64,000 bases of DNA. Source: Candidatus Omnitrophota bacterium. GTDB taxonomy: Bacteria > Omnitrophota > Gorgyraeia > Zapsychrales > JANLHA01. How positions within the stretch are numbered: the stretch's first letter is position 1; every line of letters starts with the position of its first letter. The DNA lies in assembly GCA_029560465.1 (NCBI GenBank), contig JAKQKX010000045.1, positions 152,260 to 216,259 on the forward strand, written 5' to 3'. The notes below the pieces were generated by a model. That model made no database searches. It worked only from the letters and a program-made list of their open reading frames with translations, and had not been told where the DNA came from. A program made the translations under genes and the position numbers. Shown one piece after another: positions 1 to 64,000 of this stretch.

Positions 1-213
1 TGTGTCGTCCACCCCTCCGGTGTCCAGGAAGACCACCGGGCCGACGGGGATCAACTCCATCACTTTTTCAACAACGTCCGTTGTGGTCCCTGGGATGCTG
101 GACGTTATGGCGACGTCCTGTCCCGCGACCATATTCAGGAAACTGGATTTCCCGACGTTCGTTCGTCCGAACAAGCCTAATTGCAACCTTAACGATTTTG
201 GAGTCCTTGTCAT
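1..213 (-). CDS. hydF: [FeFe]-hydrogenase maturation GTPase HydF, N-terminal fragment (the gene runs off the left edge of the window)
   Basis: The minus-strand frame from ATG at 213 reads MTRTPKSLRLQLGLFGRTNVGKSSFLNMVAGQDVAITSSIPGTTTDVVEKVMELIPVGPVVFLDTGGVDD. This carries the G1 P-loop GxxNVGKSS, the G2 TTD and the G3 DTGG, typical of the HydF/EngA family. It is adjacent to hydA. The ORF track missed it because it is partial and in a different frame from the listed 68..256 ORF. Confidence 0.6.
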   Translation of the reverse strand, partial: MTRTPKSLRLQLGLFGRTNVGKSSFLNMVAGQDVAITSSIPGTTTDVVEKVMELIPVGPVVFLDTGGVDDT

Positions 214-262
214 CTTTCATGTCCTCTCGGATAAAAAACATTATACGCACCGTCAATACGGG

Positions 263-646
263 TTATTTCACATATTTTTCAACGGCTGCCAGAAATTTCT
301 CCGGCTGAATCGGTTTTTCAATCACCGCTTTGACCGGCAACCAGACCTCATCCGGTTCATATTTAAACATCACTCCCGTCTCCTTGCGGATCCCCGTCAC
401 CACAATGACCGGGATATTCCTGGTGGAGGGCTCTTCGTGCAGACGGCGGGAAATATCAAAGCCTTCCGTCTCATGCGTCATCATGACATCCAGAAGGATA
501 AGGTTCGGATTCTCTGTTTTGGCCTTTTGAAAGCCCAATTCACCGTTAATGGCGTGAATCAATGTGTACCCTTTTGTGGCAACAAGGTCGGTCACGGCTT
601 GCGCAAAATCCTGGTCGTCATCAACCATCAATATTTTCTTTGCCAT
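263..646 (-). CDS. Stand-alone CheY-like receiver (REC) domain protein. The start is most likely MAKK at 646, which has an AAGGAGG RBS 6 nt upstream. The listed ORF extends to 661.
   Basis: Acidic pocket DDD, phospho-acceptor D in LILLDVMM, T in VVTGI and K in IEKPI are all present, with no output domain. It is a paralog of the N-terminus of the HydC fusion. The stop of hydA and the ATG at 661 overlap as ATGA. Confidence 0.8.
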   Translation of the reverse strand: MAKKILMVDDDQDFAQAVTDLVATKGYTLIHAINGELGFQKAKTENPNLILLDVMMTHETEGFDISRRLHEEPSTRNIPVIVVTGIRKETGVMFKYEPDEVWLPVKAVIEKPIQPEKFLAAVEKYVK

Positions 647-657
647 TCTGTCCTCCT

Positions 658-2403
658 TCATTTTTTATATTCTGGCCTCGGAATATATTTCGTATGCAGC
701 AGGTGATGCGCCTTTTCGCCCAGAGGCTCTTGCAAAAATTCGGCGTAAAGCTGCTTAATATAAGGATTCTCATGGCTGTAACGCACGCTGCACTGTTCGT
801 CATCATCATACAATCCTTGAGCCCTGGCCGCCCGCACTTCGTCGTTCACGCCATAAGGCTGCCCGCCACCGCCGACGCATCCGCCCGGGCAGGCCATGAC
901 CTCAATAAAATGGTACGGAACCGGTTCGCCCTTCTTTTGCGCCGTACGGACTTTATCTAACACATACTCCACGTTCAACAACCCGTGAGCCACCGCAATT
1001 TTTACCTCGGTGCCATGGATGAAAACCGAAGTTTCCTTCACGCCTTTCAGCCCCCGGACATTGCGGAAATTAACATCCTTAAGATTTTCTTTCGTGATAA
1101 GATAATACGCCGTGCGTAACGCGGCCTCCATCACTCCCCCCGTGGCGCCGAAAATGACCCCGGCCCCGGAATAATCCCCCATCAGATGGTCCGGGTCTTC
1201 CTCCGGGAGCTCATTAAAATCAATCCCCATCTGTTTAATCATACGGATTAATTCCCTCGTCGTCAAGACGATATCCGTATCCTGGAATCCAGAGGCAGAC
1301 ATATCATTGCTGCGGGTGATCTCGTATTTCTTGGCGGTGCAGGGCATGATCGACACCATAAAAATCTTGGCCGGATCTATCCCTGCCTTCTGGGGATAAT
1401 ACGTCTTCGCCAGCGTCCCCATCATGCCCTGGGGCGACTTGGCCGAGGAGAAATGCTCGATCATGTCGGCCTGAAATTTCTCCATAAAATCCACCCAGGA
1501 CGGGCAGCACGTGGTGATAAGAGGCAGCGGCCCTTTTTTATAAAGGAACCGCTCCACAAATTCGCTGGCCTCCTCCATAATGGTGACATCCGCCGAAAAA
1601 TTCGTATCAAAAACCGCCTTAAACCCCATGCGCCGCAGGAGCGCATAAATTTTCCTGGTCAGGTTCGTCCCCGGGGGAAACCCGAACCCTTCTCCAAGGG
1701 CGACCCGCACAGAAGGGGCGATCTGGACAATGCAGATTTTATCAGGATCCTGCAGGGCGTCCCAAACCTGTTTCGTCTGGTCGTGTTCAAAAATCGCGCC
1801 GGTCGGGCAATGTGCGGAGCACTGGCCGCAGCGGACGCAAGGCGAATCACTCAAGCGGATGTCTCCAGCCGGAGCGAAACGGGTGTTCACCCCCCTTTCC
1901 AGGAACGACAGGGCCCAAACGTTCTGGGTCTCCTGGCAGACGCTCACACAACGGCCGCATTTGATACACTTGCTCGGCTCCAGGACAAGCGTCCCCGTGC
2001 TGGTGTCTTTCGGGATATCCCGGATGATCTTGTCAAAAGATTCCTCCCGGATCCCGAAATCCGCCATAATTGTCTGCAACTCACAATTTTTATTGCGGCC
2101 GCAGATCAGGCAGTCGTTCGGATGATTGGATAAAATCATTTCTATGACCGTGCGCCGTACCGCAACGATTTCCGGATCATGGGTGATGATATCCATCCCG
2201 TCTTCAATCGGCGTACAACAGGACCGCAGCATCTTCGCCGTCCCTTTCACTCTGACAATACAGATCCCGCAGGCCGCCGTCGGCTTGATGTCAGGATGGT
2301 AACACAACGTCGGGATCTTCACCTGAATAAGCTTAGCGGCTTCCAGGATCGTCATCCCCGGCTCAAACTCCACAGGGATATTATTAATAACCGCTTTTCC
2401 CAT
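658..2403 (-). CDS. hydA: [FeFe]-hydrogenase catalytic subunit HydA (group A3, bifurcating-type, ~580 aa)
   Basis: N-terminal 2Fe-2S ferredoxin-like Cys (CYHPDIKPTAACGIC) plus 4Fe-4S motifs (CIKCGRCVSVC, CVRCGQCSAHCP). H-cluster motifs L1 TTCCPSW, L2 MPCTAKKYE and L3 EVMACPGGCVGGGGQP are present. Confidence 0.92.
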   Translation of the reverse strand: MGKAVINNIPVEFEPGMTILEAAKLIQVKIPTLCYHPDIKPTAACGICIVRVKGTAKMLRSCCTPIEDGMDIITHDPEIVAVRRTVIEMILSNHPNDCLICGRNKNCELQTIMADFGIREESFDKIIRDIPKDTSTGTLVLEPSKCIKCGRCVSVCQETQNVWALSFLERGVNTRFAPAGDIRLSDSPCVRCGQCSAHCPTGAIFEHDQTKQVWDALQDPDKICIVQIAPSVRVALGEGFGFPPGTNLTRKIYALLRRMGFKAVFDTNFSADVTIMEEASEFVERFLYKKGPLPLITTCCPSWVDFMEKFQADMIEHFSSAKSPQGMMGTLAKTYYPQKAGIDPAKIFMVSIMPCTAKKYEITRSNDMSASGFQDTDIVLTTRELIRMIKQMGIDFNELPEEDPDHLMGDYSGAGVIFGATGGVMEAALRTAYYLITKENLKDVNFRNVRGLKGVKETSVFIHGTEVKIAVAHGLLNVEYVLDKVRTAQKKGEPVPYHFIEVMACPGGCVGGGGQPYGVNDEVRAARAQGLYDDDEQCSVRYSHENPYIKQLYAEFLQEPLGEKAHHLLHTKYIPRPEYKK

Positions 2404-2433
2404 AATGACTCCTTCTACCCGGGATGCCCGGGC

Positions 2434-4242
2434 CTATCGATCAATCGCTTTAAATTTACACACCTCATAACACTGCCCGCAATGGATGCATTTCTCCTGA
2501 TGAATCAAATACGGCTCCTCACGGCTGCCGGTGATCGCCCCAGCGGGGCAATGGCGCAGGCATAACCCGCAGCGCTTGCAACGCTCGCTCACAATGACAT
2601 AATGATAAAGCCCCCGGCATTTACCCGCCGGGCAGGTTTTATCATGCACATGGCGGTCATATTCCTCTTTAAAATACTTCAGCGTGGACAGGACCGGATT
2701 GGCAGCGGTTTGCCCGAGCCCGCACAGCGACGCCTTCTGCATGGCCAGCGAAAGCCGGCGCAACTTCGCGATGTCGTCCTCCTCGGCCTTCCCTTCGGCG
2801 ATCTTCTCAAGGATCCTCAGCATTTGAGTTCCCCCGATCCGGCAGGGGGCGCACTTCCCGCAGGACTCCTCGACGCAAAAACCCAAATAAAATTTGGCGA
2901 TATCGATCATGCAGTCATCTTCGTCCATGACAATCATCCCTCCGGACCCCATAATCGAGCCCAGCTTCTGAAGATTCTCATAATCAACGGGGGTATCAAG
3001 CAGGTGCGCCGGGATGACTCCGCCCGAAGGGCCACCGGTCTGCACCGCTTTGATTTGCTTGTCATTCAAAATCCCTCCCCCGATATCGTAAACGATCTCC
3101 CGGATGGTCATCCCCATGGGCACTTCAATCAGTCCGGTGTTCTTCACTTTCCCGGTCAGGGCAAAGACCTTGGTCCCTTTCGATTTCTCGGTACCGATCG
3201 ACGCAAACCAGCTGCCGCCGTTATGAATAATCGCCGGGATATTCGCCAGCGTTTCAACGTTATTGATCACAGTCGGTTTTCCCCACAACCCTTTAACCGA
3301 CGGATAGGGAGGCCGCGGGACAGGGCAGCCCCGTTTACCTTCGATAGAAGCGATCAGCGCCGTCTCTTCCCCGCAAACAAACGCGCCCGCGCCCAAACGG
3401 ACTTCCAAATTAAAAGAAAAAGACGTCCCGAGGATATTCTGCCCCAGAAACTTCCTGTCCCGTGCCTGCTCGATGGCCTTGCTGATCCGTTTAATCGCCA
3501 GCGGATATTCCGCCCGGATATAAAGGAAACCCTTGGTCGCCCCGACGGTATAACCGGCAATCATCATCCCTTCCAGCACGGAGTGCGGGTCCCCCTCGAG
3601 GACACTGCGGTCCATGTAAGCCCCCGGGTCCCCCTCGTCGCCATTACAGATAATATATTTCTGATCCGCTTCGACTTTTCTGGCGAAATTCCATTTCATC
3701 CAGGTCGGGAACCCCCCGCCGCCCCTTCCCCTCAGGCCGCTGGTTTTCAACTCTTCAACCACGTCCTCCGCCGAATAATCTTTCAACACTTTCTTAAACG
3801 CGGCATAGCCGTCATGATCAATATAATCGTCAATATTTTCGGGATCAATCACCCCGCAGTTCCGAAGCACGATCCGCACCTGCTTGGGGGAGACTTCCAT
3901 GACATACTTCTTAAGGGCCTCATGCGAGGGATTCGCCTCCACGATGTGCTTCTGCAAGATTTCAAGCGCAATAGACGGAGTCACCCCCCCGTACAAAATC
4001 CGGGGCCCCCCGGGAGAGGAGACCTCCATCAAAGGTTCGGCATAACACATCCCGGCACAACCGCACTGCGTCAGGGAAACTTCGAGCCCTTGCGCCGCGA
4101 TCTCTTTTTCTAAAGCCTTAAAAACATCTCTGGCTCCGGCGGCAATTCCGCAGGAGCTCAGGCCGACCGCGATTTTGTTTATTTTTTTGTTCTTTGCGGC
4201 ATTCGAGTCCGCTGAACGGACAGAAAATTTCATAAACTTCAC
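2434..4242 (-). CDS. hydB: NuoF-like NAD(P)H/FMN subunit HydB of a multimeric [FeFe]-hydrogenase
   Basis: N-terminal thioredoxin-like 2Fe-2S (SSCGIAAG...CGCAGMC). NuoF core: GRGGGGFPT, NGDEGDPGAY, ESCGKCAPCR. Two C-terminal 4Fe-4S ferredoxin motifs (CKRCGLCLRHCP, CIHCGQCYEVC). Confidence 0.9.
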   Translation of the reverse strand: MKFMKFSVRSADSNAAKNKKINKIAVGLSSCGIAAGARDVFKALEKEIAAQGLEVSLTQCGCAGMCYAEPLMEVSSPGGPRILYGGVTPSIALEILQKHIVEANPSHEALKKYVMEVSPKQVRIVLRNCGVIDPENIDDYIDHDGYAAFKKVLKDYSAEDVVEELKTSGLRGRGGGGFPTWMKWNFARKVEADQKYIICNGDEGDPGAYMDRSVLEGDPHSVLEGMMIAGYTVGATKGFLYIRAEYPLAIKRISKAIEQARDRKFLGQNILGTSFSFNLEVRLGAGAFVCGEETALIASIEGKRGCPVPRPPYPSVKGLWGKPTVINNVETLANIPAIIHNGGSWFASIGTEKSKGTKVFALTGKVKNTGLIEVPMGMTIREIVYDIGGGILNDKQIKAVQTGGPSGGVIPAHLLDTPVDYENLQKLGSIMGSGGMIVMDEDDCMIDIAKFYLGFCVEESCGKCAPCRIGGTQMLRILEKIAEGKAEEDDIAKLRRLSLAMQKASLCGLGQTAANPVLSTLKYFKEEYDRHVHDKTCPAGKCRGLYHYVIVSERCKRCGLCLRHCPAGAITGSREEPYLIHQEKCIHCGQCYEVCKFKAIDR

Positions 4243-4263
4243 CTTTCTGCTGGGGTATCAGCC

Positions 4264-5118
4264 TTATTCATATTGTGATAGAATGTCAACAATATCCTTC
4301 TTATTGACCTTCCCGTATATTTTGTCATCAATCATCATGACGGGAGAAAGGCCACAGCACCCTAAGCACCGGACGGGTTGAATGAAAAAAAGCCCGTCCG
4401 GCGTGGTTTCGCCCTCATTCACATGCAGGAACTCCTTCAGTTCCTGAAGGAGTTCCGCCCCGCCTTTCAAATAACAGGCCGTTCCAATACACACGGAAAT
4501 CAAATGTTTTCCAGGCGGCGTCAATTTAAAATAATTATAAAAAGTGATCACTTCATAGATACGGGCCAACGGGATGTCCAGGATGCGGCTCAACTCAAAC
4601 GACACTTCCCGGGGTATGTAGCCGTGGATGTTCTGAATTTCATGCAGGATCATAATCAGGTTGCCGTCCATGCCCTTCCATTTGGAAGCGATGTCAGCAA
4701 TTCCGCCGACAAATTGGCGATGCTCCTCTCCGGAACGACGGATAAACATCTGCACGACTTTGAGCAGACGTTCTGGAGTCACCGGTTTTTCCAACACCAT
4801 CTTCACAGGCAGCGCCTGCTCATCCGGCTTGAGTTCAACGGGGAAACTTTTGTCCCGCTTCGCCCCGGTAATCATAACCACCGGGATATCCTGAACCGCC
4901 GCGTCCAGGGCGAACGCCTTGGCGGTTTCCGCTCCTTCCGTCTCATACGTCATCATCATGTCCAGCAGGACCAAATCCGGAGAGACGTCTTTCACCTTTT
5001 GAAAACCTTCCAGGCCATTCGTTGCGGAGAGCACCTCGTAACCGCTCGCTTCCAGCAGGAGTGTGGTCGCCTCAAGAAAATCCTGGTCATCGTCAATAAG
5101 CAAAATTTTGTTTTTCAT
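4264..5118 (-). CDS. hydC: HydC-like NuoE-type [2Fe-2S] subunit with an N-terminal CheY-like receiver domain (REC::NuoE fusion)
   Basis: Residues 1-120 form a REC (DDD, LVLLDMMM, VMITGA, LEKP). Residues ~150-284 are a NuoE/24 kDa thioredoxin-like fold with 2Fe-2S ligands (SVCIGTAC ... RCLGCCG). Gene order C-B-A is as in hydCBA operons. Confidence 0.85.
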   Translation of the reverse strand: MKNKILLIDDDQDFLEATTLLLEASGYEVLSATNGLEGFQKVKDVSPDLVLLDMMMTYETEGAETAKAFALDAAVQDIPVVMITGAKRDKSFPVELKPDEQALPVKMVLEKPVTPERLLKVVQMFIRRSGEEHRQFVGGIADIASKWKGMDGNLIMILHEIQNIHGYIPREVSFELSRILDIPLARIYEVITFYNYFKLTPPGKHLISVCIGTACYLKGGAELLQELKEFLHVNEGETTPDGLFFIQPVRCLGCCGLSPVMMIDDKIYGKVNKKDIVDILSQYE

Positions 5119-5142
5119 AACAAACCTCTTCTATGGTTATTT

Positions 5143-6978
5143 TTATGCTGAGGGAATCGTAAATCGGAACTGGTTCCCTTCCAACCCCGGCTCAACGGTT
5201 AATGTCCCGCCGTGCCGCAGAATGATCTCTTTCGTAATAAAAAGGCCGATCCCTGTCCCCTTCACTTTTTCCATTCCCCGGTAAACCACGCGCGAAAATT
5301 TTTTAAACAACTTTTGCCTGTCGACTTCCGCGATCGGCATCCCGTCATTGTAAACGGTAACTTCCACACCGTTATCGACGGCGTGCGCCCGGACACGGAT
5401 TTCTCCGTTTTCCTTGCCGTACTTCACCGCGTTGCTCAAGAGGTTGTTAACAACAATCTGCATGAGGCCGGGATCCGCGTGAATCATAAGATCCTGGGGA
5501 ACGTCGCAAGAGATCCTCATCTTCTTTTCGTCCGCCTGCTGGGTGAACGTGTCGACCGCGCTTTCCAGGACATGCTCTTTAAGCAGGATATCCTGTTTAT
5601 CGATCGTCATTTCATCCTTCTCGATACGGCTGAGGTTCAAAAAATTCTTGACCGTGATCGCGAGATAATCCAAGTTCCGGGCCATGGACTTCAAAACCCG
5701 GCTTTGTCTTTCGTTCACCGGCCCCAGGATGCCTTTCTGCAACAAATAGGTATTCAGGACGATCGAGGACAGGATCCCCTTCAGTTCATGCGACACAAAG
5801 CCGATCAGGTCCAGATAACGCTTGTTCAGCACAGCCAACTTGTCATTGGTTTCCGCCAGGGTCTGCTCCCGCTCCGAAAGTTTTTCAATCATGTCGTCAA
5901 AGGCCAGAGTTAACGTCTTGACTTCTTTAATATTAGAGTCGGCCGGGACCAGGGTTTTCATGTCTCCCTGTGCGATTTTTTTGCTCTTCTCCGCCAAGGC
6001 GGTCAAAGGCCGGATCATAACATTCGTCAATAAAAACGAAACCCCCAACGTGGGCAAAGCCGTCAAAAGGATGATGGTCAAGAGGCTCAAAAACATCCTG
6101 TTTTGAACCGCGACAAACGGCTTTTCCAGGATCCCGACGTAAAGAATCCCGATAATCTTCCCCCGGATATCTTTGATCGGCTCATAGGCCGTCAAGTACC
6201 AGTCGGTGACCACAAAGGCCCGGTCACTCCAGGTCTTCTTCTGTTCCACGACTTTATGATACACTTCCTCGGAAACTTGCGTGCCGATCGCCCGGCGCCC
6301 ATCATCGTCCAGGACATTCGTCGCCACGCGGATATCACCCTGAAAGATAGTGACGGTTCCAACCGGTTTGCCTTCGTATAATTCCCGGTCAAAGACCGCA
6401 TTGTTGATCCGGTCAATCAAGGCAAAATTTTTATTGATGATCCAACCGCCGCACAGGACTTTATCGATCCGCCCTTGGTGATCCAAAAACGGCCGGGCAT
6501 ACTCAAGCCCTAGCGCCGTGTCCAAAACCTTGACATCAGATTTACGGGCCTTGGGGGTGATCTGTCGGACCTTGATCGTGAAATCCTGGGGCTGCTCTTT
6601 TAATTCCGCGGAAGACAACACCCGGGTCCCCCCAAACGTGCGGCCCTCCTGAAACGCGGCCTGGACGATTTCGCTAGGAAAAGTTTGGGCCCGGTCGCGG
6701 TCAATCCAGTACAGATAATCTAAATGTAAACTGTTTTTTAAAGCCTGAATATCGTCATCCCTTTCAATCAGGGTAAACGTCAGGGCGATTGATTTCAGAT
6801 AATCCTCATAAACACTCCGGACCGTTTTTAATTTCTGCTGCACTTCCTTTTGCGCTTCATCAACGACAGCCGTCTTAAGCACAAAAAAACTGTACAGGGA
6901 CATGCAAACGCCCCAAAAAATGATCAACGCCAGTAAAAGCAGGACAATATACGTTCGCAGACGGATAACGGCCTTCAT
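5143..6978 (-). CDS. Sensor histidine kinase: TM - extracytoplasmic Cache-like sensor (~260 aa) - TM - HAMP - HisKA - HATPase_c
   Basis: TM1 at aa 10-33 and TM2 at ~297-320. Cache-type segment with DWYLTAYEP and GILYVGI. H-box GFVSHELKG. N-box LLSNAVKYG. G1 VYNDGMPI. G2 GTGIGLFI. The start ATG overlaps the rex stop as ATGA. Confidence 0.85.
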   Translation of the reverse strand: MKAVIRLRTYIVLLLLALIIFWGVCMSLYSFFVLKTAVVDEAQKEVQQKLKTVRSVYEDYLKSIALTFTLIERDDDIQALKNSLHLDYLYWIDRDRAQTFPSEIVQAAFQEGRTFGGTRVLSSAELKEQPQDFTIKVRQITPKARKSDVKVLDTALGLEYARPFLDHQGRIDKVLCGGWIINKNFALIDRINNAVFDRELYEGKPVGTVTIFQGDIRVATNVLDDDGRRAIGTQVSEEVYHKVVEQKKTWSDRAFVVTDWYLTAYEPIKDIRGKIIGILYVGILEKPFVAVQNRMFLSLLTIILLTALPTLGVSFLLTNVMIRPLTALAEKSKKIAQGDMKTLVPADSNIKEVKTLTLAFDDMIEKLSEREQTLAETNDKLAVLNKRYLDLIGFVSHELKGILSSIVLNTYLLQKGILGPVNERQSRVLKSMARNLDYLAITVKNFLNLSRIEKDEMTIDKQDILLKEHVLESAVDTFTQQADEKKMRISCDVPQDLMIHADPGLMQIVVNNLLSNAVKYGKENGEIRVRAHAVDNGVEVTVYNDGMPIAEVDRQKLFKKFSRVVYRGMEKVKGTGIGLFITKEIILRHGGTLTVEPGLEGNQFRFTIPSA

Positions 6979-7631
6979 GCTTTGCCCCCCCGATTATTCA
7001 GGGCATTAACAAAATACAACAGGAATTCCAGTTCAACCCCTAAATTCACGTCATGGATAACGCATGACCGTTGAGCCATAAGATGAACCGGGGCAAAATT
7101 CAACACGCCTTCAACCCCTCCCCGGACCATAACGTCCAAAACCAGTTGTGCCGCGTCAGCCGGAACCGCAAGGATGCCCACTTTAATATTGCGGTTGGAA
7201 ATATAGCCCTCGCATTCTGAGAATGGATAAACCGGGATATTCCCCTGAACACCGCATTTCACGGGATCAATGTCAAACCCCGCTCTTATACAGATCCCCT
7301 CTTTTTCAAACCCTTTATAATTGCTGAGGGCAATCCCCAAGTGTCCCATGCCGGCTATTATAACATCCTGACCGGGTTGGGAACCGAGAATTCTCTGAAT
7401 TATACCCAAAAGATCAGAGACACTATAACCGCCTCTTTTGTTCCCCATGATGCCAAATAACGAAAAATCCTTCCGCACTTGCGCGGCCGTAATCCCGATC
7501 GCGTCTGCCAGTTCATTAGAGTAAACCCGGTCAGAACCGGAAGCTAAAACTTTCTTAAGCACATATTTATATTGCACCAACCGAGGGATACTATTTTTAT
7601 TAACTCCTGCGATCTTCTGAGGCAAATTCAT
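6975..7631 (-). CDS. rex: Redox-sensing transcriptional repressor Rex (NADH/NAD+ sensor)
   Basis: Winged-helix N-terminus with AAQVRKDFSLFG, a Rossmann fold GMGHLGIAL, and C-terminal LNFAPV...VELEFLLYF. Collinear with the B. subtilis/Thermus Rex family. It is the first gene of the hydrogenase transcription unit. Confidence 0.85.
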   Translation of the reverse strand: MNLPQKIAGVNKNSIPRLVQYKYVLKKVLASGSDRVYSNELADAIGITAAQVRKDFSLFGIMGNKRGGYSVSDLLGIIQRILGSQPGQDVIIAGMGHLGIALSNYKGFEKEGICIRAGFDIDPVKCGVQGNIPVYPFSECEGYISNRNIKVGILAVPADAAQLVLDVMVRGGVEGVLNFAPVHLMAQRSCVIHDVNLGVELEFLLYFVNALNNRGGKA

Positions 7632-7646
7632 TTTCTTGGCCCCTTT

Positions 7647-7664
7647 TTGTGAAAACTATCACAT
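7647..7664. promoter_or_regulatory. Candidate Rex operator (ROP) TTGTGAAAACTATCACAT in the rex 5' leader
   Basis: Matches the Rex consensus TTGTGAA-n4-TTCACAA at 12 of 14 specified positions. It lies 16 bp upstream of the rex ATG (7631), between the upstream terminator and the rex RBS AAGGGG. Confidence 0.45.
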
Positions 7665-7704
7665 AAAAAGAAAAAAAAGAAACCGATTTATGACATATCG
7701 GTTT
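7665..7704 (-). terminator. Rho-independent terminator of the upstream PAS-LuxR gene (hairpin flanked by T-runs on both strands)
   Basis: Perfect 8-bp inverted repeat AAACCGAT-n9-ATCGGTTT (7680-7704). On the minus strand it is followed by TCTTTTTTTTCTTTTT, and on the plus strand by TTTTTAT. Confidence 0.6.
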
Positions 7705-7804
7705 TTATGCCAAATAAAAATTGATAATATGATATCTTATTTTCTAATTATTGCAACAGATTTTAATCAGTAATATTTCGGTTATAAAATATACCTGAAA
7801 CGTC

Positions 7805-8725
7805 TCACAACCGTTGCAAAAACGACGTTAAATTAATTTTTTGATGGGACAGACCCAGCTTGCGCCGGATATTTTTCCGGTGCATTTCTATGGTGTTAAA
7901 CGACAGTCCCAACAACCCGGCCATTTCTTTCCCGCTCAAGCCGCTTTTAATCATATGACAAATCTCAATTTCCCGGGTCGTCAACCCATATCCAGGACAG
8001 GACAATTTCCTGCCAAAAGCCGACGTCATCTGTTCAAGAGCTTGCTGAAGAAGAATAAGATTTTTTTCTGATTTATTTTTGAGTTTTATCTTTTTAACCA
8101 TGGGTAATAAAACATGCTGGACATTCCCCATCACGTTTTCCTGGATCTTTCTTTTTTCCGTCTCGACCTGTTCCAGGATATCCTGCAAATCCACGTTCTT
8201 CTGTTCCAAAGCCGCCTTCTGCTTCCCAAGGCGCTGTTCCGACTCTTTTAACGCCGCTTCCACCTTTTTAATATCTGTGACATCCCGGATAATTTCAATC
8301 GCCCCGACAACCTGTCCACCGGGGTCACGCAAAAGACTGGCTCGTCCCCAAATGAACACGTTTTTCCCCTTCAGGCGGGCAGTCGTGGTCTCCGCTTCCA
8401 GGGCGTCTATCGTCTTCTTCGTAATCCGATAACGCTGCGCAACTTCTTCTTGCCCCTCCAGGAGAAGATCAATGAGAATCGGGCGGCGCTGGCCGTAGAA
8501 AGGAAGCGCGTATTCATAGCGCCCTTTCCCCAGGATCGCTGCCCGGGGCACCCCGGTTAACCGTTCCATTTCCCGATTCCAGGCGACCACGATTTTCTCC
8601 CGGTCAATAACAAAACAGGAATCCGGAAGACAATCCACAAAATTAGAGAATGGCCCGGAAAAATCCTGAAAGGCTTCCGGACACGGGGACTTCCGTTTCG
8701 ACTTTTTAAGCATCGGCTTAAGCAT
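7805..8725 (-). CDS. PAS-domain / coiled-coil / LuxR-type HTH transcriptional regulator
   Basis: N-terminal PAS-like region, central coiled coil (EAALKESEQRLGKQKAALEQKNVDLQDILEQ) and a C-terminal GerE/LuxR HTH (LTTREIEICHMIKSGLSGKEMAGLLGLSFNTIEMHRKNIRRKLG). Confidence 0.8.
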   Translation of the reverse strand: MLKPMLKKSKRKSPCPEAFQDFSGPFSNFVDCLPDSCFVIDREKIVVAWNREMERLTGVPRAAILGKGRYEYALPFYGQRRPILIDLLLEGQEEVAQRYRITKKTIDALEAETTTARLKGKNVFIWGRASLLRDPGGQVVGAIEIIRDVTDIKKVEAALKESEQRLGKQKAALEQKNVDLQDILEQVETEKRKIQENVMGNVQHVLLPMVKKIKLKNKSEKNLILLQQALEQMTSAFGRKLSCPGYGLTTREIEICHMIKSGLSGKEMAGLLGLSFNTIEMHRKNIRRKLGLSHQKINLTSFLQRL

Positions 8726-8743
8726 GCGCGTTTATCTTACCGC

Positions 8744-9751
8744 TTACGGCAAGGCGGTTTTGTGAGAATCTTGAATATTATATAAAGCGTTAAAAAGCAA
8801 GACATCAACATATGTCTGCAATAACGCCTGGGCGGTTTCGTCCTCCAGCAGGCCCTTCGCCTTATCACGATAATATTGGCGGATATCCTGGAATGAAGCC
8901 CCTCCGCCAGAGGGGAAAGCCTCCTGTATTCGGCTCATATCGTCTTTGAGCTGATGAAGTGTCCCTTGGGGGATGCCCATCGGCTCGCAATAAATTTCAA
9001 CCCAACGAAAATACTCCGCCAAAGGCTGCCGCACGCCTTCAGTATCCCCCTCTTTAATCGCCCGGAGGATCCTTTCGCTTAAAACAAACGCGTGCCCCTG
9101 GTAGCCTGTCTTGACCATGTCTTCGTAGGTTTCCTGTTCCCCGGGAGACATCCCCTCTCCCTTGCGCAATAACTGCAGCCCCTGATAAAACTCCCCTTTC
9201 TGCATCAAATCTGACGATTCTTTGAAAGCCTGCGCGTAGGGGCTGCTGTCTGCTCGGGACATGTCCCGGAGCCTGCCAAGCTGAGTGAGTCCAGTCACCT
9301 TTGTCATCGTCAGCCAGTTAAAAACCCCGACCACAACCGCCAAAGACACCATCATAGGGAACCCGAGCCGCCGGGTCGCGGCGGGATGCCATAGGACGTG
9401 TTTCATCCGCATCCCCTCCAATATTTTTTTATGAATGGTGTAGATTTTAAAAAACACAAAAATATTCAAGCCCGGGAAAAACATCAACACCGTCCATAGA
9501 CCCGGCGACAGCGCCGTGTTCCCGCTCTTGTAAAAACCGGCGGTCAACTGATGGGCATAGAAAAGCAGGTTGAAAAGGATGAACACAAAAAATACGGCGA
9601 CAACCGGGCGTTCCGATGGGCTGAACCCCCGCACGATGGAAAAAATCACGAGTCCCGCGGCAAAGACAGCATATAAAAAAAAGGCTTTAAGGAAATCCCC
9701 CCATATTTTAATATAATTATCTTTATCAAACGTCGTGGTATTATTGATCAT
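8744..9751 (-). CDS. Hypothetical membrane protein (about 4 N-terminal TM helices plus a ~200-aa soluble domain)
   Basis: Long ORF with consistent codon usage and hydrophobic N-terminal segments. The 19-bp gap to the PAS-LuxR gene suggests co-transcription. No motif recognised. Confidence 0.55.
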   Translation of the reverse strand: MINNTTTFDKDNYIKIWGDFLKAFFLYAVFAAGLVIFSIVRGFSPSERPVVAVFFVFILFNLLFYAHQLTAGFYKSGNTALSPGLWTVLMFFPGLNIFVFFKIYTIHKKILEGMRMKHVLWHPAATRRLGFPMMVSLAVVVGVFNWLTMTKVTGLTQLGRLRDMSRADSSPYAQAFKESSDLMQKGEFYQGLQLLRKGEGMSPGEQETYEDMVKTGYQGHAFVLSERILRAIKEGDTEGVRQPLAEYFRWVEIYCEPMGIPQGTLHQLKDDMSRIQEAFPSGGGASFQDIRQYYRDKAKGLLEDETAQALLQTYVDVLLFNALYNIQDSHKTALP

Positions 9752-9847
9752 ACCCCCTCATTTCATGACCCGCCTCACCATGCCCGTTCCCCATGTTTCA
9801 TGCCGGATTATGGAATTCCCAGGACCCGCGGACACACAACGCCCGGC

Positions 9848-11332
9848 TTATCTTTCCATAATCCAAATCACCGGAAAAACCCGCCCCCGGCCTTTTGATG
9901 AATAATACCTCATACGGCCCGAAGCCGCAACCTCACGAAACCCCTCTTGCTTGAGAAAACGCAGCAAAGACGGGTCATACGGGTCCACAAGCAGATTATC
10001 AGGCCGGCCCCAATTATCCAAAACAACCATCATGGAGCCGTGATGGGTTCCCATCAACGCATCGCGGGCTTCCTCCTGCAACGGCCAGTGTATAATTTGC
10101 CCCCCAAAATCCTTAAATTCAATCCCGGTATAATACCGCACCAAATCCGGCGAGCTGGCGACAATAAGGGTGTCTGGGGTCGCGGCCTTTTTTATCTCCT
10201 GCGCCGCAGCCTGAAACCCGACATAAAAATGGGTCTCCTCCTCCAACATAGATGCCAGTTCAGGATAAGCGAAAACAGCAAAAGCGCAAACATATAAAAC
10301 AACCATCACATTGGCCAGCCGCTTTCCTTCCTGGGAACGGAAAATGCTTCGCGCGCCTTGGTACATCCCGAAAGACAATAAAATGAGAAGCGCGGGAAGA
10401 TAAACCATGCTATACCGGCTGGTTTTCTCGGCGGCCAAGGAAAAAATGGCGGCGAAAACAAGAACCCACAGAACCAAAAGCAAACAAGCCCTCCTGTCCT
10501 TTTTCCATGAAAAAAAAACGCCGGCAGCGCAGAAGAACAAGGCAAAAGGGAAATCCAACAACAGCGGGAGGTCCAGCCCATAGAACCAGGCCGAAGAATT
10601 CCCGGATGTATTAATAACAACCGCAGACACGTTCCCCCAGGCCCGCCCTAATTGAATATAATTATTGATAAGCAGCCCCATCACAACGGCGAGAATGATT
10701 CCAAGGGGGAGGAAAACTTTTTGAAGCCGCTGTTTGATTCCCAACGCATCAAAACCCGCCAGGTAAAAAATAAAGATAACCGGGATAACCAACAACGCCG
10801 ACCACTTCAGGAGAATAGCCACGCACCCGGCGAGCCCGACCCTAAACCCGGAACAGGGGTCCGCCGACCGGCTCGCCCGGATAAGTTCGAAAGCCAGCCA
10901 CATCATAACGGTCATCAGCAACCCATCAATGAGAATTTTTGGTGAAAACTTAACATAAACACTATTGGTGGCCAGCAGGACCGCGCTTAAGAATCCCACG
11001 ACGGCATTAAACAGTTTCTTCCCAAGAGCATAAATCATCCCGATTCCGGACAAACTGATCAGGACGGCCATCAAACGGCAGCCAGCGAGCGACCGCCCGA
11101 AAACAGCCAAAAAAACTGAAAATAACGGCGGATGGGTGTTTATGATTCCCCTCGAAAAAAGGATGGAAGGGTTTTCCGCAATACGCTGCGCGTACCAGGC
11201 GTACTCGGCTTCGTCGGCCCACAAGCGTTCCGCGAATCCGTACCTCATCCTTAACTGCAGCGACATCAATAAAATCCCGGCCAGCAAAAAAAGCAGGACC
11301 GACTCCCTGAACGCAACATTGAATAATTTCAT
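9848..11332 (-). CDS. GT-C fold glycosyltransferase, ArnT/PMT family (COG1807-like)
   Basis: ~12 TM helices with the first-loop acidic motif RLWADEAEYAWYAQRI (the DE motif of PMT/ArnT) and a C-terminal soluble domain. Confidence 0.7.
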   Translation of the reverse strand: MKLFNVAFRESVLLFLLAGILLMSLQLRMRYGFAERLWADEAEYAWYAQRIAENPSILFSRGIINTHPPLFSVFLAVFGRSLAGCRLMAVLISLSGIGMIYALGKKLFNAVVGFLSAVLLATNSVYVKFSPKILIDGLLMTVMMWLAFELIRASRSADPCSGFRVGLAGCVAILLKWSALLVIPVIFIFYLAGFDALGIKQRLQKVFLPLGIILAVVMGLLINNYIQLGRAWGNVSAVVINTSGNSSAWFYGLDLPLLLDFPFALFFCAAGVFFSWKKDRRACLLLVLWVLVFAAIFSLAAEKTSRYSMVYLPALLILLSFGMYQGARSIFRSQEGKRLANVMVVLYVCAFAVFAYPELASMLEEETHFYVGFQAAAQEIKKAATPDTLIVASSPDLVRYYTGIEFKDFGGQIIHWPLQEEARDALMGTHHGSMMVVLDNWGRPDNLLVDPYDPSLLRFLKQEGFREVAASGRMRYYSSKGRGRVFPVIWIMER

Positions 11333-11359
11333 CGCTCCGGCACTCCCCGGCTCAGCGGC

Positions 11360-11635
11360 TCATTCTTCCATATAACCAAGACATTCGCATTGCGGGCCAG
11401 ACAGGATATTCCACTGAAATGAATACCCCGGGAACCCATCTTCCTTGCACTTCGCCTGGCATTGATTGGCCCGCGCCTCGGACTCGGTATTTTTTTTATA
11501 AGCGAAATGCAACAAATACAGGGTGACAGGCACGATAATAACAACCATAAGGACCGTCCGGACCGATGCCGCCTGAAATTTTTTCTGCATATGCGCCTCC
11601 CTTTCCTGTTTTTTAAAATCATCAACCGTGAACAT
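11360..11635 (-). CDS. Small hypothetical membrane protein with a Cys-rich C-terminus
   Basis: 91-aa ORF with one TM helix (TVLMVVIIVPVTLYLLHF) and CQAKC...CEC. It overlaps an alternative-frame ORF, 11329..11625. Confidence 0.3.
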   Translation of the reverse strand: MFTVDDFKKQEREAHMQKKFQAASVRTVLMVVIIVPVTLYLLHFAYKKNTESEARANQCQAKCKEDGFPGYSFQWNILSGPQCECLGYMEE

Positions 11636-11993
11636 CCCTTCCCAAGGATAATTTTTCCCGGCTAACCCTCTTATTGTACCAACTCCTTCATGATATACAA
11701 CAGGATATCAAAAAACAAAATCCCCCTTGTGCCCCGCCTTGGATGATATAAATAATGCGGGATCAGGATCATCGTTAAAATAACGCTTTTATTCAAACTA
11801 TTTGTACTATCATTCCTTTAATTTTACTATGGCGGGCTCACGGGGACCAAGCGAAAAACGGTCTGAAAATGAAAAGCAACCGCTGATGAACGCCTGATGA
11901 AACCGGGCAACACTAAGCACCGGGAGCCGGCGGCTCCCGGTGGATATGAGCCGGCGCTGAAAGCTAAGGATATACGGAGCGGCTGAAGAAGAA

Positions 11994-12530
11994 CTAATCT
12001 TTTTGTTTCTTTTCTATCTGAATGTCCTTGGGGAAAGGATGCCCTTGCCCCTGCTCGCAAAATTCCTTAAGACTCAGCAGATAAAGCGCCCATTTTGTAT
12101 TACATTGCGCAAAAAAACCCGTTTGTTCTTCCCATCCCGACTGAGCGAAGAACAAATCCGTCCCCCCATCCAGGTCTTCCATCTCAAAGGTTAGAATGGT
12201 GTCTTTCCAGGCATCCACGCCGTCCACGCATTTCCACTTGATAAATTCATCCGGGATAAGCTCCAAGACTTCCATAACCGGGCCCTGATCCGGGAAACGG
12301 AATGTCAATTGTTTCCCTTCCTGGCTCACGCCGTCAACATGGTTCGTCCACCACCCCTTTAAGCCATCAACTGTAGAAACGGCCTGGAACACTTTCGCCC
12401 CCGGAGCATTAATGTTAAGCCTATGAACAATGTCTGTCATGCCACTGCCTTTCTTTGAACGATTTTCAACCAATGCGCCTCTTTCATGAAGCGCAATTCC
12501 CTCTCTTACCTTAATAAGATTATCACTCAA
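11994..12530 (-). CDS. SRPBCC superfamily protein (AHSA1 / polyketide cyclase-like). The likely true start is Met31 at 12440.
   Basis: MTDIVHRLNINAPGAKVFQAVSTVDGLKGWWT is typical of the AHSA1/SRPBCC N-terminus; the domain is ~150 aa. Confidence 0.65.
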   Translation of the reverse strand: MSDNLIKVREGIALHERGALVENRSKKGSGMTDIVHRLNINAPGAKVFQAVSTVDGLKGWWTNHVDGVSQEGKQLTFRFPDQGPVMEVLELIPDEFIKWKCVDGVDAWKDTILTFEMEDLDGGTDLFFAQSGWEEQTGFFAQCNTKWALYLLSLKEFCEQGQGHPFPKDIQIEKKQKD

Positions 12531-12839
12531 ACCCTCTGGGCGCGCTTCCGCCCCCCTATAACCCGCCCTCTCCTTTTAACGCCATAATTTAATCAAGCAA
12601 GTGTATCACAGAGTTGTCTCATTTTGAATCAGTATTTTCCAGAATCAGGGAAATGCTCTTTTAAATCACGGTTCTGGGCCCCCGGCTCCATATCCCCCCA
12701 GGTAATAAGCATAACATATAGCACCCTTAACCCCCAATGGCCTCTTTTAAAAAATATTTAACCTGAAAATTATTGCCGAAACTCCCCGGGAAACTTATAA
12801 TAAAAAATTATATAATTTTATCTTATTTTAAATCTTTAT

Positions 12840-14414
12840 ATGCAAATAAAAATAAAACATCTGAATTCCCCGCTGCCCTTTTCAGCAGAAATATTCAAAG
12901 AGTTCCTATTCCCTCTTATCCTGGCCGCTTTAATGCTGTTTCACGGCCTGTCCCTCATAAGCAAAGGCCCCTACCATGTAGACTGTCTCGGGTTAACCGT
13001 GGCCGCCGAAAAATCGCTGGAGACCCACAAACTTCATTTTAACGCCGGACACGGATATCCGCTCATACTGTTCCTCAGCATAATTTTTATCAGCATAGCC
13101 AACGTTTTTAATGTCGCGGATCCGGTTACCGCTGTTAACTTTATGAACGTCTTTTTCAGCTCAATCAGCGTCATTCCCTTCTTCTTCTTCCTTAAAAACT
13201 TGTTTAACGCCAAGACCGCTATCCTGGCATCCCTGTTGTTATGCATTAACCCGCTCTTCCTATCCACGTCTATTTACGGCAACAGCCATTCTCCTTTTTT
13301 ATTTTTCATGTTCGCCTCCCTTGGGCTGCTCACGATTTTCTTCAAATCCCATTCGACGAAGCACCTGGCCTTAAGCGCCCTCTTTTTCGGCTTATCCGGG
13401 GCCGCCCGAATCCAGGACATGGCCGCCATGATTATCCCGATGAGCTTTCTTTATGTCCTTCTGGCCCACCATTCGCCGATGAGCGTCCCGCGCAAGAAAA
13501 CGACATTTTTCTCGAAGCGCTTTCTTCTGGCTGTCCTCCTGGCCCTGCTCACCCTAACGCTCTTTTATGCCGCGGTCTTCACGAGCCGAGGGGTGAATTA
13601 TTTTAATAAAGGGTTCTTTCAATACCGCCTGCTGGACCCTTTCGCAGGATTGATCTCTGAATATCTAAAAATAAGTTTCGATTATCTTATTTCCAATTTC
13701 TCCTACTTGGGCCTCCTGGTTGTTATCGGGGGATTGATTATCCTGGCTTTTGAAAGCCGGCAAAAATTCTGGTTCCTGCTGCTCTGGTTTACAATCCCCT
13801 TCTTAGCTTTCGGCAATTCATTCTTCATTACCCCCCGCTTTCTCTTAACGAGCTTTGTCGCCCTTGTCATCAGCCAGGGATATCTGTTTTCAAAACTAAT
13901 CTCGAACCGCTCAAAACCCGTTGATATCTGCGGGAAAGTCCTGTTCATTCTCGTAGTCATATTGTCTTATCACAATATTTATCCGACGCTGTCTTTCCGG
14001 CACCGCCATGACCTTCTGCCGGAATACGGCCGTTGGATAGCCCGCGTCACGGAGCCAAACGCCAAAATCATCGTGGGCGACGAAAGGGCGTTCATTCAAT
14101 ACTACGGGAACAGGGAGACCATCCATCAAATTGTCACCGACACGACATATTACCAACAACAGGAATCTTTACGGGAAGAACTGCGGGCTTATAAAAAAAA
14201 CCTGGACGCCCTGCTGGACAGCGGGGTCCCGGTCTATATCACGGAAAACGGCCTCTTAAGCAACAATGTCGGGCTCTTTTATTTCTTTATCACGAAATAC
14301 TATAATCTGAGGTACCAGGGGGAAGCGCCCTTCGAAGTATGGCATCGTCGGTGCCTCAAACATCTGGTCATCCGGATCAAACTCTACCGTCTCACCCCAA
14401 AACCGACCTCATAA
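12840..14414 (+). CDS. Polytopic membrane protein, putative GT-C-type glycosyltransferase
   Basis: More than 10 TM helices over the first ~370 aa, then a ~150-aa soluble C-terminal domain. This architecture resembles its neighbours. It is the only long plus-strand gene in this block. Confidence 0.45.
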   Translation: MQIKIKHLNSPLPFSAEIFKEFLFPLILAALMLFHGLSLISKGPYHVDCLGLTVAAEKSLETHKLHFNAGHGYPLILFLSIIFISIANVFNVADPVTAVNFMNVFFSSISVIPFFFFLKNLFNAKTAILASLLLCINPLFLSTSIYGNSHSPFLFFMFASLGLLTIFFKSHSTKHLALSALFFGLSGAARIQDMAAMIIPMSFLYVLLAHHSPMSVPRKKTTFFSKRFLLAVLLALLTLTLFYAAVFTSRGVNYFNKGFFQYRLLDPFAGLISEYLKISFDYLISNFSYLGLLVVIGGLIILAFESRQKFWFLLLWFTIPFLAFGNSFFITPRFLLTSFVALVISQGYLFSKLISNRSKPVDICGKVLFILVVILSYHNIYPTLSFRHRHDLLPEYGRWIARVTEPNAKIIVGDERAFIQYYGNRETIHQIVTDTTYYQQQESLREELRAYKKNLDALLDSGVPVYITENGLLSNNVGLFYFFITKYYNLRYQGEAPFEVWHRRCLKHLVIRIKLYRLTPKPTS

Positions 14415-14470
14415 CCCCACCCGGACGTACGGCCCTGGCCTCTCACTAATAAAAAAGCATCCCTATCCTA

Positions 14471-16102
14471 TTAATGGGCCAAATTGAACAACCTCAGAAT
14501 GCCGCGGACCCGGCCATCCCCGGCGTACTGCATATAAACGGCATACCCGTTCTCCAGCTGGGGATGCATGCCTTCCAAGGCGACACAATATTCGTTTAAA
14601 AATAACGGGAATGTCAAAAGAAGCGTTATGATGGCCAAAATATAAGGTGCGGCTCGTTTTTCATGGACGACGGTTTGAACGGTTGAAGCGCAAAAAATCA
14701 TAATCAACGCTAATGCCGGCAGGCTTCCCCTCATCACCAAATCATTCCAGTTGCCGCCGTGAAAAGCCGAAATAACGAAAATCGACAAGAACGAAAACCC
14801 GATAATGGGCGGGAAACTTCGTCGGATCATATAATAAGCAACGCCGAGCATAAAGGCCGGGTAAAACTCAATAAAATGGAAAAGGAAGAAATCATAAAGT
14901 TTCGCCCGCGTCAATAATATATCAAACCCCTCCGCTTCAACCTTTGTGCTGTAAAACAGAAAAATGGCCGCGGTGACAAAAAGCCCGGAAAGGATATTCA
15001 TCGAGTTCGCAGAAAAGAACTCCCCCGCCTGTTTGAAGGATAACGACCGGCGCACCCCGATAAGCCGGGACACACAAAAATAAGCCAAAAACGGGATGCT
15101 CCCGACCCAGGCCAGGCTGGCTCCTGAAAGCAAAAAAACGGTCCATAAACAAAACGGGAACAGGGAAAAATTCTTCCTGAACAGCGCGAGGAAAACAACC
15201 CCCAAAAAAGTGACAACAAGTTGATGCGGGACCCACGACCAGGCGCTGATAAAAGAGCTGATCTGCGCGTTATATTGTGCCGCCCCCCATTCCGCGTGGC
15301 CGACAAGCCAGGTCCTTTTGGCAATCCAGATAAACCAATAATCCATTCCGGCAAAAAACACAAGGGCGGGATAAAAAAGGCCCCAAGGCCCATTATCGGC
15401 GGGCCGAAAAAGCTCCCGGCACACGACCGGCAACAAAAGGAATATAATCGCGACCCCCAGCAGGTTCCATATCAAAAACGAAGTCGATAAAAATCCCCAA
15501 ATGGACGGCGCCGGCAAAGAAGAAACGAGCCCCCCCAACAATTTGCACACATAAACCCCGGGCAGGTACATCGCGTAATAATAAACCAACCGCGTGCCCG
15601 GGACGACCTGCCCGGAACAGTCAAAGCCCGTGCACAACAGCGGGTCCCAGGGGCAATCATACAAACTCATCAGGACGCTGCGGTGTTTATGCCAATCCCC
15701 CACAACGCTGAGGTCAAAAAATACCGCCCCGTGGTTCAAGGCCAACAACGCGATGCTCATGAGAAACCAATCCAGCCTCAATTTATATTCATGGCCCGGG
15801 CGCAGCAACGTTTCGCTCTTCACGATTCTTCTGACAGCGTTAAAAAAGCCATACACTATTAAAAGGCACAGCACGGCGCGTTGAAGCAGGGACAACGGCA
15901 AGGAAAAACAGAACAGCGCCGACGGGATCGTCAAGTACGCCAGGCCCGCGCAGAGGATTTTCCTTATCTGGTCAACCCCCACGGCACATTCACGCTTCAA
16001 TCCGCATAATAAAGACAGAAGGACTCCGAGAAAAATGCCCCGGAACATCTGGAAACTAACGAAAAATCGGATCATGGCAATGGTGTCATTTGTTCGGTTC
16101 AA
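14471..16102 (-). CDS. Polytopic integral membrane protein (>=12 TM), function unknown, possibly a GT-C or polymerase-like protein
   Basis: 543-aa ORF that is hydrophobic almost throughout. Its start overlaps the next gene by 4 nt. Confidence 0.45.
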   Translation of the reverse strand: MNRTNDTIAMIRFFVSFQMFRGIFLGVLLSLLCGLKRECAVGVDQIRKILCAGLAYLTIPSALFCFSLPLSLLQRAVLCLLIVYGFFNAVRRIVKSETLLRPGHEYKLRLDWFLMSIALLALNHGAVFFDLSVVGDWHKHRSVLMSLYDCPWDPLLCTGFDCSGQVVPGTRLVYYYAMYLPGVYVCKLLGGLVSSLPAPSIWGFLSTSFLIWNLLGVAIIFLLLPVVCRELFRPADNGPWGLFYPALVFFAGMDYWFIWIAKRTWLVGHAEWGAAQYNAQISSFISAWSWVPHQLVVTFLGVVFLALFRKNFSLFPFCLWTVFLLSGASLAWVGSIPFLAYFCVSRLIGVRRSLSFKQAGEFFSANSMNILSGLFVTAAIFLFYSTKVEAEGFDILLTRAKLYDFFLFHFIEFYPAFMLGVAYYMIRRSFPPIIGFSFLSIFVISAFHGGNWNDLVMRGSLPALALIMIFCASTVQTVVHEKRAAPYILAIITLLLTFPLFLNEYCVALEGMHPQLENGYAVYMQYAGDGRVRGILRLFNLAH

Positions 16103-17832
16103 TCAACGGACCTTATATTCTTAGCCGGGACATAAACCGCCCGGAGAAATTGTGCCTCCTGCTCATTAAAAGAAAACTTAACCACCGAAAAATCCGTGTT
16201 CCCTCCCGGAACCATATCGGTCACGCTCAGCGGCGGCCTCTCTGCGTCAAGATAAACCAAGGTCGGATAGTCGGCGATTTCCGCATCAAGGATAGTGTCC
16301 TGCCCCCATAAGAATTCGGATTTGGGATAGAAATACCTGTAAGAATCATAAAGGTTCGCATATTCAACATGCTCCGAAGCGACGATAATCCTTAACCGGC
16401 CGTTGGGGTCAATCCCGTATTCATCAACGACATCGAGCGTATTATAAATAACCTCATCCCTGATTCCGCTCCTGTACAGTTTCAGGCTTTCATGCAAATT
16501 TCCCCCGGGGATCAAGATTCCAAAACACAGAACCAGCAAAAGGATCTTGGAGGATATGGCCCTCCGGCTCACCAGCCACGGCTCGATTGTGAAAGCCAAC
16601 GTTATCAAGACAGGCGGAATAATGACCAAAGCCCTGTGCAGGCTGTACGGAGGAGCCGGGCTCGCGAACCCGCCAAGCTGTGTCGCCATAAAAACCGTCA
16701 CCACCGCCCAAAGGGATATCCAGAAATCCCGGGGATGAAACATTTTCATCAAAGATACCATAATATAGACGACGACCGGCAAGGGAAGAAACGCCTGGCA
16801 GGAAGGGATAAAAAGGGCTCTTAAAGTGCCGAACAGGTACGGCCACCGCGAATAACCAGGAGCCCAGACTCCGCTTTGACGGAAAAACATATCCGTCCGG
16901 GTGAAAAAAGATGCCGCGCCAAAAACGGTTATAAAGACCACCACGCTTATCCATAGCATCACAGGATAAACGCTGTTCAACCGCTGTTCCTGTTTGATGC
17001 GCAACCCGATCAGCACAATCAGCAACACCCAGGGGGCAAGCCCCGGAGTATACGATGTCGCCAACAATGCTCCGATATAGGCTAAGCTAACCGCCCGTAA
17101 TGGTGTTATGCCCTTCAGGCACAACAGAAACCACCCCGCCGCCTGGAGCGTAAAAGATACCGGCAAGAGCGACTGTTCACAGGAAACCATGACATTAACA
17201 ACGAAGGGGAAGCACAAGAGCGACAGCGCCATCAGAGGCGCGAGAAGCGTCCTCCCTGTTTTATGTTCCTCAAAAGACCTGCTCAACCCGCAATAAAACA
17301 GCATCATCCCGAGCAAGAAAGCCGCCGCGAACCCCGAACGGAGTGCCACAAGATTTCTGCCGAGAAACAAAGACGGCAGCGCGAGAAGAAGGTACTGTCG
17401 GGCGGGATATCCCAAAAAACCTGTTTTCGTGTAATTCAAGTCATGAAATTTAAAAAAGGCGCAGCCGTCCGCCACTTGTTGCGTGCCTTCATGGTTAATG
17501 GACAATCCTCTGGAAGCCGCGATATTAAAAGCGGCCCAGGCAACAAGGAAAAAGACTAATATCCCGCGGAAGTTCTTTCCCAACACATCTTGCCGGAGGG
17601 TTTTATAAATGACATATAAACTGCTGATAAGATAAACACCGCTGTGCACCAGCCAGCACCGGGCAGCCACAAAGGATAAAACACCTGGCCGTAGATAAGC
17701 GCATATCTCAAGCACGGTCAACATCAGGGAGATAAAAAACACACTTGGAAAACTTTTCCTGAAATTATGACTATCGGCAGGCATATGGATATTTCGAATT
17801 TTAGTTAATGGCGGCAGATCATACAACCTCAC
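16099..17832 (-). CDS. Polytopic membrane protein with a C-terminal soluble domain, putative GT-C-type glycosyltransferase
   Basis: ~11 TM helices plus a ~170-aa C-terminal domain, the same architecture as 9848..11332. Confidence 0.45.
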   Translation of the reverse strand: MRLYDLPPLTKIRNIHMPADSHNFRKSFPSVFFISLMLTVLEICAYLRPGVLSFVAARCWLVHSGVYLISSLYVIYKTLRQDVLGKNFRGILVFFLVAWAAFNIAASRGLSINHEGTQQVADGCAFFKFHDLNYTKTGFLGYPARQYLLLALPSLFLGRNLVALRSGFAAAFLLGMMLFYCGLSRSFEEHKTGRTLLAPLMALSLLCFPFVVNVMVSCEQSLLPVSFTLQAAGWFLLCLKGITPLRAVSLAYIGALLATSYTPGLAPWVLLIVLIGLRIKQEQRLNSVYPVMLWISVVVFITVFGAASFFTRTDMFFRQSGVWAPGYSRWPYLFGTLRALFIPSCQAFLPLPVVVYIMVSLMKMFHPRDFWISLWAVVTVFMATQLGGFASPAPPYSLHRALVIIPPVLITLAFTIEPWLVSRRAISSKILLLVLCFGILIPGGNLHESLKLYRSGIRDEVIYNTLDVVDEYGIDPNGRLRIIVASEHVEYANLYDSYRYFYPKSEFLWGQDTILDAEIADYPTLVYLDAERPPLSVTDMVPGGNTDFSVVKFSFNEQEAQFLRAVYVPAKNIRSVD

Positions 17833-17944
17833 GCAGCCCGGGTTTTGACGTTCCTATACGGCTTCTTGCTTCCCCGTCAGGGAGATGCCTTTTTAATACT
17901 GAATTATAACATATTAACGCGGAATCGCGCCGCGTGACGCATCT

Positions 17945-20900
17945 TCATTCATTCTGGAAATGAATAACAGTCCGCACAGGCTGCATCCGCAGCTCTCCAT
18001 CCACTATGAACTCCTCGATTTCATGCGTTGCCCGGTTCACCGTGACCGTGGCCTTGCCGTGATTCCGCAGGGCTTCTTCCACCAAATCCACGTCATGATA
18101 AAATTCCGGGAGGTTCCGGAATGACGCTTCAGGCATCTTGCTTTTCAAACGGTCTTTATTGCCGACGCCGCGCAAAATAATTTTACCGCCGGCTTCCGTT
18201 TGTTTAAAATCGTATATACCCAGCAAATCCTCCAGGAGGTCCTTTTGCGTCACAGCAAAAGGCTGGCCGCCCAGCAAAGCCATGGCCGGGGAATATTTTC
18301 CGAATTCCTGAAAAGGCACTTCGCTGGAAAACGTCTGTCCATCCTGGGTCACGTCCACTTTAATCTGGTCGCCTTCACGGGTCATGCGCTCCTCATCAAT
18401 GCTAGGAATCGGGAACTCCCAGGCTTCAATATTGGAAACACTCCCGTCACGGGTCACAATGGCCGTCCCGGACGTCCTGCCTTGAAGGTCCATCCGCTCG
18501 AATCCCCGTTCCCCCTGGGCCAGCACAATATCCTGCTCAAACGTCGGGCGTTCAACGGCATTCTCCGGCCCGGCCACGATCTTTAACGCGATCCGAATTT
18601 TCGCTTTCCGCCCGTTGGGAATCAAGGCGTTTTTTATCTCTCGAAGCGTGTCTGTTGCGTCTTCCCCCTCCAAAGGCGGGGCTTTAAAGCGCGGCCTCCG
18701 GATCCCTTTCAGGAAAGTCATCCAGTCCGATTCATTGTCTTCCCGGGATAAAGATTTCCCCGAGACCATGGTGAACGTCACGACATTGGTCGACATCGTT
18801 GTGGCGATATGGCAACTATACAATATCCGACCGTTGTAATCATCAATCGAAATCAAGGCCGGATACCCCCCGATGGACGTCCTTTGCCATTTTGACCCGG
18901 GGGATGGTTTTGAGTTTTCTTTATTTTGTTCAATATTGAACTTATCGGCATCCGCAAAATATCCGACGGTCATTGAATAGAAAAAATCAAACAACGGCTG
19001 ATCAGCATAAAACAAAGAAATGGGGTCCTGCATGTCTTTTGAAACTTTCTTTATGTCCTTAGGCTCACCCCACAAAGACCAGGAGTCCCCCGAGGCCGGG
19101 ACATAGCCGTCCGGGACAATAAATTCAAGATTGATGGGGACTAACTGTCCTGTCGTCGCCTCGCTAAAAGAAACCCGCCGCCAACCGGCCGGATCTTCGG
19201 CAGAAGAAACCTGCCCTCTGGGCAAGATGGCTGTTTGAACCTTAGCGTTATTTGCCCGAGGCTTAAAACTTTCTTGCGCCGCCGGGGCTTGTGTCACGCG
19301 CATTTTGCCGGACTCCATCTTTAATTGTTTAAGTAAAGACGGATCAAGCGCGGCGTTAAGGCCCATTAAGCTCTGGATGTCCGCCTCGCATTCCTCAAAC
19401 CGGCTCCCTTTCAGATTGATTTCCAGCCTCAACCGATACGCCTCGACGAAATCCGGATTAAGTTCTATGGCTTTTGAAAGGTCGGCCAAAGGCTGTGCCA
19501 TGTCCTCCATGGCGTAAAAAACCAAAGCGCGCTGATAATACGCTTCGGCAAGCCCGCTGTCAGAGGCGATGGCCTGATCCAAAAGAGAAATCGCCTGGGC
19601 ATATTGCTGGGCAGCGTAAGCCATCTTGCCCAACCCCAAATATCGTAACGGGGATTGAGCATCCAGATGGCCGACTCTTTCATAATCTTCCCGGGCCGCG
19701 CTTTCCTGATTAAGCGCCAAATAAACATCGCCGCGTTTATAATAAAATAACGGGGAGTCGAAAACAACCTCATCCTTGGCGCGAATACCCTTAACCGTTA
19801 ACGGCGGGACGGGCCTGGCCCAGGAACCTTGCGGCAGGACCTCGCTGACCGTCATCTCGCCCTTATACTCCTCGCCTCTGTAAATCTTCAACACATCACC
19901 TGGCTTGAGCCCCCAATCCTGGCCGGCACTCACTTTCACGGCTTCCTTCTTCTTGTCCACCGACAAGACTCGCGGGAATTCCGGCACGCCTGTTTTTTCA
20001 AAATTTTGCTCCAGGCCCCACAAAGGAAAAACCTCTTGAGAAAAAGCGGCTATTTCGTCCTTTTTCCATAACAAAATCACCGTGATGGCTACGCACGCCG
20101 CCAAAAAGAGGATGCCTGCGGCCGTAAAAATCCTTTTGATATTCGGCGTTATCCCGGGAATGCCTTCCATCGGGAGAGGACCGGTGCCGGCGGCCGGGCT
20201 GTCCGGTTGCGGCCGCTTAAAAAAGAAATCACGGACAGGAACGCTTAAAAAAAGCCCCAGGAACCCGCCGGCCAGCAGCATCAATATCATCGCCGGGAAA
20301 TAGTATTGCCAGGTGGCAAAAGAAAAGTATTTCAAATTCTGGGAATAGCCAGAAAACAACAGGCCCAAAAAATATAAAATGACAATAACATAAGCCCAAC
20401 GCTTGCGCCGGGAGAGCCCTCTTGCCAAAAGCCAGAAAAGAACGGAGAAGCCCCCCAATATTCCCCCAACGAGAAAGATCTGCCCAAAAAGCACGGGGAC
20501 ACCCAGAATCTTGTAAAGAATTAACATCCCTGTCATGAAAAGTCCGACAATGCCTATCAGCGCAACAACCCAATAACAGAAAAATATTATGTAGCCAACG
20601 ATAAACCGCGGCCACGGCCTGTCAGGGAAAAACTTAAGCCGAAAGGCAGGATGCCAGGGCAAAAAAATAAAACCCACGGCAATCAGGAATAAGACGGGAA
20701 ACCATTGTAAATACACGTCCGGCCGGGAGCCCAGATCTTCCGTGTCACCCAGGACAGAAGTCAAAAGCACCCAGAAAAGGGTATAAAAATAAAACCCCCA
20801 CCTTTTCGCTTTCCAGAACCCCGCATGCGCGCATAAATTCATCATGATAAAAACCATTCCCCGGGCAAGCAACTGCGCCCGCATGTCGGGCCGGGTGAAA

Positions 20901-21010
20901 CAATTTCCATCGGAAGACAAAGAATTAACAAATCCAAAAATAATACAGGCAAAAACAGCCCCCATGGCGGCCAAAGTCCGCGTGGACCTGTTGACGCTCC
21001 CTGCTTCCAT
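17945..21010 (-). CDS. Large multi-pass membrane protein with TPR repeats and a ~500-aa C-terminal extracytoplasmic domain
   Basis: N-terminal ~300 aa with ~8 TM helices. TPR-like repeats (AYAAQQYAQAISLLDQAIASDSGLAEAYYQRALVFYAMEDMAQPLADLSKAIELNPDFVEAY). No catalytic motif recognised. Confidence 0.65.
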   Translation of the reverse strand: MEAGSVNRSTRTLAAMGAVFACIIFGFVNSLSSDGNCFTRPDMRAQLLARGMVFIMMNLCAHAGFWKAKRWGFYFYTLFWVLLTSVLGDTEDLGSRPDVYLQWFPVLFLIAVGFIFLPWHPAFRLKFFPDRPWPRFIVGYIIFFCYWVVALIGIVGLFMTGMLILYKILGVPVLFGQIFLVGGILGGFSVLFWLLARGLSRRKRWAYVIVILYFLGLLFSGYSQNLKYFSFATWQYYFPAMILMLLAGGFLGLFLSVPVRDFFFKRPQPDSPAAGTGPLPMEGIPGITPNIKRIFTAAGILFLAACVAITVILLWKKDEIAAFSQEVFPLWGLEQNFEKTGVPEFPRVLSVDKKKEAVKVSAGQDWGLKPGDVLKIYRGEEYKGEMTVSEVLPQGSWARPVPPLTVKGIRAKDEVVFDSPLFYYKRGDVYLALNQESAAREDYERVGHLDAQSPLRYLGLGKMAYAAQQYAQAISLLDQAIASDSGLAEAYYQRALVFYAMEDMAQPLADLSKAIELNPDFVEAYRLRLEINLKGSRFEECEADIQSLMGLNAALDPSLLKQLKMESGKMRVTQAPAAQESFKPRANNAKVQTAILPRGQVSSAEDPAGWRRVSFSEATTGQLVPINLEFIVPDGYVPASGDSWSLWGEPKDIKKVSKDMQDPISLFYADQPLFDFFYSMTVGYFADADKFNIEQNKENSKPSPGSKWQRTSIGGYPALISIDDYNGRILYSCHIATTMSTNVVTFTMVSGKSLSREDNESDWMTFLKGIRRPRFKAPPLEGEDATDTLREIKNALIPNGRKAKIRIALKIVAGPENAVERPTFEQDIVLAQGERGFERMDLQGRTSGTAIVTRDGSVSNIEAWEFPIPSIDEERMTREGDQIKVDVTQDGQTFSSEVPFQEFGKYSPAMALLGGQPFAVTQKDLLEDLLGIYDFKQTEAGGKIILRGVGNKDRLKSKMPEASFRNLPEFYHDVDLVEEALRNHGKATVTVNRATHEIEEFIVDGELRMQPVRTVIHFQNE

Positions 21011-21057
21011 AAAACCTCCTGTGTTGAATTATGACAAACCGCTATTCATCAATACAA

Positions 21058-21474
21058 TCAATCCGCCTTCAACAACCGCCAGTTTCTCTCTTTTATAAAT
21101 TCGATGGTCCAAGGATAATCGAATGTCTCTAAATTCCCGATTTTTATAAGGACGGCAATGCCGGCGAACAAGAACTCCACAAAATAAAACATCATAGGGA
21201 AAATCCACCCTACGGCGAACAGGTTCGGGTCCCTGGAATAATAACAAACCAAAAAAGCCACGCCGAAGAATATGATGAGGTACAGGATAAGTGTAATCTG
21301 AAAATTAAATGTTTGCTTGACCTGTTCCCGGACAAAAGGGAATCTTTTCTTGATCGCCCAGACAAACAACGGGAAGAAAGCCAGAGGGACCGGCAGGAAG
21401 AACGAAGCGGGAACGCTTAAATGGCTTGCGATAGCCCACCCCTGACCAGGGAAACCTTTTTTAGACTCTTCCAT
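21058..21474 (-). CDS. DUF4870-like small membrane protein
   Basis: WAIASHLS...FFPLFVWAIKKRFPFVREQVKQTF matches the DUF4870 pattern (A..HLS...P.V.W..KK.DPFVRFHA.QA). It has 3 TM helices. Confidence 0.5.
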   Translation of the reverse strand: MEESKKGFPGQGWAIASHLSVPASFFLPVPLAFFPLFVWAIKKRFPFVREQVKQTFNFQITLILYLIIFFGVAFLVCYYSRDPNLFAVGWIFPMMFYFVEFLFAGIAVLIKIGNLETFDYPWTIEFIKERNWRLLKAD

Positions 21475-21582
21475 GAAACGCTCCTTTTAAATAAAAAATA
21501 ATTTTCTTTTTATCCTCCCTCCCCCGGCCCGGTCATCCTCTGAAAAGTTTTCAAGAGAACAATGGGGCACCTTATTAATTTA

Positions 21583-21630
21583 GCATAAAAACAAAAGCCG
21601 CAAATTATCATTTTCAAATAACTTGCGGCT
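21583..21630 (-). terminator. Rho-independent terminator downstream of 21664..22185
   Basis: Stem AGCCGCAA/TTGCGGCT (21596-21603 / 21623-21630), followed on the minus strand by TTTTGTTTTTATGC. Confidence 0.55.
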
Positions 21631-21663
21631 CCTGATGATCCCGCTCCCGGTCTTTTCTCAAAA

Positions 21664-22185
21664 CTACAGTGTTTGTGCAAACTCGGCGATCACGTCTTCC
21701 GGGACGCCATGGCTCTTCAACACGCGGATGATTTCCTGGACCGCCTCGTCATACAATATCTTGAGTTTAACTTCCAGCTCAAGGGCCTGCTCAGGACCAG
21801 CGGGGAGATTCTTTGATATTTCGGCATACACGTCCGTGATCTTCATGTGATACGCCCTGAGCTCTTCCGGCGGCGTGATTCTTTGTATCGCCTTGTGATA
21901 CTCCGCGTAGCCGGCGGAAACCTTCTTAAGGAGCTCCTCTTGCGACAGGCCGGCCGGGTCGATCTGTGTCGCCGGTAAAATCGTGGTTAACGCTTCCGCC
22001 GCCATCTTATCGGCATAGGGCTTAAAAACACCAACCAGCCATTGGCCCCATTCCGTGGCGGTATCAATTTTATTATAAAAAGCCTCCGCCGCCGGGTTTG
22101 CGTCGAGCGCCCCGGCCCCCCCTTGCGCGAAAGCCGCGCCGCAGGCCAGCATCCCGGCCACTAAAAAAATGAACAATTTCGGCAT
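21664..22185 (-). CDS. Hypothetical secreted protein (signal peptide MPKLFIFLVAGMLACGAAFAQ)
   Basis: Signal peptide and a predicted helical body. No motif recognised. Confidence 0.55.
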   Translation of the reverse strand: MPKLFIFLVAGMLACGAAFAQGGAGALDANPAAEAFYNKIDTATEWGQWLVGVFKPYADKMAAEALTTILPATQIDPAGLSQEELLKKVSAGYAEYHKAIQRITPPEELRAYHMKITDVYAEISKNLPAGPEQALELEVKLKILYDEAVQEIIRVLKSHGVPEDVIAEFAQTL

Positions 22186-22287
22186 ACCTCCATGTCTCCT
22201 TTCTGAATGTGAGTCTTATCTGATTCTGAAAATCATTCTTTCACTTATCCTGCTCTCCGGTTCCTCAGGGGCGCCCCGGGCCCGCTT

Positions 22288-24576
22288 TTATGGCCTCCCT
22301 TCCATGGGGGCACGCTCGAGTTTCTGCCAGTTCCCTTCGAGCTCAATGTTAGGATTAAAGTTAACGTTGTCGCTGACGATATATTCGCCGGCGTTGTTGA
22401 CCCACGCGTCTGTGTATCCGGTCGGGAGCTCAACGGGGCGTTGTTCGACCGGGCTGTAATACTCTTCGACGCCGCGGTTGACCTGGCTCCACGCTTTACT
22501 AATACGGTCCTCGGAGGCCTGCTTGCGTTCCCACGATTGCTGCATCATGTCGCTGATTTCGTTATTGGTCTGGCTGATGATCTGGCTGATTTTGCCGGCG
22601 GTGCGGATCTTGCCCATCTCGATGTTATGGAGCGTCTGGCAGAGCTGCAGGTATTTGTTGAACCACTGCAAATTCGGGCGCACCGAGGCAACCATCGCCT
22701 GCATGATCTTGGTGCGGTCCTCAATCTGGCCTTTGGCCGCCCGGATCCCGTAAGCGCGCTGGCCGATTTGGGTGTAAATGTTATACGCCGGAACGTATAC
22801 TGTCTGCAAAACAGCGTAGAGGTCTTCCTCGACGGGTTGCCCGGCAATGGTGTATTCGACGCGCACCTTCCCCGCGCTATAGGTGTTCTGGTATCCCGGG
22901 ATTGATCCTGTTTCAGCCAAGTCAGCCGCGGCGACAGCTTGTGCCCATGCCGGCAATTCCTGTTCACCTATGATCCGGCATTGCACATCGCCACGGAAAC
23001 GCGGGATGATAATCTCTTGAAGGAACTGCATCACGTCGCTCATGGGGGGCCGCACTTCGTTGCCCATATAGTTTGAGCCGGGACCGAACCCCGTTTCGGC
23101 TAACATCCCGCCCCAGCTGAACCCAAGAGTCGGGAACCCTTCAAGCTGTTCCACCCCGTGAGGGTTGAATGTCCGGATATGCACCGTAGCCGGCATCGAC
23201 GGATGTTGACGCCACTCCATCCCGCCTTCCACCTGCCAACCGACCGGAGCAAGGTAAGTAAGCGCCTCTCCCCCGATTCCTTCCGGGCTATCCATGATGC
23301 TGATTTTCTTGAACCGCATGAAGCCGGCCGAGCCAGATGCCGCCGGCACTGATGATGACACAGGCGCGGCATCCAAACGCGGTTGCGAAAGCGGATTTAA
23401 TTTTGCTGGCGAAGCGGCGAGCGGATTGCCGGCTTTCCGTCCCAACACATACGTCGTGCCGTCACTGACTAATGTCAAGGCCGGCCCTTCTAGCGTCGCC
23501 GTGAACGGGAACCGGTCGCCGCCGCTGGTAAACGTGCCTTCAAGCTTTCCCCCAACCAAGCGCGCAGACAGCGGAAACTTCTGGCCGCCCATTTCAATCG
23601 TACCGGTGTAACGGTCGCCGGTCCCGGTGAGGATGACTGTCATTTCCGCGCACGCGAATGTGCCGGCGTATGAAGCACCCGGCAGCGCGCCACCAATATC
23701 AGCAACGGGCGTGGCGGGCAGCGGGCCCGCGTTGTCGATTGGTTTGACCGCGGTCCGCGCGCGCGATGACCCCTGGACACGTGTCTGAACCGTCACGGGG
23801 AAGCCGCCGGGTTGCTGCATCTGCTGCGCACCTTGCGTTACCGATGCGTTCGTCATGTCGCTCTGTAATGTGTTGCCGGTATCGATTTCCACCAGTGACG
23901 TGTCTTTCATGTCGTTGCGCATTTCGTTCTCGCCTTGCCGTTTGGCGAAGGACAAAACGGTTTCAATCTCCGCGACACGACGGCCGGCATATTCTTTAAC
24001 CGAGACAAACCGGCACTTGACGCTCAATTTATCCTGCGGGCCTATCTGGTAAAACTGACGCATCGCAGCAGTGTCGGGCTCCCATTCTTCTCCGACCGCC
24101 ACAGGCCGCGGCGGGAACGACTCCCGTGAAAACGAGAGGTAGCTTTTCAATTCCATCTCAGCCATTGGATCAGCCGGACCTTTAAAGTCATGCGCAACCT
24201 CACCGCGGGCGTCGCGCGTTAACGTAATGGTCTGCCCGCTAAAAGGAAACGGAATCGGCTGTTTTTGCCCTCCCATCTCCATCAACGTCACGCAGTCGTT
24301 CCCGAACGTAAGCCGCACCGACACCGGCACCCCGTCCTTCACGGCGAGCACAGCCATGGTGCCGCTGCGGGTCTGCCGCATGCTCTGTTGCATCTGTTGC
24401 GGCGGTTGGCCCGGGGATGACATCGTGGTGTTCTGCTGCATCTCGCCGCTCTGCTCAAACGCCCAGCTTTGCCCCTCCCGAAACTGCGGCTTTAAGTCGT
24501 ACGTCTGAGCGGCAGCGGAGATTTCCGTGGCCAACACCCATATAAGCAGTTGACTGATGCCTCTAAGTCGGTTCAT
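22288..24576 (-). CDS. Large hypothetical secreted protein (~760 aa). The start was moved to MNRL at 24576, which has an AGGAG RBS.
   Basis: Signal peptide MNRLRGISQLLIWVLATEISAAAQ. The long GC-rich ORF has many antisense shadow ORFs. No recognised domain. Confidence 0.6.
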   Translation of the reverse strand: MNRLRGISQLLIWVLATEISAAAQTYDLKPQFREGQSWAFEQSGEMQQNTTMSSPGQPPQQMQQSMRQTRSGTMAVLAVKDGVPVSVRLTFGNDCVTLMEMGGQKQPIPFPFSGQTITLTRDARGEVAHDFKGPADPMAEMELKSYLSFSRESFPPRPVAVGEEWEPDTAAMRQFYQIGPQDKLSVKCRFVSVKEYAGRRVAEIETVLSFAKRQGENEMRNDMKDTSLVEIDTGNTLQSDMTNASVTQGAQQMQQPGGFPVTVQTRVQGSSRARTAVKPIDNAGPLPATPVADIGGALPGASYAGTFACAEMTVILTGTGDRYTGTIEMGGQKFPLSARLVGGKLEGTFTSGGDRFPFTATLEGPALTLVSDGTTYVLGRKAGNPLAASPAKLNPLSQPRLDAAPVSSSVPAASGSAGFMRFKKISIMDSPEGIGGEALTYLAPVGWQVEGGMEWRQHPSMPATVHIRTFNPHGVEQLEGFPTLGFSWGGMLAETGFGPGSNYMGNEVRPPMSDVMQFLQEIIIPRFRGDVQCRIIGEQELPAWAQAVAAADLAETGSIPGYQNTYSAGKVRVEYTIAGQPVEEDLYAVLQTVYVPAYNIYTQIGQRAYGIRAAKGQIEDRTKIMQAMVASVRPNLQWFNKYLQLCQTLHNIEMGKIRTAGKISQIISQTNNEISDMMQQSWERKQASEDRISKAWSQVNRGVEEYYSPVEQRPVELPTGYTDAWVNNAGEYIVSDNVNFNPNIELEGNWQKLERAPMEGRP

Positions 24577-24872
24577 TGTCCCCTCTCCTTTCATCTCATC
24601 GCGTGATTTCGCTACAATCACTTGAATCATTATCTGCCCCTCTCCCCGCTTATACCTAAGAAAGGGATTGTTTCCTTAACAATAGTTTCCATTCTACTCC
24701 AAACAAAAACCCATAACAATCTATTCAACAAAATAACATTCTTCTTCCTCCCTAATTCTCGGCTTTCCTGGACATTCGTGACTGATGTTCCAAGGCGGGC
24801 TGTTGAGAACGCACTTCTCTTGCAAATTTTCAGGTCACCGGTTTTTTACGATTCAACGAGCCCTTTAAATTT

Positions 24873-24889
24873 TGGTGGAAACGCGGGGA
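24873..24889. repeat. Degenerate third copy (14/17) of the ssrA 3'-end att core TGGTGGAGGTGCGGGGA, with a shared TTTAAA(A)TTTTGGTGG flank
   Basis: TGGTGGAAACGCGGGGA at 24873-24889. The next ~150 bp has patchy similarity to the ssrA 3' half (CCACCCGG, CCGCCCC). Confidence 0.4.
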
Positions 24890-25158
24890 TCCAGGAAGCC
24901 CGGTTGGAAAATTTTGTTTATTTTCAAACGGCACGTGCCAGCCACCCGGGGCAAGCTTCCTGGTATCTACTGCGTACCAATTGTACAAGGCTCCGCCCCA
25001 AAAAAATTAATCCAGTTTTTTTGATAGGATGAAAGCCCTTGCCTCCAGGGAAGTACTTGGGTGCCGACACGCTTTGAAAAACATTAGGGGAAACGCCGTT
25101 TCGGGGATGGGAATCGATTGTTGTTTGATTTCACAAATAAAAACTTGAATCATCCCAA

Positions 25159-25857
25159 TCAATCCCACCCTGTCGCCGCGTTTGAATAATTCTCTCCGGA
25201 AGTACTATCCGGCGTTGTTTCAGGTTCTATAAGAAAAGCATTTCCTCCGGCTTTGCTCTTTTCTGTTTCCCACCATGCGAGAATTTCCCGCGCGCGTTCT
25301 TCCTGGGTCACTTCTTTAAAAAACGCGTTCCTGCCGAACACATCGGGGGGATAACTATTCCCTAACCCCACAGGATAAGGCCTTGCGCGATACGCTTCTA
25401 TCATGAGAATCGCTTCTTTCCCCACTGTCGATTTATGAGGGAAGGCGGTTAATCCCGGCACAAGGGCAGCGGCCGGCTGATTCGACTTCACATATTTAAT
25501 TAATTCATTCATGTCGGCCCTTCCGATCCACCCCTTATATATTTCTGGTTTTGAAGAACGACTAGGCCCGGCAAGAGGCTGCACGGTCACATTTTGTTTT
25601 GTGGCAAGAAAACGCAATAATTTTAAAGGCCCCGGATGCTTATCTTCTGTAAACAAGAGATAGTAAATAGCGGCAGGCTTGCCTTTCATTTGTTCATGGA
25701 CTGTTTTGCCGATCATTTCTTCATACTCTGTATCCGCGAGGGGTTCAAGGGAAGGGAATTGGGACGATGTGGCTTTTAAGCGGCCAGCGGCAATTATTAA
25801 GAACACGGCCCAAGCAATACACATGGCCACAGTCAGTAATATAAATTTTTTGTTCAT
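25159..25857 (-). CDS. Hypothetical membrane-anchored protein
   Basis: N-terminal TM anchor (FILLTVAMCIAWAVFLIIAAG) plus a soluble domain. Nothing recognised. Confidence 0.5.
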   Translation of the reverse strand: MNKKFILLTVAMCIAWAVFLIIAAGRLKATSSQFPSLEPLADTEYEEMIGKTVHEQMKGKPAAIYYLLFTEDKHPGPLKLLRFLATKQNVTVQPLAGPSRSSKPEIYKGWIGRADMNELIKYVKSNQPAAALVPGLTAFPHKSTVGKEAILMIEAYRARPYPVGLGNSYPPDVFGRNAFFKEVTQEERAREILAWWETEKSKAGGNAFLIEPETTPDSTSGENYSNAATGWD

Positions 25858-26173
25858 GTCGATAACCCCGTCCCATGATCCGGTGATTTCTTCATGTCAC
25901 AGGCTGTGCCCCGAGTGGTGTTGGCGGGCCTATTTTTGTTTCTTATAATTCCTCAATCCCCGGATGGCCGCGGTGTTGTCAGACACAAGGTTCTGCCATC
26001 CTGACCGGGCTTTTTCTCTTGAATCAAACCTAGGAAGGATATTTCCTTTTAAAATTATTCTTCTAACTGCTGAAATCACTGGTCTGATGTAACACCGTTA
26101 GGTGCGGATGACTATCCCCTTTGGGGAACCGGCCCCTTCACTTTTCACTTGTATTAACAGACACACACTCCCG

Positions 26174-27607
26174 TCAATGATATGCGCTCAGAGAAATCTT
26201 AATTAGCCTGTTATTTTTATCAAATATAAAGCTTAAATTCCCATACCCCATCCTGTAATCCATAATGTAATTATTTCCCAAGTATGCCTTTCCCCCTTCA
26301 TAATCTGATCCAAACTTTGTGACAATGGTTTCGACAGTTTCATTGTCACTCACATCACGGATGTCGCCTCCAAAAGAGCTATAATTATCATTTACCTGAT
26401 CATCGTTTTTCAGATATAAAGTCAAATCCAATATCTTGTTTTCTTCGATTATAATCTTTAACCCCTTGCCGGGATATTCGTGACTAACATTAAAAATATT
26501 GTCTTCACTTTTTTGCGGTCTTGTTCCGATTATCCTGACAATCTTATCAATATCCACATATTCATTTATTCGCAAAGACCCGAAATATCCTTTTTTCAAA
26601 TCCACTACTAACCTGTTCTTTTCTTCGACCGGCACCCGTTGCCCATCGTATTTCACCAGTCCTTTCGCCTTCTGTCCAGCCTCAAAATCCAGTTTCGCCT
26701 TACAATCATCAATATTATAGCCAAGAAATTTCCATCCGGGTTCCAGCTTCAAAGCCTCATCAAAAGATGATATTGCAGATGTCCAGTCACCTGCATTAAA
26801 ATAGCGCTCCCCTTCTTCCTTGTGCAACGTCGCATCACGCTGCTCTGGCTTGACCCATTTTCCACGGAACTTCACCAGTCCTTTCGCGATCTGCTGCCTT
26901 TCGAATTCAATGCCCACCTGACATTTAGCTATTTTTTCTTTCACGAAATCGTTATCAGGTTCAAATTCCAGGATCTGTTCGTAGGCTTTAATGGCTTTAT
27001 CATATTCTTGACTGGAAAATGCAGCTTGGGCCTGACTCAAAAACAGCTGAACAAGGTTGTTGCGGCAGTCTTGAATCCTGACTTTTGCGCCACCGTTCCC
27101 CGGGTCGACTCTCAATATCTCTTCATAATCGCTGAACGCCGCATAGAAATCACGACTATCATAGGCCTTGGAAGCTACCTGCATAAGGGTCTGGACCTGA
27201 AATAAACCCACATATTCGGCTGCCTTGGCGGCGAACTTTCCCACCGGGAAAGTCCTCAAATACTCATCCAGGAACTGCTGCGAATCACGTACATTCTTAT
27301 GCTTGAAATAATATTCACCTATCCGGAACAATGACTCTTCGCGATATCTCGAATCCGGATAATATTCGTTGATATGGGTAAATTTCAGGAAGGCAAGTTC
27401 ATCATTACCCTTCCTGAGCGCGCTCACTGCCTGCTTATACAAGGCAGTCCCCTCATCGGCACTGGCCAAACTTGGTCCAACACCAAAAAAGCAAAAGGCC
27501 GCAAGAAAGAAACAAGCTAATATTTCTTTCAGGACACGAAAAAGGGAGCCAAAGGGAATAACATGACCTCCTGAATGCTTCTTTATGACAATAGCAGGTA
27601 AATTCAT
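26174..27607 (-). CDS. TPR-repeat protein with two SH3b-like (KGLVKFRGKWV / KGLVKYDGQRV) modules; predicted exported or lipoprotein
   Basis: N-terminal hydrophobic segment and TPR-like repeats (ALYKQAVSALRKGNDELAFLKF, YDKAIKAYEQILEFEP). The gene is AT-rich (~40 % GC) relative to its surroundings. Confidence 0.55.
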   Translation of the reverse strand: MNLPAIVIKKHSGGHVIPFGSLFRVLKEILACFFLAAFCFFGVGPSLASADEGTALYKQAVSALRKGNDELAFLKFTHINEYYPDSRYREESLFRIGEYYFKHKNVRDSQQFLDEYLRTFPVGKFAAKAAEYVGLFQVQTLMQVASKAYDSRDFYAAFSDYEEILRVDPGNGGAKVRIQDCRNNLVQLFLSQAQAAFSSQEYDKAIKAYEQILEFEPDNDFVKEKIAKCQVGIEFERQQIAKGLVKFRGKWVKPEQRDATLHKEEGERYFNAGDWTSAISSFDEALKLEPGWKFLGYNIDDCKAKLDFEAGQKAKGLVKYDGQRVPVEEKNRLVVDLKKGYFGSLRINEYVDIDKIVRIIGTRPQKSEDNIFNVSHEYPGKGLKIIIEENKILDLTLYLKNDDQVNDNYSSFGGDIRDVSDNETVETIVTKFGSDYEGGKAYLGNNYIMDYRMGYGNLSFIFDKNNRLIKISLSAYH

Positions 27608-27658
27608 AGACCTTATTATATACCACTAACAAAACTAATCAGCCAAACTTCATAAAAA

Positions 27659-27990
27659 TTATCTTGACCTTCCCCAAATCGGTGAACAGTTAGTTAAGAC
27701 AGAACACTTTTTTTCGAACTCAACGGGACTCAGATAACCAAGCGTTGAATGAGCCCGCTTGCGATTATAGAACATTTCCACGTATTCAAAAATCCTTCGT
27801 TTGGCTTATTCCCGGGTCCTGAACTTGTACCGATGAACCAGTTCGACCTCAAGCGTGCGGGAATTCTGCATTCTGGGTCTGCATTCTGGGGACACGACAC
27901 TTAATTCCTTAAGCAATCTGCCCAAATACTTCACCCCAAAACGTTCAGACTGCTCTTTCAAAATTCTCAATAGCTGATTCTGTCCTCTTT
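27659..27990 (-). pseudogene. Degraded C-terminal fragment of an IS3-family transposase OrfB (rve integrase core tail)
   Basis: Minus-strand translation gives ...RTLEVELVHRYKFRTRE* then, after a frameshift, [26 protein letters not shown]. Compare the IS3 OrfB tail TLKVELVH..RF.TREEA...[26 protein letters not shown]. There are internal deletions, a stop and a frameshift. Confidence 0.5.
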
Positions 27991-28349
27991 TTTAAAGAAC
28001 ACATCCTGTCGACGGTTGCCACGCTGTACAACATGATGCAGCAGCCCTCCCACTACCACTCTGGCTATCCTTACCATCTCTTACCACATGTCCTCCTCAA
28101 TTAAGTATTGTGTCCCCGGAATTATGCTTCATTTCATCATACATATCTTTTTCTGATGGAATTTTTTGATTCCGTCCCTTTTGAAATAAATTCTTAATAC
28201 AATTCCTATCTTCATCTCCGGCATTTTGAGCCTAACGCAAAAAATAAGGGGCGTAAGCGAACGCCGGATGGGGCGGGCTTGTCCCGCTCAATTGCTTTGA
28301 GGGCGGCGGCCTTGGGGTTTACTGGTTACGGGCTTCAATTTTACTCTCG

Positions 28350-28556
28350 CTACCTTGTTGTTTGTATTGTTGAGCCGTCGTCTCTCGCGACTTCACCAAA
28401 ATGAGTCAGTGATAAAAGTAGTAATCCCATGAATAAAAAACAAAGCAAGCCAATCACTAAAAGGGCTACAGATAATTTTTTATTCTTTTTTATAAGAAAA
28501 AATGCGCATCCCGCCGCGGCAAATACAATTCCAAGAAGGCCGATAATTATTATCAT
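28350..28556 (-). CDS. Possible small membrane protein (68 aa, 2 TM)
   Basis: Two hydrophobic helices separated by KKNKK. It lies in the island between the IS remnants. Weak. Confidence 0.25.
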   Translation of the reverse strand: MIIIIGLLGIVFAAAGCAFFLIKKNKKLSVALLVIGLLCFLFMGLLLLSLTHFGEVARDDGSTIQTTR

Positions 28557-28683
28557 ATTGTGCTTCTCCTATAACGCCGCAAAGAACAAGCCGAGCCGAG
28601 ATGCTATGCAAAAAACGAGCAAGCCCCCTCGCGGTCTTGTTAATTTGTTTGCTGGCCCTTTCCGCTTCATATGTTATCCACAT

Positions 28684-29121
28684 TCAATAAAGAATGTTAT
28701 CAAAACTGAATGGCTTCGTGCGATAGGTATCCCAAATTTTCGCCGCTTCCTCTTCTGCCCACGCTTCAAAGCCGAGTTTCTTCATCATACACAGTTGGTA
28801 CATTTTCATATTGTGTGGAAAATGTGCTTGATCAGCATAAGGCTGAAAGCGCTCGCATGGGAAATTATCACACTCGTGACAAAAATCGATGCCCTTTTCC
28901 CCGGTGCAGAGGAATATCTCACACGTCTTCTCCGGGTTCAAGAAAGGGATATTGCCTTTCTGAAGGCGGCATCCCTCGCATGTGGCTTTTTCCGGTGGGA
29001 TACCAAGGGCCGTCACCAATTTCTGTAAAATATCAGGATTCTCCTTGGCGAGATAGGCCGGACAGTGAAAACACGGCAATCCGCATGGAGATGTCATTGT
29101 TTTTGCTTTATCCTTGTCCAT
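28684..29121 (-). CDS. Cys-rich DUF3795-family protein
   Basis: The Cys pattern CGLPCFHCPAY...CEGCRLQKG...CEIFLC...FCHECDNFPC matches DUF3795. Confidence 0.55.
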   Translation of the reverse strand: MDKDKAKTMTSPCGLPCFHCPAYLAKENPDILQKLVTALGIPPEKATCEGCRLQKGNIPFLNPEKTCEIFLCTGEKGIDFCHECDNFPCERFQPYADQAHFPHNMKMYQLCMMKKLGFEAWAEEEAAKIWDTYRTKPFSFDNILY

Positions 29122-29328
29122 GGGTATTCCTTCTTTGTTAAGTGTTTAATCCGGGAATCTTAATGATATTTCAGGTCAACATTAAGCTCAGCGCCGGCTG
29201 TAAGACGCCCGTTGGATTTTCTTGTTGGGTCAAGAGGAGTTTTACAAAAACTGGATTAACAAAGAACTCGATCTACACAAAAAAATTCTTGCTTAGCTAG
29301 GGTCATTACAAATTCCTTGGACCATTTA

Positions 29329-29496
29329 TACCGCAATGCCTTCCTTGCGGCAAATCTCCGATATCGGAACATTTCCCCGAAGCCCTTCTAACACAATACG
29401 AATCTTTTCATCCGGCGTGAACTTACGGCGGGTTGCCCTGCGGATTTCTTTAACAACATCTTTCGGCTTGTTCACGGCCTCATTATGGAGCTGAAA
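29329..29496 (-). pseudogene. N-terminal HTH fragment of an IS3-family transposase OrfA, with no start codon and truncated
   Basis: Reads ...RRKFTPDEKIRIVLEGLRGNVPISEICRKEGIAV*. Compare IS3/IS407-group OrfA: F(S/T).E.KI.I(V/L)RE.EAG..V.ELCRKHGIS. It is bounded by an upstream in-frame TGA and has no ATG. Confidence 0.5.
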
Positions 29497-29608
29497 TCAG
29501 GGTTTCTCAACCCTTAAAACTCTCTCTTAATTCAAGACTCCAATCTGTCTCACTTTTGCTGACGAGGAACAGTATTGAACTTCAATAAGTAGCGAGTCCT
29601 TAAAAATT

Positions 29609-29625
29609 TTGGTGGAGGTGCGGGG
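29609..29625. repeat. Exact 17-bp direct repeat of the ssrA 3' end (TGGTGGAGGTGCGGGGA): a putative distal att site of a 1.43-kb islet
   Basis: Identical to 31039-31055, with similar upstream flanks (AAAATTTTGGTGG vs TTTAAAATGGTGG). Confidence 0.6.
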
Positions 29626-29785
29626 ATACAATTAGAGAAGCAGAAAGAGTCCGTTTATTTTCAATGGGTTACATCAAATATCGTCGATAATGATCCCCCA
29701 AATAATTTCCATACGTTATACAACTTTATACAATTTTTTCCTACGTTTTCACTTTCGATGGGCACTTATTGGGCACCAAAGATAT

Positions 29786-30193
29786 CTATTCCAAAAGATA
29801 TCTTTCTTGAATTTCACTCAAATCATTTCCTGCTTTGCCAGTTTTAGTTTGTATATGACGAACAATTGTATCAAAACGAATTTTTGCATTTAAGCGTTCT
29901 TCTAAAGTCTTACGTCTAAAATTCCTCCGTTTCTCTCTATTAAACAAATATTTTAGAGGAGTAATAAGTACGATTCCTCTATTATCAATCTTTTCGTATA
30001 AATCTATTTTGTAATTTTTCGTAAAAACAACAATTAAATATTCAATATATAATGACATTGCATTAACAACACTGGCTACCTGCTTAAATTTAAAGTATTC
30101 AACATCACTCCATCTGACAGTATGCATTGAAGTCTTAATGCAATCGGCATAAACAAATCCATCTCCAAATTTTAAACCACTACTAGATGTCAT
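29786..30193 (-). CDS. Hypothetical protein (135 aa), AT-rich islet cargo
   Basis: ORF in a ~35 % GC segment, codirectional with and 104 bp downstream of 30298..30846. No recognisable motif. Confidence 0.5.
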   Translation of the reverse strand: MTSSSGLKFGDGFVYADCIKTSMHTVRWSDVEYFKFKQVASVVNAMSLYIEYLIVVFTKNYKIDLYEKIDNRGIVLITPLKYLFNREKRRNFRRKTLEERLNAKIRFDTIVRHIQTKTGKAGNDLSEIQERYLLE

Positions 30194-30297
30194 CTGTTTT
30201 CTTTAGCCTCCAAGATATAACAATACCCAAAGATCCTCGGCAATAGTAAGGCTGTGAATTATGCCATACGAGACTTGCGACTATTTTTTAAATCATA

Positions 30298-30846
30298 CTA
30301 GTCCTTATTTTTTACTAAGTCGACAATCACCCCGCCCTTTTCCTCAAAGCAATCTATTCTAATTGGCATTAATGCACCATTTGCCACATAATCTTTAATA
30401 AAACCTGATTTCTCTTTAGGCAAACTATATGCAGAGATGAGCGGGGTCAACCCGGTCTTTTCTGAAAGAGTTTCGACATGATCCGGGGCATCCCGCCGGG
30501 AGACCCTGATAAAGTTTCCTCTCTTATCTTGAAACAAAAGATAGTCATCAGCATTTGCATGAAAAACCCCGCTATGATTACACGGTCTCAGCACTCTCTC
30601 CACAACAACCTCCGTCCCCTTTGCTATTGAGAAATCATTGTAAACCAAATCCATCTGCAAAGTTGAACCCGTTCCTGCACATACGCCAATAAAGGGAAAT
30701 TCCATCGCCTCAAGACCTAGAAGAGAAATAAACGGTTCTTTAGATTCAGCGTACAAATACCTACCACCTATACCGACTTCACGCAGAATATTTTTATAGA
30801 CCTTCTCATATTCGGGCTTTGAAGTATATTTTAATTTTCTCGTCAT
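30298..30846 (-). CDS. Hypothetical protein (~182 aa from ATG 30846), AT-rich islet cargo
   Basis: ATG at 30846 is preceded by AAGGTG-n7. The listed ORF begins at a TTG at 30870 inside the terminator hairpin. No recognisable motif. Confidence 0.5.
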   Translation of the reverse strand: MTRKLKYTSKPEYEKVYKNILREVGIGGRYLYAESKEPFISLLGLEAMEFPFIGVCAGTGSTLQMDLVYNDFSIAKGTEVVVERVLRPCNHSGVFHANADDYLLFQDKRGNFIRVSRRDAPDHVETLSEKTGLTPLISAYSLPKEKSGFIKDYVANGALMPIRIDCFEEKGGVIVDLVKNKD

Positions 30847-30861
30847 TTTTGAGCACCTTAA

Positions 30862-30895
30862 AAAAGGCAACTCCTAAAAACGGGAGTTGCCTTAA
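30862..30895 (-). terminator. Strong hairpin (11-bp perfect stem AAGGCAACTCC / GGAGTTGCCTT) followed by TTTTT on the minus strand, located between ssrA and the islet cargo genes
   Basis: Perfect inverted repeat at 30865-30875 / 30883-30893 with T-run on the minus strand. It separates ssrA from the cargo operon. Confidence 0.5.
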
Positions 30896-31038
30896 AATTA
30901 CAAAATTAATTGTTCCAATATTTCCTCATTTTTTCATTCTCTCAGCACGGGCACCTTTTGGGCACCACTACATCAAGGAAATAGCAACACTTCTGTAAGT
31001 TGCTGTCAATTTTTATATTTACAACACTAAGATTTAAA

Positions 31039-31427
31039 ATGGTGGAGGTGCGGGGAATCGAACCCCGGTCCTTCAGTTGCTTCCCATAAGCCTCTACATG
31101 CGTAGTTTGTCTTTAAGTGTCGCCTGAAACCACCCGGCAAACAGGGCTGTTTCAGGCCATCCTCCTTAAATTTCGCCGCCGCCCCGAAGGCGCTGGCCGC
31201 GGCTAGCCTGCTGAATGTCCTCTTATAAACCCACAGGCCTGGCTAATAAGAGGGCTTTACTTTTTTATTAAGCAAAGACTGGTTGGGCTTCGGCTAAAAT
31301 AGCCTCTGCCTCGGCAACAACACTGTAAGTGCCATTTGTTTTGTGCCCGGATGATTAACGAGGCCAACCTGGCGTCCTCGGCATGCCACCTATGGTCTCT
31401 CAACTTAAGTCGAGACCAATCACCCCC
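31039..31427 (-). ncRNA. ssrA: tmRNA (SsrA)
   Basis: The minus strand reads 5' GGGGGUGAUUGGUCUCGACUU... and ends ...GGACCGGGGUUCGAUUCCCCGCACCUCCACCA (tRNA-Ala-like T-arm/acceptor plus CCA). The internal reading frame ...AEAEAILAEAQPVFA ends with tandem UAA UAA. smpB is immediately upstream. Confidence 0.85.
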
Positions 31428-31521
31428 ACATAAAATTTTTCAGCTAAGCACACTCAATTATATACCCAAACGCGCCCCGCTGCAAATACCCGCCCGGCAA
31501 GCCCCCGGCCCTGCCATGAGG

Positions 31522-31989
31522 CTACCTGGCGCGTTTCACCACCCGCAACGACTGCCTTAAAGACCGCTCAATATCGCGCTTCTTCATCGATTCCCTCTTA
31601 TCATACAATTTCTTCCCGGTCCCCAACGCGAGTTCAATTTTAACTAACCCGCGATTATTCAAATAAATCTTTGTCGGCACCAGAACCTTGCCCCGCTCGG
31701 CCACCTCGGAAACGATCTTGCGGATCTCCCGCTTGTGCATAAGCAGTTTTCTCGCCCGGTCCGGGTCCTCATTCATGTAACTGGCTTCCTTATAAGGATT
31801 GATGTGCAGGTTGTATAAAAACACCTCGCCGTCTTCGATCTTCGCGAAGCTGTCCTTGAAATTCACCAGCCCCGCGCGCACAGCCTTCACTTCCCCGCCT
31901 TTAAGCTCAATCCCGCATTCCCAGTTCTGGCTTAAAAAATAATTATGATACGCTTTTTTATTCGTGGCGACCGGTTTAGACATGATCAA
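31522..31989 (-). CDS. smpB: SsrA-binding protein SmpB
   Basis: KKAYHNYFL...GIELKGGEVK...LLMHKREI...LVP...YL..RG..K.ELALGTGKK are canonical SmpB motifs. Confidence 0.9.
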   Translation of the reverse strand: MIMSKPVATNKKAYHNYFLSQNWECGIELKGGEVKAVRAGLVNFKDSFAKIEDGEVFLYNLHINPYKEASYMNEDPDRARKLLMHKREIRKIVSEVAERGKVLVPTKIYLNNRGLVKIELALGTGKKLYDKRESMKKRDIERSLRQSLRVVKRAR

Positions 31990-32942
31990 TAGGAATTCGT
32001 AATAAAATTATAAATGGTTAACACGACGGGAATCGTCAAAACGCTGATCAGGGAATCCCAGAAAATCCCCTGGTTGATGAGTTCCGAATCGACTTTATAA
32101 TAACGGATCATCATCGACAGGGACACCGCGCTGGGCACCGCGGCCTGAACCACCAGCATAAACCCGGCGACGTACGGGAGCGCCAGCGCTTTCACCGCCA
32201 CCAAAGCCAGCGCCGGAAGGAGGATGAGTTTGCCGAAAATCAAATACCGCATATCCGTCTTATCCACCGCCTGCAGATTGGTCTTGGCCAGGTTGCCGCC
32301 GGTCACGATCATGGACAACGGCAACGCGCAATCGGAAAACATCTTCACGGGCTTGATCACCGCCGGAGGCACCCAGCGGTGCCAGCCCAGCATGATCAAC
32401 AGCAGGCTGGCCACAGTGGTGACAAACGGCGGGTTCAGCAGCCGCCCCCAGTAAATGGTTTTGTCTTTATGGCTGGTCAAAAGCCACACCCCCAGGGACC
32501 AGACCGCGAAGTCAAAGCCCATGATCATCAGGAAAATCGTGACGGTCAGGGACTCCGCCCGCTGGCCATCGAACAAAGACGCCACCAGCATAAGCGGGAT
32601 ATACCCGTAATTCGCGAAAGCCATCAGCGCGGTGAAATGGCTCTGGTTCCGGCATCCCTTGTTAAACACCAAAAGCGCGCGGCTGACGGCAACGCCCGAC
32701 AGCACAATGCCGACGCTCAAAAGCGGGTACCCCCACCAATACGTGTAATCGCTAAAATGAAAATGCTGCGTCAGGTGATAAAAGATCATCTGCGGCAGAA
32801 ACACCTTCACCAGCAGATTGGACAGCATATCCAGCCCCGGATCATCCAGCAGGGATGTTTTAACCAGGGCGAACCCCACCCCGGCCATCAAAAGAATCTG
32901 GATCGTCGCGACCAGCGTCGCCTGAAATGTTTCTAGTAACAT
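31986..32942 (-). CDS. AEC-family (auxin efflux carrier-type) membrane transporter
   Basis: ~10 TM helices in a 318-aa ORF with the AEC/MDR-permease pattern (LVKVFLPQMIF ... GNLAKT ...). Confidence 0.7.
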   Translation of the reverse strand: MLLETFQATLVATIQILLMAGVGFALVKTSLLDDPGLDMLSNLLVKVFLPQMIFYHLTQHFHFSDYTYWWGYPLLSVGIVLSGVAVSRALLVFNKGCRNQSHFTALMAFANYGYIPLMLVASLFDGQRAESLTVTIFLMIMGFDFAVWSLGVWLLTSHKDKTIYWGRLLNPPFVTTVASLLLIMLGWHRWVPPAVIKPVKMFSDCALPLSMIVTGGNLAKTNLQAVDKTDMRYLIFGKLILLPALALVAVKALALPYVAGFMLVVQAAVPSAVSLSMMIRYYKVDSELINQGIFWDSLISVLTIPVVLTIYNFITNSY

Positions 32943-33036
32943 AGTAAAGGATTATAACAAGTTCGGCCGTAATGAGCAAAAGATTATTGCAGCGGGTTCC
33001 CAGGAACTCAAACGCCAAAAGGGAGAAAGCCCGGCG

Positions 33037-34485
33037 TCAGCCCGGATGCCTGCGGGGCGGCTTGTAAATATGCGTAGCCGGCCCGAAAAAAGTCTCCGCC
33101 GCTTCCATGACGGTTTCGGACAGGGTGGGATGAGGATGAATACTATCTTTCAGGTCTGCGGCGGCCGCGCCCATTTCAATCGCTAAAACCCCTTCCGCGA
33201 TCATCTCCCCCGCGCCCACACCCGCGATAGCCATCCCCAGAAGGAGGCCGGTTTTGTCATCGACAATCAGTTTGGTCAGGCCGTCTGTCCGGTTCAGCGT
33301 GACCGCCCGCCCGGAAGCGGCCCAGGGGAATTTCAGGACTCTGACTGGCAACCCCTGCTCGACGGCCTGGCTTTCGGTGATACCGCACCAGGCGATCTCA
33401 GGGTCGGTAAAAACAACGGCGGGAATCGCCTTGGGCGGCAAAGCCGCCTGCTGCCCGGCAACCGCCCCGGCCGCGGCCCGGCCTTCATGTGAAGCTTTAT
33501 GAGCCAGCATAGGGTTGCCGACGATATCGCCGATCGCGTAAATAGCCGGGTCATGCGTCTGGCCGGCGGTTTTGACAGCGATAAAGCCCCTGTCGGTCAG
33601 CTGAACCTGGGTGTGTTCCAAACCCAGGCCGGAAGCGTCCGGCTTGCGGCCGATGGCGATAAGGGCCTTGTCATAAATTTCAGAGGACGCCTGCCCCTCC
33701 CTGTCTTCAAAAAACACCTCAACCGCCTCACCCGTATCTTTTAGCCCGCTGACTCTGGTGTTCAGTTTGATGGCTTCAAATTGGGACGCCAACTTTTTCT
33801 TAAGCAGAGCGCTTAAATCCGCGTCCACTCCAGGAAGAAGCCCGGCCGTCATTTCCACCACGGACACGGCGCTTCCCAACTGGGCGTAAACAGTGCCCAG
33901 TTCAAGCCCGATATACCCGCCGCCGATCACCAAAAGTTTCTTCGGGATGCCCGGCAAAGCCAGCGCGGACGTGGAATCCAGAATCTGCGGGGATGCCGGG
34001 GCAAAAGGAAGCGTGATGGGCACGGACCCGGTCGCGATGATCGCGTGTTCAAATTCTATGGTTATTGCGGAGCCGTCCGTAGCAGCCACGGTCACGGACC
34101 GCGAATTTAAAAAGGAAGCGTGCCCCTGGATAAAACGGACCTTCCTTTGCTTGCACAACTGGCCCAGTCCGCCGGTTAATTTGGAAACAACTTTGTCTTT
34201 CCACTGCCGGATACCTTCAACATCCACGCGGGGTTCTCCAAATTCGACGCCGAACTCTTTCGCTTCTTTTGTTTCGGAAATAATACGGGCCACGTGCAGA
34301 AGGGTTTTGGACGGGATACAGCCCCGGTACAGGCAGACGCCTCCGGGATTCTTTTCAGGATCAACACAGGTGACCTCAACCCCCAGGTCAGCGGCGTGAA
34401 AGGCGGCCGCGTAGCCTCCCGGCCCGGCGCCAATAACTAGGAGTTGGGTTTTTAATAATTCCATGTCCGGCCCCGTTTTCAGCAA
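33037..34485 (-). CDS. lpdA: Dihydrolipoyl dehydrogenase
   Basis: FAD motif GAGPGGYAAA, redox-active disulfide GGVCLYRGCIPSK, NAD motif GGGYIGLE and a C-terminal HPHPTLSE interface motif. Confidence 0.88.
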   Translation of the reverse strand: MLKTGPDMELLKTQLLVIGAGPGGYAAAFHAADLGVEVTCVDPEKNPGGVCLYRGCIPSKTLLHVARIISETKEAKEFGVEFGEPRVDVEGIRQWKDKVVSKLTGGLGQLCKQRKVRFIQGHASFLNSRSVTVAATDGSAITIEFEHAIIATGSVPITLPFAPASPQILDSTSALALPGIPKKLLVIGGGYIGLELGTVYAQLGSAVSVVEMTAGLLPGVDADLSALLKKKLASQFEAIKLNTRVSGLKDTGEAVEVFFEDREGQASSEIYDKALIAIGRKPDASGLGLEHTQVQLTDRGFIAVKTAGQTHDPAIYAIGDIVGNPMLAHKASHEGRAAAGAVAGQQAALPPKAIPAVVFTDPEIAWCGITESQAVEQGLPVRVLKFPWAASGRAVTLNRTDGLTKLIVDDKTGLLLGMAIAGVGAGEMIAEGVLAIEMGAAAADLKDSIHPHPTLSETVMEAAETFFGPATHIYKPPRRHPG

Positions 34486-34518
34486 AAAGGGGCCTGGTCA
34501 GCCCCTGGATATTATTAG

Positions 34519-34601
34519 TGCCGAAGGTGGGACTCGAACCCACATGGCCGAGGGCCACACGCCCCTGAAACGTGCGCGTCTACCAATTTCGCCACTTCGG
34601 C
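34519..34601 (-). tRNA. tRNA-Leu(CAG); CCA is not encoded
   Basis: The minus strand reads GCCGAAGUGGCGAAAUUGGUAGACGCGCACGUUUCAGGGGCGUGUGGCCCUCGGCCAUGUGGGUUCGAGUCCCACCUUCGGCA. It has a long variable arm, an anticodon loop UUCAGGG giving CAG, and a GUUCGAGUC T-loop. Confidence 0.8.
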
Positions 34602-34687
34602 AAAAATTCTCTATATTAATTTAAGGCCTTTTTGCCTCGCGGCGGAACCGAGCCTCCTCTGAAATCAAAACTGCGGCTGGCTCATTT

Positions 34688-34709
34688 GCGCCACTTCGGC
34701 AAAAATTTT
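34688..34709. repeat. Direct repeat of the tRNA-Leu 5' end plus flank (GCGCCACTTCGGCAAAAATTTT), ~100 bp upstream of the tRNA
   Basis: 34690-34707 is identical to 34591-34608 (GCCACTTCGGCAAAAATT). The intervening sequence has weak tRNA-like features. It is a possible att remnant or partial tRNA duplication. Confidence 0.4.
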
Positions 34710-34750
34710 CTGCGTAAAATCCGGTGAATCGTAGCTCAAAGTATAGCGGT

Positions 34751-35752
34751 TCACGGGGATTCTGTCAATATTTTCCCTTCTGAAATATCTGTTCCCGCCC
34801 CTTCCGGTCCTAATATGGGGCCGAGGTCCCGCGCGAGCTCTTCCGAAAAACGCGTGGCCCCCTTATAATTCAGATGCTGGGAATTGAAGAACATGTCTTC
34901 CTGCCGGGTGATGCCGGCGGACGAATAATCCAGCAAGGGAAGGCCGTACTGTTGGGCGTACTGGTGATACAGGTTTTTGGCTTCCCGATAATTAACGACA
35001 AAATCATTAAACTCATAATACCCCGGCGCGTAAACCAGGATCAGCCGGATATGTTTCTCCCGGCACAGCCGGATCAAATCTTCAAAAGCCTCCTTCCCCT
35101 CAGGCGTGATCTGGTCGACAATCCCGTGTGGATACAGCTTTTTCACGGTGGCGATGTCGCTCTTTCTGTTCCATGCCATGTCCACGGGGCAATACCCGTT
35201 ATTGCACTGCGGCGGGTCTTCCTGTCCGGTCAGCCCCTGCCAGGCGTCCACCGTGAAAGCCGGGCTCAACAAGGCGAAACTGTACAAGGGAACATACCGG
35301 GCGAGGATAAAATGTTTGGAAATCCGGCTGAGCGGGCGGTAAATTTCCTCTTCATTCAAATAAGGGACAAACTGCCCCGGATTATACGCCCGGGGTTTCC
35401 TCAGCATATTGCGGCCCACCACCTGAATAATGGCCTCCGGCGCCTTGTTGTGTTTTAAATAGACTTTCAACCGGGCCACCTGGATGCTCAGCGAGTTTCC
35501 TTTCAGCGCCAGGTTAAAACATTTTTTCTTAAAATAATCTTCTAGCGTCAGGACATCCACCCCGCACTGGGCCCGGGACGCGCCGGTCACCAGGATGTCC
35601 GCGTTGATCCGGCCGTTGACAATCCGGTTCCAATCGCCGAAGTCCCCGGTTGTCCGCGCCCTGAAGCCTTCCATAAGATAGGAATGCCCGGCCATGGAGA
35701 TGGCCAGGAACAACACCGTAAACGCGGTCATTTCTTTGAGGGCGTGTCTCAT
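34751..35752 (-). CDS. Membrane-anchored partner of the MBOAT protein (DltD/AlgJ-like, putative O-acyltransferase accessory protein)
   Basis: N-terminal TM anchor plus a ~300-aa exported domain. It lies immediately downstream of and codirectional with the MBOAT gene, the genomic context typical of DltB-DltD and AlgI-AlgJ pairs. No catalytic motif confirmed. Confidence 0.4.
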   Translation of the reverse strand: MRHALKEMTAFTVLFLAISMAGHSYLMEGFRARTTGDFGDWNRIVNGRINADILVTGASRAQCGVDVLTLEDYFKKKCFNLALKGNSLSIQVARLKVYLKHNKAPEAIIQVVGRNMLRKPRAYNPGQFVPYLNEEEIYRPLSRISKHFILARYVPLYSFALLSPAFTVDAWQGLTGQEDPPQCNNGYCPVDMAWNRKSDIATVKKLYPHGIVDQITPEGKEAFEDLIRLCREKHIRLILVYAPGYYEFNDFVVNYREAKNLYHQYAQQYGLPLLDYSSAGITRQEDMFFNSQHLNYKGATRFSEELARDLGPILGPEGAGTDISEGKILTESP

Positions 35753-35755
35753 AAT

Positions 35756-37195
35756 TTAAAATTGGAAATAAATAAATTCAATCCCTTCAAATTTACCCAG
35801 GAAAATAATCATCCAAAACACACAATAATAAAAACTCCACCGGAGCGGCTTGGGCCACCCGGCGATCACATCCCGCAGCCGCCAGCGGGTCTGCAGCCCG
35901 TGTACGAGTAAAATAAGCCCGACGCATCCCAGCGAAACCACAAAATCAAAACTTTTATAAGGGAACCGCGTGCCAATATCAAAAGTCAGCATATTTCTGA
36001 GCAGGATACCCGCCTCGCTCAGGGTCCGGGCCCGGAAACACACCCAGGACAGTAAAACAAGATGATATGTCACCACGGCCTGCAAAAAGCGGCGGAGCCC
36101 GGGATGGCCGTCCAGCCAGAGCCGCCTCTTCATCCGGCCCCGCAGATCTTCCGTCCAGATAGCCCCCAGCATATACAGCCCGTGCAAAGCCCCCCAGGCG
36201 ACAAACGTCCAGTTCGCGCCGTGCCAAAGCCCGCTGACCACGAACACCACCAGGAGGTTAAAATACCACCGCCGGACAGGAACCCGGTTCCCCCCCAGCG
36301 GAATGTATAAATAGTCCCGGAACCAGGTGGACAGGGAAATATGCCAACGCCGCCAGAAATCGGCGATGGACGACGCGAAATACGGCCTCCGGAAATTTTC
36401 CATGATATCAAAACCCATCACTTTGGCCGCGCCGATGGCGATATCCGAGTAACCGGCGAAATCGCAATATATCTGAAAGGCGAAGAAATTGGTGGCCACG
36501 TAAACCGGCAGGCCGCGCCACCCCTGCGGGTCCCCGTAAACAAGGTTCACGAAATGCGCGAGCCGGTCGGCGATCACGATCTTTTGAAAAAAGCCCCACA
36601 GCATCAGCTTGAATCCGTCGCAGGCCCGTTCATAATCAAACTCATGATTTTTAAAAAACTGTGGCAGAAGATGCGTGGCCCGCTCAATGGGGCCGGCGAC
36701 CAGCTGGGGAAAAAACGCCACGTACAGGGCGAACACGCCGAGATGTTTTTGCGGCGCCATCTTCCCCCGGTACACATCCAAGGTGTAACTGAGCGTCTGA
36801 AACGTGTAGAAAGAGATGCCCAACGGGAGCAGGACATCCAGGTGCGGGATGACATAATCCACGCCTGCGGTTTCCAACAGACGGTTCAGGTTTGCGGAGA
36901 AGAAATTAAAATATTTAAAAACCCCCAGAATACCCAAATTAGCGGCCAGGCTCAGCAGTAAAAACAATTTACGCCTTAACGCGCCTCTCCCTTGGGACGG
37001 CGCCACGTTAAGGCCGGCTAAATAATCAACAGCCGTCGACGCCAGCAATAACAGCACATACGGGACATTCCAGACCATATAAAAGGCGTAACTGGCCAAA
37101 AGCAGCCACGCCCAGCGGAAACGGAACGGGAGGAGGAAATAACCCGCGACCACCACGGGGAAGAAAATCACAAATTCTAAAGAATTAAAAAGCAT
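35756..37195 (-). CDS. MBOAT-family membrane-bound O-acyltransferase (DltB/AlgI-like)
   Basis: Polytopic protein with the conserved MBOAT histidine region (FWRRWHISLSTWFRDYLYIPLGGNR ... SGLWHGANWTF). Confidence 0.8.
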   Translation of the reverse strand: MLFNSLEFVIFFPVVVAGYFLLPFRFRWAWLLLASYAFYMVWNVPYVLLLLASTAVDYLAGLNVAPSQGRGALRRKLFLLLSLAANLGILGVFKYFNFFSANLNRLLETAGVDYVIPHLDVLLPLGISFYTFQTLSYTLDVYRGKMAPQKHLGVFALYVAFFPQLVAGPIERATHLLPQFFKNHEFDYERACDGFKLMLWGFFQKIVIADRLAHFVNLVYGDPQGWRGLPVYVATNFFAFQIYCDFAGYSDIAIGAAKVMGFDIMENFRRPYFASSIADFWRRWHISLSTWFRDYLYIPLGGNRVPVRRWYFNLLVVFVVSGLWHGANWTFVAWGALHGLYMLGAIWTEDLRGRMKRRLWLDGHPGLRRFLQAVVTYHLVLLSWVCFRARTLSEAGILLRNMLTFDIGTRFPYKSFDFVVSLGCVGLILLVHGLQTRWRLRDVIAGWPKPLRWSFYYCVFWMIIFLGKFEGIEFIYFQF

Positions 37196-37326
37196 AAAAG
37201 TCAGGTCAGGCGCGTTGTTTCATTGTGGGGTTAAATATTAAAAGTTAAAGCCGGCGCTCTTTCTTAATCAAAAATTATACAAGCCCCGCCATCAATGGGA
37301 AAGGACATTCTTAATTTATACAAAGA

Positions 37327-37384
37327 AAAACCCCCTTGGGCTTTAAGCGTCATCTCGGCACCAAAACGCGCCCAAGGGGGTTTT
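37327..37384 (-). terminator. Rho-independent terminator downstream of the 2058-aa gene
   Basis: 15-bp perfect inverted repeat AAAACCCCCTTGGGC ... GCCCAAGGGGGTTTT with T-runs on both strands. Confidence 0.6.
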
Positions 37385-37413
37385 CATACCCTATTCATGA
37401 AAAAGCCATGAAC

Positions 37414-40400
37414 TTAATTATAATTCAACAAGCTCAACTGATCTTTATCATCAAAGAAAAACTGAACGCCTGTTTTTTCCGATGGCTGGGGTTGACGTTT
37501 CTGTCTCTCTTCCTCAACCGGGACCCTGTGACCGCCCTGCGCCGGGGCTTCCCCCAAGTTTCTGCCCAGCAACATCGGCAGGTTCGGGATAGGCGTAATA
37601 TTGATAATGACCGGCACAAATCCGTCAATATTCATATCCCCAACAGGCTGTTGCGGCAGAGGCAGCGGGATGCCTTTATTATCCCGTTTGATCTGCAGGT
37701 TTAACAGAGCCGGGTTCAAATTGATACCGCCGAGGGGCGATGATTGCGCTTCCAGCTGGCCATTCAGGCGCTGCGCGAAATTCAGGACACCTCCGGCCGA
37801 AACACCCCTGGCCCGTCTTTCCGACCGGAGCAGCTGATTGAGCTGCCGGCCAGCGGTATTTCTCTCGATCGAGCCATTGACAAATCCGTCCAGCAACTCC
37901 CTGGTGGCGCGGTTCTGCAGTTGGAACTTGCCCATGGTTTTTTCCACGACCTGGACCGGAGAAGACACATCTTCTTCTGCGGCAAGGTCCGTTTCCGCCA
38001 ACGGGCCTGCCGTGAGTTCTATCTGCGCCATCGTGTCCATAACCTGCTGCAGGCGCAAAGCTTCTTCGGCCGGGGTGGTTTTCCCAAGCTCTTGTTCAAG
38101 CGCGAAATCCGAAAGAATCGCCCCAACTTCCTCTATAATACCGGCCGCTTCCTTGCGGATCTGCTCTAAAACAACCCGGTCTTCCACCGCTTCAGTTTCC
38201 ACCCTCTGGAGGACCGCTTCGACTTCATTCAAAAGGACATTCAATTTCTCCTTATTTTCCGCGGTCAATTGCAACGGAGATGATTGAGAAACCGTGACCA
38301 AATCCACCAGAGGCATCCTTTCCGCCCGCCCGGCCCCCAGCATCGTCATCTGCAAATCAAGGTCATTATCAATGGATAACGCGACGGAACTGTTGAACAC
38401 CGCGGCGGCCATCTTCAAAATCTGGTCCGCCTTTGCCTTGTCAATCCCATCGATCTCGGTCAATTTATTTTCCGCCTGGTCAAACTGACCGGCCCTCTCC
38501 AGGTCAATGGCCTCTTTTAACGCCCGGTACGAAACGGCGTCAAACAGGCCGTAACCGGCCGCCAAACTGGCGGGCAGCAACCGGAACATGGCGTCTTCTA
38601 TCGGGTAAGCCCCGTCCTGCCATTTAATGCCTATAATCCTGGCCGCCGGCCTTAACGGCGGCATGGCCTCCGGATATTTCAACTGATTGGCCAGCAAAAC
38701 CGTGATCGCCGAATAGGCCCAGGCGTCCTGAAGTCCATAAACTTCCCGGTCAACGGCCAGGACATCCCCGATCAGGTCCAGATCTTCCGTGTCCAGAGTA
38801 ATGCTCTGCAGAACCGGAGAAGATGAAGACAACTGGTCTTTTAAAGCGGCAATCGTGTCGAAATTAAACGGCTTTTCAACCACTTCAAGGAAAAGCCCGC
38901 TCTTCAACCCCGAGCCCTCGTCAACGACGGATAACCGCGCCATCTCCCGGCTGTCCCCAGTCATCAGCACGACCGGCACATCACGCTCGGAACGGATCGT
39001 CCGGGCCATCTGTTCCCCGTTCATCACCGGCATTTGCAGGTCAGTCACAACCAGGCCTATATCCGGATTCTCCCGGAACAGACTCAAACCCTCTTCCCCG
39101 TTGGCCGCGGTGATGATTTCCGCTTCGGTGAAGATATCACCCAACTCGTCCCGCAGCAACAACCTCATGCCGTCGTTGTCATCGACAACAAGAATTTTAT
39201 TAAGAGGAGAAGAAGCCAACCTGCCTTTTAAATCAATGACCGTCTTCAACTGATACGGCTTCTGAATGACTTCGGTGAAAATCCCGCTTTTCAGCCCCGA
39301 GGCCTCGTCCACTTTAGACAGCCGCTCCACTTCACTGTAGTTCCCGGATACCAGGACGACCGGAATATCACGCTCAGAACGGATCGTCCGGGCCATCTGT
39401 TCCCCGTTCATTGCCGGCATTTCAAGATCGGTAACCACGAGATCTATATCCGGATTCTCCCGGAACGTCCTCAACCCCTCTTCGCCGTTCACGGCTGTTA
39501 TAACTTCCGCCCCGGAGAAAATAGTACTAAAAACATCCTTGGTCAAATTTCTCACCTCTTCCGTGTCATCCACGACAAGGATCTTTTTGATGACAGGAGA
39601 AGAGAGAAGCGTGGCTCTGACGAGTTCCGGGATCACCCCCAACTCGGCGGCCACCGCCTCCGGCTCAAGCGACTGGCCCTGCTGACTGCGGGCCTCATAA
39701 TACTCCTTCACCACCGCAGGCGGCACCACCCGCCCGCCCATCAGCAAATCCCTCATCCTTTCCTGGTCCTGACCCCGGATCGGCAGAGGGTTTTCAATTG
39801 CCAACTCCACCAAATCCCGTGCTTGGGCAAAAATCAAACCCCGCACTTTATGCAACCAAACGGCAATGACGGCCACTTGTGACTGATAGACAATTTGCTG
39901 CACCACAAAGTTATCAAACGTCGTCAATCCCAACCCGTTTAACGTGCGCAATTTTTCTCGAATCTGTCCCAAGGCCTCTTCACGGAACGCGTCACCCCGC
40001 ACAGTAATATCACCCAAGCCCCCGGATGTTATTTCAATCAGCTCTTCCGCCTTTGCTTCCTGCTGAGCGCGCAATTCATCCGTCTCATACCCCCACATTT
40101 TAAACGCGTTCGCCACCTGCAAAGACACCCATGGCACCTTCCAGAACTGCCCGCGCTTGCGCACATCGGTGGATGAGGTGTCCATCGGCTGGGTGATGGT
40201 TGACAAGCCCAGCCTTGGTAATCCTCGCGCGTTCAACTCCCCTGCCAGCTTCGCCTCATACGCTTGAAGGAGCGTTTCATCAACCTCTTCACCGACACGC
40301 TGGCTAAAAATAATATTCATTTTCTGAATATCCTTGCGCGCCTGAAACCCTCTTAAGCCCTGCTCTCCGGCCGTCATTTTGTTGAGGAGTTTACGCGGCA

Positions 40401-43400
40401 CATCCGGAGCGAATAACGCCTGATACACAACCCTCCGGGCGTCTTCCGTTTCCAGCCCTGTCCCTTCCAGGTCGCTTAACAATAATTCTTCCGGCTTCCC
40501 TTCCTCTAAATAAGCGCTAAACTTCCCGCTCACCGGCTTGCCTTTCTCGGTATCCAGGTATCCACGTTCCTTTAACCGGTCCACCAGGGCCTGAAACGCG
40601 CTCTCCACCGGCTGCCCTTCCGCGTTAATATATCCCGCGTCAGCAAACATTTGCTGAATCCGCTGGCGCTCCACCGCGTTTTCGATCCCCGCGATCGTGC
40701 TCATAAAATCCGCTTCCGTGATCGCCACTTTCTTTAAGGCATAAAGGTTCGCGTGGTCTGATCCCGCGCCGTAAAACAGATTCATCGGCTGGTTCGCGTT
40801 AAGTTCCGCGAGATAAAAAATTACCGTTTCCCCATCCGCGGAAAACAAGTCCAGCATTTCTTTGGGAAGTGTGGTGTACTGCACAAACGGCTTTAAATAC
40901 TTCTCAAAAATCACCCATGTAAACGCCTCCCGGATCGACAGCGAACTTAAATCCGGTTTCCGGGTCGGGTCGCTGTTGTCGATCATAATCACGACCTTGT
41001 CAATCTTATTCTTAATGATCGCTTCCAGGATCATCCAGATGTGCCCGGATTGCCACGGGTCGCCTTTCATGGGCCAAAACAAGACATTCGGAACCGTCCG
41101 CTCTCCTGTCAGCTTTATCGGGGTCCCCTCCGGCTCTTCCATGGACACCCGCACATTCACCTGTTCCGGGAATATCTCCCGGGCCTTGACCAGCTGCGCA
41201 ACCTGGGCCAACTGATCGGCAAACACCGCGTACGTGTCGTCATTCAGCTCCTGCAGGATCCGCTCTTCCGACACGCCCGTGGTTTCCGCTAAAAACGGCA
41301 CCAGCGACATCATCGTGTCATACGACTGCCCGAAATTGCGCGCCAAGTCCCCCACGACTTCGTCAGTCGACAGCTGTGCAAACTGCTGCGAAACCGGCGA
41401 GGACGGACGAACGACCACCTGGCCCCGCTCCCGCACGATTCTTTCCAAAGCGGTGAAAACATCCAACTGCGGCCAGCGTGAAGGAAAAGTTATCGGTTCC
41501 GCTTTCAGGGTCGCCCTGTCATAGCGGTCCGTTTCTGAAGCCGACAAAGACGCGATCAGAACATCAGCCATGACTCTGGCGTTGGATTTCCTGTTAAATT
41601 CATATTGTGTCCGGGAATGTTCAACAAAGGCCCGGGTTTCGTCGCTCAACTCGGGGAAATAATGCTCGCCGATTTCTTTTAAGGTACGCCCTCCCTGCAC
41701 CATACGGGAAATATCCGCGTTGAGCCTTGACAGAAATGCCGCGGCCTGCGCCTCGGTCACCCCGCCTCTTCCCTGCGACCCCACCACATATCCGAGGTAA
41801 TGACGAACCCGCAACTCCGCGTACTGCTGGCCGAAGGGGCTGAGATCCTGGAACCGGATCGTGCCGGCCGCGATCGGAGACGATAAAGCCGCCTGATCCA
41901 GGAGGGCAAGGTCCGCTTTGTTTAATTTCTCTAAAAGCGCGTCTTCGGCTTTCATTAACGCCTCGGCCAGCCGGAAGCTGTAACTTTCCTCGACGATCTC
42001 ATTGGCCACATCCACTAAAGCCGTCAACTGGGCCCCAATTTTTCCTGCGATATCAGCCGGCAAAGCGTTCCGGCTGGCCCAAAAAAGCACCCCCAGGATC
42101 TTGTTCTCCCGGGCCAGTGCGCTCTCGGCGACTGCACGGTTCGCATCCGCGTAAGAAGATCTGTCGCCGTAATTAAGAGCAACACGTTGAAACTCCTCAA
42201 TATTATCCTGGTACAATTTCAAAATTTCCGGAGACACCACCACCGGCGAAGCCACCACATCCGGGGCTTCAATATCCGCAGCCGTCACAACACTCTTCGC
42301 CGCCAATGTCGCTGAGGGGTTTTCCGCCAGGATCGCCGATACCTGAACCACAGGGCTGGAAATGTTCAAGCCCTGATCTACCCTCGCCCGTAAAGGAGAT
42401 GACAGCGGGATATCCTCAAGGTCCACTGCCCGGACCGCGCTTGACATGGCAGACGCATCAAACCCGCCGGAGAAATATTTACGCGGGATGACCTGTTTCG
42501 TCGACATGTCGTAATCTTCCCGGATATAGTTATAGACCCCCTTCCGGAAAGCCTCTAAATACTGGTCATAAATCTTCTGTTTAACCTCCCGGTCATCAAC
42601 ATCAACCCCTTTAATCTTTCCTTTATTCACATACACCTGGCCGAGCAGGGTCGCCCGCAAATTCTGTTTATACCAGGTCGCTAAAATCATGGAATTGTAG
42701 ATCTGCCGGAGCTTGGCGAAATTTTTTCCTTCATTCACCTCTTTTTCAATCTCCGGCAGGAGGATTTCCCGGACGACATCCGAAGAAACTTTACTTAAAG
42801 TTTTAACATAATCTTCCGTGATCTTGGTCGTGCCGAGTTTCTGGTTATCCAGATTTTTCTCCAAGGCAAGGTAATCTTCTTCCAGCATCACCTTCAAATG
42901 GCTGTCCACGACAAAAGCGCTGCCGTTATGTTCCACGACCAAAGCGTCTTGAGGCACGATCCACACTTTATTAAAGGTGTTGATCGGAATATTGGTTGTG
43001 CCGTATTCCTTGGCCGCGCGGTCGTACACTCTTTGCCAAAATTCCTGACCCAAATCCTGTTCCGGATAAATCAACGACGCGACAAGCTGTTTGAGCATAT
43101 AATCCTGGGCCAGGAGGTCACGGCCCATTTCCGTGAACCCGAACCCTTCGGGGATAATCCGGTCGCTTTCATACGGAGAGAGGTTCACCCACAAATCTTC
43201 TTCAGGGATCGTCAACGTCGCCAGGAAATATTTAATAAGCTTATTAGACTCTTCTTCCAGGTCCTTCCCGGTCAATTCGTCCTTGCCGGAATCAATAATA
43301 AAATCGAATTTCAAAGGGTTTTCTGGGTCGATCTTAATGCCTTTCAGGCATGCTGGCGTGTACACATCGCTTTTCAGCACCATTGACCCGGGCATCGGCA

Positions 43401-43590
43401 GGCCTAGAATCCCTTTCCGGGGTTCCGCGGCCGAAAGTGTCACAGGAGGCAGAATGAGTCCCGCTAAGAAAGAATAACTCATAAATGACACCAAAAGTTT
43501 ATACGGCCATTGGGTACGACAGTTTCGAAAATAGCTAAACATGTGCGTTCTCCTCCTGATTTTTGAGAATTTGAAAATGAAATACGACAA
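37414..43590 (-). CDS. Giant (2058 aa) multidomain protein. It has an N-terminal signal peptide or anchor, a central HxGH/ISSxxIR nucleotidyltransferase-like domain, two tandem CheY-like receiver domains and a long C-terminal region.
   Basis: N-terminus RRR...LLVSFMSYSFLAGLILPPVTLSAAEP. Motifs LFWPMKGDPWQSGHIWMI and LSSLSIREAF correspond to the (H/T)xGH and ISSTxIR motifs of cytidylyl/adenylyltransferases. REC1 is KILVVDDTEE...DLVVTDLEMPAMNGEQ...VVLVSG...IQKP. REC2 is KILVVDDNDG...GLVVTDLQMPVMNGEQ...VVLMTG...VEKP. An S/P/A/V-rich linker lies at ~aa 430-480. Confidence 0.75.
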   Translation of the reverse strand: MSYFIFKFSKIRRRTHMFSYFRNCRTQWPYKLLVSFMSYSFLAGLILPPVTLSAAEPRKGILGLPMPGSMVLKSDVYTPACLKGIKIDPENPLKFDFIIDSGKDELTGKDLEEESNKLIKYFLATLTIPEEDLWVNLSPYESDRIIPEGFGFTEMGRDLLAQDYMLKQLVASLIYPEQDLGQEFWQRVYDRAAKEYGTTNIPINTFNKVWIVPQDALVVEHNGSAFVVDSHLKVMLEEDYLALEKNLDNQKLGTTKITEDYVKTLSKVSSDVVREILLPEIEKEVNEGKNFAKLRQIYNSMILATWYKQNLRATLLGQVYVNKGKIKGVDVDDREVKQKIYDQYLEAFRKGVYNYIREDYDMSTKQVIPRKYFSGGFDASAMSSAVRAVDLEDIPLSSPLRARVDQGLNISSPVVQVSAILAENPSATLAAKSVVTAADIEAPDVVASPVVVSPEILKLYQDNIEEFQRVALNYGDRSSYADANRAVAESALARENKILGVLFWASRNALPADIAGKIGAQLTALVDVANEIVEESYSFRLAEALMKAEDALLEKLNKADLALLDQAALSSPIAAGTIRFQDLSPFGQQYAELRVRHYLGYVVGSQGRGGVTEAQAAAFLSRLNADISRMVQGGRTLKEIGEHYFPELSDETRAFVEHSRTQYEFNRKSNARVMADVLIASLSASETDRYDRATLKAEPITFPSRWPQLDVFTALERIVRERGQVVVRPSSPVSQQFAQLSTDEVVGDLARNFGQSYDTMMSLVPFLAETTGVSEERILQELNDDTYAVFADQLAQVAQLVKAREIFPEQVNVRVSMEEPEGTPIKLTGERTVPNVLFWPMKGDPWQSGHIWMILEAIIKNKIDKVVIMIDNSDPTRKPDLSSLSIREAFTWVIFEKYLKPFVQYTTLPKEMLDLFSADGETVIFYLAELNANQPMNLFYGAGSDHANLYALKKVAITEADFMSTIAGIENAVERQRIQQMFADAGYINAEGQPVESAFQALVDRLKERGYLDTEKGKPVSGKFSAYLEEGKPEELLLSDLEGTGLETEDARRVVYQALFAPDVPRKLLNKMTAGEQGLRGFQARKDIQKMNIIFSQRVGEEVDETLLQAYEAKLAGELNARGLPRLGLSTITQPMDTSSTDVRKRGQFWKVPWVSLQVANAFKMWGYETDELRAQQEAKAEELIEITSGGLGDITVRGDAFREEALGQIREKLRTLNGLGLTTFDNFVVQQIVYQSQVAVIAVWLHKVRGLIFAQARDLVELAIENPLPIRGQDQERMRDLLMGGRVVPPAVVKEYYEARSQQGQSLEPEAVAAELGVIPELVRATLLSSPVIKKILVVDDTEEVRNLTKDVFSTIFSGAEVITAVNGEEGLRTFRENPDIDLVVTDLEMPAMNGEQMARTIRSERDIPVVLVSGNYSEVERLSKVDEASGLKSGIFTEVIQKPYQLKTVIDLKGRLASSPLNKILVVDDNDGMRLLLRDELGDIFTEAEIITAANGEEGLSLFRENPDIGLVVTDLQMPVMNGEQMARTIRSERDVPVVLMTGDSREMARLSVVDEGSGLKSGLFLEVVEKPFNFDTIAALKDQLSSSSPVLQSITLDTEDLDLIGDVLAVDREVYGLQDAWAYSAITVLLANQLKYPEAMPPLRPAARIIGIKWQDGAYPIEDAMFRLLPASLAAGYGLFDAVSYRALKEAIDLERAGQFDQAENKLTEIDGIDKAKADQILKMAAAVFNSSVALSIDNDLDLQMTMLGAGRAERMPLVDLVTVSQSSPLQLTAENKEKLNVLLNEVEAVLQRVETEAVEDRVVLEQIRKEAAGIIEEVGAILSDFALEQELGKTTPAEEALRLQQVMDTMAQIELTAGPLAETDLAAEEDVSSPVQVVEKTMGKFQLQNRATRELLDGFVNGSIERNTAGRQLNQLLRSERRARGVSAGGVLNFAQRLNGQLEAQSSPLGGINLNPALLNLQIKRDNKGIPLPLPQQPVGDMNIDGFVPVIINITPIPNLPMLLGRNLGEAPAQGGHRVPVEEERQKRQPQPSEKTGVQFFFDDKDQLSLLNYN

Positions 43591-43774
43591 GATTTGTCAA
43601 AAAATCTTGGGACAGGGTGATTTGAAAGGGTAGATTAAATATATCATATCTTATTAATAGGGGCAAGTTTCGGATTAAAATTAAATTTTTTGATTTCAAA
43701 GAGTTATGAAAGATATCTATCTTTTGTGAAAAATAAACTCCAAGACAGAGCTTGAACAAAGAAAGGGCGGGATG

Positions 43775-44254
43775 TTAGTAGCTGTTCAGCTTCTCTTGCG
43801 CTATGTGAAAGTCGGCCGTCAGCCCGGCCTTTAAACGCTTTTCCGCTGACTGACCCGCGTTTATTTCCAAGACATACAAAGCCGGCTGAACCGGCCCATA
43901 CACCGGACAAGGGTCGCTTTCGCAAGGAGGGACACGCTCTTCTATATGAATAATGCAGCGATTTTGATCCAGCCAGATAATATCCAGTGGGATTAAGGTG
44001 TCTTTCATCCAAAACCCGTAAGCAGAACTCACCGGAAAAACAAAAAGCATCCCCTGATCCAGGGCCATTTGGGGGCGATGCTGCAGTCCTCTCTGCCGGG
44101 TTCCCGGTGTTAACGCCAGCTCCACCTCATAGCAGTCCCCGGAAAAACACACCCGGTCCTGGGACACCGCGCTCCGGCAGGAAAAAAGCAACGGCAACAC
44201 CAGCACGGCAACAATCCCAAACCGTCTTTGTCGCAGGGCCTTCCTCATAGTCAA
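43775..44254 (-). CDS. DUF192-family protein (exported)
   Basis: GMLFVFP...FWMKDTLIPLDIIWLD matches the DUF192 core. A signal peptide is present. Confidence 0.65.
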   Translation of the reverse strand: MTMRKALRQRRFGIVAVLVLPLLFSCRSAVSQDRVCFSGDCYEVELALTPGTRQRGLQHRPQMALDQGMLFVFPVSSAYGFWMKDTLIPLDIIWLDQNRCIIHIEERVPPCESDPCPVYGPVQPALYVLEINAGQSAEKRLKAGLTADFHIAQEKLNSY

Positions 44255-45036
44255 ATATCATTCCCCGTTAAGTTCAGATAATCCTTGAACCGCAACTCCC
44301 CTGTGATCGCCTGGTGCACGATCCCCATCCTTTCGGAAAGATACGGGTGGGTCCGGAAATAATTAATCGGCTGCGCCGGAGCCCTCTCTCCTTCCTTCTT
44401 CAGGATCTCCAGCACCTTGATCATCTCCTGGGGATCATATCCGGCCTTTTTCATGTATTTCACGGCCAGACGGTCGGCTTCAAACTCATCCTGCCGGGAA
44501 TAAGCAAAAAAGATGCTGGTATAAATCGCGTTCACGCCCACCACGGCGTCCGCGTCCTGGGAGGCGATGGCCAGCCCCTGTAATAACGCATACCCATACA
44601 GACTCTGCATCCTCTTAATTCCATGGCGGGCTGTAATGTGCCCCAGTTCATGGGCGACAACACCCGCGATCTGGTCATCCTTTTCCATCTTATCAATCAA
44701 TCCGCGGAAAACATACACATATCCACCCGGGAGGCTCACCGCGTTGACCTTATCCTCATCAATCACCCGGATCGTGTAAACCAGGTCTTTCCGGTCGACC
44801 ACCGGCACCAGGCGGGCGAGGATCGATTCCATCCTCTGGTTCAGCTCCAGATCACGGCTTATTTCGTAATTCCGCTCGACCTGACGGGCGACAGCGTCCC
44901 CGACATTAATTTCTTTTTCCGTCCCATACATGAGCCGCTCTTCCCGTCCCGTGGCGAGATTATATTCCGAAGCGCAGCCCCCGGCCGCCCAGACGCATCC
45001 CCACAAAAAAATAATCCAACGCGCCTTCCTTCTCAT
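44251..45036 (-). CDS. M48-family zinc metallopeptidase (lipoprotein-type signal). The start was moved to MRRKARW at 45036, where its ATG overlaps the maf stop as ATGA.
   Basis: HEXXH motif AHELGHITARHG and a downstream E, plus a signal peptide with WAAGGCAS. Confidence 0.75.
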   Translation of the reverse strand: MRRKARWIIFLWGCVWAAGGCASEYNLATGREERLMYGTEKEINVGDAVARQVERNYEISRDLELNQRMESILARLVPVVDRKDLVYTIRVIDEDKVNAVSLPGGYVYVFRGLIDKMEKDDQIAGVVAHELGHITARHGIKRMQSLYGYALLQGLAIASQDADAVVGVNAIYTSIFFAYSRQDEFEADRLAVKYMKKAGYDPQEMIKVLEILKKEGERAPAQPINYFRTHPYLSERMGIVHQAITGELRFKDYLNLTGNDI

Positions 45037-45620
45037 AATAAAGACACCCCACATTGTTGAAGCATCCTCCGGAGTTTCGCCATCGGCAAACCGATCACGT
45101 TGGTGTAACAACCTTCAATACGACCAATGAACAAACCGCCCACGCCTTCGATATTATAGCCACCGGCTTTATCCAAAGGAGAAATCTTCCGATGATAACG
45201 GCTGATTTCTTCCGGCGACAAAGGCTGCATAAACACTTTCGTTTTCTCGTAATCCACGATCCGCCGCCCCTTGGCAACATCCACAACCGCGACCCCCGTG
45301 TAAACCCAGTGCGGCAAACGGCATAAACGGAGGAGGACCTCGGCCGCTTCCTGGACGTGACGGGGTTTCCCGACCACGTTTTTATCCCCATCGAACACGA
45401 TGGTATCCGCGGCGATCACAACCCCCTCTTTCAGGCGCGAAGCGACATCGTTCGCTTTCAAAAGGGCGTTGTATTTAACCAAGGCCGGACGGGTCGACGT
45501 CAGGAGATGCCGCTCCTGTACCCGGCTTGGCGAAACTTCAAACGTCAGGCCGGCTTCTCTCAAAAGCTTTTCCCTGCGCTGAGACGCAGACGCTAAAATG
45601 ATTTTAAACGGTGGTTTCAT
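45033..45620 (-). CDS. maf: Maf-family nucleoside triphosphate pyrophosphatase
   Basis: N-terminal ILASASQRR..LL..AGL.F and the full-length Maf pattern. Confidence 0.85.
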   Translation of the reverse strand: MKPPFKIILASASQRREKLLREAGLTFEVSPSRVQERHLLTSTRPALVKYNALLKANDVASRLKEGVVIAADTIVFDGDKNVVGKPRHVQEAAEVLLRLCRLPHWVYTGVAVVDVAKGRRIVDYEKTKVFMQPLSPEEISRYHRKISPLDKAGGYNIEGVGGLFIGRIEGCYTNVIGLPMAKLRRMLQQCGVSLL

Positions 45621-45638
45621 AGGGCTCCTGCCGGCGCA

Positions 45639-46205
45639 TTATTTATCCCGCAAAAAATCAGCGGCCGTAAAAAAAGAAATCAGTTGGCACCCCCGGGCCG
45701 CCAAAGCCTCTTTCGCCCCCTCCTGCCGGTCCACAAGGCAAACCGCGGTGCGGGATTTAAAACCAGCTTGGGCCAGGACATCCAGGGATTGCAAAAAAGC
45801 TTTTCCGGTCGTCGCAACATCATCCACCAACAGGCAGTCCGCCCCTTCCGGCAGCAACGGGCCTTCTATCTGCTGCTGTTTCCCGTGCGCTTTGGGGGCC
45901 TTGCGGATAATAAAAGTTTTCAGGCAACAATTGTCCTGATGGGCTAAAACATTAAGCGCTCCCAAGAGGGGGTCCGCGCCCAGGGTGGGCCCGCCGATAG
46001 CGTCAAAATTCCGCCGCCGGGCGAAATCCCAAATCATCCTGGCGGCATAGTAGACTCCTTCCGACAGGAGCGTGACCCTTCTGGCGTCAATATAGTAATC
46101 GCTTTCTTTACCGGATGATAAAATGATCTTCTCCCGGAAAAAAGCCTGCTCTTTAAGAATGGAAAAAAGCTTCTCTTTGTCCTGCTTGTCTACGGAATGG
46201 CTCAC
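45639..46205 (-). CDS. pyrE: Orotate phosphoribosyltransferase
   Basis: PRPP-binding motif LLVDDVATTGKA and the type I PRTase fold pattern. Confidence 0.85.
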   Translation of the reverse strand: MSHSVDKQDKEKLFSILKEQAFFREKIILSSGKESDYYIDARRVTLLSEGVYYAARMIWDFARRRNFDAIGGPTLGADPLLGALNVLAHQDNCCLKTFIIRKAPKAHGKQQQIEGPLLPEGADCLLVDDVATTGKAFLQSLDVLAQAGFKSRTAVCLVDRQEGAKEALAARGCQLISFFTAADFLRDK

Positions 46206-46232
46206 GGCAAAAAATCCTTTCGTTCAAATGGC

Positions 46233-46580
46233 CTAAGAATAACAGGGCGAGCCGGTTTCCGGGACTTCAAGCCGGCGCCGCTTGATTTCGTTGAACAATC
46301 TGACCCGGAAATAAATCAATTCTTTAAACTTTATGTATTCATTTTTATTAAACCCCGCCGTCCGGCTGAAGGCCGTGCTGGCTTCCAGGTCAACGAGGAC
46401 ATCCACGTAAATTTCCAGCAATTTTTCGTCAGACAAGGCCCGGACCGCCTGTTGGTCAAGGATCGTGACGGAATATAAAAATCCCTGCGCCGCGACCGCG
46501 CTTGAATTTCCAAAAACCAGCGCCATGGCCAAAAGACTGACCCCCGCCAACATCTTTAATCCCGATACGATCTCTTTCAT
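46233..46580 (-). CDS. Hypothetical small secreted protein
   Basis: Signal peptide MKEIVSGLKMLAGVSLLAMALVFGNSSAVAAQ. Nothing else recognised. Confidence 0.4.
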   Translation of the reverse strand: MKEIVSGLKMLAGVSLLAMALVFGNSSAVAAQGFLYSVTILDQQAVRALSDEKLLEIYVDVLVDLEASTAFSRTAGFNKNEYIKFKELIYFRVRLFNEIKRRRLEVPETGSPCYS

Positions 46581-46733
46581 GGATACCCCCCGCGCAAAAA
46601 CCGTTTCAGCATTTTTCTATTTTCTCACCGGTTGCCTGATAAAACAACTTTTTTAAAGATATCTTAGGCCGGGAGAAGTCTGTCCGGGCGATGGAAGATG
46701 TCGGCAGGAGAAGGTTGTCCGCGAGCTCCCCTC

Positions 46734-46916
46734 TCACTTCTTAATACCGCATTTCCTAAAAACCACCATCATCGGGCACCAGTCCGTGAACGCCGATTGA
46801 AAAAGATTGATGCCCACGAAAGCCGTAAACCACAGCCAACGCGTGTCCACATAATGCGCGAGAAGCAAGCTTAAAATGATAACAAACCCGGCTATGCCCC
46901 GCAAGGCTCTTTCCAT
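46734..46916 (-). CDS. DUF2892 (YgaP-like) small membrane protein
   Basis: The pattern R..AG.....L.......W.....GI.L..SAFT.WCP is typical of DUF2892. Confidence 0.45.
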   Translation of the reverse strand: MERALRGIAGFVIILSLLLAHYVDTRWLWFTAFVGINLFQSAFTDWCPMMVVFRKCGIKK

Positions 46917-46963
46917 AGAAACCTCCCCTCTATACCGGCCGAGCCGCCAAAGGCCAGCCCGCC

Positions 46964-48244
46964 TTAAAAACTGTATCGCACCCTCACAAACGCGTTTTTA
47001 TTCTTCGCCATCATCCCAAAATCCGTGATCATATCTTCACCCCACGGGATATTGACCCCGACAACCAGTTTCCACTGATCGGACATATCATACGCGCATG
47101 ACGCCCGGGCATATCCGTCCCTGTCCGAAGGCGACCAGAAATTGAAAAGCCCCAACATCACTGTCTGGTTTTTATAAAGTTTGGTTATCCTCTGGGTCAA
47201 AAGGTGGCGGCGCTCATCCCAGAAATAATCGTACGGAAGAAGCGCGGCCTGGTATTCGGCATAATCGAGCTTCTGCTCATAAAGATACTGCCCCCCGACT
47301 TTAAGGTCATGCCCCAGGTCTTTCTCATAACCCACCATCCCTTTAAACATGGAGTTCTCAACCAGGCGATTGGTCCCGTTGGGGTCTTGGCGCGACCGGT
47401 AATACCCCACTTCCGCGTGGCTTATCCCGCCGGCAAAAGGGCTCCGGACGCTCGCGCCATACGCGTCCAGGCGCTCATAAAAAAGCTGCCGGTTGGCTTC
47501 ATCCAAATAACTCCTCGGCGAAGGGTCAAACCCGCGGTAATAATATAACGCGCCTTCCATGCTGCCGAAAGTCCGGTAGACACGCAGCGCGTATTGCATA
47601 TTCTCCGCCTGCAAAGCCGGTTTAACGGCGTTACGGTCGCTTTCCCTGCCCGCGATCCCTCCCTGAAAACTGTCAAAGAAAGAAAGCCGGTCTCCTTCCG
47701 GCATGGTATTGGGGGTAAAATGGGGGATAACCACAAAATCGATATTGGCTATTTTGGGATAAGCCGAAACGCGCAGGGCATCAGAAGGTTTTTTCAAATA
47801 TTCATCATCCCTGCCGATGTAAAATGAGACGTAATCTTTGGGAAACAAATCATTGATAAAAAGATAATCTCCGGTGCCCCAGGTTAAGACCTGCCGGCCG
47901 GCTTTGATGTCCACGGCGCCGGCCGGGCTAAAAGCGACATGACACTCCCGCACTTCGTAAGAGCCGCTGGCTCCAAAATATTCATCGAGAAGGAAATCGC
48001 CCTTATAAGTCAGCACACCGTTCCAGCGGGACAGCGCGTTCTCCCCCGGGATCCGGTAACGAGTCTTTAACTGCCACCGCTGCTCAAGCATATTATAATT
48101 TTGATGCTTGGTCAGGGAATCACGGCTGACCCTGCCGCCGTACGCTTGCTCGACGAACCCGTGCCATGAAGGAAGATCAACCGCCTGCGCGCAGGCAACG
48201 GTCAAAGAAAAAAACGCCAGGACGGTCAAAAACGCGCGCCGCAT
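46964..48244 (-). CDS. Outer-membrane beta-barrel protein (possibly DUF1302-like), partner of the LolA-like and RND genes
   Basis: Signal peptide, alternating amphipathic strands, and a C-terminal aromatic ...VRVRYSF. Confidence 0.45.
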   Translation of the reverse strand: MRRAFLTVLAFFSLTVACAQAVDLPSWHGFVEQAYGGRVSRDSLTKHQNYNMLEQRWQLKTRYRIPGENALSRWNGVLTYKGDFLLDEYFGASGSYEVRECHVAFSPAGAVDIKAGRQVLTWGTGDYLFINDLFPKDYVSFYIGRDDEYLKKPSDALRVSAYPKIANIDFVVIPHFTPNTMPEGDRLSFFDSFQGGIAGRESDRNAVKPALQAENMQYALRVYRTFGSMEGALYYYRGFDPSPRSYLDEANRQLFYERLDAYGASVRSPFAGGISHAEVGYYRSRQDPNGTNRLVENSMFKGMVGYEKDLGHDLKVGGQYLYEQKLDYAEYQAALLPYDYFWDERRHLLTQRITKLYKNQTVMLGLFNFWSPSDRDGYARASCAYDMSDQWKLVVGVNIPWGEDMITDFGMMAKNKNAFVRVRYSF

Positions 48245-48248
48245 CCCG

Positions 48249-49037
48249 TCACTCCTTCAGCCACTGCTGCGGCGGGTTGCGCAGGAAACGCTCGGTGAAG
48301 ATATCATCCGTTAGCCCCACATCGTAAGCCACCTCGCTGAATTCCGTGATGGTATGAGAATTGGCGTTCAAATCCGCAGCCTTCATCTTGGTGACTGTCG
48401 GGTAACCCTGAATATCTTTGACCTCAAGGGCCTCGATCGTGCGGTACAATTTCCCGGATTTATCGTAATACTCCGCCATCATAGGGACAAAATTATTCTT
48501 GTCTATTTTCATCATGTAATAAGAAAACTCGACGGACGCGGCATCCTTAGGGACATTCTTGATAATGTAGTGCGCGGCATCGCTGGCGGACAATTCGTGA
48601 GTATCCAAGTCCATGGAACGCCCGGATATGTCCTCGTATAAGAATGTCGTCCCCGCGAAGCTCGAGCGCTTGTCGGAGGCGGCGATCCGGCGCACCAGAT
48701 CCATGGCCGGCAGATACAGCCAGCGGTCGTCATCCTTGCCGCCGGCATGCTTCCAGACGATATAGCTCATGCCTTTAACGTCATTGGGCTTATGGAAATA
48801 AACAAAATACTTCTGATCGCCGCCCTCCTGGATATTCAGTTTTAATATGGTCAGCTGGCGCTGCCGGGTGCGGCCCTGGGCGTCGGTCACCACCATCGTG
48901 GCCTTGGCGTTGCCGTCCTTCCCTTGATAATACGAGCGGTTATTCGCCTTAGCGACAATCTCATCAACGGTCAGATCCTGGGCCCACGCCGCGCTCACCC
49001 CAAAAAACATGACCAACAGGACAAAAAATTTTTTCAT
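48249..49037 (-). CDS. LolA-like / DUF1329-type outer-membrane lipoprotein-sorting-like protein. The start was moved to MKKFF at 49037, which has a GGAGG RBS.
   Basis: Signal peptide MKKFFVLLVMFFGVSAAWA. It sits in the conserved triad with an OMP and an RND/MMPL exporter. Confidence 0.5.
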   Translation of the reverse strand: MKKFFVLLVMFFGVSAAWAQDLTVDEIVAKANNRSYYQGKDGNAKATMVVTDAQGRTRQRQLTILKLNIQEGGDQKYFVYFHKPNDVKGMSYIVWKHAGGKDDDRWLYLPAMDLVRRIAASDKRSSFAGTTFLYEDISGRSMDLDTHELSASDAAHYIIKNVPKDAASVEFSYYMMKIDKNNFVPMMAEYYDKSGKLYRTIEALEVKDIQGYPTVTKMKAADLNANSHTITEFSEVAYDVGLTDDIFTERFLRNPPQQWLKE

Positions 49038-49152
49038 ATCCCCTCCCATGTTAAAAGTCAATAATCCTACTCTCCTCGTCATTTCAAAAGCCGGCCCATC
49101 TACCCCCCGATCCACCCGCACAAGAACACCCTCCCGTCCGATACGCCTGGGA

Positions 49153-51657
49153 TCATTTCCGGCACATTTTCTGCCGCGAAACAACCGAACAGACGCCGGA
49201 TAAAACCACGACAATAGCCACGCAAACGATTGTCGTTGTGTTCAGCCTGGCCAGTTCATATCCTAAAAGGACATACGCTACCGTGCAGGCGATAATGCCC
49301 GACATCAAGACGCAGTTCCGGCAGGAGCACACGGCTTTCACTTTCTTGTCTTCAAACACAAGCCACGGGAAACCGGTCACAAGCGCCGGCAATGTCATCA
49401 GCGTGATGACACTGGCGGCGAGCATGATCATAAACATAAAAAATCCCACGGTATTATAGGGGACCAGCGGCGAAGCAAAAAGGGGCAGGAACCCGATCGA
49501 GATCACCATCGCGTTTTTGATCAACGCCCTCGCCGGTGAGCCGAACATCCCTTCGGCCGTCTTAGGCCAGCTCTTATTGTCCGCGTAAAATGCGCGCGCG
49601 CGCTCAATGAAGTGGATGGCGAAATCAACGGCCAAACCCAAAGTCAACGCGGAAAGCACCGCCACGGGCATGTCATACTCCTTCCCCGTGTAACCAAGCA
49701 AACTGTAAATGAAAAGAATGGTGATCGTCAAGGGAAGCATCGACACGAGACCGGTCACGGGAGATTTAAAAAGCACGGTCATCATAAAAAGGACGATCAG
49801 GAAACTCCCCAAAAAGTTCACCAGCATGCCCACGACCATCTTGTCCTGCCATACCATGTTGATATACGTCAAGCCGGCCCAGTTGTAGGTCACGGGGAAC
49901 GGCGCCGGGTGGTTTTGAACGTATTCCTCAACCTGCTTCACCACGGCCGCCATCTGTTTATTGTCGCCGGACGTCAGCTGGAGCCACACATTGACCTTGG
50001 AATAATCGGGCACAACGAAATGCCAGAGGTCATCGGGCTTATGCGAATTCTCGAACGAAATCAGCGTCTGCGCCACGGCTGGAGCCGTCGGGGGGATGAC
50101 ATTGTTCTTTTTATCGCCCCCCAACAGTTCATAATAAACCTTCTTCGTGATGTCCGCCAAAGAGGTTGACTTGCCGACCGTCCCTTTGTCCTGCAGGTGC
50201 TGCTGCAGCCCTTCGATATAACGCAACATCGCCGGTTCCTGGAAGACCTGGGCCTCTTTGTCTTCCGCTTCCATGACCAGGTACACGCTGTAAACCCCGC
50301 CGAAATGCTCATTGAGCACCTTGTCCGCCACCCGGATGGGATGCTTCTTGTTAAACCATTTGGTCGGATTATCATTGATTTCAATATGCGTCATTCCATA
50401 AATAGAAAGGGCCACAACGGCCCCCGAACACCACAAAACCTGTTTCCAGTGTCTGACCGTAAATTTCCCCCACGCCGCAAGGGCGCGGCTTAAGATCCCT
50501 TGCTCAAGGTCATCCTCATGCACCCCGAAATTGCCCATCTTCCTTTCATCAAGAAGAGCGATATAAGCCGGGATCAACAGGACGGTGAGGACCCAGGCCA
50601 GCACGACGCCAAAGGCCACCGCGATCCCGAAAACCTGGACCGGCGGGATCGGGGCAAAAGACAGCGAAAAGAAGCCGGCCGCCGTTGTTAAGGTGGTAAA
50701 AAGATTCGGGCGGTACAGCTCATTCAACACATAAGTAATGGTTTTTTTCTTGTCTTTAAAAGTGCGGTATTTCTCAAAAAATTCATTTAAAATATGGATA
50801 GAATCAAGCACGGAAATCGGCAGGAGGAAAATAGGGATCATGGAGCTCATAATATGGATCGGGAAGCCCAGCCAGACCAAAACGCCCATAGTGATGATCA
50901 CCACGACGACAGCCATGACGAGCGGCATGAGCACCAGGGCCACATGCTTGAAGAACCACCACATCAGGATGAAAATAACCAAAACGGCCAGCGGCGCCGA
51001 GAGCCCCATCTGCCAAAACATCTCAACGCCAAACGCGTCCTCCGCCAAGGGTAGGCCCGTCAGGTGATACTGCTCCACTCCAGGATATTCCTTTAGGATC
51101 TTCTGGATATCCTTGGCGACGCGGTAACTCATGTTCTTCTCTTCAATGGGGACATAAACACACAGCGCCTTCCCGTCGCGGGAAATGAGCGTGTCGTAAA
51201 ACATCGGATTTTCCAAAGCGCGCATTTTGATACGACGGGCTTCCGCCGCGCTGTACGGAGGCGGGCCCATCAGCCAGCGGAAACTGATGGCCCCCGGCCC
51301 GGCCTGTTCCATATCGTCCTTATTGGCGAGGCTCATTAATTCATAGGCAATGACACCGTCAATCTTTTTGATCTCATCCGTGATCCGGTAAACCTTCTCT
51401 AACGTCACCGGATTAAAAACCCCGTCCGGATCCTTTTCATTGACTACCCCGAGGACAACATAGTCATAAATCGTAAATTCCTTTTTAACCTCATGGTTAA
51501 AGACGCGGACAAACTCTTGCTCCGGGAGCATGTTCTCGGGGTCGGTATCCACTTTAACCCGGGCAAACGCTGCCAAAGAAACCAGCACCGCGAACGCGGT
51601 GACAATAAAAACCGTCTTGGGCTTCTTAAGGGCATAGGCAATAAGTTTATTAACCAT
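49153..51657 (-). CDS. RND-superfamily exporter of the MMPL/HpnN type (COG1033)
   Basis: 834 aa with two 6-TM bundles separated by large periplasmic loops. It has the MMPL family pattern. Confidence 0.75.
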   Translation of the reverse strand: MVNKLIAYALKKPKTVFIVTAFAVLVSLAAFARVKVDTDPENMLPEQEFVRVFNHEVKKEFTIYDYVVLGVVNEKDPDGVFNPVTLEKVYRITDEIKKIDGVIAYELMSLANKDDMEQAGPGAISFRWLMGPPPYSAAEARRIKMRALENPMFYDTLISRDGKALCVYVPIEEKNMSYRVAKDIQKILKEYPGVEQYHLTGLPLAEDAFGVEMFWQMGLSAPLAVLVIFILMWWFFKHVALVLMPLVMAVVVVIITMGVLVWLGFPIHIMSSMIPIFLLPISVLDSIHILNEFFEKYRTFKDKKKTITYVLNELYRPNLFTTLTTAAGFFSLSFAPIPPVQVFGIAVAFGVVLAWVLTVLLIPAYIALLDERKMGNFGVHEDDLEQGILSRALAAWGKFTVRHWKQVLWCSGAVVALSIYGMTHIEINDNPTKWFNKKHPIRVADKVLNEHFGGVYSVYLVMEAEDKEAQVFQEPAMLRYIEGLQQHLQDKGTVGKSTSLADITKKVYYELLGGDKKNNVIPPTAPAVAQTLISFENSHKPDDLWHFVVPDYSKVNVWLQLTSGDNKQMAAVVKQVEEYVQNHPAPFPVTYNWAGLTYINMVWQDKMVVGMLVNFLGSFLIVLFMMTVLFKSPVTGLVSMLPLTITILFIYSLLGYTGKEYDMPVAVLSALTLGLAVDFAIHFIERARAFYADNKSWPKTAEGMFGSPARALIKNAMVISIGFLPLFASPLVPYNTVGFFMFMIMLAASVITLMTLPALVTGFPWLVFEDKKVKAVCSCRNCVLMSGIIACTVAYVLLGYELARLNTTTIVCVAIVVVLSGVCSVVSRQKMCRK

Positions 51658-51687
51658 CCCATCCTCCTCTGAAAAAGAGTTAAAAAT

Positions 51688-52059
51688 TTATTTCCGTGCC
51701 GCGCGCCGTTCTGGGGTCTCAACCTTCAAAACCGCGTACGCCCCCCCTCCGATCCGAAGCGGCTTCCCGCAAAGAATCGCTTCCGCTGTTTTTCTGCGGG
51801 CAGATCTGATAATATTTCCGAAAGTCTGTCGGGACACCCTCATTTTTTTCGCCGCGTCAGCCTGATAGAGCCCCTGCCGGTCGGCAAAACACAGCGCCTC
51901 GCATTCATCAACCGTCAAAAGGACTTCTCCGCCTGAAACCAACGGCCCCCCCCGGGGCCTGAAATAGCGCACCTTGGGCTCTTCTCGAACACACCGGCAC
52001 TTTCTCGGCCGGCCGCGGGTTGTCTTGTTCTTTACTGGCATATGCCAATAATATGCCAC
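51688..52059 (-). CDS. DUF134 / UPF0251 putative DNA-binding protein
   Basis: RGRPRKCRCV...P....F.P.G........V.LT.DE.EA....D..GL.Q..AA..M.VSRQTF..I matches the DUF134 consensus. Confidence 0.5.
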   Translation of the reverse strand: MAYYWHMPVKNKTTRGRPRKCRCVREEPKVRYFRPRGGPLVSGGEVLLTVDECEALCFADRQGLYQADAAKKMRVSRQTFGNIIRSARRKTAEAILCGKPLRIGGGAYAVLKVETPERRAARK

Positions 52060-52254
52060 ACGTCTTTTTTTGTCAAGCGATTATTTATGCCCCCTTCATC
52101 CCCTTCGAGGGAGCCTGAGAAAAATTGGAAACGATCAAAAACCTGACGTTCTGCGGGCAAGAAGTTGGACGGCTATATTGATACTTTTGATCCTAACAGG
52201 GATGCGCTAAGAAGCCTGACGGCCGGATCTTCAATCATCGGATCTTCGGGTTTC

Positions 52255-54183
52255 TTAAAATTTTACGGTCAGTTTAGTATATATCGCCCTGCCTGACTGC
52301 TGTGGAAGTGTCGTTATCATGGTCTTCCTGTTAAACTCGACAAAATCATATTCCTGATCCAACAGATTCTGAACATACACATTCCATTCGAGATCTGCCT
52401 TCACCGGCAATTTATAGGTCATGTTGAAATCAACAAGGTCTACGGTATGGGCACTCGGATTATGGACCGCCGCGCTGTTTGCCCGCGGTTCAGAAAAAAT
52501 CGAGTTAAATAAACCGACATTCAAACCAAAATCCGTCATATAAGACAATCCGAATTTAACCATCAAATCCGGAGAATACATAAGATTGTCTTTCTCATCC
52601 TTATACATAAATGAGCCTAAAGCATATAAATTATCGGCTATATTGACTTTCCCTTCCAATTCGACGCCTTCGATCTCATATCCCCCGCCGTTGGAATAGC
52701 TGGCAGGAAGCGCGGTGGTCCGGGTTATGATATCCGTATATCGGCTTCTAAAGAAAGTGATGCTGGCGTCCACTTTCTGGGCGGTATAAAACAATTGCCA
52801 ATCAACAGTGGCAATTTGTTCCGGTTTCAAGCTGGGATTCCCGACCAAAGAAGAAATGGCCATGTATTGTTCAGCCGGGTACGGGGCCCGATAAGCTTCG
52901 CCATATAAAAGCTTAGTACCAAACTTTTTATCAAAATTATATATCCCACCGACACGGACGATAAATTTACCATCAATGCGGTAAGGTTTTACAAATTGCG
53001 TGCCAGCAATTAATTTCAATTTTTCTAAAGGCTTATAATCCACCTGGGTGTAACCGGTGTAATTCCTCTGAAAGTACGTGTCCGAGAAACTTGACCCGCT
53101 CTCCACTTTTGTTAATGTCCGGTCTTCCACCAACCCCCCGGCGATCAAGTTGACTTTTTCAAACAGCGTCCCCTGGGCGTACGCTTCATAAATCCAATCC
53201 AGGAAATCCTCATTATTTTCAATATTGGTATACGTGCTCCAGGGGTTCGCATTCATCGTCAAGTTCGTGTGCACGGCCCAGTCGTCGGAAATCTTGTGGG
53301 CTAATTCCAAATCATTAAAATATTTTCTGCCGATGGTTTTCCCTGCATGCGTCCAATTCGGCACAATTCCGAAATGTGAAACGCTATAATCACTATAAAA
53401 ACTGTTAAGGATAATATCGGTTTTCCCTTCATTGAAATTATATGAATAGTTACCGAAAACCCCAAAGTTCTCCTCGCTATAATTTGTCGAATTGCTCGCC
53501 CCTGTCAGGTCTTTGGCTTCAAACTTCCAGCCTTTTTCATCAAAATACATGAGCGCGGTGTTCAGCGAAATGTTCTGTTTGTCATACAGCAGATTGACTG
53601 TTTCTCTGGCCGCGCCAAATGACCCGACTCCGGTGCTGGCGGAGAACTCGGTATCCTCTTTGATCTTTTTGGTCACGATATTAATGACGCCGTCGAAGGC
53701 GTTGGTTCCGTAAAGCACCGAGCCCGGGCCGCGGATCACCTCAACACGTTCGATAATATCAATCGGAAAATTCGTGTAGACAGCGAAATTAATTCCGCCC
53801 ATCATCCCGTCCCGTACCGGCCGCCCGTTGATCAATAACAGCACGCGGGTATCTAAATGCTGATCAAGGTCCCCTCTCATGGACGTAAGATTCTGTATCC
53901 AGAGATTTGAACTTAGCATTTGAATACTCGGCGCCCGCTGCAGGATATCAAACAAGGTGTTGGCGCCAAAGTCTTTAATCTCTTTTTCCGTGATTACAGT
54001 CACGACGGCCGGGGAATCTTTAACGGCTTCTTCGCGTTTTGAGGCGCCGACAACGACATTTAAAAGTTCTTCCAAAGATAACTCCAACAGTCCTTCCTGA
54101 GAATGCGCAATGTGCGGCATCATAAACAAAGCCAGCATAAAAACGCATAAAATGCGGTCAATCATCCTGACTCTCATCAACAT
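52255..54183 (-). CDS. TonB-dependent outer-membrane receptor
   Basis: Signal peptide, plug domain motifs (VVTVITEKEI, IEVIRGPGSVLYG), a 22-strand barrel length, and a C-terminal ...YTKLTVKF. Confidence 0.75.
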   Translation of the reverse strand: MLMRVRMIDRILCVFMLALFMMPHIAHSQEGLLELSLEELLNVVVGASKREEAVKDSPAVVTVITEKEIKDFGANTLFDILQRAPSIQMLSSNLWIQNLTSMRGDLDQHLDTRVLLLINGRPVRDGMMGGINFAVYTNFPIDIIERVEVIRGPGSVLYGTNAFDGVINIVTKKIKEDTEFSASTGVGSFGAARETVNLLYDKQNISLNTALMYFDEKGWKFEAKDLTGASNSTNYSEENFGVFGNYSYNFNEGKTDIILNSFYSDYSVSHFGIVPNWTHAGKTIGRKYFNDLELAHKISDDWAVHTNLTMNANPWSTYTNIENNEDFLDWIYEAYAQGTLFEKVNLIAGGLVEDRTLTKVESGSSFSDTYFQRNYTGYTQVDYKPLEKLKLIAGTQFVKPYRIDGKFIVRVGGIYNFDKKFGTKLLYGEAYRAPYPAEQYMAISSLVGNPSLKPEQIATVDWQLFYTAQKVDASITFFRSRYTDIITRTTALPASYSNGGGYEIEGVELEGKVNIADNLYALGSFMYKDEKDNLMYSPDLMVKFGLSYMTDFGLNVGLFNSIFSEPRANSAAVHNPSAHTVDLVDFNMTYKLPVKADLEWNVYVQNLLDQEYDFVEFNRKTMITTLPQQSGRAIYTKLTVKF

Positions 54184-54361
54184 CCCCTCTCCTGTCTGGT
54201 TAAACTAAAAATATAAATATCGGGATCAAACGCCTTTTGCAAAATCGGCCCCAGCGTAATGTGATTATTCTATACTCCTAGAAGGCCACACGCACACTTT
54301 TTTGTTTAAATTTTAAAAGAAACCACCTGTCTCTGTACCCATTGACATCACCTCCCACCCC

Positions 54362-55126
54362 ATGTTAGAATCCGTCATGATCAGGGACCTTTATCCGGCC
54401 CTGCTTGACCTTCTGTTCCCCCCTATTTGTATCCTCTGCCGAAGACCTCTTTCCTCATCAAGCAGACCATTTCAATTATGCGACGGCTGTCAGGCCCGCG
54501 TGTTGCCGAACCGGCCTCCCTTTTGTAATTTATGTTCCTGCCCGGTGACAGAAGAAACCGGCCCGCTCTGCCCCAGGTGCCGGCGGACCTCTTACCACTT
54601 TGACCAGGTCTGGGCGTGCGCCCCGTATCATGGCGCCATGAAAGACCTCCTCCACCTGTTCAAATACCGCCAAAAAACTGCCTTACGGTTTTTTTTCGCG
54701 AACCGGATGGCGGCTTTTCTGAAAACGCACGGCATCTCCTTGTCGGCGTTTGATGTCATTCTTCCTGTCCCGCTTCATTCCGCCCGGCTGCGGGAACGCG
54801 GGTATAATCAGTCGGCGCTCCTCGCTCAAGAGCTTTGCCGTCAGGGACAGCGGCCCCTGACGGCCCCCCTTCTCCAACGCGTCCGTAACACGAAGAGTCA
54901 AACCACGTTAAGACAAAAAGAACGCTGGACAAATATTCAGAGCGCCTTTACAATAAAATATCCATTGGCCTTTAAACATAAAAACGTACTGATTGTCGAC
55001 GACCTGTTCACGACCGGAGCCACGACTTCAGAAGCCGCCCGCGTCCTCAAGCAGGCCGGGGCCCGACGGGTCGTTGTCTTGACGTTGGCCATCGCTATTC
55101 AACCAAGCACCGGTTCCTCCGCATGA
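54362..55126 (+). CDS. comF: ComF-family protein (double zinc ribbon plus phosphoribosyltransferase domain)
   Basis: Cys pairs CILCRR...CDGCQ...CNLCSC...CPRCRR and the PRTase motif VLIVDDLFTTGAT. Confidence 0.75.
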   Translation: MLESVMIRDLYPALLDLLFPPICILCRRPLSSSSRPFQLCDGCQARVLPNRPPFCNLCSCPVTEETGPLCPRCRRTSYHFDQVWACAPYHGAMKDLLHLFKYRQKTALRFFFANRMAAFLKTHGISLSAFDVILPVPLHSARLRERGYNQSALLAQELCRQGQRPLTAPLLQRVRNTKSQTTLRQKERWTNIQSAFTIKYPLAFKHKNVLIVDDLFTTGATTSEAARVLKQAGARRVVVLTLAIAIQPSTGSSA

Positions 55127-56214
55127 GAATTATAAGAAACTATGTCCTGCAAGAATGCATCGTGCCCTTTTTCCTCGCCTTAGGGGTGCTCACGTGTGTT
55201 TTTCTCTTGGGAAACCTGATTCAATTGGCCCACATGGTCATCAACAAAGGCGTGAGCCTCATCACGGTCAGCCAGGTTTTCCTCCTGTACATCCCGGTCC
55301 TCTTGGGATACACCTTACCCATCGCCTGCCTGGTCGCGGTGATCCTGGGGTTCAGCCGTTTATCTGCAGACAATGAAATTCTGGCCATGCGGGCCAGCGG
55401 CATCCTTTTGCGGCGGCTGTTCATCCCCCTGTGCGTGGTCGGCGTCATCCTCTCCCTGCTGATGTTCATCCTGAATAACCGGGTCATCCCTTACGCCCAC
55501 CATGAACAGCGCAAACTTCTGAAAGACCTTGGGACGAAAAATCCGACCGCCCTGCTGGAACCCGGTGTTTTTATCCACGCCTTTGACGGCCAAATCCTTT
55601 TCATCCACCGGGTCGAAGACAACCGCATGTACAACATCACCATCTATCAGCCGCAGCCGGACGGCAAGCCGACCCGGACGATCATCGCCAGCCGCGGGGA
55701 ATTCTCCCGCGTCCCCGAAAAAAAACAGATTATCCTCAAATTGATCAACGGCACGTCTGATGAACCGGACCTGAAAAACCCGAATAATTTCTACAAGCTG
55801 AACTTCAACACGCTGTTCGTCACCCTGGACACGGCCCAGGCCGAAGAAAAAATCGACAAAAAACCCAAGAGCATGACGCTGCGGGAACTCAAGTCAGAAG
55901 GCCGCCGCCTGCAGCAGCTTCTCGTCGATACCTCCCGGTTGGAGACCGAGTATTACCGCAAAATCACCTGGTCCTTTTCCCCGCTGGTGTTCGTCACCCT
56001 GGGGTTCCCCCTGGCGGTCATCACCAACAAACGGGAAAAGTCCGCCAATGTCATCATCGCGATCATCGCTGCCGCGGTTTATTATTTGATCACCCTGGGC
56101 TGTGAAGCCCTGAGCATCGAGCAAATCGTTCCCGCCGCGATCATCATGTGGGTCCCCAATATTATCAGCGGCGCGGCAACGCTGTTTCTCAACTACCGGC
56201 TGACCCGGTTTTAA
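55123..56214 (+). CDS. lptF: LPS export ABC permease LptF/LptG (YjgP/YjgQ family)
   Basis: 6-TM protein with a periplasmic beta-jellyroll insert. It is paired with a second paralog immediately downstream. Confidence 0.75.
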   Translation: MRIIRNYVLQECIVPFFLALGVLTCVFLLGNLIQLAHMVINKGVSLITVSQVFLLYIPVLLGYTLPIACLVAVILGFSRLSADNEILAMRASGILLRRLFIPLCVVGVILSLLMFILNNRVIPYAHHEQRKLLKDLGTKNPTALLEPGVFIHAFDGQILFIHRVEDNRMYNITIYQPQPDGKPTRTIIASRGEFSRVPEKKQIILKLINGTSDEPDLKNPNNFYKLNFNTLFVTLDTAQAEEKIDKKPKSMTLRELKSEGRRLQQLLVDTSRLETEYYRKITWSFSPLVFVTLGFPLAVITNKREKSANVIIAIIAAAVYYLITLGCEALSIEQIVPAAIIMWVPNIISGAATLFLNYRLTRF

Positions 56215-56216
56215 CT

Positions 56217-57329
56217 ATGCAAATCCTGGACCGCTATATCATTAAATCCGTTATCTTCACCTTTATCGTGACGTTCTTCACGTTCGGGCTGCTCTTTGTG
56301 CTGGTGGATTCCGCCAGCAACCTTGATGAATTCATCGGGCAAAAAGTGTCTGTCCAGGTTCTGTTCCAGTATTATCTGGCTTATCTTCCGGTCGTGCTGG
56401 TTCAAACAACACCCATGGCCCTGTTGATATCGGTGCTGCTGACGTATTCGACCCTGAACGCCCATAACGAAGTGGTTGTGCTGCGGGCCAGTGGGATGAA
56501 TTTCTGGCGGATCACCCGCCCGGCCCTGGGTTTTGTCGCCGTCATGGCCGCCCTGACGTTCTTCATCAACGAGCGGTACATCCCACAGGCGGAGGAAAAA
56601 ACCAAAAAAATCAAGAACGAGAACCTGATCCTGGAAGTGGACCGCAAGAAAAAAAAGCTGGCGGCGATCAAGAACCTCACGTTTTACGGCCTCAAAAACC
56701 GGCTTTATTTTATCGACACGTTTGACCCTAACCCTGACTCATATAATCTGGAAGGGCTGACAGTCATCGAATATGACCAACAGCAAAATATCAAGGAAAA
56801 GCTGGTAGGCTTAAAGGGGACATGGACCGGGATCGCCTGGAAATGCTTCCAATGTCACGTGACGATTTTTCCAACCGACCCGCAAAGCACGATCAAGGTC
56901 AAAGTGTATGAGGAAAAACTGCTCGACATCAAAGAAACCCCGGAAGATTTCCTCAACCAACGGCTCACCGTGACCGCCATGAATATCGGGCAATTGACGG
57001 ACTACGTCGGCCGCTTTGCCAACAGCGGCGCGAAACGGGCGCTCAATAACCTGAAAGTGGACCTCTACCAAAAATATTCCTTTCCCCTGACCAACATCAT
57101 CATCGTTCTGGTCGGCCTCCCCCTCACGCTCAGCACCGGACGGCGCCGCGCCCAAACATTCTCATCGCTCGGGATAGCCATCGGGATTGGATTTCTTTAT
57201 TACGTGACAAACGCGGTGGGCCTGGCTTTAGGGAAAGGGGGAATCTTCCCTCCCGCAATCGCGGCCTGGATGGCCCCGGTGATCTTCACCGGCACCGCCC
57301 TTTACCTCATCAAATACAAATTCCGGTGA
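56217..57329 (+). CDS. lptG: LPS export ABC permease LptG/LptF (YjgP/YjgQ family). The start was moved to MQILDRY at 56217.
   Basis: The N-terminal MQILDRYIIK is typical of LptF/G. The start follows the lptF stop by 2 nt. Confidence 0.75.
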   Translation: MQILDRYIIKSVIFTFIVTFFTFGLLFVLVDSASNLDEFIGQKVSVQVLFQYYLAYLPVVLVQTTPMALLISVLLTYSTLNAHNEVVVLRASGMNFWRITRPALGFVAVMAALTFFINERYIPQAEEKTKKIKNENLILEVDRKKKKLAAIKNLTFYGLKNRLYFIDTFDPNPDSYNLEGLTVIEYDQQQNIKEKLVGLKGTWTGIAWKCFQCHVTIFPTDPQSTIKVKVYEEKLLDIKETPEDFLNQRLTVTAMNIGQLTDYVGRFANSGAKRALNNLKVDLYQKYSFPLTNIIIVLVGLPLTLSTGRRRAQTFSSLGIAIGIGFLYYVTNAVGLALGKGGIFPPAIAAWMAPVIFTGTALYLIKYKFR

Positions 57330-57372
57330 ACATTTCTGCAAACAATCTGGTGGGCACTAATTTAACCTAGCT

Positions 57373-58818
57373 TTACTGTACCTGGACTTTCAACTGTTCC
57401 AAAAAATCCTCAAATTTTTTCCACCAACCCATATCACCGCTTAAATCAAGCATTCTCACAAGCTCTTTATCCTGAAAGATATTCTCACCAATACTTCGTA
57501 ATTCAGGTACTACTTTTTTTATATTTTCTTTAGAAACTTCGTTAGGGATCTTAAATTTACACGGGTCGGGCTCCCATCGCCTTATAATACGCACTGTAAG
57601 GCATAAAAGATATTTCATCTCGTTTTTTTCTTTGTCAAAATATGTGATAAAATCATCGTTAAAGATTCTATGCTCTATGCCAAAAATAAAGCCAAAAAAT
57701 ATAGCGAGAAAATCAAAATTATCTGGGATTATGGGATTTTTAACCGCCTGGCCACTGCTATATCGCAACTCGTCATAATTAAATATACACTCGACAAAAT
57801 CATACTTTTTATTTCTTAAGGCATAGGCCCCAACTGAAAAAATAATTCTTAACAAAGAATTATATCTGTATATTTTAGCAAACTGGGCAGATTCTTTCTT
57901 TATATCCTCTTCAAACTCATTGTCTGCCGGAGCTACATTTCGAATAACAGTAACAATCTTTTGAAAATCGTCATTCCATTGCGCTGACTGTCTTTGCCTA
58001 CACAAATATTTAATATTGTCTTTTAATTTATAATAACTTGCTGAAAACGGCCCCTGTTCTGCCCCTGCCAAAAGTTCCCGATAATCGCTCAGTTCTTTAC
58101 CATAACCAGGATCCTTCTCCTGCCCCAATGTTTCATCAACCGCTATATGTTGAATACATCTTTTAAATTGCTCAATTCGATTTTTATCAACAAGCTGAAT
58201 AAGTGCCACCCCAAAATACCTATTGAATATCGGCAAAAGCTCGAGATTAAACTTCCATTCGGCCTCCTTTCCGTTCTTAACAGATAAAAAAACAGGTTCT
58301 AAATACCAGTCAGTAAGAAGATCATCTGACACAAGAGCACGCATTTTTTCATTCTCGTTAATTCTTATTATCTTTTCTAGCACAAAATTTACAAAAGCTT
58401 CTCTCCGGATTAATTCATCTCTGAGAGTGTACTTAATAATTTCCAACAAAAAGTCACCCCACACCCCCATAATTTCATCACAGATAAATAAATAACCACT
58501 TTCAACCGCAGCCCTACAAATTCTATCTAGTTGTTCAACAGGAACCGCAAATCCATCCAGATATTCTTCTGATCTATGGATTAAACGAAAACCGCGTAGG
58601 GGATCCTTGGCAAGTGTAGCAAATTGAGAAGATGTAACGATATCCTTAAATCTTGCAAAATCTTTCTCATAATATTCAAACATCTTTAAAATTATTTTCT
58701 TGAATTCGCTTAAGTGCCGGGATATAAACTGCCTGTTCCCTTTCTTGGCTTCATAACAAAGGATATTTCCTATCCCTTGAATAGATTGTAAATACCGTTC
58801 TTTTGTTATAGATTTCAT
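57373..58818 (-). CDS. Hypothetical 481-aa protein in an AT-rich (~35 % GC) inserted cassette
   Basis: Long ORF with very different base composition from its flanks. No recognisable catalytic motif. The gap to the upstream 4-TM gene is 2 nt (58819-58820). Confidence 0.6.
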   Translation of the reverse strand: MKSITKERYLQSIQGIGNILCYEAKKGNRQFISRHLSEFKKIILKMFEYYEKDFARFKDIVTSSQFATLAKDPLRGFRLIHRSEEYLDGFAVPVEQLDRICRAAVESGYLFICDEIMGVWGDFLLEIIKYTLRDELIRREAFVNFVLEKIIRINENEKMRALVSDDLLTDWYLEPVFLSVKNGKEAEWKFNLELLPIFNRYFGVALIQLVDKNRIEQFKRCIQHIAVDETLGQEKDPGYGKELSDYRELLAGAEQGPFSASYYKLKDNIKYLCRQRQSAQWNDDFQKIVTVIRNVAPADNEFEEDIKKESAQFAKIYRYNSLLRIIFSVGAYALRNKKYDFVECIFNYDELRYSSGQAVKNPIIPDNFDFLAIFFGFIFGIEHRIFNDDFITYFDKEKNEMKYLLCLTVRIIRRWEPDPCKFKIPNEVSKENIKKVVPELRSIGENIFQDKELVRMLDLSGDMGWWKKFEDFLEQLKVQVQ

Positions 58819-58820
58819 GT

Positions 58821-59312
58821 TTATTTCAAAAATTCATCCAAATCTTTCAACAAATCTTTTATCAGCACTTCTCTGGACACCACATATTTTCTGGCCGTCA
58901 TTAAGAACTGAATGAAAAGCAAAATTACAAAAATAAACGAAAGGAAATCACTCCACAACAAAAGTGTTTGTGTAATATTCAAAGCATCTTCATTTTTTAT
59001 AAAAAAAAGCAGAAGGCAGGAAAAAACAATATGACCTAAAGCTACTGGCGGTAATAACTTAATAAATACTTCTTCACTAAAGCGTTCACCTATTACGTTA
59101 GATTCATATCTATCAGAAATCCTGCTAACGATATCAAGTGTCACCGGATATGCAATGCCCATAATCGCGGCTTCAAAGGCTATAACTGACTGTAAAAAAC
59201 TACTGTTGGGCATAAACCGGCCTAAGTAACAACCAATAGCGAACCCCAGTAAAGACCCGAAAACTATTTCATAATCATCGGGAATAGGACATTTTTTTGA
59301 CATGGGATTCAA
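58821..59312 (-). CDS. Hypothetical 4-TM membrane protein (163 aa), first gene of the AT-rich cassette
   Basis: Four predicted TM helices. AT-rich. It is followed 2 nt later by the start of the 481-aa gene. Confidence 0.55.
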   Translation of the reverse strand: MNPMSKKCPIPDDYEIVFGSLLGFAIGCYLGRFMPNSSFLQSVIAFEAAIMGIAYPVTLDIVSRISDRYESNVIGERFSEEVFIKLLPPVALGHIVFSCLLLFFIKNEDALNITQTLLLWSDFLSFIFVILLFIQFLMTARKYVVSREVLIKDLLKDLDEFLK

Positions 59313-59403
59313 TAATAATTTAATAAGATCACTCGACCGAACTATTAGAAATTAATCTGTATTTTACTCCTTATTATCTTCCAGCTCTATGACAATATCA
59401 CAT

Positions 59404-60585
59404 TTAGCTTTTATACACCCTGGGGAGGCGGCTGCCCAGGCTACAGAGGATTTCGTAATTGATCGTTCCCGCGTACCCGGCCAGCTCATCGGCTGCAATC
59501 TCCTCCTGCTTCTGTTTGCCAAGGATCACCGCCGTCTGCCCGATCTTCACTCCCGGGACGCGGGACACATCCACGACAATCTGATCCATGGTGACCCGCC
59601 CCAGGAGGGGGCAGCGCTGCCCGTTAACAAGGACCGAAGACTTGTTGGACAAACTGCGGAAATAACCGTCGCTGTACCCGATCGGCAGGACCGCGGCCAC
59701 CAGGTCACACGGCGCGACAAACGTGTGCCCGTAACTGATGCCCTGGCCTTTCAAAACCGTCTTGATAAAGATAATCCGCGTTTTCACGCTCATTGCCGGC
59801 TGGAGCTTAACTTTCTGCGCCAGGCGTATATCGGGGTAAAGCCCGTACAGCATGATCCCGGGGCGGACCAGGTTAAAGATCACCGCTTGGTAATCGATCA
59901 GCCCGGCGCTGTTAGCCGCGTGGACATACGGGACCACCAGTCCCTGCCGGTCAAGGGTCTTGACCAATTCATGCATCTGCGTAACTTGCGTGACCGTATA
60001 GTCCGGATTGCTGTCCGCCAGGGGGAAATGGGTGTAAAGCCCTTTGACGGAAAGGTTCTTAAGACGCATCACGTCCTTAATAAAGCCTTCCGCGCCCCGA
60101 TGCCAAACCCCGAGCCGCCCCATGCCGGTATCAACTTTGATATGAACATCAACCGGCCGGCCGATCTTCTTGGCGTAAGTGTTTAAAGACGACGCCAAGG
60201 ACAGCGTGCAAACCGTCGGGATCAGGTTATAATCCACAATATCCTTAACTTGCGAGGGGAGCGAAGTTTCTAAAAGCAGAATTTTCTTCTTGATGCCGTT
60301 TTTCCTTAAAAGGATGCCTTCCGGGATATCGGACACCCCGAAAAATTCCACGCTCATCCGGTTGAGCATTTGTGCCACCTGAATCATGCCGTGGCCGTAG
60401 GCGTCCGCCTTGATCACGGTCAGGACTTCCGGAAACCGCGCGGCCTTCCTCCCTTTGGCGGGATACGGGAGCAGCTCGACTTGCCGCTCCTGGACCATCT
60501 TCCTGATCTGCTGATAATTATTCCGGATGGCTTTCAAGTCCACCTCCACCCAGGACAAATAATGATGCGCTTGACGCAAGCTCAT
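59404..60585 (-). CDS. alr: Alanine racemase
   Basis: PLP-lysine motif VIKADAYGHG and full-length Alr architecture. Confidence 0.9.
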   Translation of the reverse strand: MSLRQAHHYLSWVEVDLKAIRNNYQQIRKMVQERQVELLPYPAKGRKAARFPEVLTVIKADAYGHGMIQVAQMLNRMSVEFFGVSDIPEGILLRKNGIKKKILLLETSLPSQVKDIVDYNLIPTVCTLSLASSLNTYAKKIGRPVDVHIKVDTGMGRLGVWHRGAEGFIKDVMRLKNLSVKGLYTHFPLADSNPDYTVTQVTQMHELVKTLDRQGLVVPYVHAANSAGLIDYQAVIFNLVRPGIMLYGLYPDIRLAQKVKLQPAMSVKTRIIFIKTVLKGQGISYGHTFVAPCDLVAAVLPIGYSDGYFRSLSNKSSVLVNGQRCPLLGRVTMDQIVVDVSRVPGVKIGQTAVILGKQKQEEIAADELAGYAGTINYEILCSLGSRLPRVYKS

Positions 60586-60588
60586 GGG

Positions 60589-61302
60589 TTACCTCCTCAC
60601 TTGACAATGTTCCGGATATAAATATAAAGGGACAAGGGTGTCTGGGGCATCCGTCTGTTTCCTGGCGATGCGGTCCAATACCAGCGGCAGCATCCTGTTG
60701 GCCCTGGGAAACCACATCCGCTCCTGAGCCCAATGACAGCGAAGGACAGACAAAGAACTCCGGCCCCGGCTCGCATACTCTTCAATGCGGTCTCTATAGA
60801 GCGGCACGGCGTCTCCAAGGAAAATGGTTTCTCCTTTAAGGCGGGGGAGAAAATCATCCAGGCCCGTTAACAGGTACGGGCAAGCCCGTTTCAACCCCCG
60901 CGGGGTCGCCCGGTAAAGGCACGCATAAACCAAATCCCGGCGGGCATCAACCAGCGTCGCGACATAAGGAACGGCCGTGTTTAAAACATTCTGCGCCAGG
61001 GTATCGAGGCTGGGAATCCCGACCACGGGTTTGCCGGACGCCAGGCAAAACGCTTTAACCGTGGCCAAGCCCACCCGCAGGCTGGTGAACGACCCCGGCC
61101 CGGTCCCAATCCCGAAGCCGCTGACATCCCCCAGAGAAATACCGGCCTGTTTAAGCAGACGCTCTATACAGGGGATGATCGAGGATGATAACACCTTATC
61201 CAGCTTAATATTCCTGAACCGTGCCACCGCTCCGCCCCGGCTGACGGCCAGGCTGAAGTTCTTGGTCGACGTATCCATGAGAAGGTAACATTTAGGTTTC
61301 AT
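60589..61302 (-). CDS. tsaB: tRNA threonylcarbamoyladenosine biosynthesis protein TsaB (YeaZ)
   Basis: YeaZ pattern LLMDTST..FSLAV...IGTGPGSFTSLRVG. It is adjacent to tsaE. Confidence 0.8.
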   Translation of the reverse strand: MKPKCYLLMDTSTKNFSLAVSRGGAVARFRNIKLDKVLSSSIIPCIERLLKQAGISLGDVSGFGIGTGPGSFTSLRVGLATVKAFCLASGKPVVGIPSLDTLAQNVLNTAVPYVATLVDARRDLVYACLYRATPRGLKRACPYLLTGLDDFLPRLKGETIFLGDAVPLYRDRIEEYASRGRSSLSVLRCHWAQERMWFPRANRMLPLVLDRIARKQTDAPDTLVPLYLYPEHCQVRR

Positions 61303-61772
61303 GGTGAAAATGCTTTCAATTCCTTAAGCATCCGGGAATAGCGCTCATCCTCCGCCGAAAGCGTTATACGCCGCCGGGTTTCATCGATAAAAACAAATTC
61401 GGTCCTCAAATAGACCTTCGGGATGAGCGGGCCAAACCGCTCCGACCACTCTATAAACGAAACGCCTTCCCCGTAAAGGAAATCGTCATAGCCGATGGCC
61501 GCGATATCGTCCGGTTTCTCCAGGCGGTAAAAATCATAATGATACAGCACAAGCCGCCCGTGATAAATGTTGAGCAAAACAAACGTGGGGCTGTGAATGT
61601 CCCCGGGATCAATGCCCAGCCCTTGAGCCACGCCCCTGACAAAGGTGGTCTTGCCGCTTCCCAGGTCTCCGAACATGCAGATGATGTCCCCCGGGAGAAG
61701 CCGCCGGCCGAGCCTTTGCCCTAAGGCCAAGGTCTCCGCCGCCGATCGCGTTGTCAGTGTGAATGACGCCAT
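61299..61772 (-). CDS. tsaE: tRNA threonylcarbamoyladenosine biosynthesis ATPase TsaE (YjeE)
   Basis: Walker A GDLGSGKTTFVRG, with YjeE length and pattern. Confidence 0.85.
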   Translation of the reverse strand: MASFTLTTRSAAETLALGQRLGRRLLPGDIICMFGDLGSGKTTFVRGVAQGLGIDPGDIHSPTFVLLNIYHGRLVLYHYDFYRLEKPDDIAAIGYDDFLYGEGVSFIEWSERFGPLIPKVYLRTEFVFIDETRRRITLSAEDERYSRMLKELKAFSP

Positions 61773-61775
61773 ACG

Positions 61776-62690
61776 TTAAAAATGAGCAAATCCTTTCCGG
61801 GCGATTTCTCGCACGCAGCCCTGCCTGTCCTTTAAATACACCGCCGGGCTTCCGGGCTGAATCTCTCCTATCCGGATATACCTCCTCCGGGCACTGGGAT
61901 CAAGTTTGCGCAGCTTAACCGCTTTCCGTTTTGGTAAAGAGAACAACAACTCATAATCTTCACCGTCATAAAGCGCTTCCTTTAAAGTAGCCCCTCGCGC
62001 GAGCGGGATTTGGCTCTCCACCAAACAGGCGCGGCAGCCGCTCTCTTCAAGGATATGCCCCAGGTCCGCGGCCAGGCCATCGGAGATGTCAATCATCGCC
62101 GACGGCTTCAGGCCGTTTAAGATTAAAAACCTCGCCTCCTCCACCCGGGGCTTAAACCGCAAATCCTTGCCGCTCTTCCACGCCCGTCCCAAAGGGCCGG
62201 TCACAAAAATCTCATCCCCGGAGGCCGCGCCGCGCCGTAACACCACGTCTTTCAGGCGGGCTTCCCCGGTGAGCGCCACATTAATGGCCAGGCAGCGGCT
62301 TTTGACGGTATCCCCTCCGACGATATTGACTCTGAATTCCCTGGCGCAACCGGTCAGCCCCTTATAGAGCTTTACCAGGGCACTCACTCCCGTCCGGGGA
62401 GGGATGGCGACGGAAACGAGCGCGTGGCGGGGCACCCCGCCCATAGCCGCGATATCGCTGACATTCCGCGCCAGGGCTTTCCGTCCGATCAACTCCGGGG
62501 AGGTCCCGGGTTTAAAATGAACGCCTTCCACCAGCATGTCTGCGGTCATCAATATCTGTTTGCCACGGGTAGGAGCCTTGACCACGGCGGTGTCGTCTCC
62601 GGCGGGAACCAAGACGCAAGCGTCCGCCGGCAGCATGCGTTTGATCCGTTCAATAAATCCGAATTCACCGATTTCTGATAAGGTTTTCAT
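61776..62690 (-). CDS. thiL: Thiamine-monophosphate kinase
   Basis: N-terminal GEFGFIERI and AGDDTAV, and an AIR-synthase-related fold pattern. Confidence 0.85.
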   Translation of the reverse strand: MKTLSEIGEFGFIERIKRMLPADACVLVPAGDDTAVVKAPTRGKQILMTADMLVEGVHFKPGTSPELIGRKALARNVSDIAAMGGVPRHALVSVAIPPRTGVSALVKLYKGLTGCAREFRVNIVGGDTVKSRCLAINVALTGEARLKDVVLRRGAASGDEIFVTGPLGRAWKSGKDLRFKPRVEEARFLILNGLKPSAMIDISDGLAADLGHILEESGCRACLVESQIPLARGATLKEALYDGEDYELLFSLPKRKAVKLRKLDPSARRRYIRIGEIQPGSPAVYLKDRQGCVREIARKGFAHF

Positions 62691-62719
62691 GAGGAAGGAG
62701 ACTCCCCGTTCATATCCGG

Positions 62720-63787
62720 CTAAGGATATGCCCGGCAGCTTTTCGGCTTCTTTCCAAAAACCCGGGAAATGTTGCGTGTAAAAGGCGGCTTGATAATGCC
62801 GTGTTCCGTGATAATGACGGTGATCAAACGGTTCCCGGTGACGTCAAAAGCCGGGTTAAAAACCTTGACTGTCCTGGGCGCCGCGACCTGCCCATTGAAT
62901 CCGCGGACTTCGGAGGCGTCCCGCTCTTCGATCGGAATCTGCGCGCCGCTCTGAAGAGAAAGATCAAACGTTGACCGCGGCGCCACCACATAAAACGGAA
63001 TTTTATGGTGACGCGCCAGGACCGCCAGGCTGTAAGTCCCGATCTTATTCGCCGCATCCCCGTTGGCCGCGATCCGGTCCGCGCCGGTAAAAACCGCCGC
63101 GATACGCTTGTCCCTCATCACCGTCGCCGCCATACTGTCGCAGATGAGCGTGATGTCAATCCGGGCCTTCATAAGCTCCCAGGCGGTCAACCGGGCGCCC
63201 TGCAAAAGCGGCCTGGTCTCGCACGCGTAGACGGAAAAAATTTTCCCTTGTTCCTGGGCCGCGTAAAAAACGCCCAGTGCGGTCCCATAATCCACTGTAG
63301 CCAAAGCTCCGGCATTACAGATGGTCATGACCTTCTCGCCGTCATGGATCAAGGAGGCCCCCCAGCGGCCCATCGACCGGCAGACTTGCCGGTCTTCTTC
63401 ATAAATCAAAAACGCTTCCTCCTTCAGCAGCCGTTTCCACTGCGCGACGCTCGCGCCCGGATTCCGCTCCAAAACCGCCTTCATGCGGTCTAGGGCGTTG
63501 AACAAATTGACGGCTGTCGGCCTCGACGAGCCGATATAGTCACAAACCTGGCGCACCTGCCGGGCGAACTTATCTTGACTAGCCCCCGGAAAATCTTTCA
63601 CCCCCAGCATGACCCCGAACCCGGCCGCCACGCCCAGCGCCGGAGCGCCCCGCACGCTTAAGCGCCGGATGGCGTCCCATAATGTTTTAAGGTCATGGCA
63701 GTCAATATATACGATATCATGCGGAAGCCGCGTCTGGTCAATCAGCTTAATATGGTCTTTCACCCATTGGATGGTCGTGACGGCCAT
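62720..63787 (-). CDS. mtnA: S-methyl-5-thioribose-1-phosphate isomerase (eIF-2B alpha/beta/delta-like family)
   Basis: TRLP...VRGAPALGVAAGFG, C-terminal GADRIAANGD and the active-site C..T pattern of the MtnA/eIF2B family. Confidence 0.8.
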   Translation of the reverse strand: MAVTTIQWVKDHIKLIDQTRLPHDIVYIDCHDLKTLWDAIRRLSVRGAPALGVAAGFGVMLGVKDFPGASQDKFARQVRQVCDYIGSSRPTAVNLFNALDRMKAVLERNPGASVAQWKRLLKEEAFLIYEEDRQVCRSMGRWGASLIHDGEKVMTICNAGALATVDYGTALGVFYAAQEQGKIFSVYACETRPLLQGARLTAWELMKARIDITLICDSMAATVMRDKRIAAVFTGADRIAANGDAANKIGTYSLAVLARHHKIPFYVVAPRSTFDLSLQSGAQIPIEERDASEVRGFNGQVAAPRTVKVFNPAFDVTGNRLITVIITEHGIIKPPFTRNISRVFGKKPKSCRAYP

Positions 63788-63818
63788 GATGATTCCTATC
63801 TCTTATATTAAGCATCAA

Positions 63819-63920
63819 CCGGGCGGGTTAGGACGGATGACGTGAATTAGCATCCCGTTCCTTCATTTGTGGTGTCGGGAACGGGATGCGCTTGAACGGA
63901 ATCCGTCCTAATCCGCCCGG
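63819..63920. repeat. ~100-bp nested perfect palindrome (outer 20-bp and inner 12-bp inverted repeats) flanked by imperfect direct repeats; MITE- or REP-like, or a structured RNA
   Basis: Outer IR CCGGGCGGGTTAGGACGGAT (63819-63838) and ATCCGTCCTAATCCGCCCGG (63901-63920). Inner IR GCATCCCGTTCC (63850-63861) and GGAACGGGATGC (63878-63889). Flanks are ATGATTCCTATCTCT (63788-63802) and ATGATTCTATCTCT (63926-63939). Confidence 0.5.
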
Positions 63921-64000
63921 TCATTATGATTCTATCTCTATCCTGGGAAACAAAGCGTCATGCGCCTTCAGCTCGGTGCCGGGCTTCAAGCCCCCCCACA

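Follow-up and report, generated by a model that had tools for sequence, protein, structure and literature searches.

What kind of DNA is the short, AT-rich islet that abuts the tmRNA gene ssrA in the 64-kb stretch analysed here (in the following, the window), and do its two small genes form a system of their own? A sequence-only reading had proposed horizontally acquired DNA at ssrA, bounded by exact att repeats and carrying a minimal two-gene operon of the phage-defence, abortive infection (Abi) or toxin-antitoxin (TA) type. The target gene and the boundaries of the islet are as follows.

31522..31989, minus strand: smpB, core-genome neighbour of ssrA (Pfam SmpB, E = 4.7e-55; synteny with the related contig L001)
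31040..31427, minus strand: ssrA (tmRNA gene), intact, its final 17 nt being attR (ARAGORN and Rfam)
31040..31056, unstranded: attR core, the last 17 nt of the tmRNA gene (identity segment), reading TCCCCGCACCTCCACCA on the minus strand (exact match)
29610..29626, unstranded: attL core, an exact, displaced copy of the tmRNA 3' end (an independent assembly crosses the junction)

Read on the opposite strand, the tmRNA 3' end ...TCCCCGCACCTCCACCA gives TGGTGGAGGTGCGGGGA, a segment that occurs without mismatch at 29610-29626 and 31040-31056. The attL copy lies 1,430 nt away from the point where the intact ssrA ends, and the chance expectation for the att core is 0.27 matches even with 3 mismatches tolerated. 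The ssrA gene itself matches Rfam RF00023 with 181.6 bits over the full model (1-374). A sub-threshold Rfam match to permuted tmRNA also overlaps the ssrA 3' end; its 25.3 bits fall short of the gathering score of 47. Seven contigs come from separate metagenome assemblies at JGI and ENA, with source metagenomes such as JGI 3300010355, 3300009782 and 3300009780 and ENA ERZ761564 and ERZ795059. From attL through the ORFs to ssrA these contigs are 99.96-100 % identical, and because they agree, the islet junctions are not an artefact. All seven are clonal, and among them neither presence/absence polymorphism nor an empty site (predicted junction ...CGAGTCCTTAAAAATTTT, core, ssrA) nor a circular junction (predicted as 29627... 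joined to ...31039 over one core) was seen. With a direct repeat of the target 3' end at its distal boundary, an intact target gene, a composition unlike that of the host and homologous elements at ssrA in L001/L002 and L007, the islet displays, apart from an integrase of its own, the features of a tRNA/tmRNA-targeting island. The proposed horizontal acquisition at ssrA is supported, as is the exactness of the att repeats (17/17 positions), apart from left-end coordinates that were one base off.

The islet has a GC content of 35.6 %, in agreement with the earlier estimate of ~35 %. The flanks, which had been put at ~57 %, have 54 % on the right and 44 % on the immediate left (24890-29609), the latter being itself island-like, and only left of 24873 does GC reach 53 %. 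This left-hand region contains the following features.

24890..29609, unstranded: older island remnant, 43.9 % GC, IS3 fragments and assorted genes
29326-29475 and 27659-27781: IS3 fragments inside this remnant
28684-29121: DUF3795 gene inside this remnant
26174-27607: TPR/YfiO-like lipoprotein gene inside this remnant
24857..24933 (core 24873-24889, 3 mismatches), unstranded: degenerate third att-like site, from att search and paralogy

A 232-aa ORF is also among the contents of the older remnant. About 80 nt around the site at 24873 are paralogous to the attL region, and the site as a whole probably marks the outer boundary of the older, decayed island. Together with this older remnant, the islet makes up a decayed tandem array of two units 3' of ssrA, in which it is the inner one and which reaches left to ~24873; the description as a minimal, self-contained islet gives way to that of an integrase-less unit within a larger decayed array.

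Reading away from ssrA, the islet contains a structured leader and two genes, both of which had been called before at their present positions and lengths.

30981..31009, minus strand: promoter-like element just inside attR, TTGACA -35 at 31004-31009 (alignment A1)
30919..30983, minus strand: conserved leader motif, inverted-repeat arms TATTTCCT / AGGAAATA (30975-30983, 30919-30928)
30949-30966, minus strand: direct repeat GGTGCCCAAAAGGTGCCC, inside the leader inverted-repeat arms
30858..30893, minus strand: GC-rich hairpin and T-run, intrinsic-terminator-like, between ssrA and the ORF A SD site
30854-30859, minus strand: ORF A SD site AAGGTG, 3' of the hairpin
30298..30846, minus strand: ORF A, 182 aa, member of a rare uncharacterised family
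30207-30211, minus strand: ORF B SD site GGAGG, 13 nt before the ATG
29786..30193, minus strand: ORF B, 135 aa, pI 9.6, 29 % GC, an ORFan with its own SD
29700..29781, minus strand: near attL, a second but incomplete copy of the leader motif, GGTGCCCAATAAGTGCCC (29760-29777) and GAAAGTGAAAACGTAGGAAAAAATTG

The region between ssrA and ORF A aligns over its full length with related elements (alignment A1, 77 % mean column identity). Four related elements have its TTGACA -35 unchanged; the -10 found in the window (TGCTAT) is weak, and a consensus promoter scan did not list the element at 30981..31009, which may nevertheless act as a promoter. The hairpin terminator noted before is present on the minus strand as a terminator-like stem of 10-11 bp (30864-30893) with a T-run behind it; RNAalifold yields a consensus of 11 pairs, 2 of them with compensatory changes, showing that the structure is kept in relatives, and the same layout of a hairpin followed by an SD site is found 5' of the ORF A homologs in L001, L007, L013 and L017. 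Most likely, the hairpin would terminate ssrA transcription and gate read-through into ORF A in the manner of a terminator or attenuator. The conserved leader also precedes an unrelated gene in L013. An Rfam scan of the leader gave no match to a known RNA family, and a scan of viral contigs for the terminator-SD motif returned one locus only, which is unrelated. The leader repeat varies in sequence between elements with different integrases, and its second copy near attL may represent either arm-type integrase sites or the leftover of a lost neighbouring unit.

The gene orders of related elements show what follows the leader there.

L001/L002: smpB, ssrA, leader, ORF A homolog, 185-aa gene, tyrosine integrase
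L007: ssrA, leader, ORF A homolog, integrase (10-nt gap)
L013/L014: tRNA, leader, ORF A homolog, three genes, integrase

In all of these Omnitrophota relatives, ssrA or a tRNA gene is succeeded first by ORF A and then, directly or after other genes, by a tyrosine integrase; the integrases of the three elements are 57-70 % identical to each other. Repeated integrase-5' stubs were observed in L013. Genes for TerS-like proteins, primases and recombinases give some relatives (L015/L016 and, in part, L007) a satellite-type look, and conjugation or mobilisation genes were not seen in the integrase-bearing relatives. The ssrA-proximal half of the islet matches a conserved att-proximal module composed of promoter-like -35, inverted and direct repeat motif, terminator hairpin, SD site and ORF A, and this module is that of an Omnitrophota element family carrying tyrosine integrases.

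The integrase itself is missing from the islet. Neither of its two ORFs has a recombinase domain (Pfam and other searches), so that it has no tyrosine or serine integrase of its own, and tblastn with the three related integrases and many neighbour proteins found no match in the 64-kb window. DNA alignment in search of an integrase stub in the spacer between ORF A and ORF B and in the region after ORF B did no better than shuffled sequence; ATGGCATAATTC after ORF A was considered as an integrase start and rejected. Primase and TerS-like genes, as expected of a phage satellite (PICI-like), are likewise absent from the islet. What is retained are attL and attR, and what is absent are the genes for integration and transfer, which is the pattern of cis-mobilizable elements known as CIMEs. 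We therefore consider the islet to be, probably though not certainly, an integrase-less, att-flanked, CIME-like remnant of an integrative element at ssrA, forming the inner unit of a decayed array. As for the order of events, we infer that a small integrative element would have inserted into the ssrA 3' end by site-specific recombination, its 17 nt rebuilding the tmRNA 3' end, and would later have lost the integrase and the rest of its genome while keeping both att sites. It counts against this reading that distal att sites of L002, L007, L013 and L014 were not found within the available sequence and that no integrase-bearing relative yielded its distal end (attL).

The remnant need not be dead. 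The exact attL and the second GGTGCCC copy fit a still-mobilisable unit better than random decay, and the islet could be a live miniature element that is mobilised in trans by the cognate integrase of a related or incoming element. As a non-autonomous parasite of integrase-bearing elements, it would have kept a complete attP equivalent, consisting of the core and of GGTGCCC-type arm sites that lie ~135 nt from it on one side and ~75 nt on the other. The att cores are identical at 17/17 positions, yet the older site at 24873 has decayed; each end has one copy of the same direct-repeat pair nearby, both copies pointing the same way, with a spacing that resembles the P and P' arms of lambda-type elements; relatives that differ in their integrase differ in the repeat sequence as well; and CIMEs mobilised by accretion are known. 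Against this, the window is devoid of an integrase, the seven contigs are uniform in carrying the islet, and the similarity near attL runs past the repeat into leader-like sequence, which a truncated duplicate would explain equally well, while the relatives, lacking a recovered distal end, offer no second repeat copy for comparison. On balance we regard present-day mobilisation in trans as unlikely. If it does take place, an integrase at least 55 % identical to those of L001/L007 together with GGTGCCCAANNNGTGCCC pairs in the MAG would be its mark.

Within the CIME-like remnant, ORF A is the gene that deserves most attention. Its family comprises ~62 clusters with the conserved residues R87, H96, N98, G110, D122, H123, P143 and G148, of which His123 is invariant and R87, H96, N98 and D122 are near-invariant. 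The earlier remark that neither protein shows a recognisable motif agrees with our Pfam, NCBIfam and PADLOC searches: together with PHROGs and PDB sequence searches, these gave nothing above noise for ORF A, nor did an alignment of 50 family members match anything in Pfam or PADLOC, and no model of PADLOC-DB 2.0 matched ORF A, ORF B or the 50 family members. Relatives of either protein are absent from IMG/VR, the INPHARED phages and the PLSDB plasmids, and a GTDB scan for ORF A relatives returned only the L001 genome, which was already known. The diverse alignment varied too strongly to support a pattern scan. AlphaFold2 modelled ORF A with a pLDDT of 90.1 from the 50-sequence alignment (a shallow alignment of 8 sequences gave only 34.5), and despite this confident model Foldseek, proposed at the outset for remote homology, found no match in the PDB or BFVD. 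At ~180 aa and with conserved His, Asp, Asn and Arg residues, the protein looks enzymatic, and no DNA-binding domain was found in it.

The neighbourhoods of ORF A homologs hint at its role. Neighbours of defence type are a dCTP deaminase and an R-M system (L003), AbiEii (L012), PDC-M04A/DUF3800 (L025) and SNase+LTD (L017), amounting to ~4/13 neighbourhoods as a raw count without statistical control; other homologs adjoin IS elements. ORF A is a stand-alone accessory gene, not half of a pair with ORF B, and would most likely act in conflicts among elements or with phages, by defence or exclusion, to the benefit of the element or the host. A defence role is plausible by association only, and we regard ORF A as a reasonable, putative candidate for a new conflict-system protein. 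A more far-reaching view seems decidedly doubtful to us: that ORF A represents a new fold and a new enzyme family, serving as a single-gene anti-phage or anti-element effector in a leader-gated slot between att and integrase of tiny, undescribed integrative or satellite elements of Omnitrophota at ssrA and tRNA genes, with the leader as a portable regulatory cassette, the L013 stubs as traces of cargo stacking and the islet mobilisable in trans. Its new-fold and new-family part would draw on the confident AlphaFold model, the missing Foldseek match and the conserved residues.

ORF B is a different case. It is unlikely to be a chance ORF, because an ORF of at least 135 aa arises with P = 0.0012 in dinucleotide-matched simulations, its GC by codon position is 0.375/0.309/0.199 and GGAGG lies 13 nt 5' of its ATG. 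Its own sequence was the sole match in the homolog search, confining it to the present clonal population, and Pfam, NCBIfam, PADLOC, PHROGs and PDB sequence searches gave nothing above noise. Descent from a diverged ORF A copy was also considered and rejected: the 28-nt DNA similarity between the two (family D8) is out of frame, and hhalign gives a probability of 0.2 %. From its composition and position, ORF B appears to be an unrelated, AT-richer gene in a variable slot after ORF A.

This bears directly on the view with which the study of the locus began, namely that a single operon made up of ORF A and ORF B encodes a two-component TA, Abi or defence module. The two ORFs are indeed neighbours on the same strand, no terminator is predicted to separate them, they occupy a hotspot at ssrA, ORF A homologs have neighbourhoods of defence type, and the basic ORF B (pI 9.6) may bind nucleic acid. 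The pair, however, is absent from all 12 other contexts, where the ORF A homolog adjoins an integrase or another gene, unrelated to ORF B and different from context to context (12/12), and thus the conserved gene pair across genomes that characterises type II toxin-antitoxin systems is missing. ORF B is without a homolog anywhere, IMG/VR, INPHARED and PLSDB included; the genes are separated by a 104-nt gap, have separate SD sites and differ by 12 points in GC (41 % for ORF A vs 29 % for ORF B); and Pfam, NCBIfam and PADLOC detected neither an antitoxin-type fold (HTH, RHH, AbrB) nor a toxin superfamily in either protein. With an ORFan as one partner and variable neighbours for the other, we consider the two-gene module very improbable. 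The defence reading survives in so far as ORF A lies near recombinases and known or candidate defence genes; its TA or two-gene form lacks support. For annotation, this implies that a two-gene islet in a hotspot does not equal a two-gene system unless the pair co-occurs elsewhere.

The proximity to recombinases could also mean that ORF A is part of the recombination machinery, a directionality factor or integrase regulator rather than cargo. In L007 only 10 nt separate it from the integrase that comes next; in L015/L016 its homolog stands after an HTH_17 excisionase-like gene and has a stop-start overlap with the large serine recombinase that follows; and the ssrA/tRNA elements have two genes in common, ORF A and the integrase. 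ORF A is, however, tied to two mechanistically unrelated recombinase families, with which a specific directionality factor would not pair, as Xis proteins and the directionality factors of serine integrases illustrate. At least 7 contexts of its homologs have no recombinase nearby, it is intact in the window despite the missing integrase, and, with ~180 aa, conserved His/Asp/Asn residues and no DNA-binding domain, it looks more like an enzyme. We give this alternative scarcely any credence. A chance repeat or an assembly chimera, which the origin from a metagenome-assembled genome and the abrupt composition change at the islet boundaries might suggest, is refuted to near certainty by the negligible chance expectation of an exact 17-mer, the base-for-base agreement of seven independent assemblies and the homologous layout at ssrA in other genomes.

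How does the CIME-like remnant compare with known systems? Hotspots of P4-like and P2 elements and accessory regions of PICIs beside integrase and att have reportedly been described by Rousset et al. 2022 and Fillol-Salom et al. 2022. The islet and its relatives share with them a gene slot between att and integrase of small integrative elements, and ORF A homologs in some contexts adjoin bona fide defence genes. The slot is variable in those hotspots, whereas ORF A is conserved at it; moreover, ORF A and ORF B match no defence model and the copy in the window is without a satellite backbone. Type II TA and two-gene Abi systems are similar in having two small co-directional genes in a mobile hotspot, but the islet pair is not conserved, has a large gap, lacks a DNA-binding domain of the antitoxin type and consists of genes unlike in base composition.

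Also comparable are the ssrA islands of Dehalococcoides, which form tandem arrays bounded by 20-bp direct repeats of ssrA, have low GC and in some cases lack an integration module, for which cis-mobilization was proposed, so that integrase-less tandem ssrA islands are a documented category (PMC3146451). The islet is likewise integrase-less and low in GC. The Dehalococcoides islands rely on a serine recombinase, DsiB, are inserted at a point in the T-loop and carry reductive dehalogenases (PMC3146451), whereas the relatives found here have tyrosine integrases, the identity segment comprises the last 17 nt, two uncharacterised proteins make up the cargo and the unit is far smaller (1.43 kb). The CIMEs of Streptococcus are decayed derivatives of ICEs or IMEs that kept attL and attR and lost their integration and transfer genes (reviewed in PMC5704250). 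Like them, the islet is att-flanked at the 3' end of an RNA gene, has neither recombinase nor transfer genes, sits in tandem with another decayed unit as expected from accretion and has integrase-bearing relatives; it differs in that its putative parents look like small satellite-type elements (TerS-like and primase genes) and that its present host is an uncultured Omnitrophota bacterium. Mobile elements of Omnitrophota are almost undescribed. Taken together, the islet and the related contigs sketch out a group of very small elements with tyrosine integrases that occupy ssrA and tRNA genes and share a leader and an accessory gene conserved next to att. How such elements decay into integrase-less, att-flanked units piling up in tandem can be read from the window, the same process as in the CIMEs of Streptococcus and the ssrA islands of Dehalococcoides.

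The islet, in DNA of a Candidatus Omnitrophota MAG, adjoins a full-length tmRNA gene, beyond which lie smpB and an AEC-type transporter gene. Its features and those of its surroundings are listed here.

Features of the islet, the adjoining tmRNA gene and the outer att-like site
31040-31427, minus strand: ssrA (tmRNA gene), full-length, detected by ARAGORN and matching the whole Rfam model at 181.6 bits
30864-30893 (stem), minus strand: strong hairpin followed by a T-run, between the att repeats
30298-30846, minus strand: ORF A, 182 aa, between the att repeats
104-nt spacer between ORF A and ORF B
29786-30193, minus strand: ORF B, 135 aa, between the att repeats
24873-24889: third, degenerate att core, with 3 mismatches

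The tmRNA gene ends in 17 nt (TCCCCGCACCTCCACCA; plus-strand reading TGGTGGAGGTGCGGGGA) that recur as an exact copy in direct orientation at 29610-29626, 1,430 nt away, where even allowing three mismatches only 0.27 matches to the att core are expected by chance per window. The islet was inserted site-specifically at the 3' end of the tmRNA gene, which remained intact. As seven contigs, drawn from separate metagenome assemblies of JGI and ENA, agree at 99.96-100% identity across the islet, both junctions included, it is no assembly artefact. The sequence-only reading had described the att repeats, the hairpin and the two ORFs correctly, apart from a left end placed one base off and a flank GC content of about 57%; the islet itself has 35.6% GC, the right flank 54% and the immediate left flank (24890-29609) 44%, with 53% reached only left of about 24873. 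The tag peptide predicted by ARAGORN, GTYSVVAEAEAILAEAQPVFA, is longer than typical tags, and its ending is not of the usual ...LAA type.

Homologs that match ORF A over its full length share 54-68% identity with it; among 1.84 billion cluster representatives, a profile search places it in a family of 62 clusters, mostly of 160-185 aa, all of whose family-wide conserved residues it retains (R87, H96, N98, G110, D122, H123, P143, G148). The homolog search with ORF B returned only ORF B itself. A chance origin of ORF B is nevertheless very unlikely, judging from the probability of an ORF of at least 135 aa in composition-matched random sequence (P = 0.0012), the GC content declining over codon positions 1, 2 and 3 (0.375/0.309/0.199) and the GGAGG upstream of its ATG. 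With 29% GC versus 41% for ORF A, it is an unrelated, more AT-rich orphan.

The genomic contexts of the ORF A homologs, carried on contigs labelled L001 to L025, are the most informative result.

Contexts of ORF A homologs
L001/L002 (another Omnitrophota MAG): Mem_trans, smpB, ssrA, ORF A homolog, 185-aa gene, 343-aa tyrosine integrase
L007: ssrA, ORF A homolog, integrase after 10 nt, further genes including a TerS-like gene
L013/L014: tRNA gene adjoining serS, ORF A homolog, three small genes, integrase of the same family
L015/L016: ORF A homolog with an HTH_17 excisionase-like gene on one side and a large serine recombinase (559 aa) on the other
L003-L006: ORF A homolog with a type I/IIG R-M system and a defence-type dCTP deaminase
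L012: ORF A homolog with an AlkB-like oxygenase, AbiEi/AbiEii and transposases
L017: ORF A homolog with an SNase+LTD protein, in a non-tRNA context
L010: ORF A homolog with a complete IS3 directly upstream
L025, 1603-2874: ORF A homolog with a DUF3800 protein (PADLOC candidate PDC-M04A, E = 3.8e-14)

The tyrosine integrases of the first three contexts share 57-70% mutual identity, and in L015/L016 the homolog sits at the margin of an element whose genes include primase and TerS-like ones. By their gene content, the ORF A-bearing relatives point to phage-satellite-like elements in Omnitrophota. In L015/L016 (1-10195) and L007 (1-5499), a recombinase is accompanied by primase, SpoVG-like and TerS-like genes; capsid and large-terminase genes are absent from the available sequence of both stretches. 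The L025 pair is another tiny two-gene insertion, located between the core genes purM and ybaB/purD, with no tRNA gene and no obvious att repeat. A second AT-rich two-gene insertion (35-42% GC) also occurs in the window at 57373-59312 on the minus strand, between LptG-like permease and alanine racemase genes; its products, of 481 aa and a membrane protein of 163 aa, have no Pfam or PADLOC match.

The 190-nt interval between the tmRNA gene and ORF A, the leader, aligns end to end with its counterparts in L001, L002 and L007, and likewise with the tRNA-linked leader of L013. It comprises an invariant TTGACA with a variable -10-like hexamer 17 nt further on, an inverted repeat ATTTCCTCA ... TGAGGAAAT, inside it a short direct repeat (reading GGTGCCCAAANGGTGCCC both in the window and in L001, GCTACCAAAATGCAACCA in L007, GTGCCCATGTTGCGCCCA in L013), a GC-rich hairpin with T-run and compensatory variation in its stem, and a Shine-Dalgarno site and start codon right after the hairpin. 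The hairpin, previously called a terminator, is therefore a conserved component of the element. Lying past ssrA and directly ahead of ORF A on their common strand, it would terminate ssrA transcription in place of the native terminator, which integration displaced, and would restrict read-through into ORF A. Similar hairpin-Shine-Dalgarno units precede the ORF A homologs in L017 and, in L013, also an unrelated 200-aa gene. The inverted repeat (window 30919-30983) is kept in the window, L001, L007 and L013, with correlated changes in L013; with four sequences compared, it could be a regulatory-leader RNA stem or a protein-binding DNA palindrome.

In L013 the tyrosine integrase gene's opening 35-40 nt (ATGGCTACTCT.C.TCATAGAAATGGCAATTATTT) are present three times (8541-8580, 9303-9342, 10127-10166; in L014 766-805, 1528-1567, 2352-2391): after the ORF A homolog, after the following 200-aa gene, which has its own partial leader, hairpin and Shine-Dalgarno site, and where the integrase gene itself begins. 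The arrangement looks as though repeated recombination at a single point had stacked cargo units between ORF A and the integrase.

The islet has no integrase. Across the 64-kb window, neither an integrase, an integrase fragment nor other genes of the relatives were detectable, and no significant similarity to the integrase genes appears in the islet's non-coding sequence. By sequence comparison, its ssrA-proximal half is homologous to the att-proximal module of the integrase-bearing elements. We infer that an L001/L007-type element integrated first and then lost its integrase and distal genes, which would have left an att-flanked unit without integrase. A second copy of the direct repeat lies near attL in the same orientation (29760-29777), followed by about 30 leader-like nucleotides. 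In a reconstituted attP the repeat copies would flank the core at distances of about 135 nt and about 75 nt, similar to the arm sites of lambda-type systems; just as well, the attL-side repeat could be what is left of a truncated leader belonging to a neighbouring unit since lost. That an integrase acting in trans could still mobilise the islet is rather unlikely. A role of ORF A itself in recombination is unlikely, since members of its family occur with tyrosine as well as with serine recombinases, and often without any. A toxin-antitoxin or other two-gene system, as first supposed for the two ORFs, is not supported, because the ORF A/ORF B pair is confined to this population; genes adjoining ORF A homologs have no detectable similarity to one another or to ORF B.

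The DNA left of attL is foreign-looking (44% GC) and carries two IS3 fragments, a DUF3795 gene and a TPR lipoprotein gene. At its far end, the degenerate att core at 24873 is flanked on both sides by sequence paralogous to the attL flanks (about 80 nt, window 24857-24933). Read most simply, two related elements integrated at ssrA one after the other and have both decayed since, the 1.43-kb islet being the younger, inner unit of a tandem pair. The paralogy extends outside the presumed element, which suggests that the attP of these elements mimics the native sequence downstream of ssrA. The IS3-family fragments, relatives of the complete IS3 in L010, lie 1.5 kb apart on the minus strand (C-terminal, rve_2, 27659-27781; N-terminal, HTH_Tnp_1, 29326-29475) with the DUF3795 gene in between. 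Adjoining one of them, a 24-nt inverted repeat of 88% complementarity (27883-27906 / 28099-28122) encloses 192 nt and may be a MITE-like element or a pair of IS ends.

Structurally, the islet is a decayed unit of a known type, a CIME-like island in a tandem array at ssrA, and no new category is needed for it. Modestly new are the host phylum, the very small unit size, the parent elements' conserved module of leader and ORF A, and the uncharacterised ORF A family; the locus would gain weight if ORF A were a new defence enzyme or the leader slot a cassette-stacking platform. Att-flanked units without integrase are termed cis-mobilizable elements (CIMEs) in the literature (PMC5704250), and the islet matches them in being att-flanked and integrase-less. 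The ssrA islands of Dehalococcoides are also tandem and also contain integrase-less units, which were likewise proposed to be cis-mobilizable (PMC3146451).

Follow-up and report, generated by a model that had tools for sequence, protein, structure and literature searches.

A member of a large Omnitrophota protein family combining a Sec-type leader, conserved end domains and interchangeable cargo

Here we report that a gene of Candidatus Omnitrophota bacterium, located in a 64,000-nucleotide stretch of contig JAKQKX010000045.1 (hereafter the window), encodes, on the basis of sequence comparison, one member of a huge, uncurated and Omnitrophota-restricted family of modular proteins, and not a one-off signalling design. 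Its architecture comprises an extended Sec-type leader, an N-terminal domain (N-handle), interchangeable cargo modules with genome-specific junctions, a short C-terminal motif (C-handle) and a variable tail. The reading we favour, at a rough probability of 0.42, is that the protein is exported by the Sec system and that its end-pieces act as shared targeting or anchoring handles.

The gene lies in a single uninterrupted open reading frame on the reverse strand (37414..43590), as do all parts of the gene described below. The first-pass annotation gave this frame correctly, but its length of 2058 codons was counted from the first TTG, and direct reading of the sequence points to ATG 43542 as the probable start, 9 nt 3′ of a Shine-Dalgarno sequence AGGAGG (43552..43557); the coding sequence then runs over 37414..43542, including the stop codon (37414-37416), and specifies 2042 aa, numbered here from M1 at this ATG. 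Of the N-terminus originally described as "RRR-hydrophobic-LSAAEP", the signal-like character stands, but the "RRR" arises from reading the Shine-Dalgarno sequence as codons. Homologues conserve the leader at the protein level, so it is translated. One gene caller begins the same protein (P0001) at M54, 53 residues downstream, and the relatives P0002 and P0006 contain exact internal repeats, 500 aa or longer, that could stem from assembly, both of which might suggest neighbouring genes fused by mis-assembly or mis-calling. This explanation is effectively refuted, however, by recurrence of the full-length architecture at 83-86% identity in independent assemblies (P0003 on 7 contigs), by synteny kept across three species, by a frame open without a break over 6.1 kb, and by N- and C-termini common to thousands of relatives.

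The leader, an N-domain of about 320 aa, variable cargo and a C-terminal motif of about 57 aa are common to all 120 homologues listed. A search with the N-domain returned 8,066 cluster representatives, 6,310 of them at E<=1e-30, and the family size is counted as more than 6,000 clusters at 50% identity. Among the 150 representatives listed, nearly all have the N-domain beginning at about residues 36-45, and the longest matching protein has 4,969 aa. All 79 genomic loci retrieved belong to Omnitrophota metagenome-assembled genomes (MAGs), some labelled Planctomycetales, and at least 5-6 paralogues occur in single MAGs. The N-handle, the family-defining domain (residues 40-360; 42463..43425; LNLPxPG ... 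WVNLSPYE ... NTFNKVWI ... RKYFSGG), has no relatives found in Pfam, NCBIfam or the PDB and is predicted, in a model of moderate quality (pLDDT 63.6), to be alpha/beta with long helices. The second family-defining element, the C-handle (residues 1937-1993, GGINLNPALLNLQIKRDNKGIPLPLPQQPVGDMNIDGFVPVIINITPIPNLPMLLG; 37564..37734), is strongly conserved, and its low-confidence model is neither docked nor folded; the quality of the two models weighs against the Sec-export and handle reading. The variable tail (residues 1994-2042; 37417..37563) ends in ...DQLSLLNYN, and a weak terminal (E/Q)-L-S-L-x-N pattern occurs across the family. In the smallest complete members, of 603 and 633 aa, a short spacer alone separates the N-handle from the C-handle.

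Between the handles, a spacer (residues 361-395; 42358..42462) holds the first two SSP[L/V] junctions (381 and 395) and is followed by cargo modules delimited mainly by homologue comparison: A (396-553; 41884..42357), helical by inspection, B (555-713; 41404..41880), C (715-1313; 39604..41400), two receiver domains, F (1575-1753; 38284..38820), G (1755-1859; 37966..38280), coiled-coil-like by eye, and H (1861-1933; 37744..37962). Database searches assigned no known function to A, B, F, G or H, F showing no more than a faint resemblance to a helix-hairpin-helix (E=0.12). Module A is found only in the close orthologue group, the A/B order is reversed in P0005, and P0002 and P0006 carry exact second copies of entire modules; module shuffling and duplication are thus evident from sequence comparison. 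SSP[V/L/I] flanks every module of this protein, and SSP occurs 274 times in the 120 listed proteins against 37 expected, a 7-fold enrichment. Its codons vary; the motif is selected for in the protein and not in the DNA. The junction type is constant among the paralogues of one genome and differs across genomes (xSP[VILM] versus DxAM[LVI]).

These junctions would also suit a polyprotein precursor, cut at SSP[V/L/I] (DxAM[L/V] elsewhere) by a lineage-specific protease, possibly the N-handle itself, such that the gene would be a protein-level operon releasing separate enzymes and regulators, whether inside or outside the cytoplasm. The position of the enriched motif exactly at module borders and its selection at the protein level favour such processing, as does its uniformity within a genome and difference between genomes, expected if it co-evolves with a trans-acting factor; the N-handle is rich in invariant polar residues, among them Ser, Lys, Asp and Glu, and West-Roberts et al. 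(10.1101/2023.11.21.568195) proposed proteolytic processing of Omnitrophota giant proteins. On the other hand, no protease fold or family was detected in the N-handle, where neither a His nor a Cys is invariant, some minimal members carry hardly any cargo, and the junctions are equally explicable as structural helix-breakers or relics of cassette recombination. Cleavage at the SSP junctions is therefore a candidate reading, and an unlikely one.

Module C is a complete NadD-like module with helical extensions at both its N- and C-terminal ends, 39-42% identical to modules in P0007, P0008 and P0010 and 34% to that in P0009. Pfam and PDB searches with this sequence alone gave no nucleotidyltransferase match; the nucleotidyltransferase core proposed in the first-pass annotation was recovered instead from the family profile, related modules and predicted structure. 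The core spans residues 808-1150 (40093..41121), with the motifs PWQSGH (829-834), RKPDLSSLSIRE (861-872), GAGSDHA (925-931) and TSSTDVRK (1122-1129) and a large, mainly helical insertion of about 135-170 aa between GxDH and SSTxxR. In the AF2 model (pLDDT 90.9), the fold is that of NadD: the top 42 Foldseek matches in the PDB are all NadD (E from 3e-6), with target-normalised TM-scores of 0.45-0.74, or 0.56-0.74 when the alignment is full-length. Compared with NadD/NMNAT enzymes (PF01467 superfamily), the module shares the Rossmann-like fold (target-normalised TM-score about 0.7) and the GxxxP-x-x-x-G-H, K...S...R, GxDH and SSTxxR motifs in matching order, but differs in the helical insertion, in extensions of about 90 aa (N-terminal) and 160 aa (C-terminal), and in sitting inside an exported-type giant protein without its own Pfam match, its fold being a predicted one. 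GDPWQSGH (827-834) does occupy the (H/T)xGH position claimed for it, but the first His is Gln (QSGH), so the module may be non-catalytic. LSSLSIREAF, previously taken for ISSxxIR, aligns instead with the NadD "K..vSaaeHRlaM" segment, and the real ISxxxxR is TSSTDVR (1122-1128).

The two complete receivers noted earlier were borne out by Pfam PF00072, which matches two stretches (E=9.3e-29; score 100.3 bits, cut-off 30.2), and by reading of the residues: every canonical residue is present in receiver 1 (1318-1440; 39223..39591; D1325, D1326, D1372, S1399, K1428) and in receiver 2 (1447-1570; 38833..39204; D1454, D1455, D1501, T1528, K1557). The orthologues P0002-P0005, read in the same way, retain these residues and show no degeneration. 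Receiver 2 is probably a tandem duplicate of receiver 1, since the two are 63% identical. As one of two possibilities, the first-pass annotation had raised a new signalling protein; in this model, a dedicated enzyme, the nucleotidyltransferase beside the tandem receivers would be turned on or off by their phosphorylation. The intact receivers do sit directly downstream of the NadD-like module, an adjacency retained in P0002-P0005. However, these are two among many interchangeable cargo modules: the same NadD-like module occurs without a receiver alongside phosphomannomutase (P0007, P0008), glutamate dehydrogenase (P0010) or a pfkB kinase (P0011), which makes a dedicated switch unlikely, receivers accompany many other, unrelated cargos, and P0002 carries two NadD-like copies and one receiver. 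The recent origin of receiver 2 and the Gln in the first motif also speak against it, as does the absence of an adjacent kinase, in agreement with the earlier observation; within the window, just one histidine kinase was found, encoded by a Cache-HAMP-HisKA-HATPase gene (5143..6978) beside [FeFe]-hydrogenase genes. We consider the switch highly improbable.

The extended Sec/SPase-I-type leader (residues 1-39; 43426..43542), identified from sequence features, homologue comparison and an AF2 helix, has a basic n-region (R6/R9/K15) and, at residues 16-34, a hydrophobic run (score 1.78 in a 19-residue window) that extends from about residue 16 into a PP break and the c-region LSAA|EP; residues 12-30 are helical in the AF2 model (block-mean pLDDT 86-87). 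In family leaders the n-region spans about 15 aa, in which the median number of basic residues is +4 and that of acidic residues 0; the h-region spans about 16 aa, and a PP break with an AxA|Q cleavage-type site occurs in 93 of 107 relatives. A hydrophobicity scan of the whole 2042-aa protein revealed no evident transmembrane-grade segment beyond the leader. The signal-like N-terminus, the intact receivers and the nucleotidyltransferase-like core are all real, as first annotated, and topologically hard to reconcile.

The way to reconcile them that the first-pass annotation offered, an N-terminal anchor with a cytoplasmic bulk, would make the protein a membrane-tethered scaffold with a leader uncleaved or not productively engaged by Sec, its modules forming a cortical metabolon at the inner face of the membrane that feeds envelope or coat polysaccharide synthesis and is regulated locally by the receivers and by GGDEF modules of sibling proteins. 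Such a location would fit the cargo. Among the 120 listed homologues, the cargo that could be identified consists most often of PGM, UDPGP and starch-synthase modules; PGM/PMM, UDP-glucose pyrophosphorylase, PGI, PGK, starch synthase/GT, REC and GGDEF dominate and need cytoplasmic substrates, GAPDH, hexokinase and RelA/SpoT also occur, and radical SAM, HTH, RNA polymerase alpha CTD and DnaJ are sensible in the cytoplasm only. A 2026 preprint (10.64898/2026.06.07.730766) gives 46% of long Omnitrophota proteins as "TM-only", read as having a cytoplasmic bulk. Yet by the positive-inside rule the basic n-region is cytoplasmic and the remainder outside, the conserved PP break and AxA|Q site would be needless in an uncleaved anchor, a second hydrophobic segment to return the chain is absent, and the leader resembles bona fide signal peptides of the same genome, which in the window occur on a TonB-dependent receptor and on a second protein predicted to be exported. 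The cytoplasmic location is thus possible but doubtful.

Under the favoured reading of Sec export, the hydrophobic, sequence-conserved leader would direct co-translational Sec targeting and be cut at AxA|Q/E, and as no stop-transfer segment follows, the whole chain would lie outside the cytoplasmic membrane. Both handles would serve one family-wide envelope machinery as shared elements for recognition or anchoring, in a logic that may be likened to TPS domains, T9SS C-terminal domains and MARTX arms. The cargo would work in a compartment that contains nucleotides but is not the bacterium's own cytoplasm; the most plausible site would be at an attached prey or host cell, or within it. The receivers would be regulatory cargo of a generic kind that kinase modules of sibling proteins may phosphorylate, and not a switch dedicated to the nucleotidyltransferase. 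Against Sec export, the family cargo is overwhelmingly of cytoplasmic type and relies on ATP, NAD, SAM or Fe-S clusters. Among the 120 listed proteins, few carry the proteases, nucleases, lipases or murein hydrolases classically used in predation, the neighbourhoods of the retrieved loci show no recurrent gene for a dedicated transporter or protease, and the first NadD motif His is Gln. The Sec system exports unfolded chains, and we know of no extracytoplasmic Fe-S assembly or phosphodonor. Precedents speak for export: RNA of the Omnitrophota predator V. archaeovorus occurs within prey cells (PMC13153191), and the signal peptides on Omnitrophota giant proteins and the secreted enzymes of Chlamydia, both described below, count on the same side.

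The closest counterparts are the giant "multi-enzyme metabolic cluster" proteins and Archaeovorins of the same phylum, long chains likewise tiled with cytoplasm-type Pfam domains for metabolism and signalling (PGM, starch synthase, REC, radical SAM, aldolase, PPDK). In West-Roberts et al. 2023 (10.1101/2023.11.21.568195) and the 2026 preprint (10.64898/2026.06.07.730766), signal peptides are noted on these proteins, most being predicted to have signal peptides and/or transmembrane helices, and the clash between predicted extracytoplasmic location and enzyme type is also remarked upon. Those giants, however, have at least 10,000 aa (Archaeovorins at least 30,000), transmembrane helices by the dozen and peptidase domains of the C39 or S8 type, whereas the protein described here, at 2,042 aa, has a single hydrophobic segment, at its N-terminus, and lacks a peptidase domain. 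Term searches of these two papers returned no mention of the N-handle, C-handle or junction motifs.

MARTX toxins (PMC5218395, PMC4453568) similarly place conserved N- and C-terminal regions around a variable array of effector modules, with repertoires shuffled between strains and domains freed at defined inter-domain sites. The comparison is an analogy of logic only: the present protein has no glycine-rich RTX-type repeats, cysteine protease domain or nearby type-1 secretion genes, carries a Sec leader instead of a C-terminal T1SS signal, and bears metabolic and signalling rather than cytotoxic cargo. Two-partner secretion exoproteins (TpsA/CdiA) are likewise very large and exported, with an unusually long, sequence-conserved leader and a variable remainder. 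They also share a conserved domain of about 250-320 aa right after the leader, which in TpsA is the secretion handle. The N-handle is, by contrast, predicted to be alpha/beta with long helices and not a beta-helix; the protein has no Pfam TPS or ESPR match, and no TpsB-like gene was found adjoining family genes at the loci examined. Chlamydia and Omnitrophota are placed together in the PVC superphylum. In Chlamydia, which secretes phosphoglucomutase and glycogen enzymes (PMC9251005, PMC4829429), housekeeping-type sugar-phosphate enzymes also leave their own cytoplasm for a host-derived compartment, but with type-3 secretion signals on separate, normal-sized enzymes rather than a Sec-type leader and handles on multi-module chains, and a host compartment is known there and none for the organism here.

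Because the receiver residues are kept in P0002-P0005, the topological paradox stands and extends to the whole family, and given the size of this family, the puzzle concerns thousands of proteins.

The gene under study lies on the minus strand, in an open reading frame (37414-43590) that comprises 2,058 codons from its first TTG. The first-pass annotation had taken the protein to be 2,058 residues long; the frame was recovered as described, whereas the length was not, the probable start being the ATG at 43542, which in the upstream DNA, read directly, sits 9 nt 3′ of an AGGAGG at 43552-43557. Judging from this arrangement, the protein most likely comprises 2,042 residues, numbered here from that Met, and the 'RRR' that had been counted into the signal is the Shine-Dalgarno AGGAGG translated in frame. 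The N-terminus is indeed export-signal-like, with R6, R9 and K15, a hydrophobic stretch at residues 16-34, and then PP and LSAA/EP. Across 107 relatives, the leaders share an n-region of about 15 residues (median four basic, zero acidic), an aromatic-rich h-region of about 16 residues, a PP break, and, in 93 cases, A-x-A followed by Q, E or A, a pattern that reads as a textbook Sec/SPase I leader. Within the window, the leader resembles the signal peptides of a TonB-dependent receptor and of another predicted exported protein, including Gln at +1. A Tat signal was rejected, as the studied protein has no RR and the n-regions of its relatives carry variable K/R/Q combinations with no invariant S/T-R-R-x-F-L-K; a lipobox leader and sortase or PEP-CTERM membership were rejected on their defining features. 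Besides the N-terminal hydrophobic stretch, the protein has no further transmembrane-grade segment. The JGI gene call for an identical protein (P0001, 100%) begins at Met54 (compare window 43381-43542) and thereby lacks the leader and the beginning of the N-terminal conserved region; in part of the family, the signal peptide may likewise be lost from automated calls.

A whole-protein search returned the near-orthologues P0001 (100% identity), P0003 (86%) and P0004 (83%), labelled as Omnitrophota 'response regulator', along with more than 100 further matches of 1,100-3,500 aa, in which about 17-20% of the query is covered at 50-65% identity. When ten query segments were compared with the 120 listed homologues by local BLAST, segments 36-380 and 1935-2042 proved common to all 120, whereas the middle segments were common only to a few close relatives, which defines a family architecture of leader, N-handle (residues 40-360), variable cargo, C-handle (residues 1937-1993) and variable tail. 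The N-handle is 47-64% identical to that of non-orthologous members, contains the invariant motifs WVNLSP, FNK.W and YFSGG, and ends with an invariant RKYFSGG at about residue 360. The C-handle (GGI[D/N]LNP.LL.LQIKRDG.G.PLP...QP...M.I.GF.PVIIN.TP..NLP.LLG) was found in every one of the 120 first-round homologues; of 225 sampled proteins, 188 have it and the other 37 are probably truncated. The tail ends family-wide in a weak (E/Q)-L-S-L-x-N pattern that may be a terminal recognition signal. The extreme C-terminus, 'VQFFFDDKDQLSLLNYN' (residues ~2025-2042, window 37417-37470, minus strand), is nearly identical across P0002-P0006.

With the N-handle alone as query, an exhaustive HMMER search recovered 8,066 cluster representatives (E≤1e-3), 6,310 of them at E≤1e-30; among the 150 hits listed, which are 420-4,969 aa long, the match begins at about residues 36-45 in nearly all. 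The minimal complete members (603 and 633 aa) consist of the N-handle, about 150-200 residues, and the C-handle. At least 598 family matches were found in a scan of one genome per species, all 79 loci retrieved belong to Omnitrophota metagenome-assembled genomes (MAGs), some labelled 'uncultured Planctomycetales', and single MAGs contain at least five to six paralogues. No Pfam, NCBIfam or PADLOC model matches the N-handle, and for residues 1935-2042 Pfam gives nothing at E≤10. An AlphaFold2 (AF2) model presents the N-handle as an alpha/beta domain with three beta-hairpins and long helices (mean pLDDT 63.6; core block means of about 82-94 at residues ~60-110, ~190-220 and ~260-290). The C-handle has no confident fold, and in a model built from an alignment of whole homologues it is disordered and does not dock to the N-handle. 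No fold relative was detected for the N-handle, large and conserved as this domain is, and the family is uncurated in Pfam (2025 copy) and NCBIfam (2026).

What lies between the handles is cargo of cytoplasmic type, among it DNA-binding domains and enzymes that depend on ATP, NAD, SAM or Fe-S. Pfam domains found across the family comprise phosphoglucomutase/phosphomannomutase (PGM/PMM), UDP-glucose pyrophosphorylase, PGI, PGK, GAPDH, aldolase, TIM, enolase, isocitrate lyase, malate synthase, hexokinase, PEP-utilising enzymes, and starch synthase and branching-enzyme domains, together with GGDEF, RelA/SpoT, PP2C, HEAT, radical SAM, HTH, RNA polymerase alpha CTD and DnaJ. In the studied protein, every module is bracketed by SSP (once ASP) plus a following V, L or I, a motif with eleven occurrences; both receivers begin 4-7 residues past such a junction, and the C-handle directly follows one. 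SSP is found 274 times in the 120 homologues, against about 37 expected, and its codons vary in the studied gene, so the selection is at the protein level. Among loci L002-L079, grouped by MAG, the junction type differs between MAGs, being xSP[VILM], D-x-A-M-[LVI] or neither, and is uniform among the paralogues of one MAG; the counts of xSP[VILM] to DxAM[LVI] are 6:0 and 5:0 in two MAGs and 1:14, 0:4 and 0:4 in three others. The modules behave as cassettes. Modules A and B stand in swapped order in P0005, and the NadD-like nucleotidyltransferase module also occurs beside PMM, glutamate dehydrogenase or pfkB kinase, without receivers. Exact internal duplications of at least 500 aa span the whole NadD-like module in P0002 (~713-1322 and ~1325-1934) and the whole UDP-glucose pyrophosphorylase module in P0006 (from ~818 and ~1358 onward, both copies beginning at junction-like sequences), and these could be real cassette duplications or assembly artefacts.

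The NadD-like module of the studied protein occupies residues 715-1313, which when searched alone gave no Pfam match at E≤10 and matched no nucleotidyltransferase among PDB sequences. The first-pass annotation had held that its nucleotidyltransferase reading would fall if profile searches did not support the signatures on which it was built, and on that count these single-sequence searches, which came back empty, formally refute it. Support came instead from the fold and from related modules. The AF2 model of residues 808-1150 (pLDDT 90.9, pTM 0.88) had nicotinate-mononucleotide adenylyltransferases (NadD) as all of its top 42 Foldseek PDB matches, with E from 3e-6, probability 1.0, and TM-scores normalised to the target of 0.45-0.74 overall and 0.56-0.74 for full-length alignments. 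The module is shared with other proteins, and an alignment of 13 modules of this type has as invariant or near-invariant features the Pro and second His of P-x-x-x-G-H, K...L...R, G-E, G-x-D-H and S-x-T-x-x-R; its profile matches several NadD and PPAT structures weakly (E=0.014-0.05), and PF01467 (CTP_transf_like) is matched by 3 of the 13 homologous modules (best E=6.2e-7). The putative nucleotidyltransferase core therefore stands as a NadD fold, though not through a profile match of its own, and we regard this predicted assignment as sound.

Of the two motifs proposed for the module, GDPWQSGH aligns with the NadD 'FNPVHLAH' in HMMER, with Gln in place of the first His (PWQSGH); this position is Gln in the studied protein and its closest relatives and His in more distant modules, and the second His of (H/T)xGH is kept at 90% or more across the module family. 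LSSLSIRE(AF), proposed as ISSxxIR, aligns instead with the NadD 'K.DvSaaeHRlaM' segment, and the ISxxxxR motif is TSSTDVR at residues 1122-1128, aligned with the NadD 'DISSTKIR', with alignment positions S316 and R321 invariant. A mainly helical insertion of roughly 135-170 residues precedes TSSTDVR and is absent from the compact relatives P0011 and P0012. PADLOC recorded an 'E1-E2' match on the module (E=4.8e-4). Word-indexed homologue searches with the module, and with the C-handle, yielded next to nothing of use. Its beginning, 'LSTDEVVGDLARNFGQSYDTMMSLVPFLAETTGVSEE...' (residues 717-795, window 41158-41394, minus strand), is similar to one TAL-effector repeat unit, 'LTPDQVVAIASNGGGKQALETVQRLLPVLCQAHGLT'; the phmmer match of these residues to PDB 3ugm (E=9.4e-4) is summed over many repeats, no single stretch being significant.

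The whole protein and eight segments of it were scanned with Pfam, NCBIfam and PADLOC models, and receiver domains were all that these detected. Both receivers are complete, as first described: PF00072 matched twice (E=9.3e-29; 100.3 bits against a cut-off of 30.2), and many NCBIfam response-regulator models match both copies. REC1 (residues 1318-1440) has the acidic pair D1325/D1326, phospho-acceptor D1372, S1399 and K1428, and REC2 (residues 1447-1570) has D1454/D1455, D1501, T1528 and K1557. The two are 63% identical and hence probably a recent tandem duplicate. Taken singly, the receivers and the NadD fold are nothing out of the ordinary. Inspection of the neighbouring genes bore out the absence of an adjoining cognate kinase, and, as the first-pass annotation had stated, a single histidine kinase was found in the window, the Cache-HAMP-HisKA-HATPase protein (5143-6978, minus strand) of the [FeFe]-hydrogenase locus. 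That locus, also on the minus strand, contains HydA-like (658-2403) and NuoF-like (2434-4242) genes and, as the kinase's own partner, a fusion of a receiver with a NuoE-type [2Fe-2S] thioredoxin-like ferredoxin (4264-5118); taken together (658-6978), it has the look of a two-component system coupled straight to a hydrogenase subunit.

The gene order Pribosyltransferase-Maf-M48-DUF192-[family gene]-MBOAT-~325-aa protein, the last with an N-terminal hydrophobic segment, is kept in three species (window 34751-46205, minus strand; loci L080, L081 and L083), with family genes that differ in cargo and encode 2,042, 2,049 and 2,906 aa. The Maf-M48-DUF192-X-MBOAT synteny is limited to the orthologue group of the studied gene, other family members being without these neighbours, and M48 and MBOAT are therefore not proposed as family-wide partners; Ser-acylation of the SSP motif by MBOAT is speculation. 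Upstream of 75 family loci there is no recurrent transporter or protease, and only paralogues recur (13 loci), downstream flanks being covered for a minority of loci. At the P0003 locus (L080/L081, 16813-18882), an RHS/YD-shell protein of 689 aa follows the MBOAT pair; in its place the window has a dihydrolipoamide-dehydrogenase-like gene (33037-34485). Elsewhere on the minus strand of the window, two open reading frames have no Pfam match: one of 780 aa (22288-24630), and one of 426 aa (46964-48244) with a clear signal peptide, '...TVACA/QAVD', upstream of a LolA-like gene (48249-49214) and an MMPL/RND transporter gene (49153-51657).

Taken at face value, a Sec-type leader with no later transmembrane segment means that the whole chain is exported. 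The topology paradox raised by the first-pass annotation is thus real, and since export-type leaders are joined to cytoplasm-type cargo family-wide, it extends to thousands of proteins. At a probability of about 0.42, we favour Sec export, with shared handles and with the cargo outside the producer's cytoplasm; the sequence features are observed, and every step of localisation is inferred from them. The leader would direct co-translational Sec targeting and then be cleaved, the N- and C-handles would be common elements by which one envelope machinery recognises or anchors the family, and the cargo would be active in a space that contains nucleotides and is not the producer's cytoplasm; the most plausible such space is inside an attached prey or host cell, or where the two cells touch. 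[quoted passage not shown] A polyprotein cut at the junction motifs would suit either localisation and is an improbable account, and the dedicated switch from receiver to nucleotidyltransferase that was first envisaged is very unlikely. An assembly artefact carries next to no weight. A broader form of the Sec export reading, a phylum-wide Sec-dependent platform for delivery or display, in which leader and handles would export whole sets of metabolic and signalling cargo to act at or inside an attached prey or host cell and the junctions would be processing sites for release, is doubtful. The cargo of this 'exported metabolism' would comprise glycolysis, sugar-nucleotide and glycogen synthesis, and NadD-like, REC, GGDEF and HTH modules.

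Several known systems were compared with the family. The giant Omnitrophota proteins of West-Roberts et al. 2023 (10.1101/2023.11.21.568195) and of a 2026 preprint (10.64898/2026.06.07.730766) present the same conflict between location and enzyme content but are far longer than the studied protein. One of these preprints describes aldolase and other glycolytic domains 'predicted to be in an extracellular region', and the other a 147-kaa 'multi-enzyme metabolic cluster' with a predicted signal peptide and TM helices. The 2026 preprint also gives DeepTMHMM signal-peptide calls for many long Omnitrophota proteins, the studied protein not among them, and term searches of both found no mention of the N-handle, C-handle or junction motifs. 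The family is related to, yet distinct from, these giants. Archaeovorins run to 30,000 aa or more, with TM helices by the tens and with C39/S8 peptidase and SecA-like domains, whereas the studied protein has 2,042 aa, one N-terminal hydrophobic segment and none of these domains. A MARTX toxin was rejected (Pfam detected no glycine-rich A/B/C repeat arms or cysteine protease domain, and the neighbours are housekeeping genes, MBOAT, M48 and DUF192, with no T1SS genes), as was TpsA (no TPS beta-helix domain in Pfam, an alpha/beta helical model, no recurrent neighbour except paralogues, and no TpsB). T9SS cargo was rejected too, residues 1935-2042 having no C-terminal sorting domain (Pfam E≤10; no confident fold). 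Chlamydia is grouped with Omnitrophota in the PVC superphylum. The export reading is made less exotic by the secretion by Chlamydia of its own phosphoglucomutase and glycogen enzymes (PMC9251005, PMC4829429), by the detection of V. archaeovorus RNA within the prey cells of this Omnitrophota predator (PMC13153191), and by the conserved N- and C-terminal arms with which MARTX toxins deliver a shuffled central array of effector domains (PMC5218395).

What had been a vague notion of long proteins with odd domains becomes a defined family of more than 6,000 sequence clusters, in which three fixed parts can be recognised and the cargo is exchangeable, and of which individual genomes among those sampled hold several copies; its N-handle would repay structure determination and deserves a Pfam entry. 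The Omnitrophota themselves are uncultured, ultra-small and ubiquitous, and are thought to live by predation or parasitism. If the export reading is true, cytoplasm-type metabolism and two-component signalling would run outside the producer's cytoplasm; if it is false, a textbook signal peptide would have another role in thousands of proteins. Either outcome bears on the reliability of topology predictors in Omnitrophota, and the conflict, however resolved, is informative for the biology of the phylum.

Follow-up and report, generated by a model that had tools for sequence, protein, structure and literature searches.

The insert between alr and lptG

The window analyzed here, a 64-kb stretch of an Omnitrophota genome, carries a two-gene, AT-rich insert at positions 57330 to 59403 (2,074 nt, no strand assigned). 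It fills the gap between the end of lptG (57329) and the start of the alr ORF, stop codon included (59404). Both flanks are native: lptG (56217-57329, plus strand) encodes an LPS export permease of 370 aa, counted from the gene callers' ATG (TIGR04408, E = 1.4e-65), and alr (59404-60585, minus strand) encodes an alanine racemase (TIGR00492, E = 9e-110). The gene next to alr (58821-59303, minus strand) specifies a predicted 4-TM membrane subunit of 160 aa if translation starts at the ATG at 59303, as in the NCBI and ENA gene calls. An alternative in-frame TTG start at 59312 would give 163 aa (ORF 58821-59312). It is followed by the gene for a 481-aa protein (57373-58818, minus strand), predicted to be the cytoplasmic, all-α solenoid subunit of a short-form module. 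The two genes are in different reading frames and 2 nt apart (58819-58820, minus strand; TAA AC ATG), a layout that would fit translational coupling. The ORF pair reported in the initial annotation, with its sizes and its 2-nt gap, is borne out by the sequence. The convergent gap that it described also exists, and can be described with more precision: the two genes lie on the minus strand, downstream of and co-directional with alr, and converge on lptG.

An AT-rich leader of 100 nt (59304-59403, minus strand) separates the alr stop codon from the start of the TM gene. It holds a sigma-70-like match (59401-59373) that is not above chance (5 promoter-like sites found vs. 7.4 expected), and neither promoter-like nor terminator-like sites in the insert exceed expectation. 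No terminator-like site was detected 3′ of alr, so transcription may read through from alr into the TM gene. At the other end, a tail of 43 nt (57330-57372, minus strand) between the stop codons of the 481-aa gene and lptG leaves no space for a third gene. At the base composition of the insert, stop codons are expected at about 7% of codons; by our own calculation, a run of 481 stop-free codons has a probability of ~1e-16, which rules out chance as the origin of the 481-aa ORF. No tRNA or Rfam match was found within the insert, and the neighbors of the window copy are alr, tsaB, tsaE, thiL, lptF and lptG, with no R-M or other defense gene.

The insert is a real insertion, because two sister genomes carry only a spacer of about 40 nt at the alr/lptG site. 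These are the sister MAGs L009 and L010 (spacer at 7183-7224 in L010), whose alr genes are both 89% identical to that of the window. Homology with the sister genomes picks up again exactly at the lptG stop codon, lptG being conserved in L010 at 7225-8337. The composition of the insert is equally distinct, with a GC content of 0.348 vs. 0.509 in the remainder of the window. In 300-nt windows, GC lies between 0.30 and 0.38 over positions 57400-59349 and between 0.54 and 0.59 on either side (56950-57399 and 59350-59799), confirming the initial report of a GC drop confined to the lptG/alr gap. GC3 is 0.32-0.33 in both insert ORFs vs. 0.66-0.76 in alr, lptF, lptG and tsaB. A tetranucleotide scan in 2-kb windows across the 64 kb, a k-mer analysis of the kind named in the initial annotation, singled out 57501-59500 as the most atypical segment (z = 4.5). 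The claim of a horizontally acquired two-gene insert is thus upheld by both the empty sister-genome sites and the atypical composition. We found no terminal inverted or direct repeats above chance and no target duplication. The insert DNA is 100% identical across 8 metagenome/MAG contigs.

The two proteins and their relatives

Searches of Pfam, NCBIfam, PADLOC and PHROGs with both proteins gave no match other than noise (Uperin, E = 0.069), and a PDB sequence search with the 481-aa protein gave none. In a word-indexed homology search with both genes, each protein matched itself alone. These results agree with the earlier statements that the 481-aa protein has no recognizable motifs and that no named system fits the pair. 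An exhaustive HMMER search (phmmer) yielded 83 remote relatives at E ≤ 1e-3, with alignments covering residues ~5-420; 28 of these relatives reached E ≤ 1e-10. The family occurs in Omnitrophota, Nitrospirota, Armatimonadota, Chloroflexota, Gammaproteobacteria and Cyanobacteria, and its members are always annotated as 'hypothetical'. Homologs of the pair matched nothing in Pfam, PADLOC and NCBIfam, and none of the PADLOC models (2023 release) matches any family member. A search of the literature on capsid-fold or TM/R-M-embedded defense families found no description of the present family. Among plasmids, the window protein had no match, and one long-form match lay on the cyanobacterial plasmid pPg_05 of Pseudanabaena, together with PIN and RelE genes. 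At several loci, the modules are AT-richer than their host genome, which along with the scattered distribution suggests a family prone to horizontal transfer. The window pair is best read as a minimal and divergent representative of an unnamed family that is rare and thinly spread across many phyla.

The small protein has four predicted hydrophobic segments (residues 13-31, 40-58, 84-102 and 113-131), as initially proposed, and carries in full the TM2-loop motif of the family, FL..(V/A)AFEA....A.P....I.S.IS(D/E)RY.S.V....F. It should be noted that the TM profile was built from 10 seeds that included the window protein, whose own score against it therefore follows by construction; TM-domain homology is visible independently of the profile in L017, L018 and P0087. 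A TM domain accompanies the large protein in all 78 assessable loci, either as a separate ORF directly upstream on the same strand (63 loci, mostly overlapping the large-protein ORF) or fused to it (15 loci), and the two therefore form one conserved module. The suggestion that the genes are a coupled pair thus holds in the sense of a true functional pair. In P0087, the closest relative (~46-51% identical), the same architecture is encoded by a single intact ORF of 626 aa, in which the gene junction of the window corresponds to an uninterrupted linker. We rejected the idea that the window pair is a frameshifted pseudogene of such a fused gene: separate overlapping ORFs are the majority arrangement (63/78), and P0087 has a linker of a different length.

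The AlphaFold2 model of the 481-aa protein is entirely helical (pLDDT 85.6, pTM 0.89). A Foldseek search of the PDB, a check proposed at the outset, returned only generic HEAT/ARM-type helical-repeat folds among the 50 matches listed (best TM < 0.25), and neither the model nor Foldseek revealed a nucleic-acid-binding signature. The protein thus models as an α-solenoid scaffold without a catalytic or enzymatic domain, and the 'effector' of the initial annotation is not evident in it. Its membership in the family is clear from its match to a profile of long forms that did not include it (147 bits, E = 4e-44, positions 14-498 of 785). This is the lowest score of any member (147 vs. 316-479 bits in other short forms). 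Two motifs conserved in the long forms, W-E-Y-K-Q-P-x-D-S-D and H-H-G-S-E, are missing from the window protein and P0087, and are retained at least partly in three other short forms.

Typical relatives, here called long forms, have an additional C-terminal domain of ~285 aa; within the family, it is either fused or encoded by a third gene, as in L100. This domain, modeled with a pLDDT of 94.4, has no sequence match to the PDB or to phage genomes; in a Foldseek search of the PDB, all 50 matches listed were HK97-fold capsid proteins or encapsulins (best E = 2e-5, prob 1.0, TM 0.40-0.48). No match to it was found in a six-frame translation of the 64-kb window and L001 (positive control L100, E ~1e-79), and the HK97 fold is absent from the all-helical model of the window protein. 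Short forms without the C-terminal domain also occur on complete contigs (L101 and L102).

Genomic neighborhoods of the family

A survey of neighborhoods, also proposed initially, found the relatives strongly linked to R-M genes. None of the five short-form loci examined (the window, L013 and L100-L102) has a recognizable R-M gene among its called neighbors. Among the 141 nearest neighbors of 68 non-redundant loci, the commonest Pfam families were N6_Mtase (8), Eco57I (7), HSDR_N_2 (5) and HNH (4), followed by EcoRI_methylase (3), D12 methyltransferase (MTase; 3), GmrSD_N (3), Methylase_S (2) and ResIII (2), and the NgoPII and EcoRV endonucleases were also represented. PADLOC labeled genes near the relatives as type I, II and IIG MTases and specificity subunits. 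The linkage is directional. Of the two positions immediately upstream of the module, 17-20% hold R-M-labeled genes; the share is 2-3% further upstream, 0/127 at the three downstream positions and 1/101 beyond.

In 8 of 12 loci, the R-M gene and the module are separated by -49 to +23 nt. Long-form relatives are the 3′-terminal genes of type I/IIG, EcoRI-methylase plus GmrSD-HNH, and TdeIII operons. A position at the 3′ end of an R-M operon or in a defense island was found for at least 15 of the 68 loci, and is thus frequent yet not universal; the window copy does not share it. The R-M linkage of the relatives gives the idea of a defense function real, though indirect, support. Further contexts of the family include PemK, HEPN, an integrase, HinfI, an MmeI-like enzyme and ParB-methylases. 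Some loci have serine recombinase or integrase genes nearby, while others (L012, L014, L100 and L101) lie among metabolic or housekeeping genes.

Interpretation and comparison with known systems

We propose, with a probability of about 0.45, that the insert is a recently acquired, two-subunit, membrane-anchored short-form module, belonging to a family of accessory anti-phage or anti-mobile-DNA modules. The family is read in this way because its typical members add an HK97-fold domain and end R-M operons; guilt by association from these long forms makes it probably defense-related. For the window locus, we treat a defense role as a working hypothesis, since this copy is without the capsid-like C-terminal domain and the R-M neighbors that underlie the family assignment. 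If the window short form is still active, its 160-aa 4-TM protein would sit in the inner membrane and the 481-aa α-solenoid would dock onto the cytoplasmic C-terminal tail of this protein. The solenoid, with the capsid-like domain where present, would act as a membrane-held protein-binding sensor or scaffold, and the TM subunit as anchor and probable output, e.g. by membrane perturbation. Given the tight operonic link of the family to R-M genes, the module could also depend for its function on an R-M enzyme that it assists, and no such enzyme is encoded at the window locus. A more elaborate version, which we regard as rather speculative, is a new anti-phage system in which a solenoid tethered by the inner-membrane 4-TM subunit displays an exapted mimic of an HK97 capsid protein. 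Acting as a decoy or poison subunit, this mimic would bind factors of phage head assembly (capsid protein, scaffold, portal or prohead protease), and either the membrane subunit or the co-transcribed restriction enzyme would receive the signal. In the minimal version represented by the window pair, sensing of the trigger would fall to the solenoid alone.

The cassette could alternatively be a decaying, truncated and no-longer-functional remnant of a long-form system that persists in this strain. The C-terminal domain and an R-M partner are absent, the long-form motifs are lost in both the window protein and P0087, and the profile score of 147 bits is the lowest of all members; the pair is also solitary in a housekeeping context and carried by one strain or population only, its DNA being 100% identical in the 8 samples. 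We nevertheless find decay unlikely, as both ORFs are intact where ~7% of random codons are stops, the TM motif is wholly retained, and other domain-less short forms exist on complete contigs (L101 and L102). Long-term purifying selection on the short architecture is moreover implied by P0087, whose 626-aa ORF, with the same domain content, has stayed intact at ~50% divergence. A membrane-tethered helical scaffold unrelated to defense, with a niche-specific role in the envelope, transport or protein localization, could also have been acquired horizontally and be expressed from the alr transcript. This would suit the location of the pair 100 nt downstream of and co-directional with alr, with no terminator detected, between genes for peptidoglycan (alr) and LPS export (lptFG), the setting of several members (L012, L014, L100 and L101) among metabolic or housekeeping genes, and a solenoid that has no catalytic or nucleic-acid-binding signature. 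Such a role appears doubtful, however, for a pair that two sister species lack although their synteny is otherwise the same. No envelope gene is linked consistently across loci, R-M genes being the only recurrent neighbors, and patchy cross-phylum spread with AT-richness is typical of selfish or defense cargo.

The HK97-fold domain of the long forms, the serine recombinase or integrase genes close to some loci and the plasmid-borne copy might suggest that the insert is a fragment of some cryptic element, viral or otherwise mobile, with the pair as its structural or assembly genes. We consider this very unlikely: no relative was found in 2.9 million IMG/VR viral contigs or, by tblastn, in 50,697 phage records, and beside the window copy, which itself has no capsid-like domain, terminase, portal, protease and integrase are all absent. 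The insert also has neither terminal repeats nor a target duplication. Least probable of all, to the point of being barely credible, is a divergent Kiwa or Zorya system, the logic suggested in the initial annotation. All that speaks for it is the layout shared with KwaA/KwaB, in which a soluble protein comes after a small 4-TM protein. PADLOC, including its Kiwa and Zorya models, gave no match at E ≤ 1 for either protein, the check initially asked for, or for their relatives; Pfam found no DUF4868, MotA/ExbB or OmpA/MotB domain, and the 481-aa protein has an α-solenoid fold with no KwaB chain among the 50 Foldseek PDB matches listed.

Kiwa is a two-gene operon found in defense islands, in which the 4-TM membrane protein KwaA tethers the soluble partner KwaB (PMC11785009). 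It is the closest analogy to our favored reading, that of a membrane-anchored accessory module, sharing with it the layout, including the number of TM helices (four), and the proposed principle of a sensor complex held at the membrane. The window pair has no sequence relationship to it (PADLOC, Pfam), however, and its TM subunit has a conserved motif of its own; KwaB is a DUF4868 DNA-binding protein rather than an α-solenoid, and Kiwa does not have the HK97-fold domain that relatives of the window pair add. Zorya (ZorAB plus soluble ZorC/D/E) likewise combines a membrane complex with cytoplasmic parts and has a long helical cytoplasmic element on its TM subunit. In contrast to Zorya, the window insert has two genes rather than four, with no MotA/ExbB-like or OmpA/MotB-like domain, no PADLOC Zor match and no nuclease or helicase partner.

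Encapsulins are an established precedent for the cellular exaptation of the HK97 fold (PMC8987985). The ~285-aa domain of the long forms has exclusively HK97 capsid proteins and encapsulins among the 50 Foldseek matches listed, but the similarity is at the level of the fold only, and, rather than forming a shell on its own alongside cargo genes, the domain is predicted to be the end of a solenoid protein that is tethered to the membrane and encoded in R-M operons. To our knowledge, encapsulins have so far been the main cellular exaptation of this fold, and ours would be the first case of an HK97 capsid fold recruited into a membrane-anchored, R-M-linked cellular protein. Accessory genes within or appended to R-M operons, of the GmrSD/BrxU and Abi types, are known from R-M and BREX islands. 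The long-form relatives resemble these in ending R-M operons with gaps of a few nucleotides, and differ in being membrane-anchored and without a nuclease, ATPase or other known defense domain; the window copy, in addition, adjoins no R-M gene.

If the family is indeed a defense module, it would add to the anti-phage repertoire a new protein family not covered by any Pfam, NCBIfam, PADLOC or PHROG model and lacking a relative of solved structure. Were the window copy merely a decaying remnant, it would still show cleanly how exhaustive profile searching can resolve a pair that looks like ORFans. The long form, the three-gene split form and the short form are now defined as testable constructs. 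The locus also illustrates how a putative defense-type islet can land precisely in a convergent intergenic spacer of a genome from the Omnitrophota, a phylum with, as far as we know, almost no experimental genetics.

Insertion of the cassette between alr and lptG

The drop in GC content that the initial annotation placed between lptG and alr was confirmed in 300-nt windows (from 0.54-0.59 to 0.30-0.38 across 57400-59349), as were the identities of the flanking genes, which match TIGR00492 (alanine racemase, alr; E = 9e-110) and TIGR04408 (LptG; E = 1e-65). The whole insert (57330-59403) has a GC content of 0.348 vs. 0.509 for the remaining window, and the GC3 of its two ORFs is 0.32 and 0.33, compared to 0.66-0.76 for alr, lptF, lptG and tsaB. 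Its atypical composition was also borne out by k-mer analysis: no other part of the 64 kb departs as far in tetranucleotide usage as the 2-kb segment 57501-59500 (z = 4.5). Both insert genes lie on the minus strand, co-directional with alr and convergent with lptG. The smaller (58821-59312) encodes 163 aa from a TTG codon; public gene calls start it instead at the ATG at 59303, giving 160 aa. It is separated by 2 nt from the larger (57373-58818), which encodes 481 aa and lies only 43 nt from lptG. A hydropathy scan revealed four segments of transmembrane (TM) length in the small protein and none that was convincing in the 481-aa protein.

The alr/lptG cassette is an insertion. Two sister genomes (L009 and L010), with an alr gene 89% identical and the flanking synteny kept (tsaE-tsaB-alr and lptG-lptF-comF-like-TonB receptor), have an alr-lptG spacer of only about 40 nt (7183-7224 in L010), and their homology to the window ends at the alr stop codon and restarts at the lptG stop codon. 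The occupied region recurs, its DNA 100% identical and its neighbours unchanged, on eight contigs, which come from one MAG and from independent metagenomes of digester type. A search of the insert for terminal repeats, a target duplication, a tRNA, an Rfam element or an integrase found none. Horizontal acquisition is well supported. In this genome, recent transfer cannot be deduced from low GC alone: the TonB-dependent receptor gene (52255-54183) is likewise low in GC (0.40-0.47), and the sister genome keeps it at an equally low GC (L010 10445-12388). The public label of the L010 contig (CAZAXH010000002.1), 'uncultured Planctomycetales bacterium', is probably wrong: the contig shares the synteny of the Omnitrophota MAGs, and its alr matches theirs at 89% identity.

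A second AT-rich, k-mer-atypical stretch (within 28500-31427; GC 0.38-0.40, z about 3.1) lies directly 3′ of the tmRNA gene (31040-31427, minus strand), which adjoins smpB (31522-31989). Short ORFs without annotation lie in it at 29786-30193 (135 aa) and at 30298-30870 (190 aa), and the stretch resembles a further islet, here at ssrA, a classical hotspot of integration.

A conserved two-part module

Neither protein matched Pfam, NCBIfam, PADLOC or PHROGs, in keeping with the initial annotation, which saw no recognisable motifs and could assign the pair to no named system; the 481-aa protein also had no match among PDB sequences. In a word-indexed search of 5.8 billion proteins, each matched only itself. 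Scanning 1.84 billion cluster representatives exhaustively with HMMER yielded 83 remote relatives of the 481-aa protein, 20-32% identical to it, and a further one with 51% identity. Relatives of about 780 aa align to the query over their first ~420-470 residues; those of about 950 aa show the same alignment after 150-220 N-terminal residues with 3-5 TM segments, and a third size class spans about 500-640 aa.

Fused relatives have an N-terminal TM region homologous to the small protein of the window, the two sharing the motif FL..(V/A)AFEA....A.P....I.S.IS(D/E)RY.S.V....F at TM2 and the following loop. Where the two are not fused, this motif is carried by an ORF of 150-180 aa immediately upstream of the large gene, which it usually overlaps. 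The TM domain is present in 78/78 assessable loci (63 as a separate ORF, 15 fused), and the 'tightly coupled pair' initially described is therefore a conserved two-part module. The pairing is well supported, and the fusions argue for physical interaction between the two parts. The closest relative, P0087 (626 aa, about 46-51% identical), from an AT-rich contig, corresponds precisely to the two window proteins joined into one. Beside it (L013 2040-3638) is a 532-aa ORF with an N-terminal D...Q-x-K pattern reminiscent of PD-(D/E)xK nucleases; it had no match in Pfam or PADLOC, and every gene on this contig is unannotated.

Predicted folds and the short form of the window

The AlphaFold2 model of the 481-aa protein (60-sequence alignment; pLDDT 85.6, pTM 0.89) is an all-alpha solenoid of >20 helices. 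Among the matches listed by Foldseek against the PDB and viral models, only generic HEAT/ARM/TPR-type repeats appeared (E >= 0.02, TM <= 0.24), and a profile search of PDB sequences with the solenoid touched only designed helical repeats. No catalytic or nucleic-acid-binding domain was recognisable, so that 'effector', the term used in the initial annotation, is not an apt label.

Long-form relatives carry an additional ~285 C-terminal residues (e.g. residues 495-779 of P0004; also L018 10001-12340), whose model is better than that of the solenoid (pLDDT 94.4, pTM 0.90). All 50 Foldseek matches listed against the PDB were HK97-fold major capsid proteins or encapsulins, the best being 8em6_A (E = 2e-5, prob 1.0, TM 0.40-0.48), a likeness at the level of fold only. 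By eye, in our reading of the model rather than a computed topology, the elements follow the HK97 order: hairpin, 24-residue helix, mixed alpha/beta domain and long C-terminal strands. Both predicted folds are well supported.

The long-form profile matches the window protein over positions 14-498 of 785 only, and a profile search for the C-terminal domain, run over all frames of both the window and the 21-kb locus L001, gave no match. L100 encodes the capsid-like domain by itself, in a third gene that matches the C-terminal profile at E = 7e-76. This module (7496-10338: TM gene 7496-8026, solenoid gene 8001-9542, HK97-like ORF 9577-10338) is inserted beside exbB/exbD among housekeeping genes, with a GC content of 0.31 vs. 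0.50 in its flanks. Since the domain is its own gene here and is missing from L101, L102 and L013, the domain boundary is a natural one. The motifs W-E-Y-K-Q-P-x-D-S-D and H-H-G-S-E, conserved in long forms, are lost in the window protein and P0087; three other short forms retain both at least in part. The window element is a reduced variant of the family, of interest mainly as an entry point to it.

Restriction-modification neighbours and possible function

The defence link suspected in the initial annotation found indirect support in the neighbourhoods of long-form relatives. For 68 non-redundant long-form loci, the two genes on either side gave 141 nearest neighbours, and the Pfam families most frequent among these were nearly all related to restriction-modification (R-M): N6_Mtase (8), Eco57I (7), HSDR_N_2 (5), HNH (4), EcoRI_methylase, D12 methylase and GmrSD_N (3 each), C5 methylase, Methylase_S, N6_N4_Mtase and ResIII (2 each), and the NgoPII and EcoRV endonucleases (1 each). 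PADLOC and labelled representatives agree. By BLAST to Pfam-labelled seeds, which gives lower bounds, R-M genes occupied at least 9/54 first-upstream and at least 8/41 second-upstream positions, then at least 1/31 and at least 3/123 further upstream, vs. 0/127 at the three downstream positions and 1/101 beyond. Every upstream R-M gene shared the strand of the module, and the gap to the module was -49 to +23 nt in 8/12 cases. Strand, a mostly upstream position and small gaps together indicate that the module typically forms the final cistron(s) in an R-M operon. Tightly appended modules (L021, L022, L025, L030, L035, L040, L068 and others) follow HSDR_N-N6_Mtase + HsdS, EcoRI-like methylase + GmrSD/HNH, or a TdeIII endonuclease; the module behaves as a portable 3′ add-on, not as the partner of one R-M enzyme type. 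Further loci contain PemK, HEPN, HinfI, an integrase, an MmeI-like enzyme and ParB-methylases, and a cyanobacterial plasmid carries one copy in the company of PIN and RelE genes.

We propose, with a probability of about 0.45, that the window pair is a membrane-anchored accessory defence module, which is the best-supported reading of its function. The TM subunit would serve as anchor and possibly as output, and the solenoid, together with the capsid-like domain when present, would bind proteins as a sensor or scaffold. This estimate is tempered for the window copy because the domain, the motifs and an R-M partner are all missing; no R-M gene was found among the called neighbours of the five short-form loci examined, the window included. 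A non-functional remnant and a membrane role outside defence are each less probable, and about equally so. Little weight falls on a viral fragment, no family relatives having been found in IMG/VR and phage genomes, or on membership of Kiwa or Zorya: in Kiwa, the 4-TM KwaA holds KwaB at the membrane (PMC11785009), an analogy of layout only.

No description of the family was found among the library models, solved structures and literature searched, nor, in that literature, of a membrane-tethered HK97-fold protein at the end of R-M operons. Encapsulins are a known cellular use of this fold (PMC8987985); a membrane-tethered, R-M-linked protein with the fold would be a new one. The family has a scattered distribution across at least six phyla, always annotated as hypothetical, and its modules are often AT-richer than their hosts (module vs. 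host-contig GC: L014, 0.30 vs. 0.55; L016, 0.25 vs. 0.34; L100, 0.31 vs. 0.50; L102, 0.32 vs. 0.46; window, 0.35 vs. 0.51). Selection for low GC could account for this, as could a series of recent transfers from AT-rich donors.
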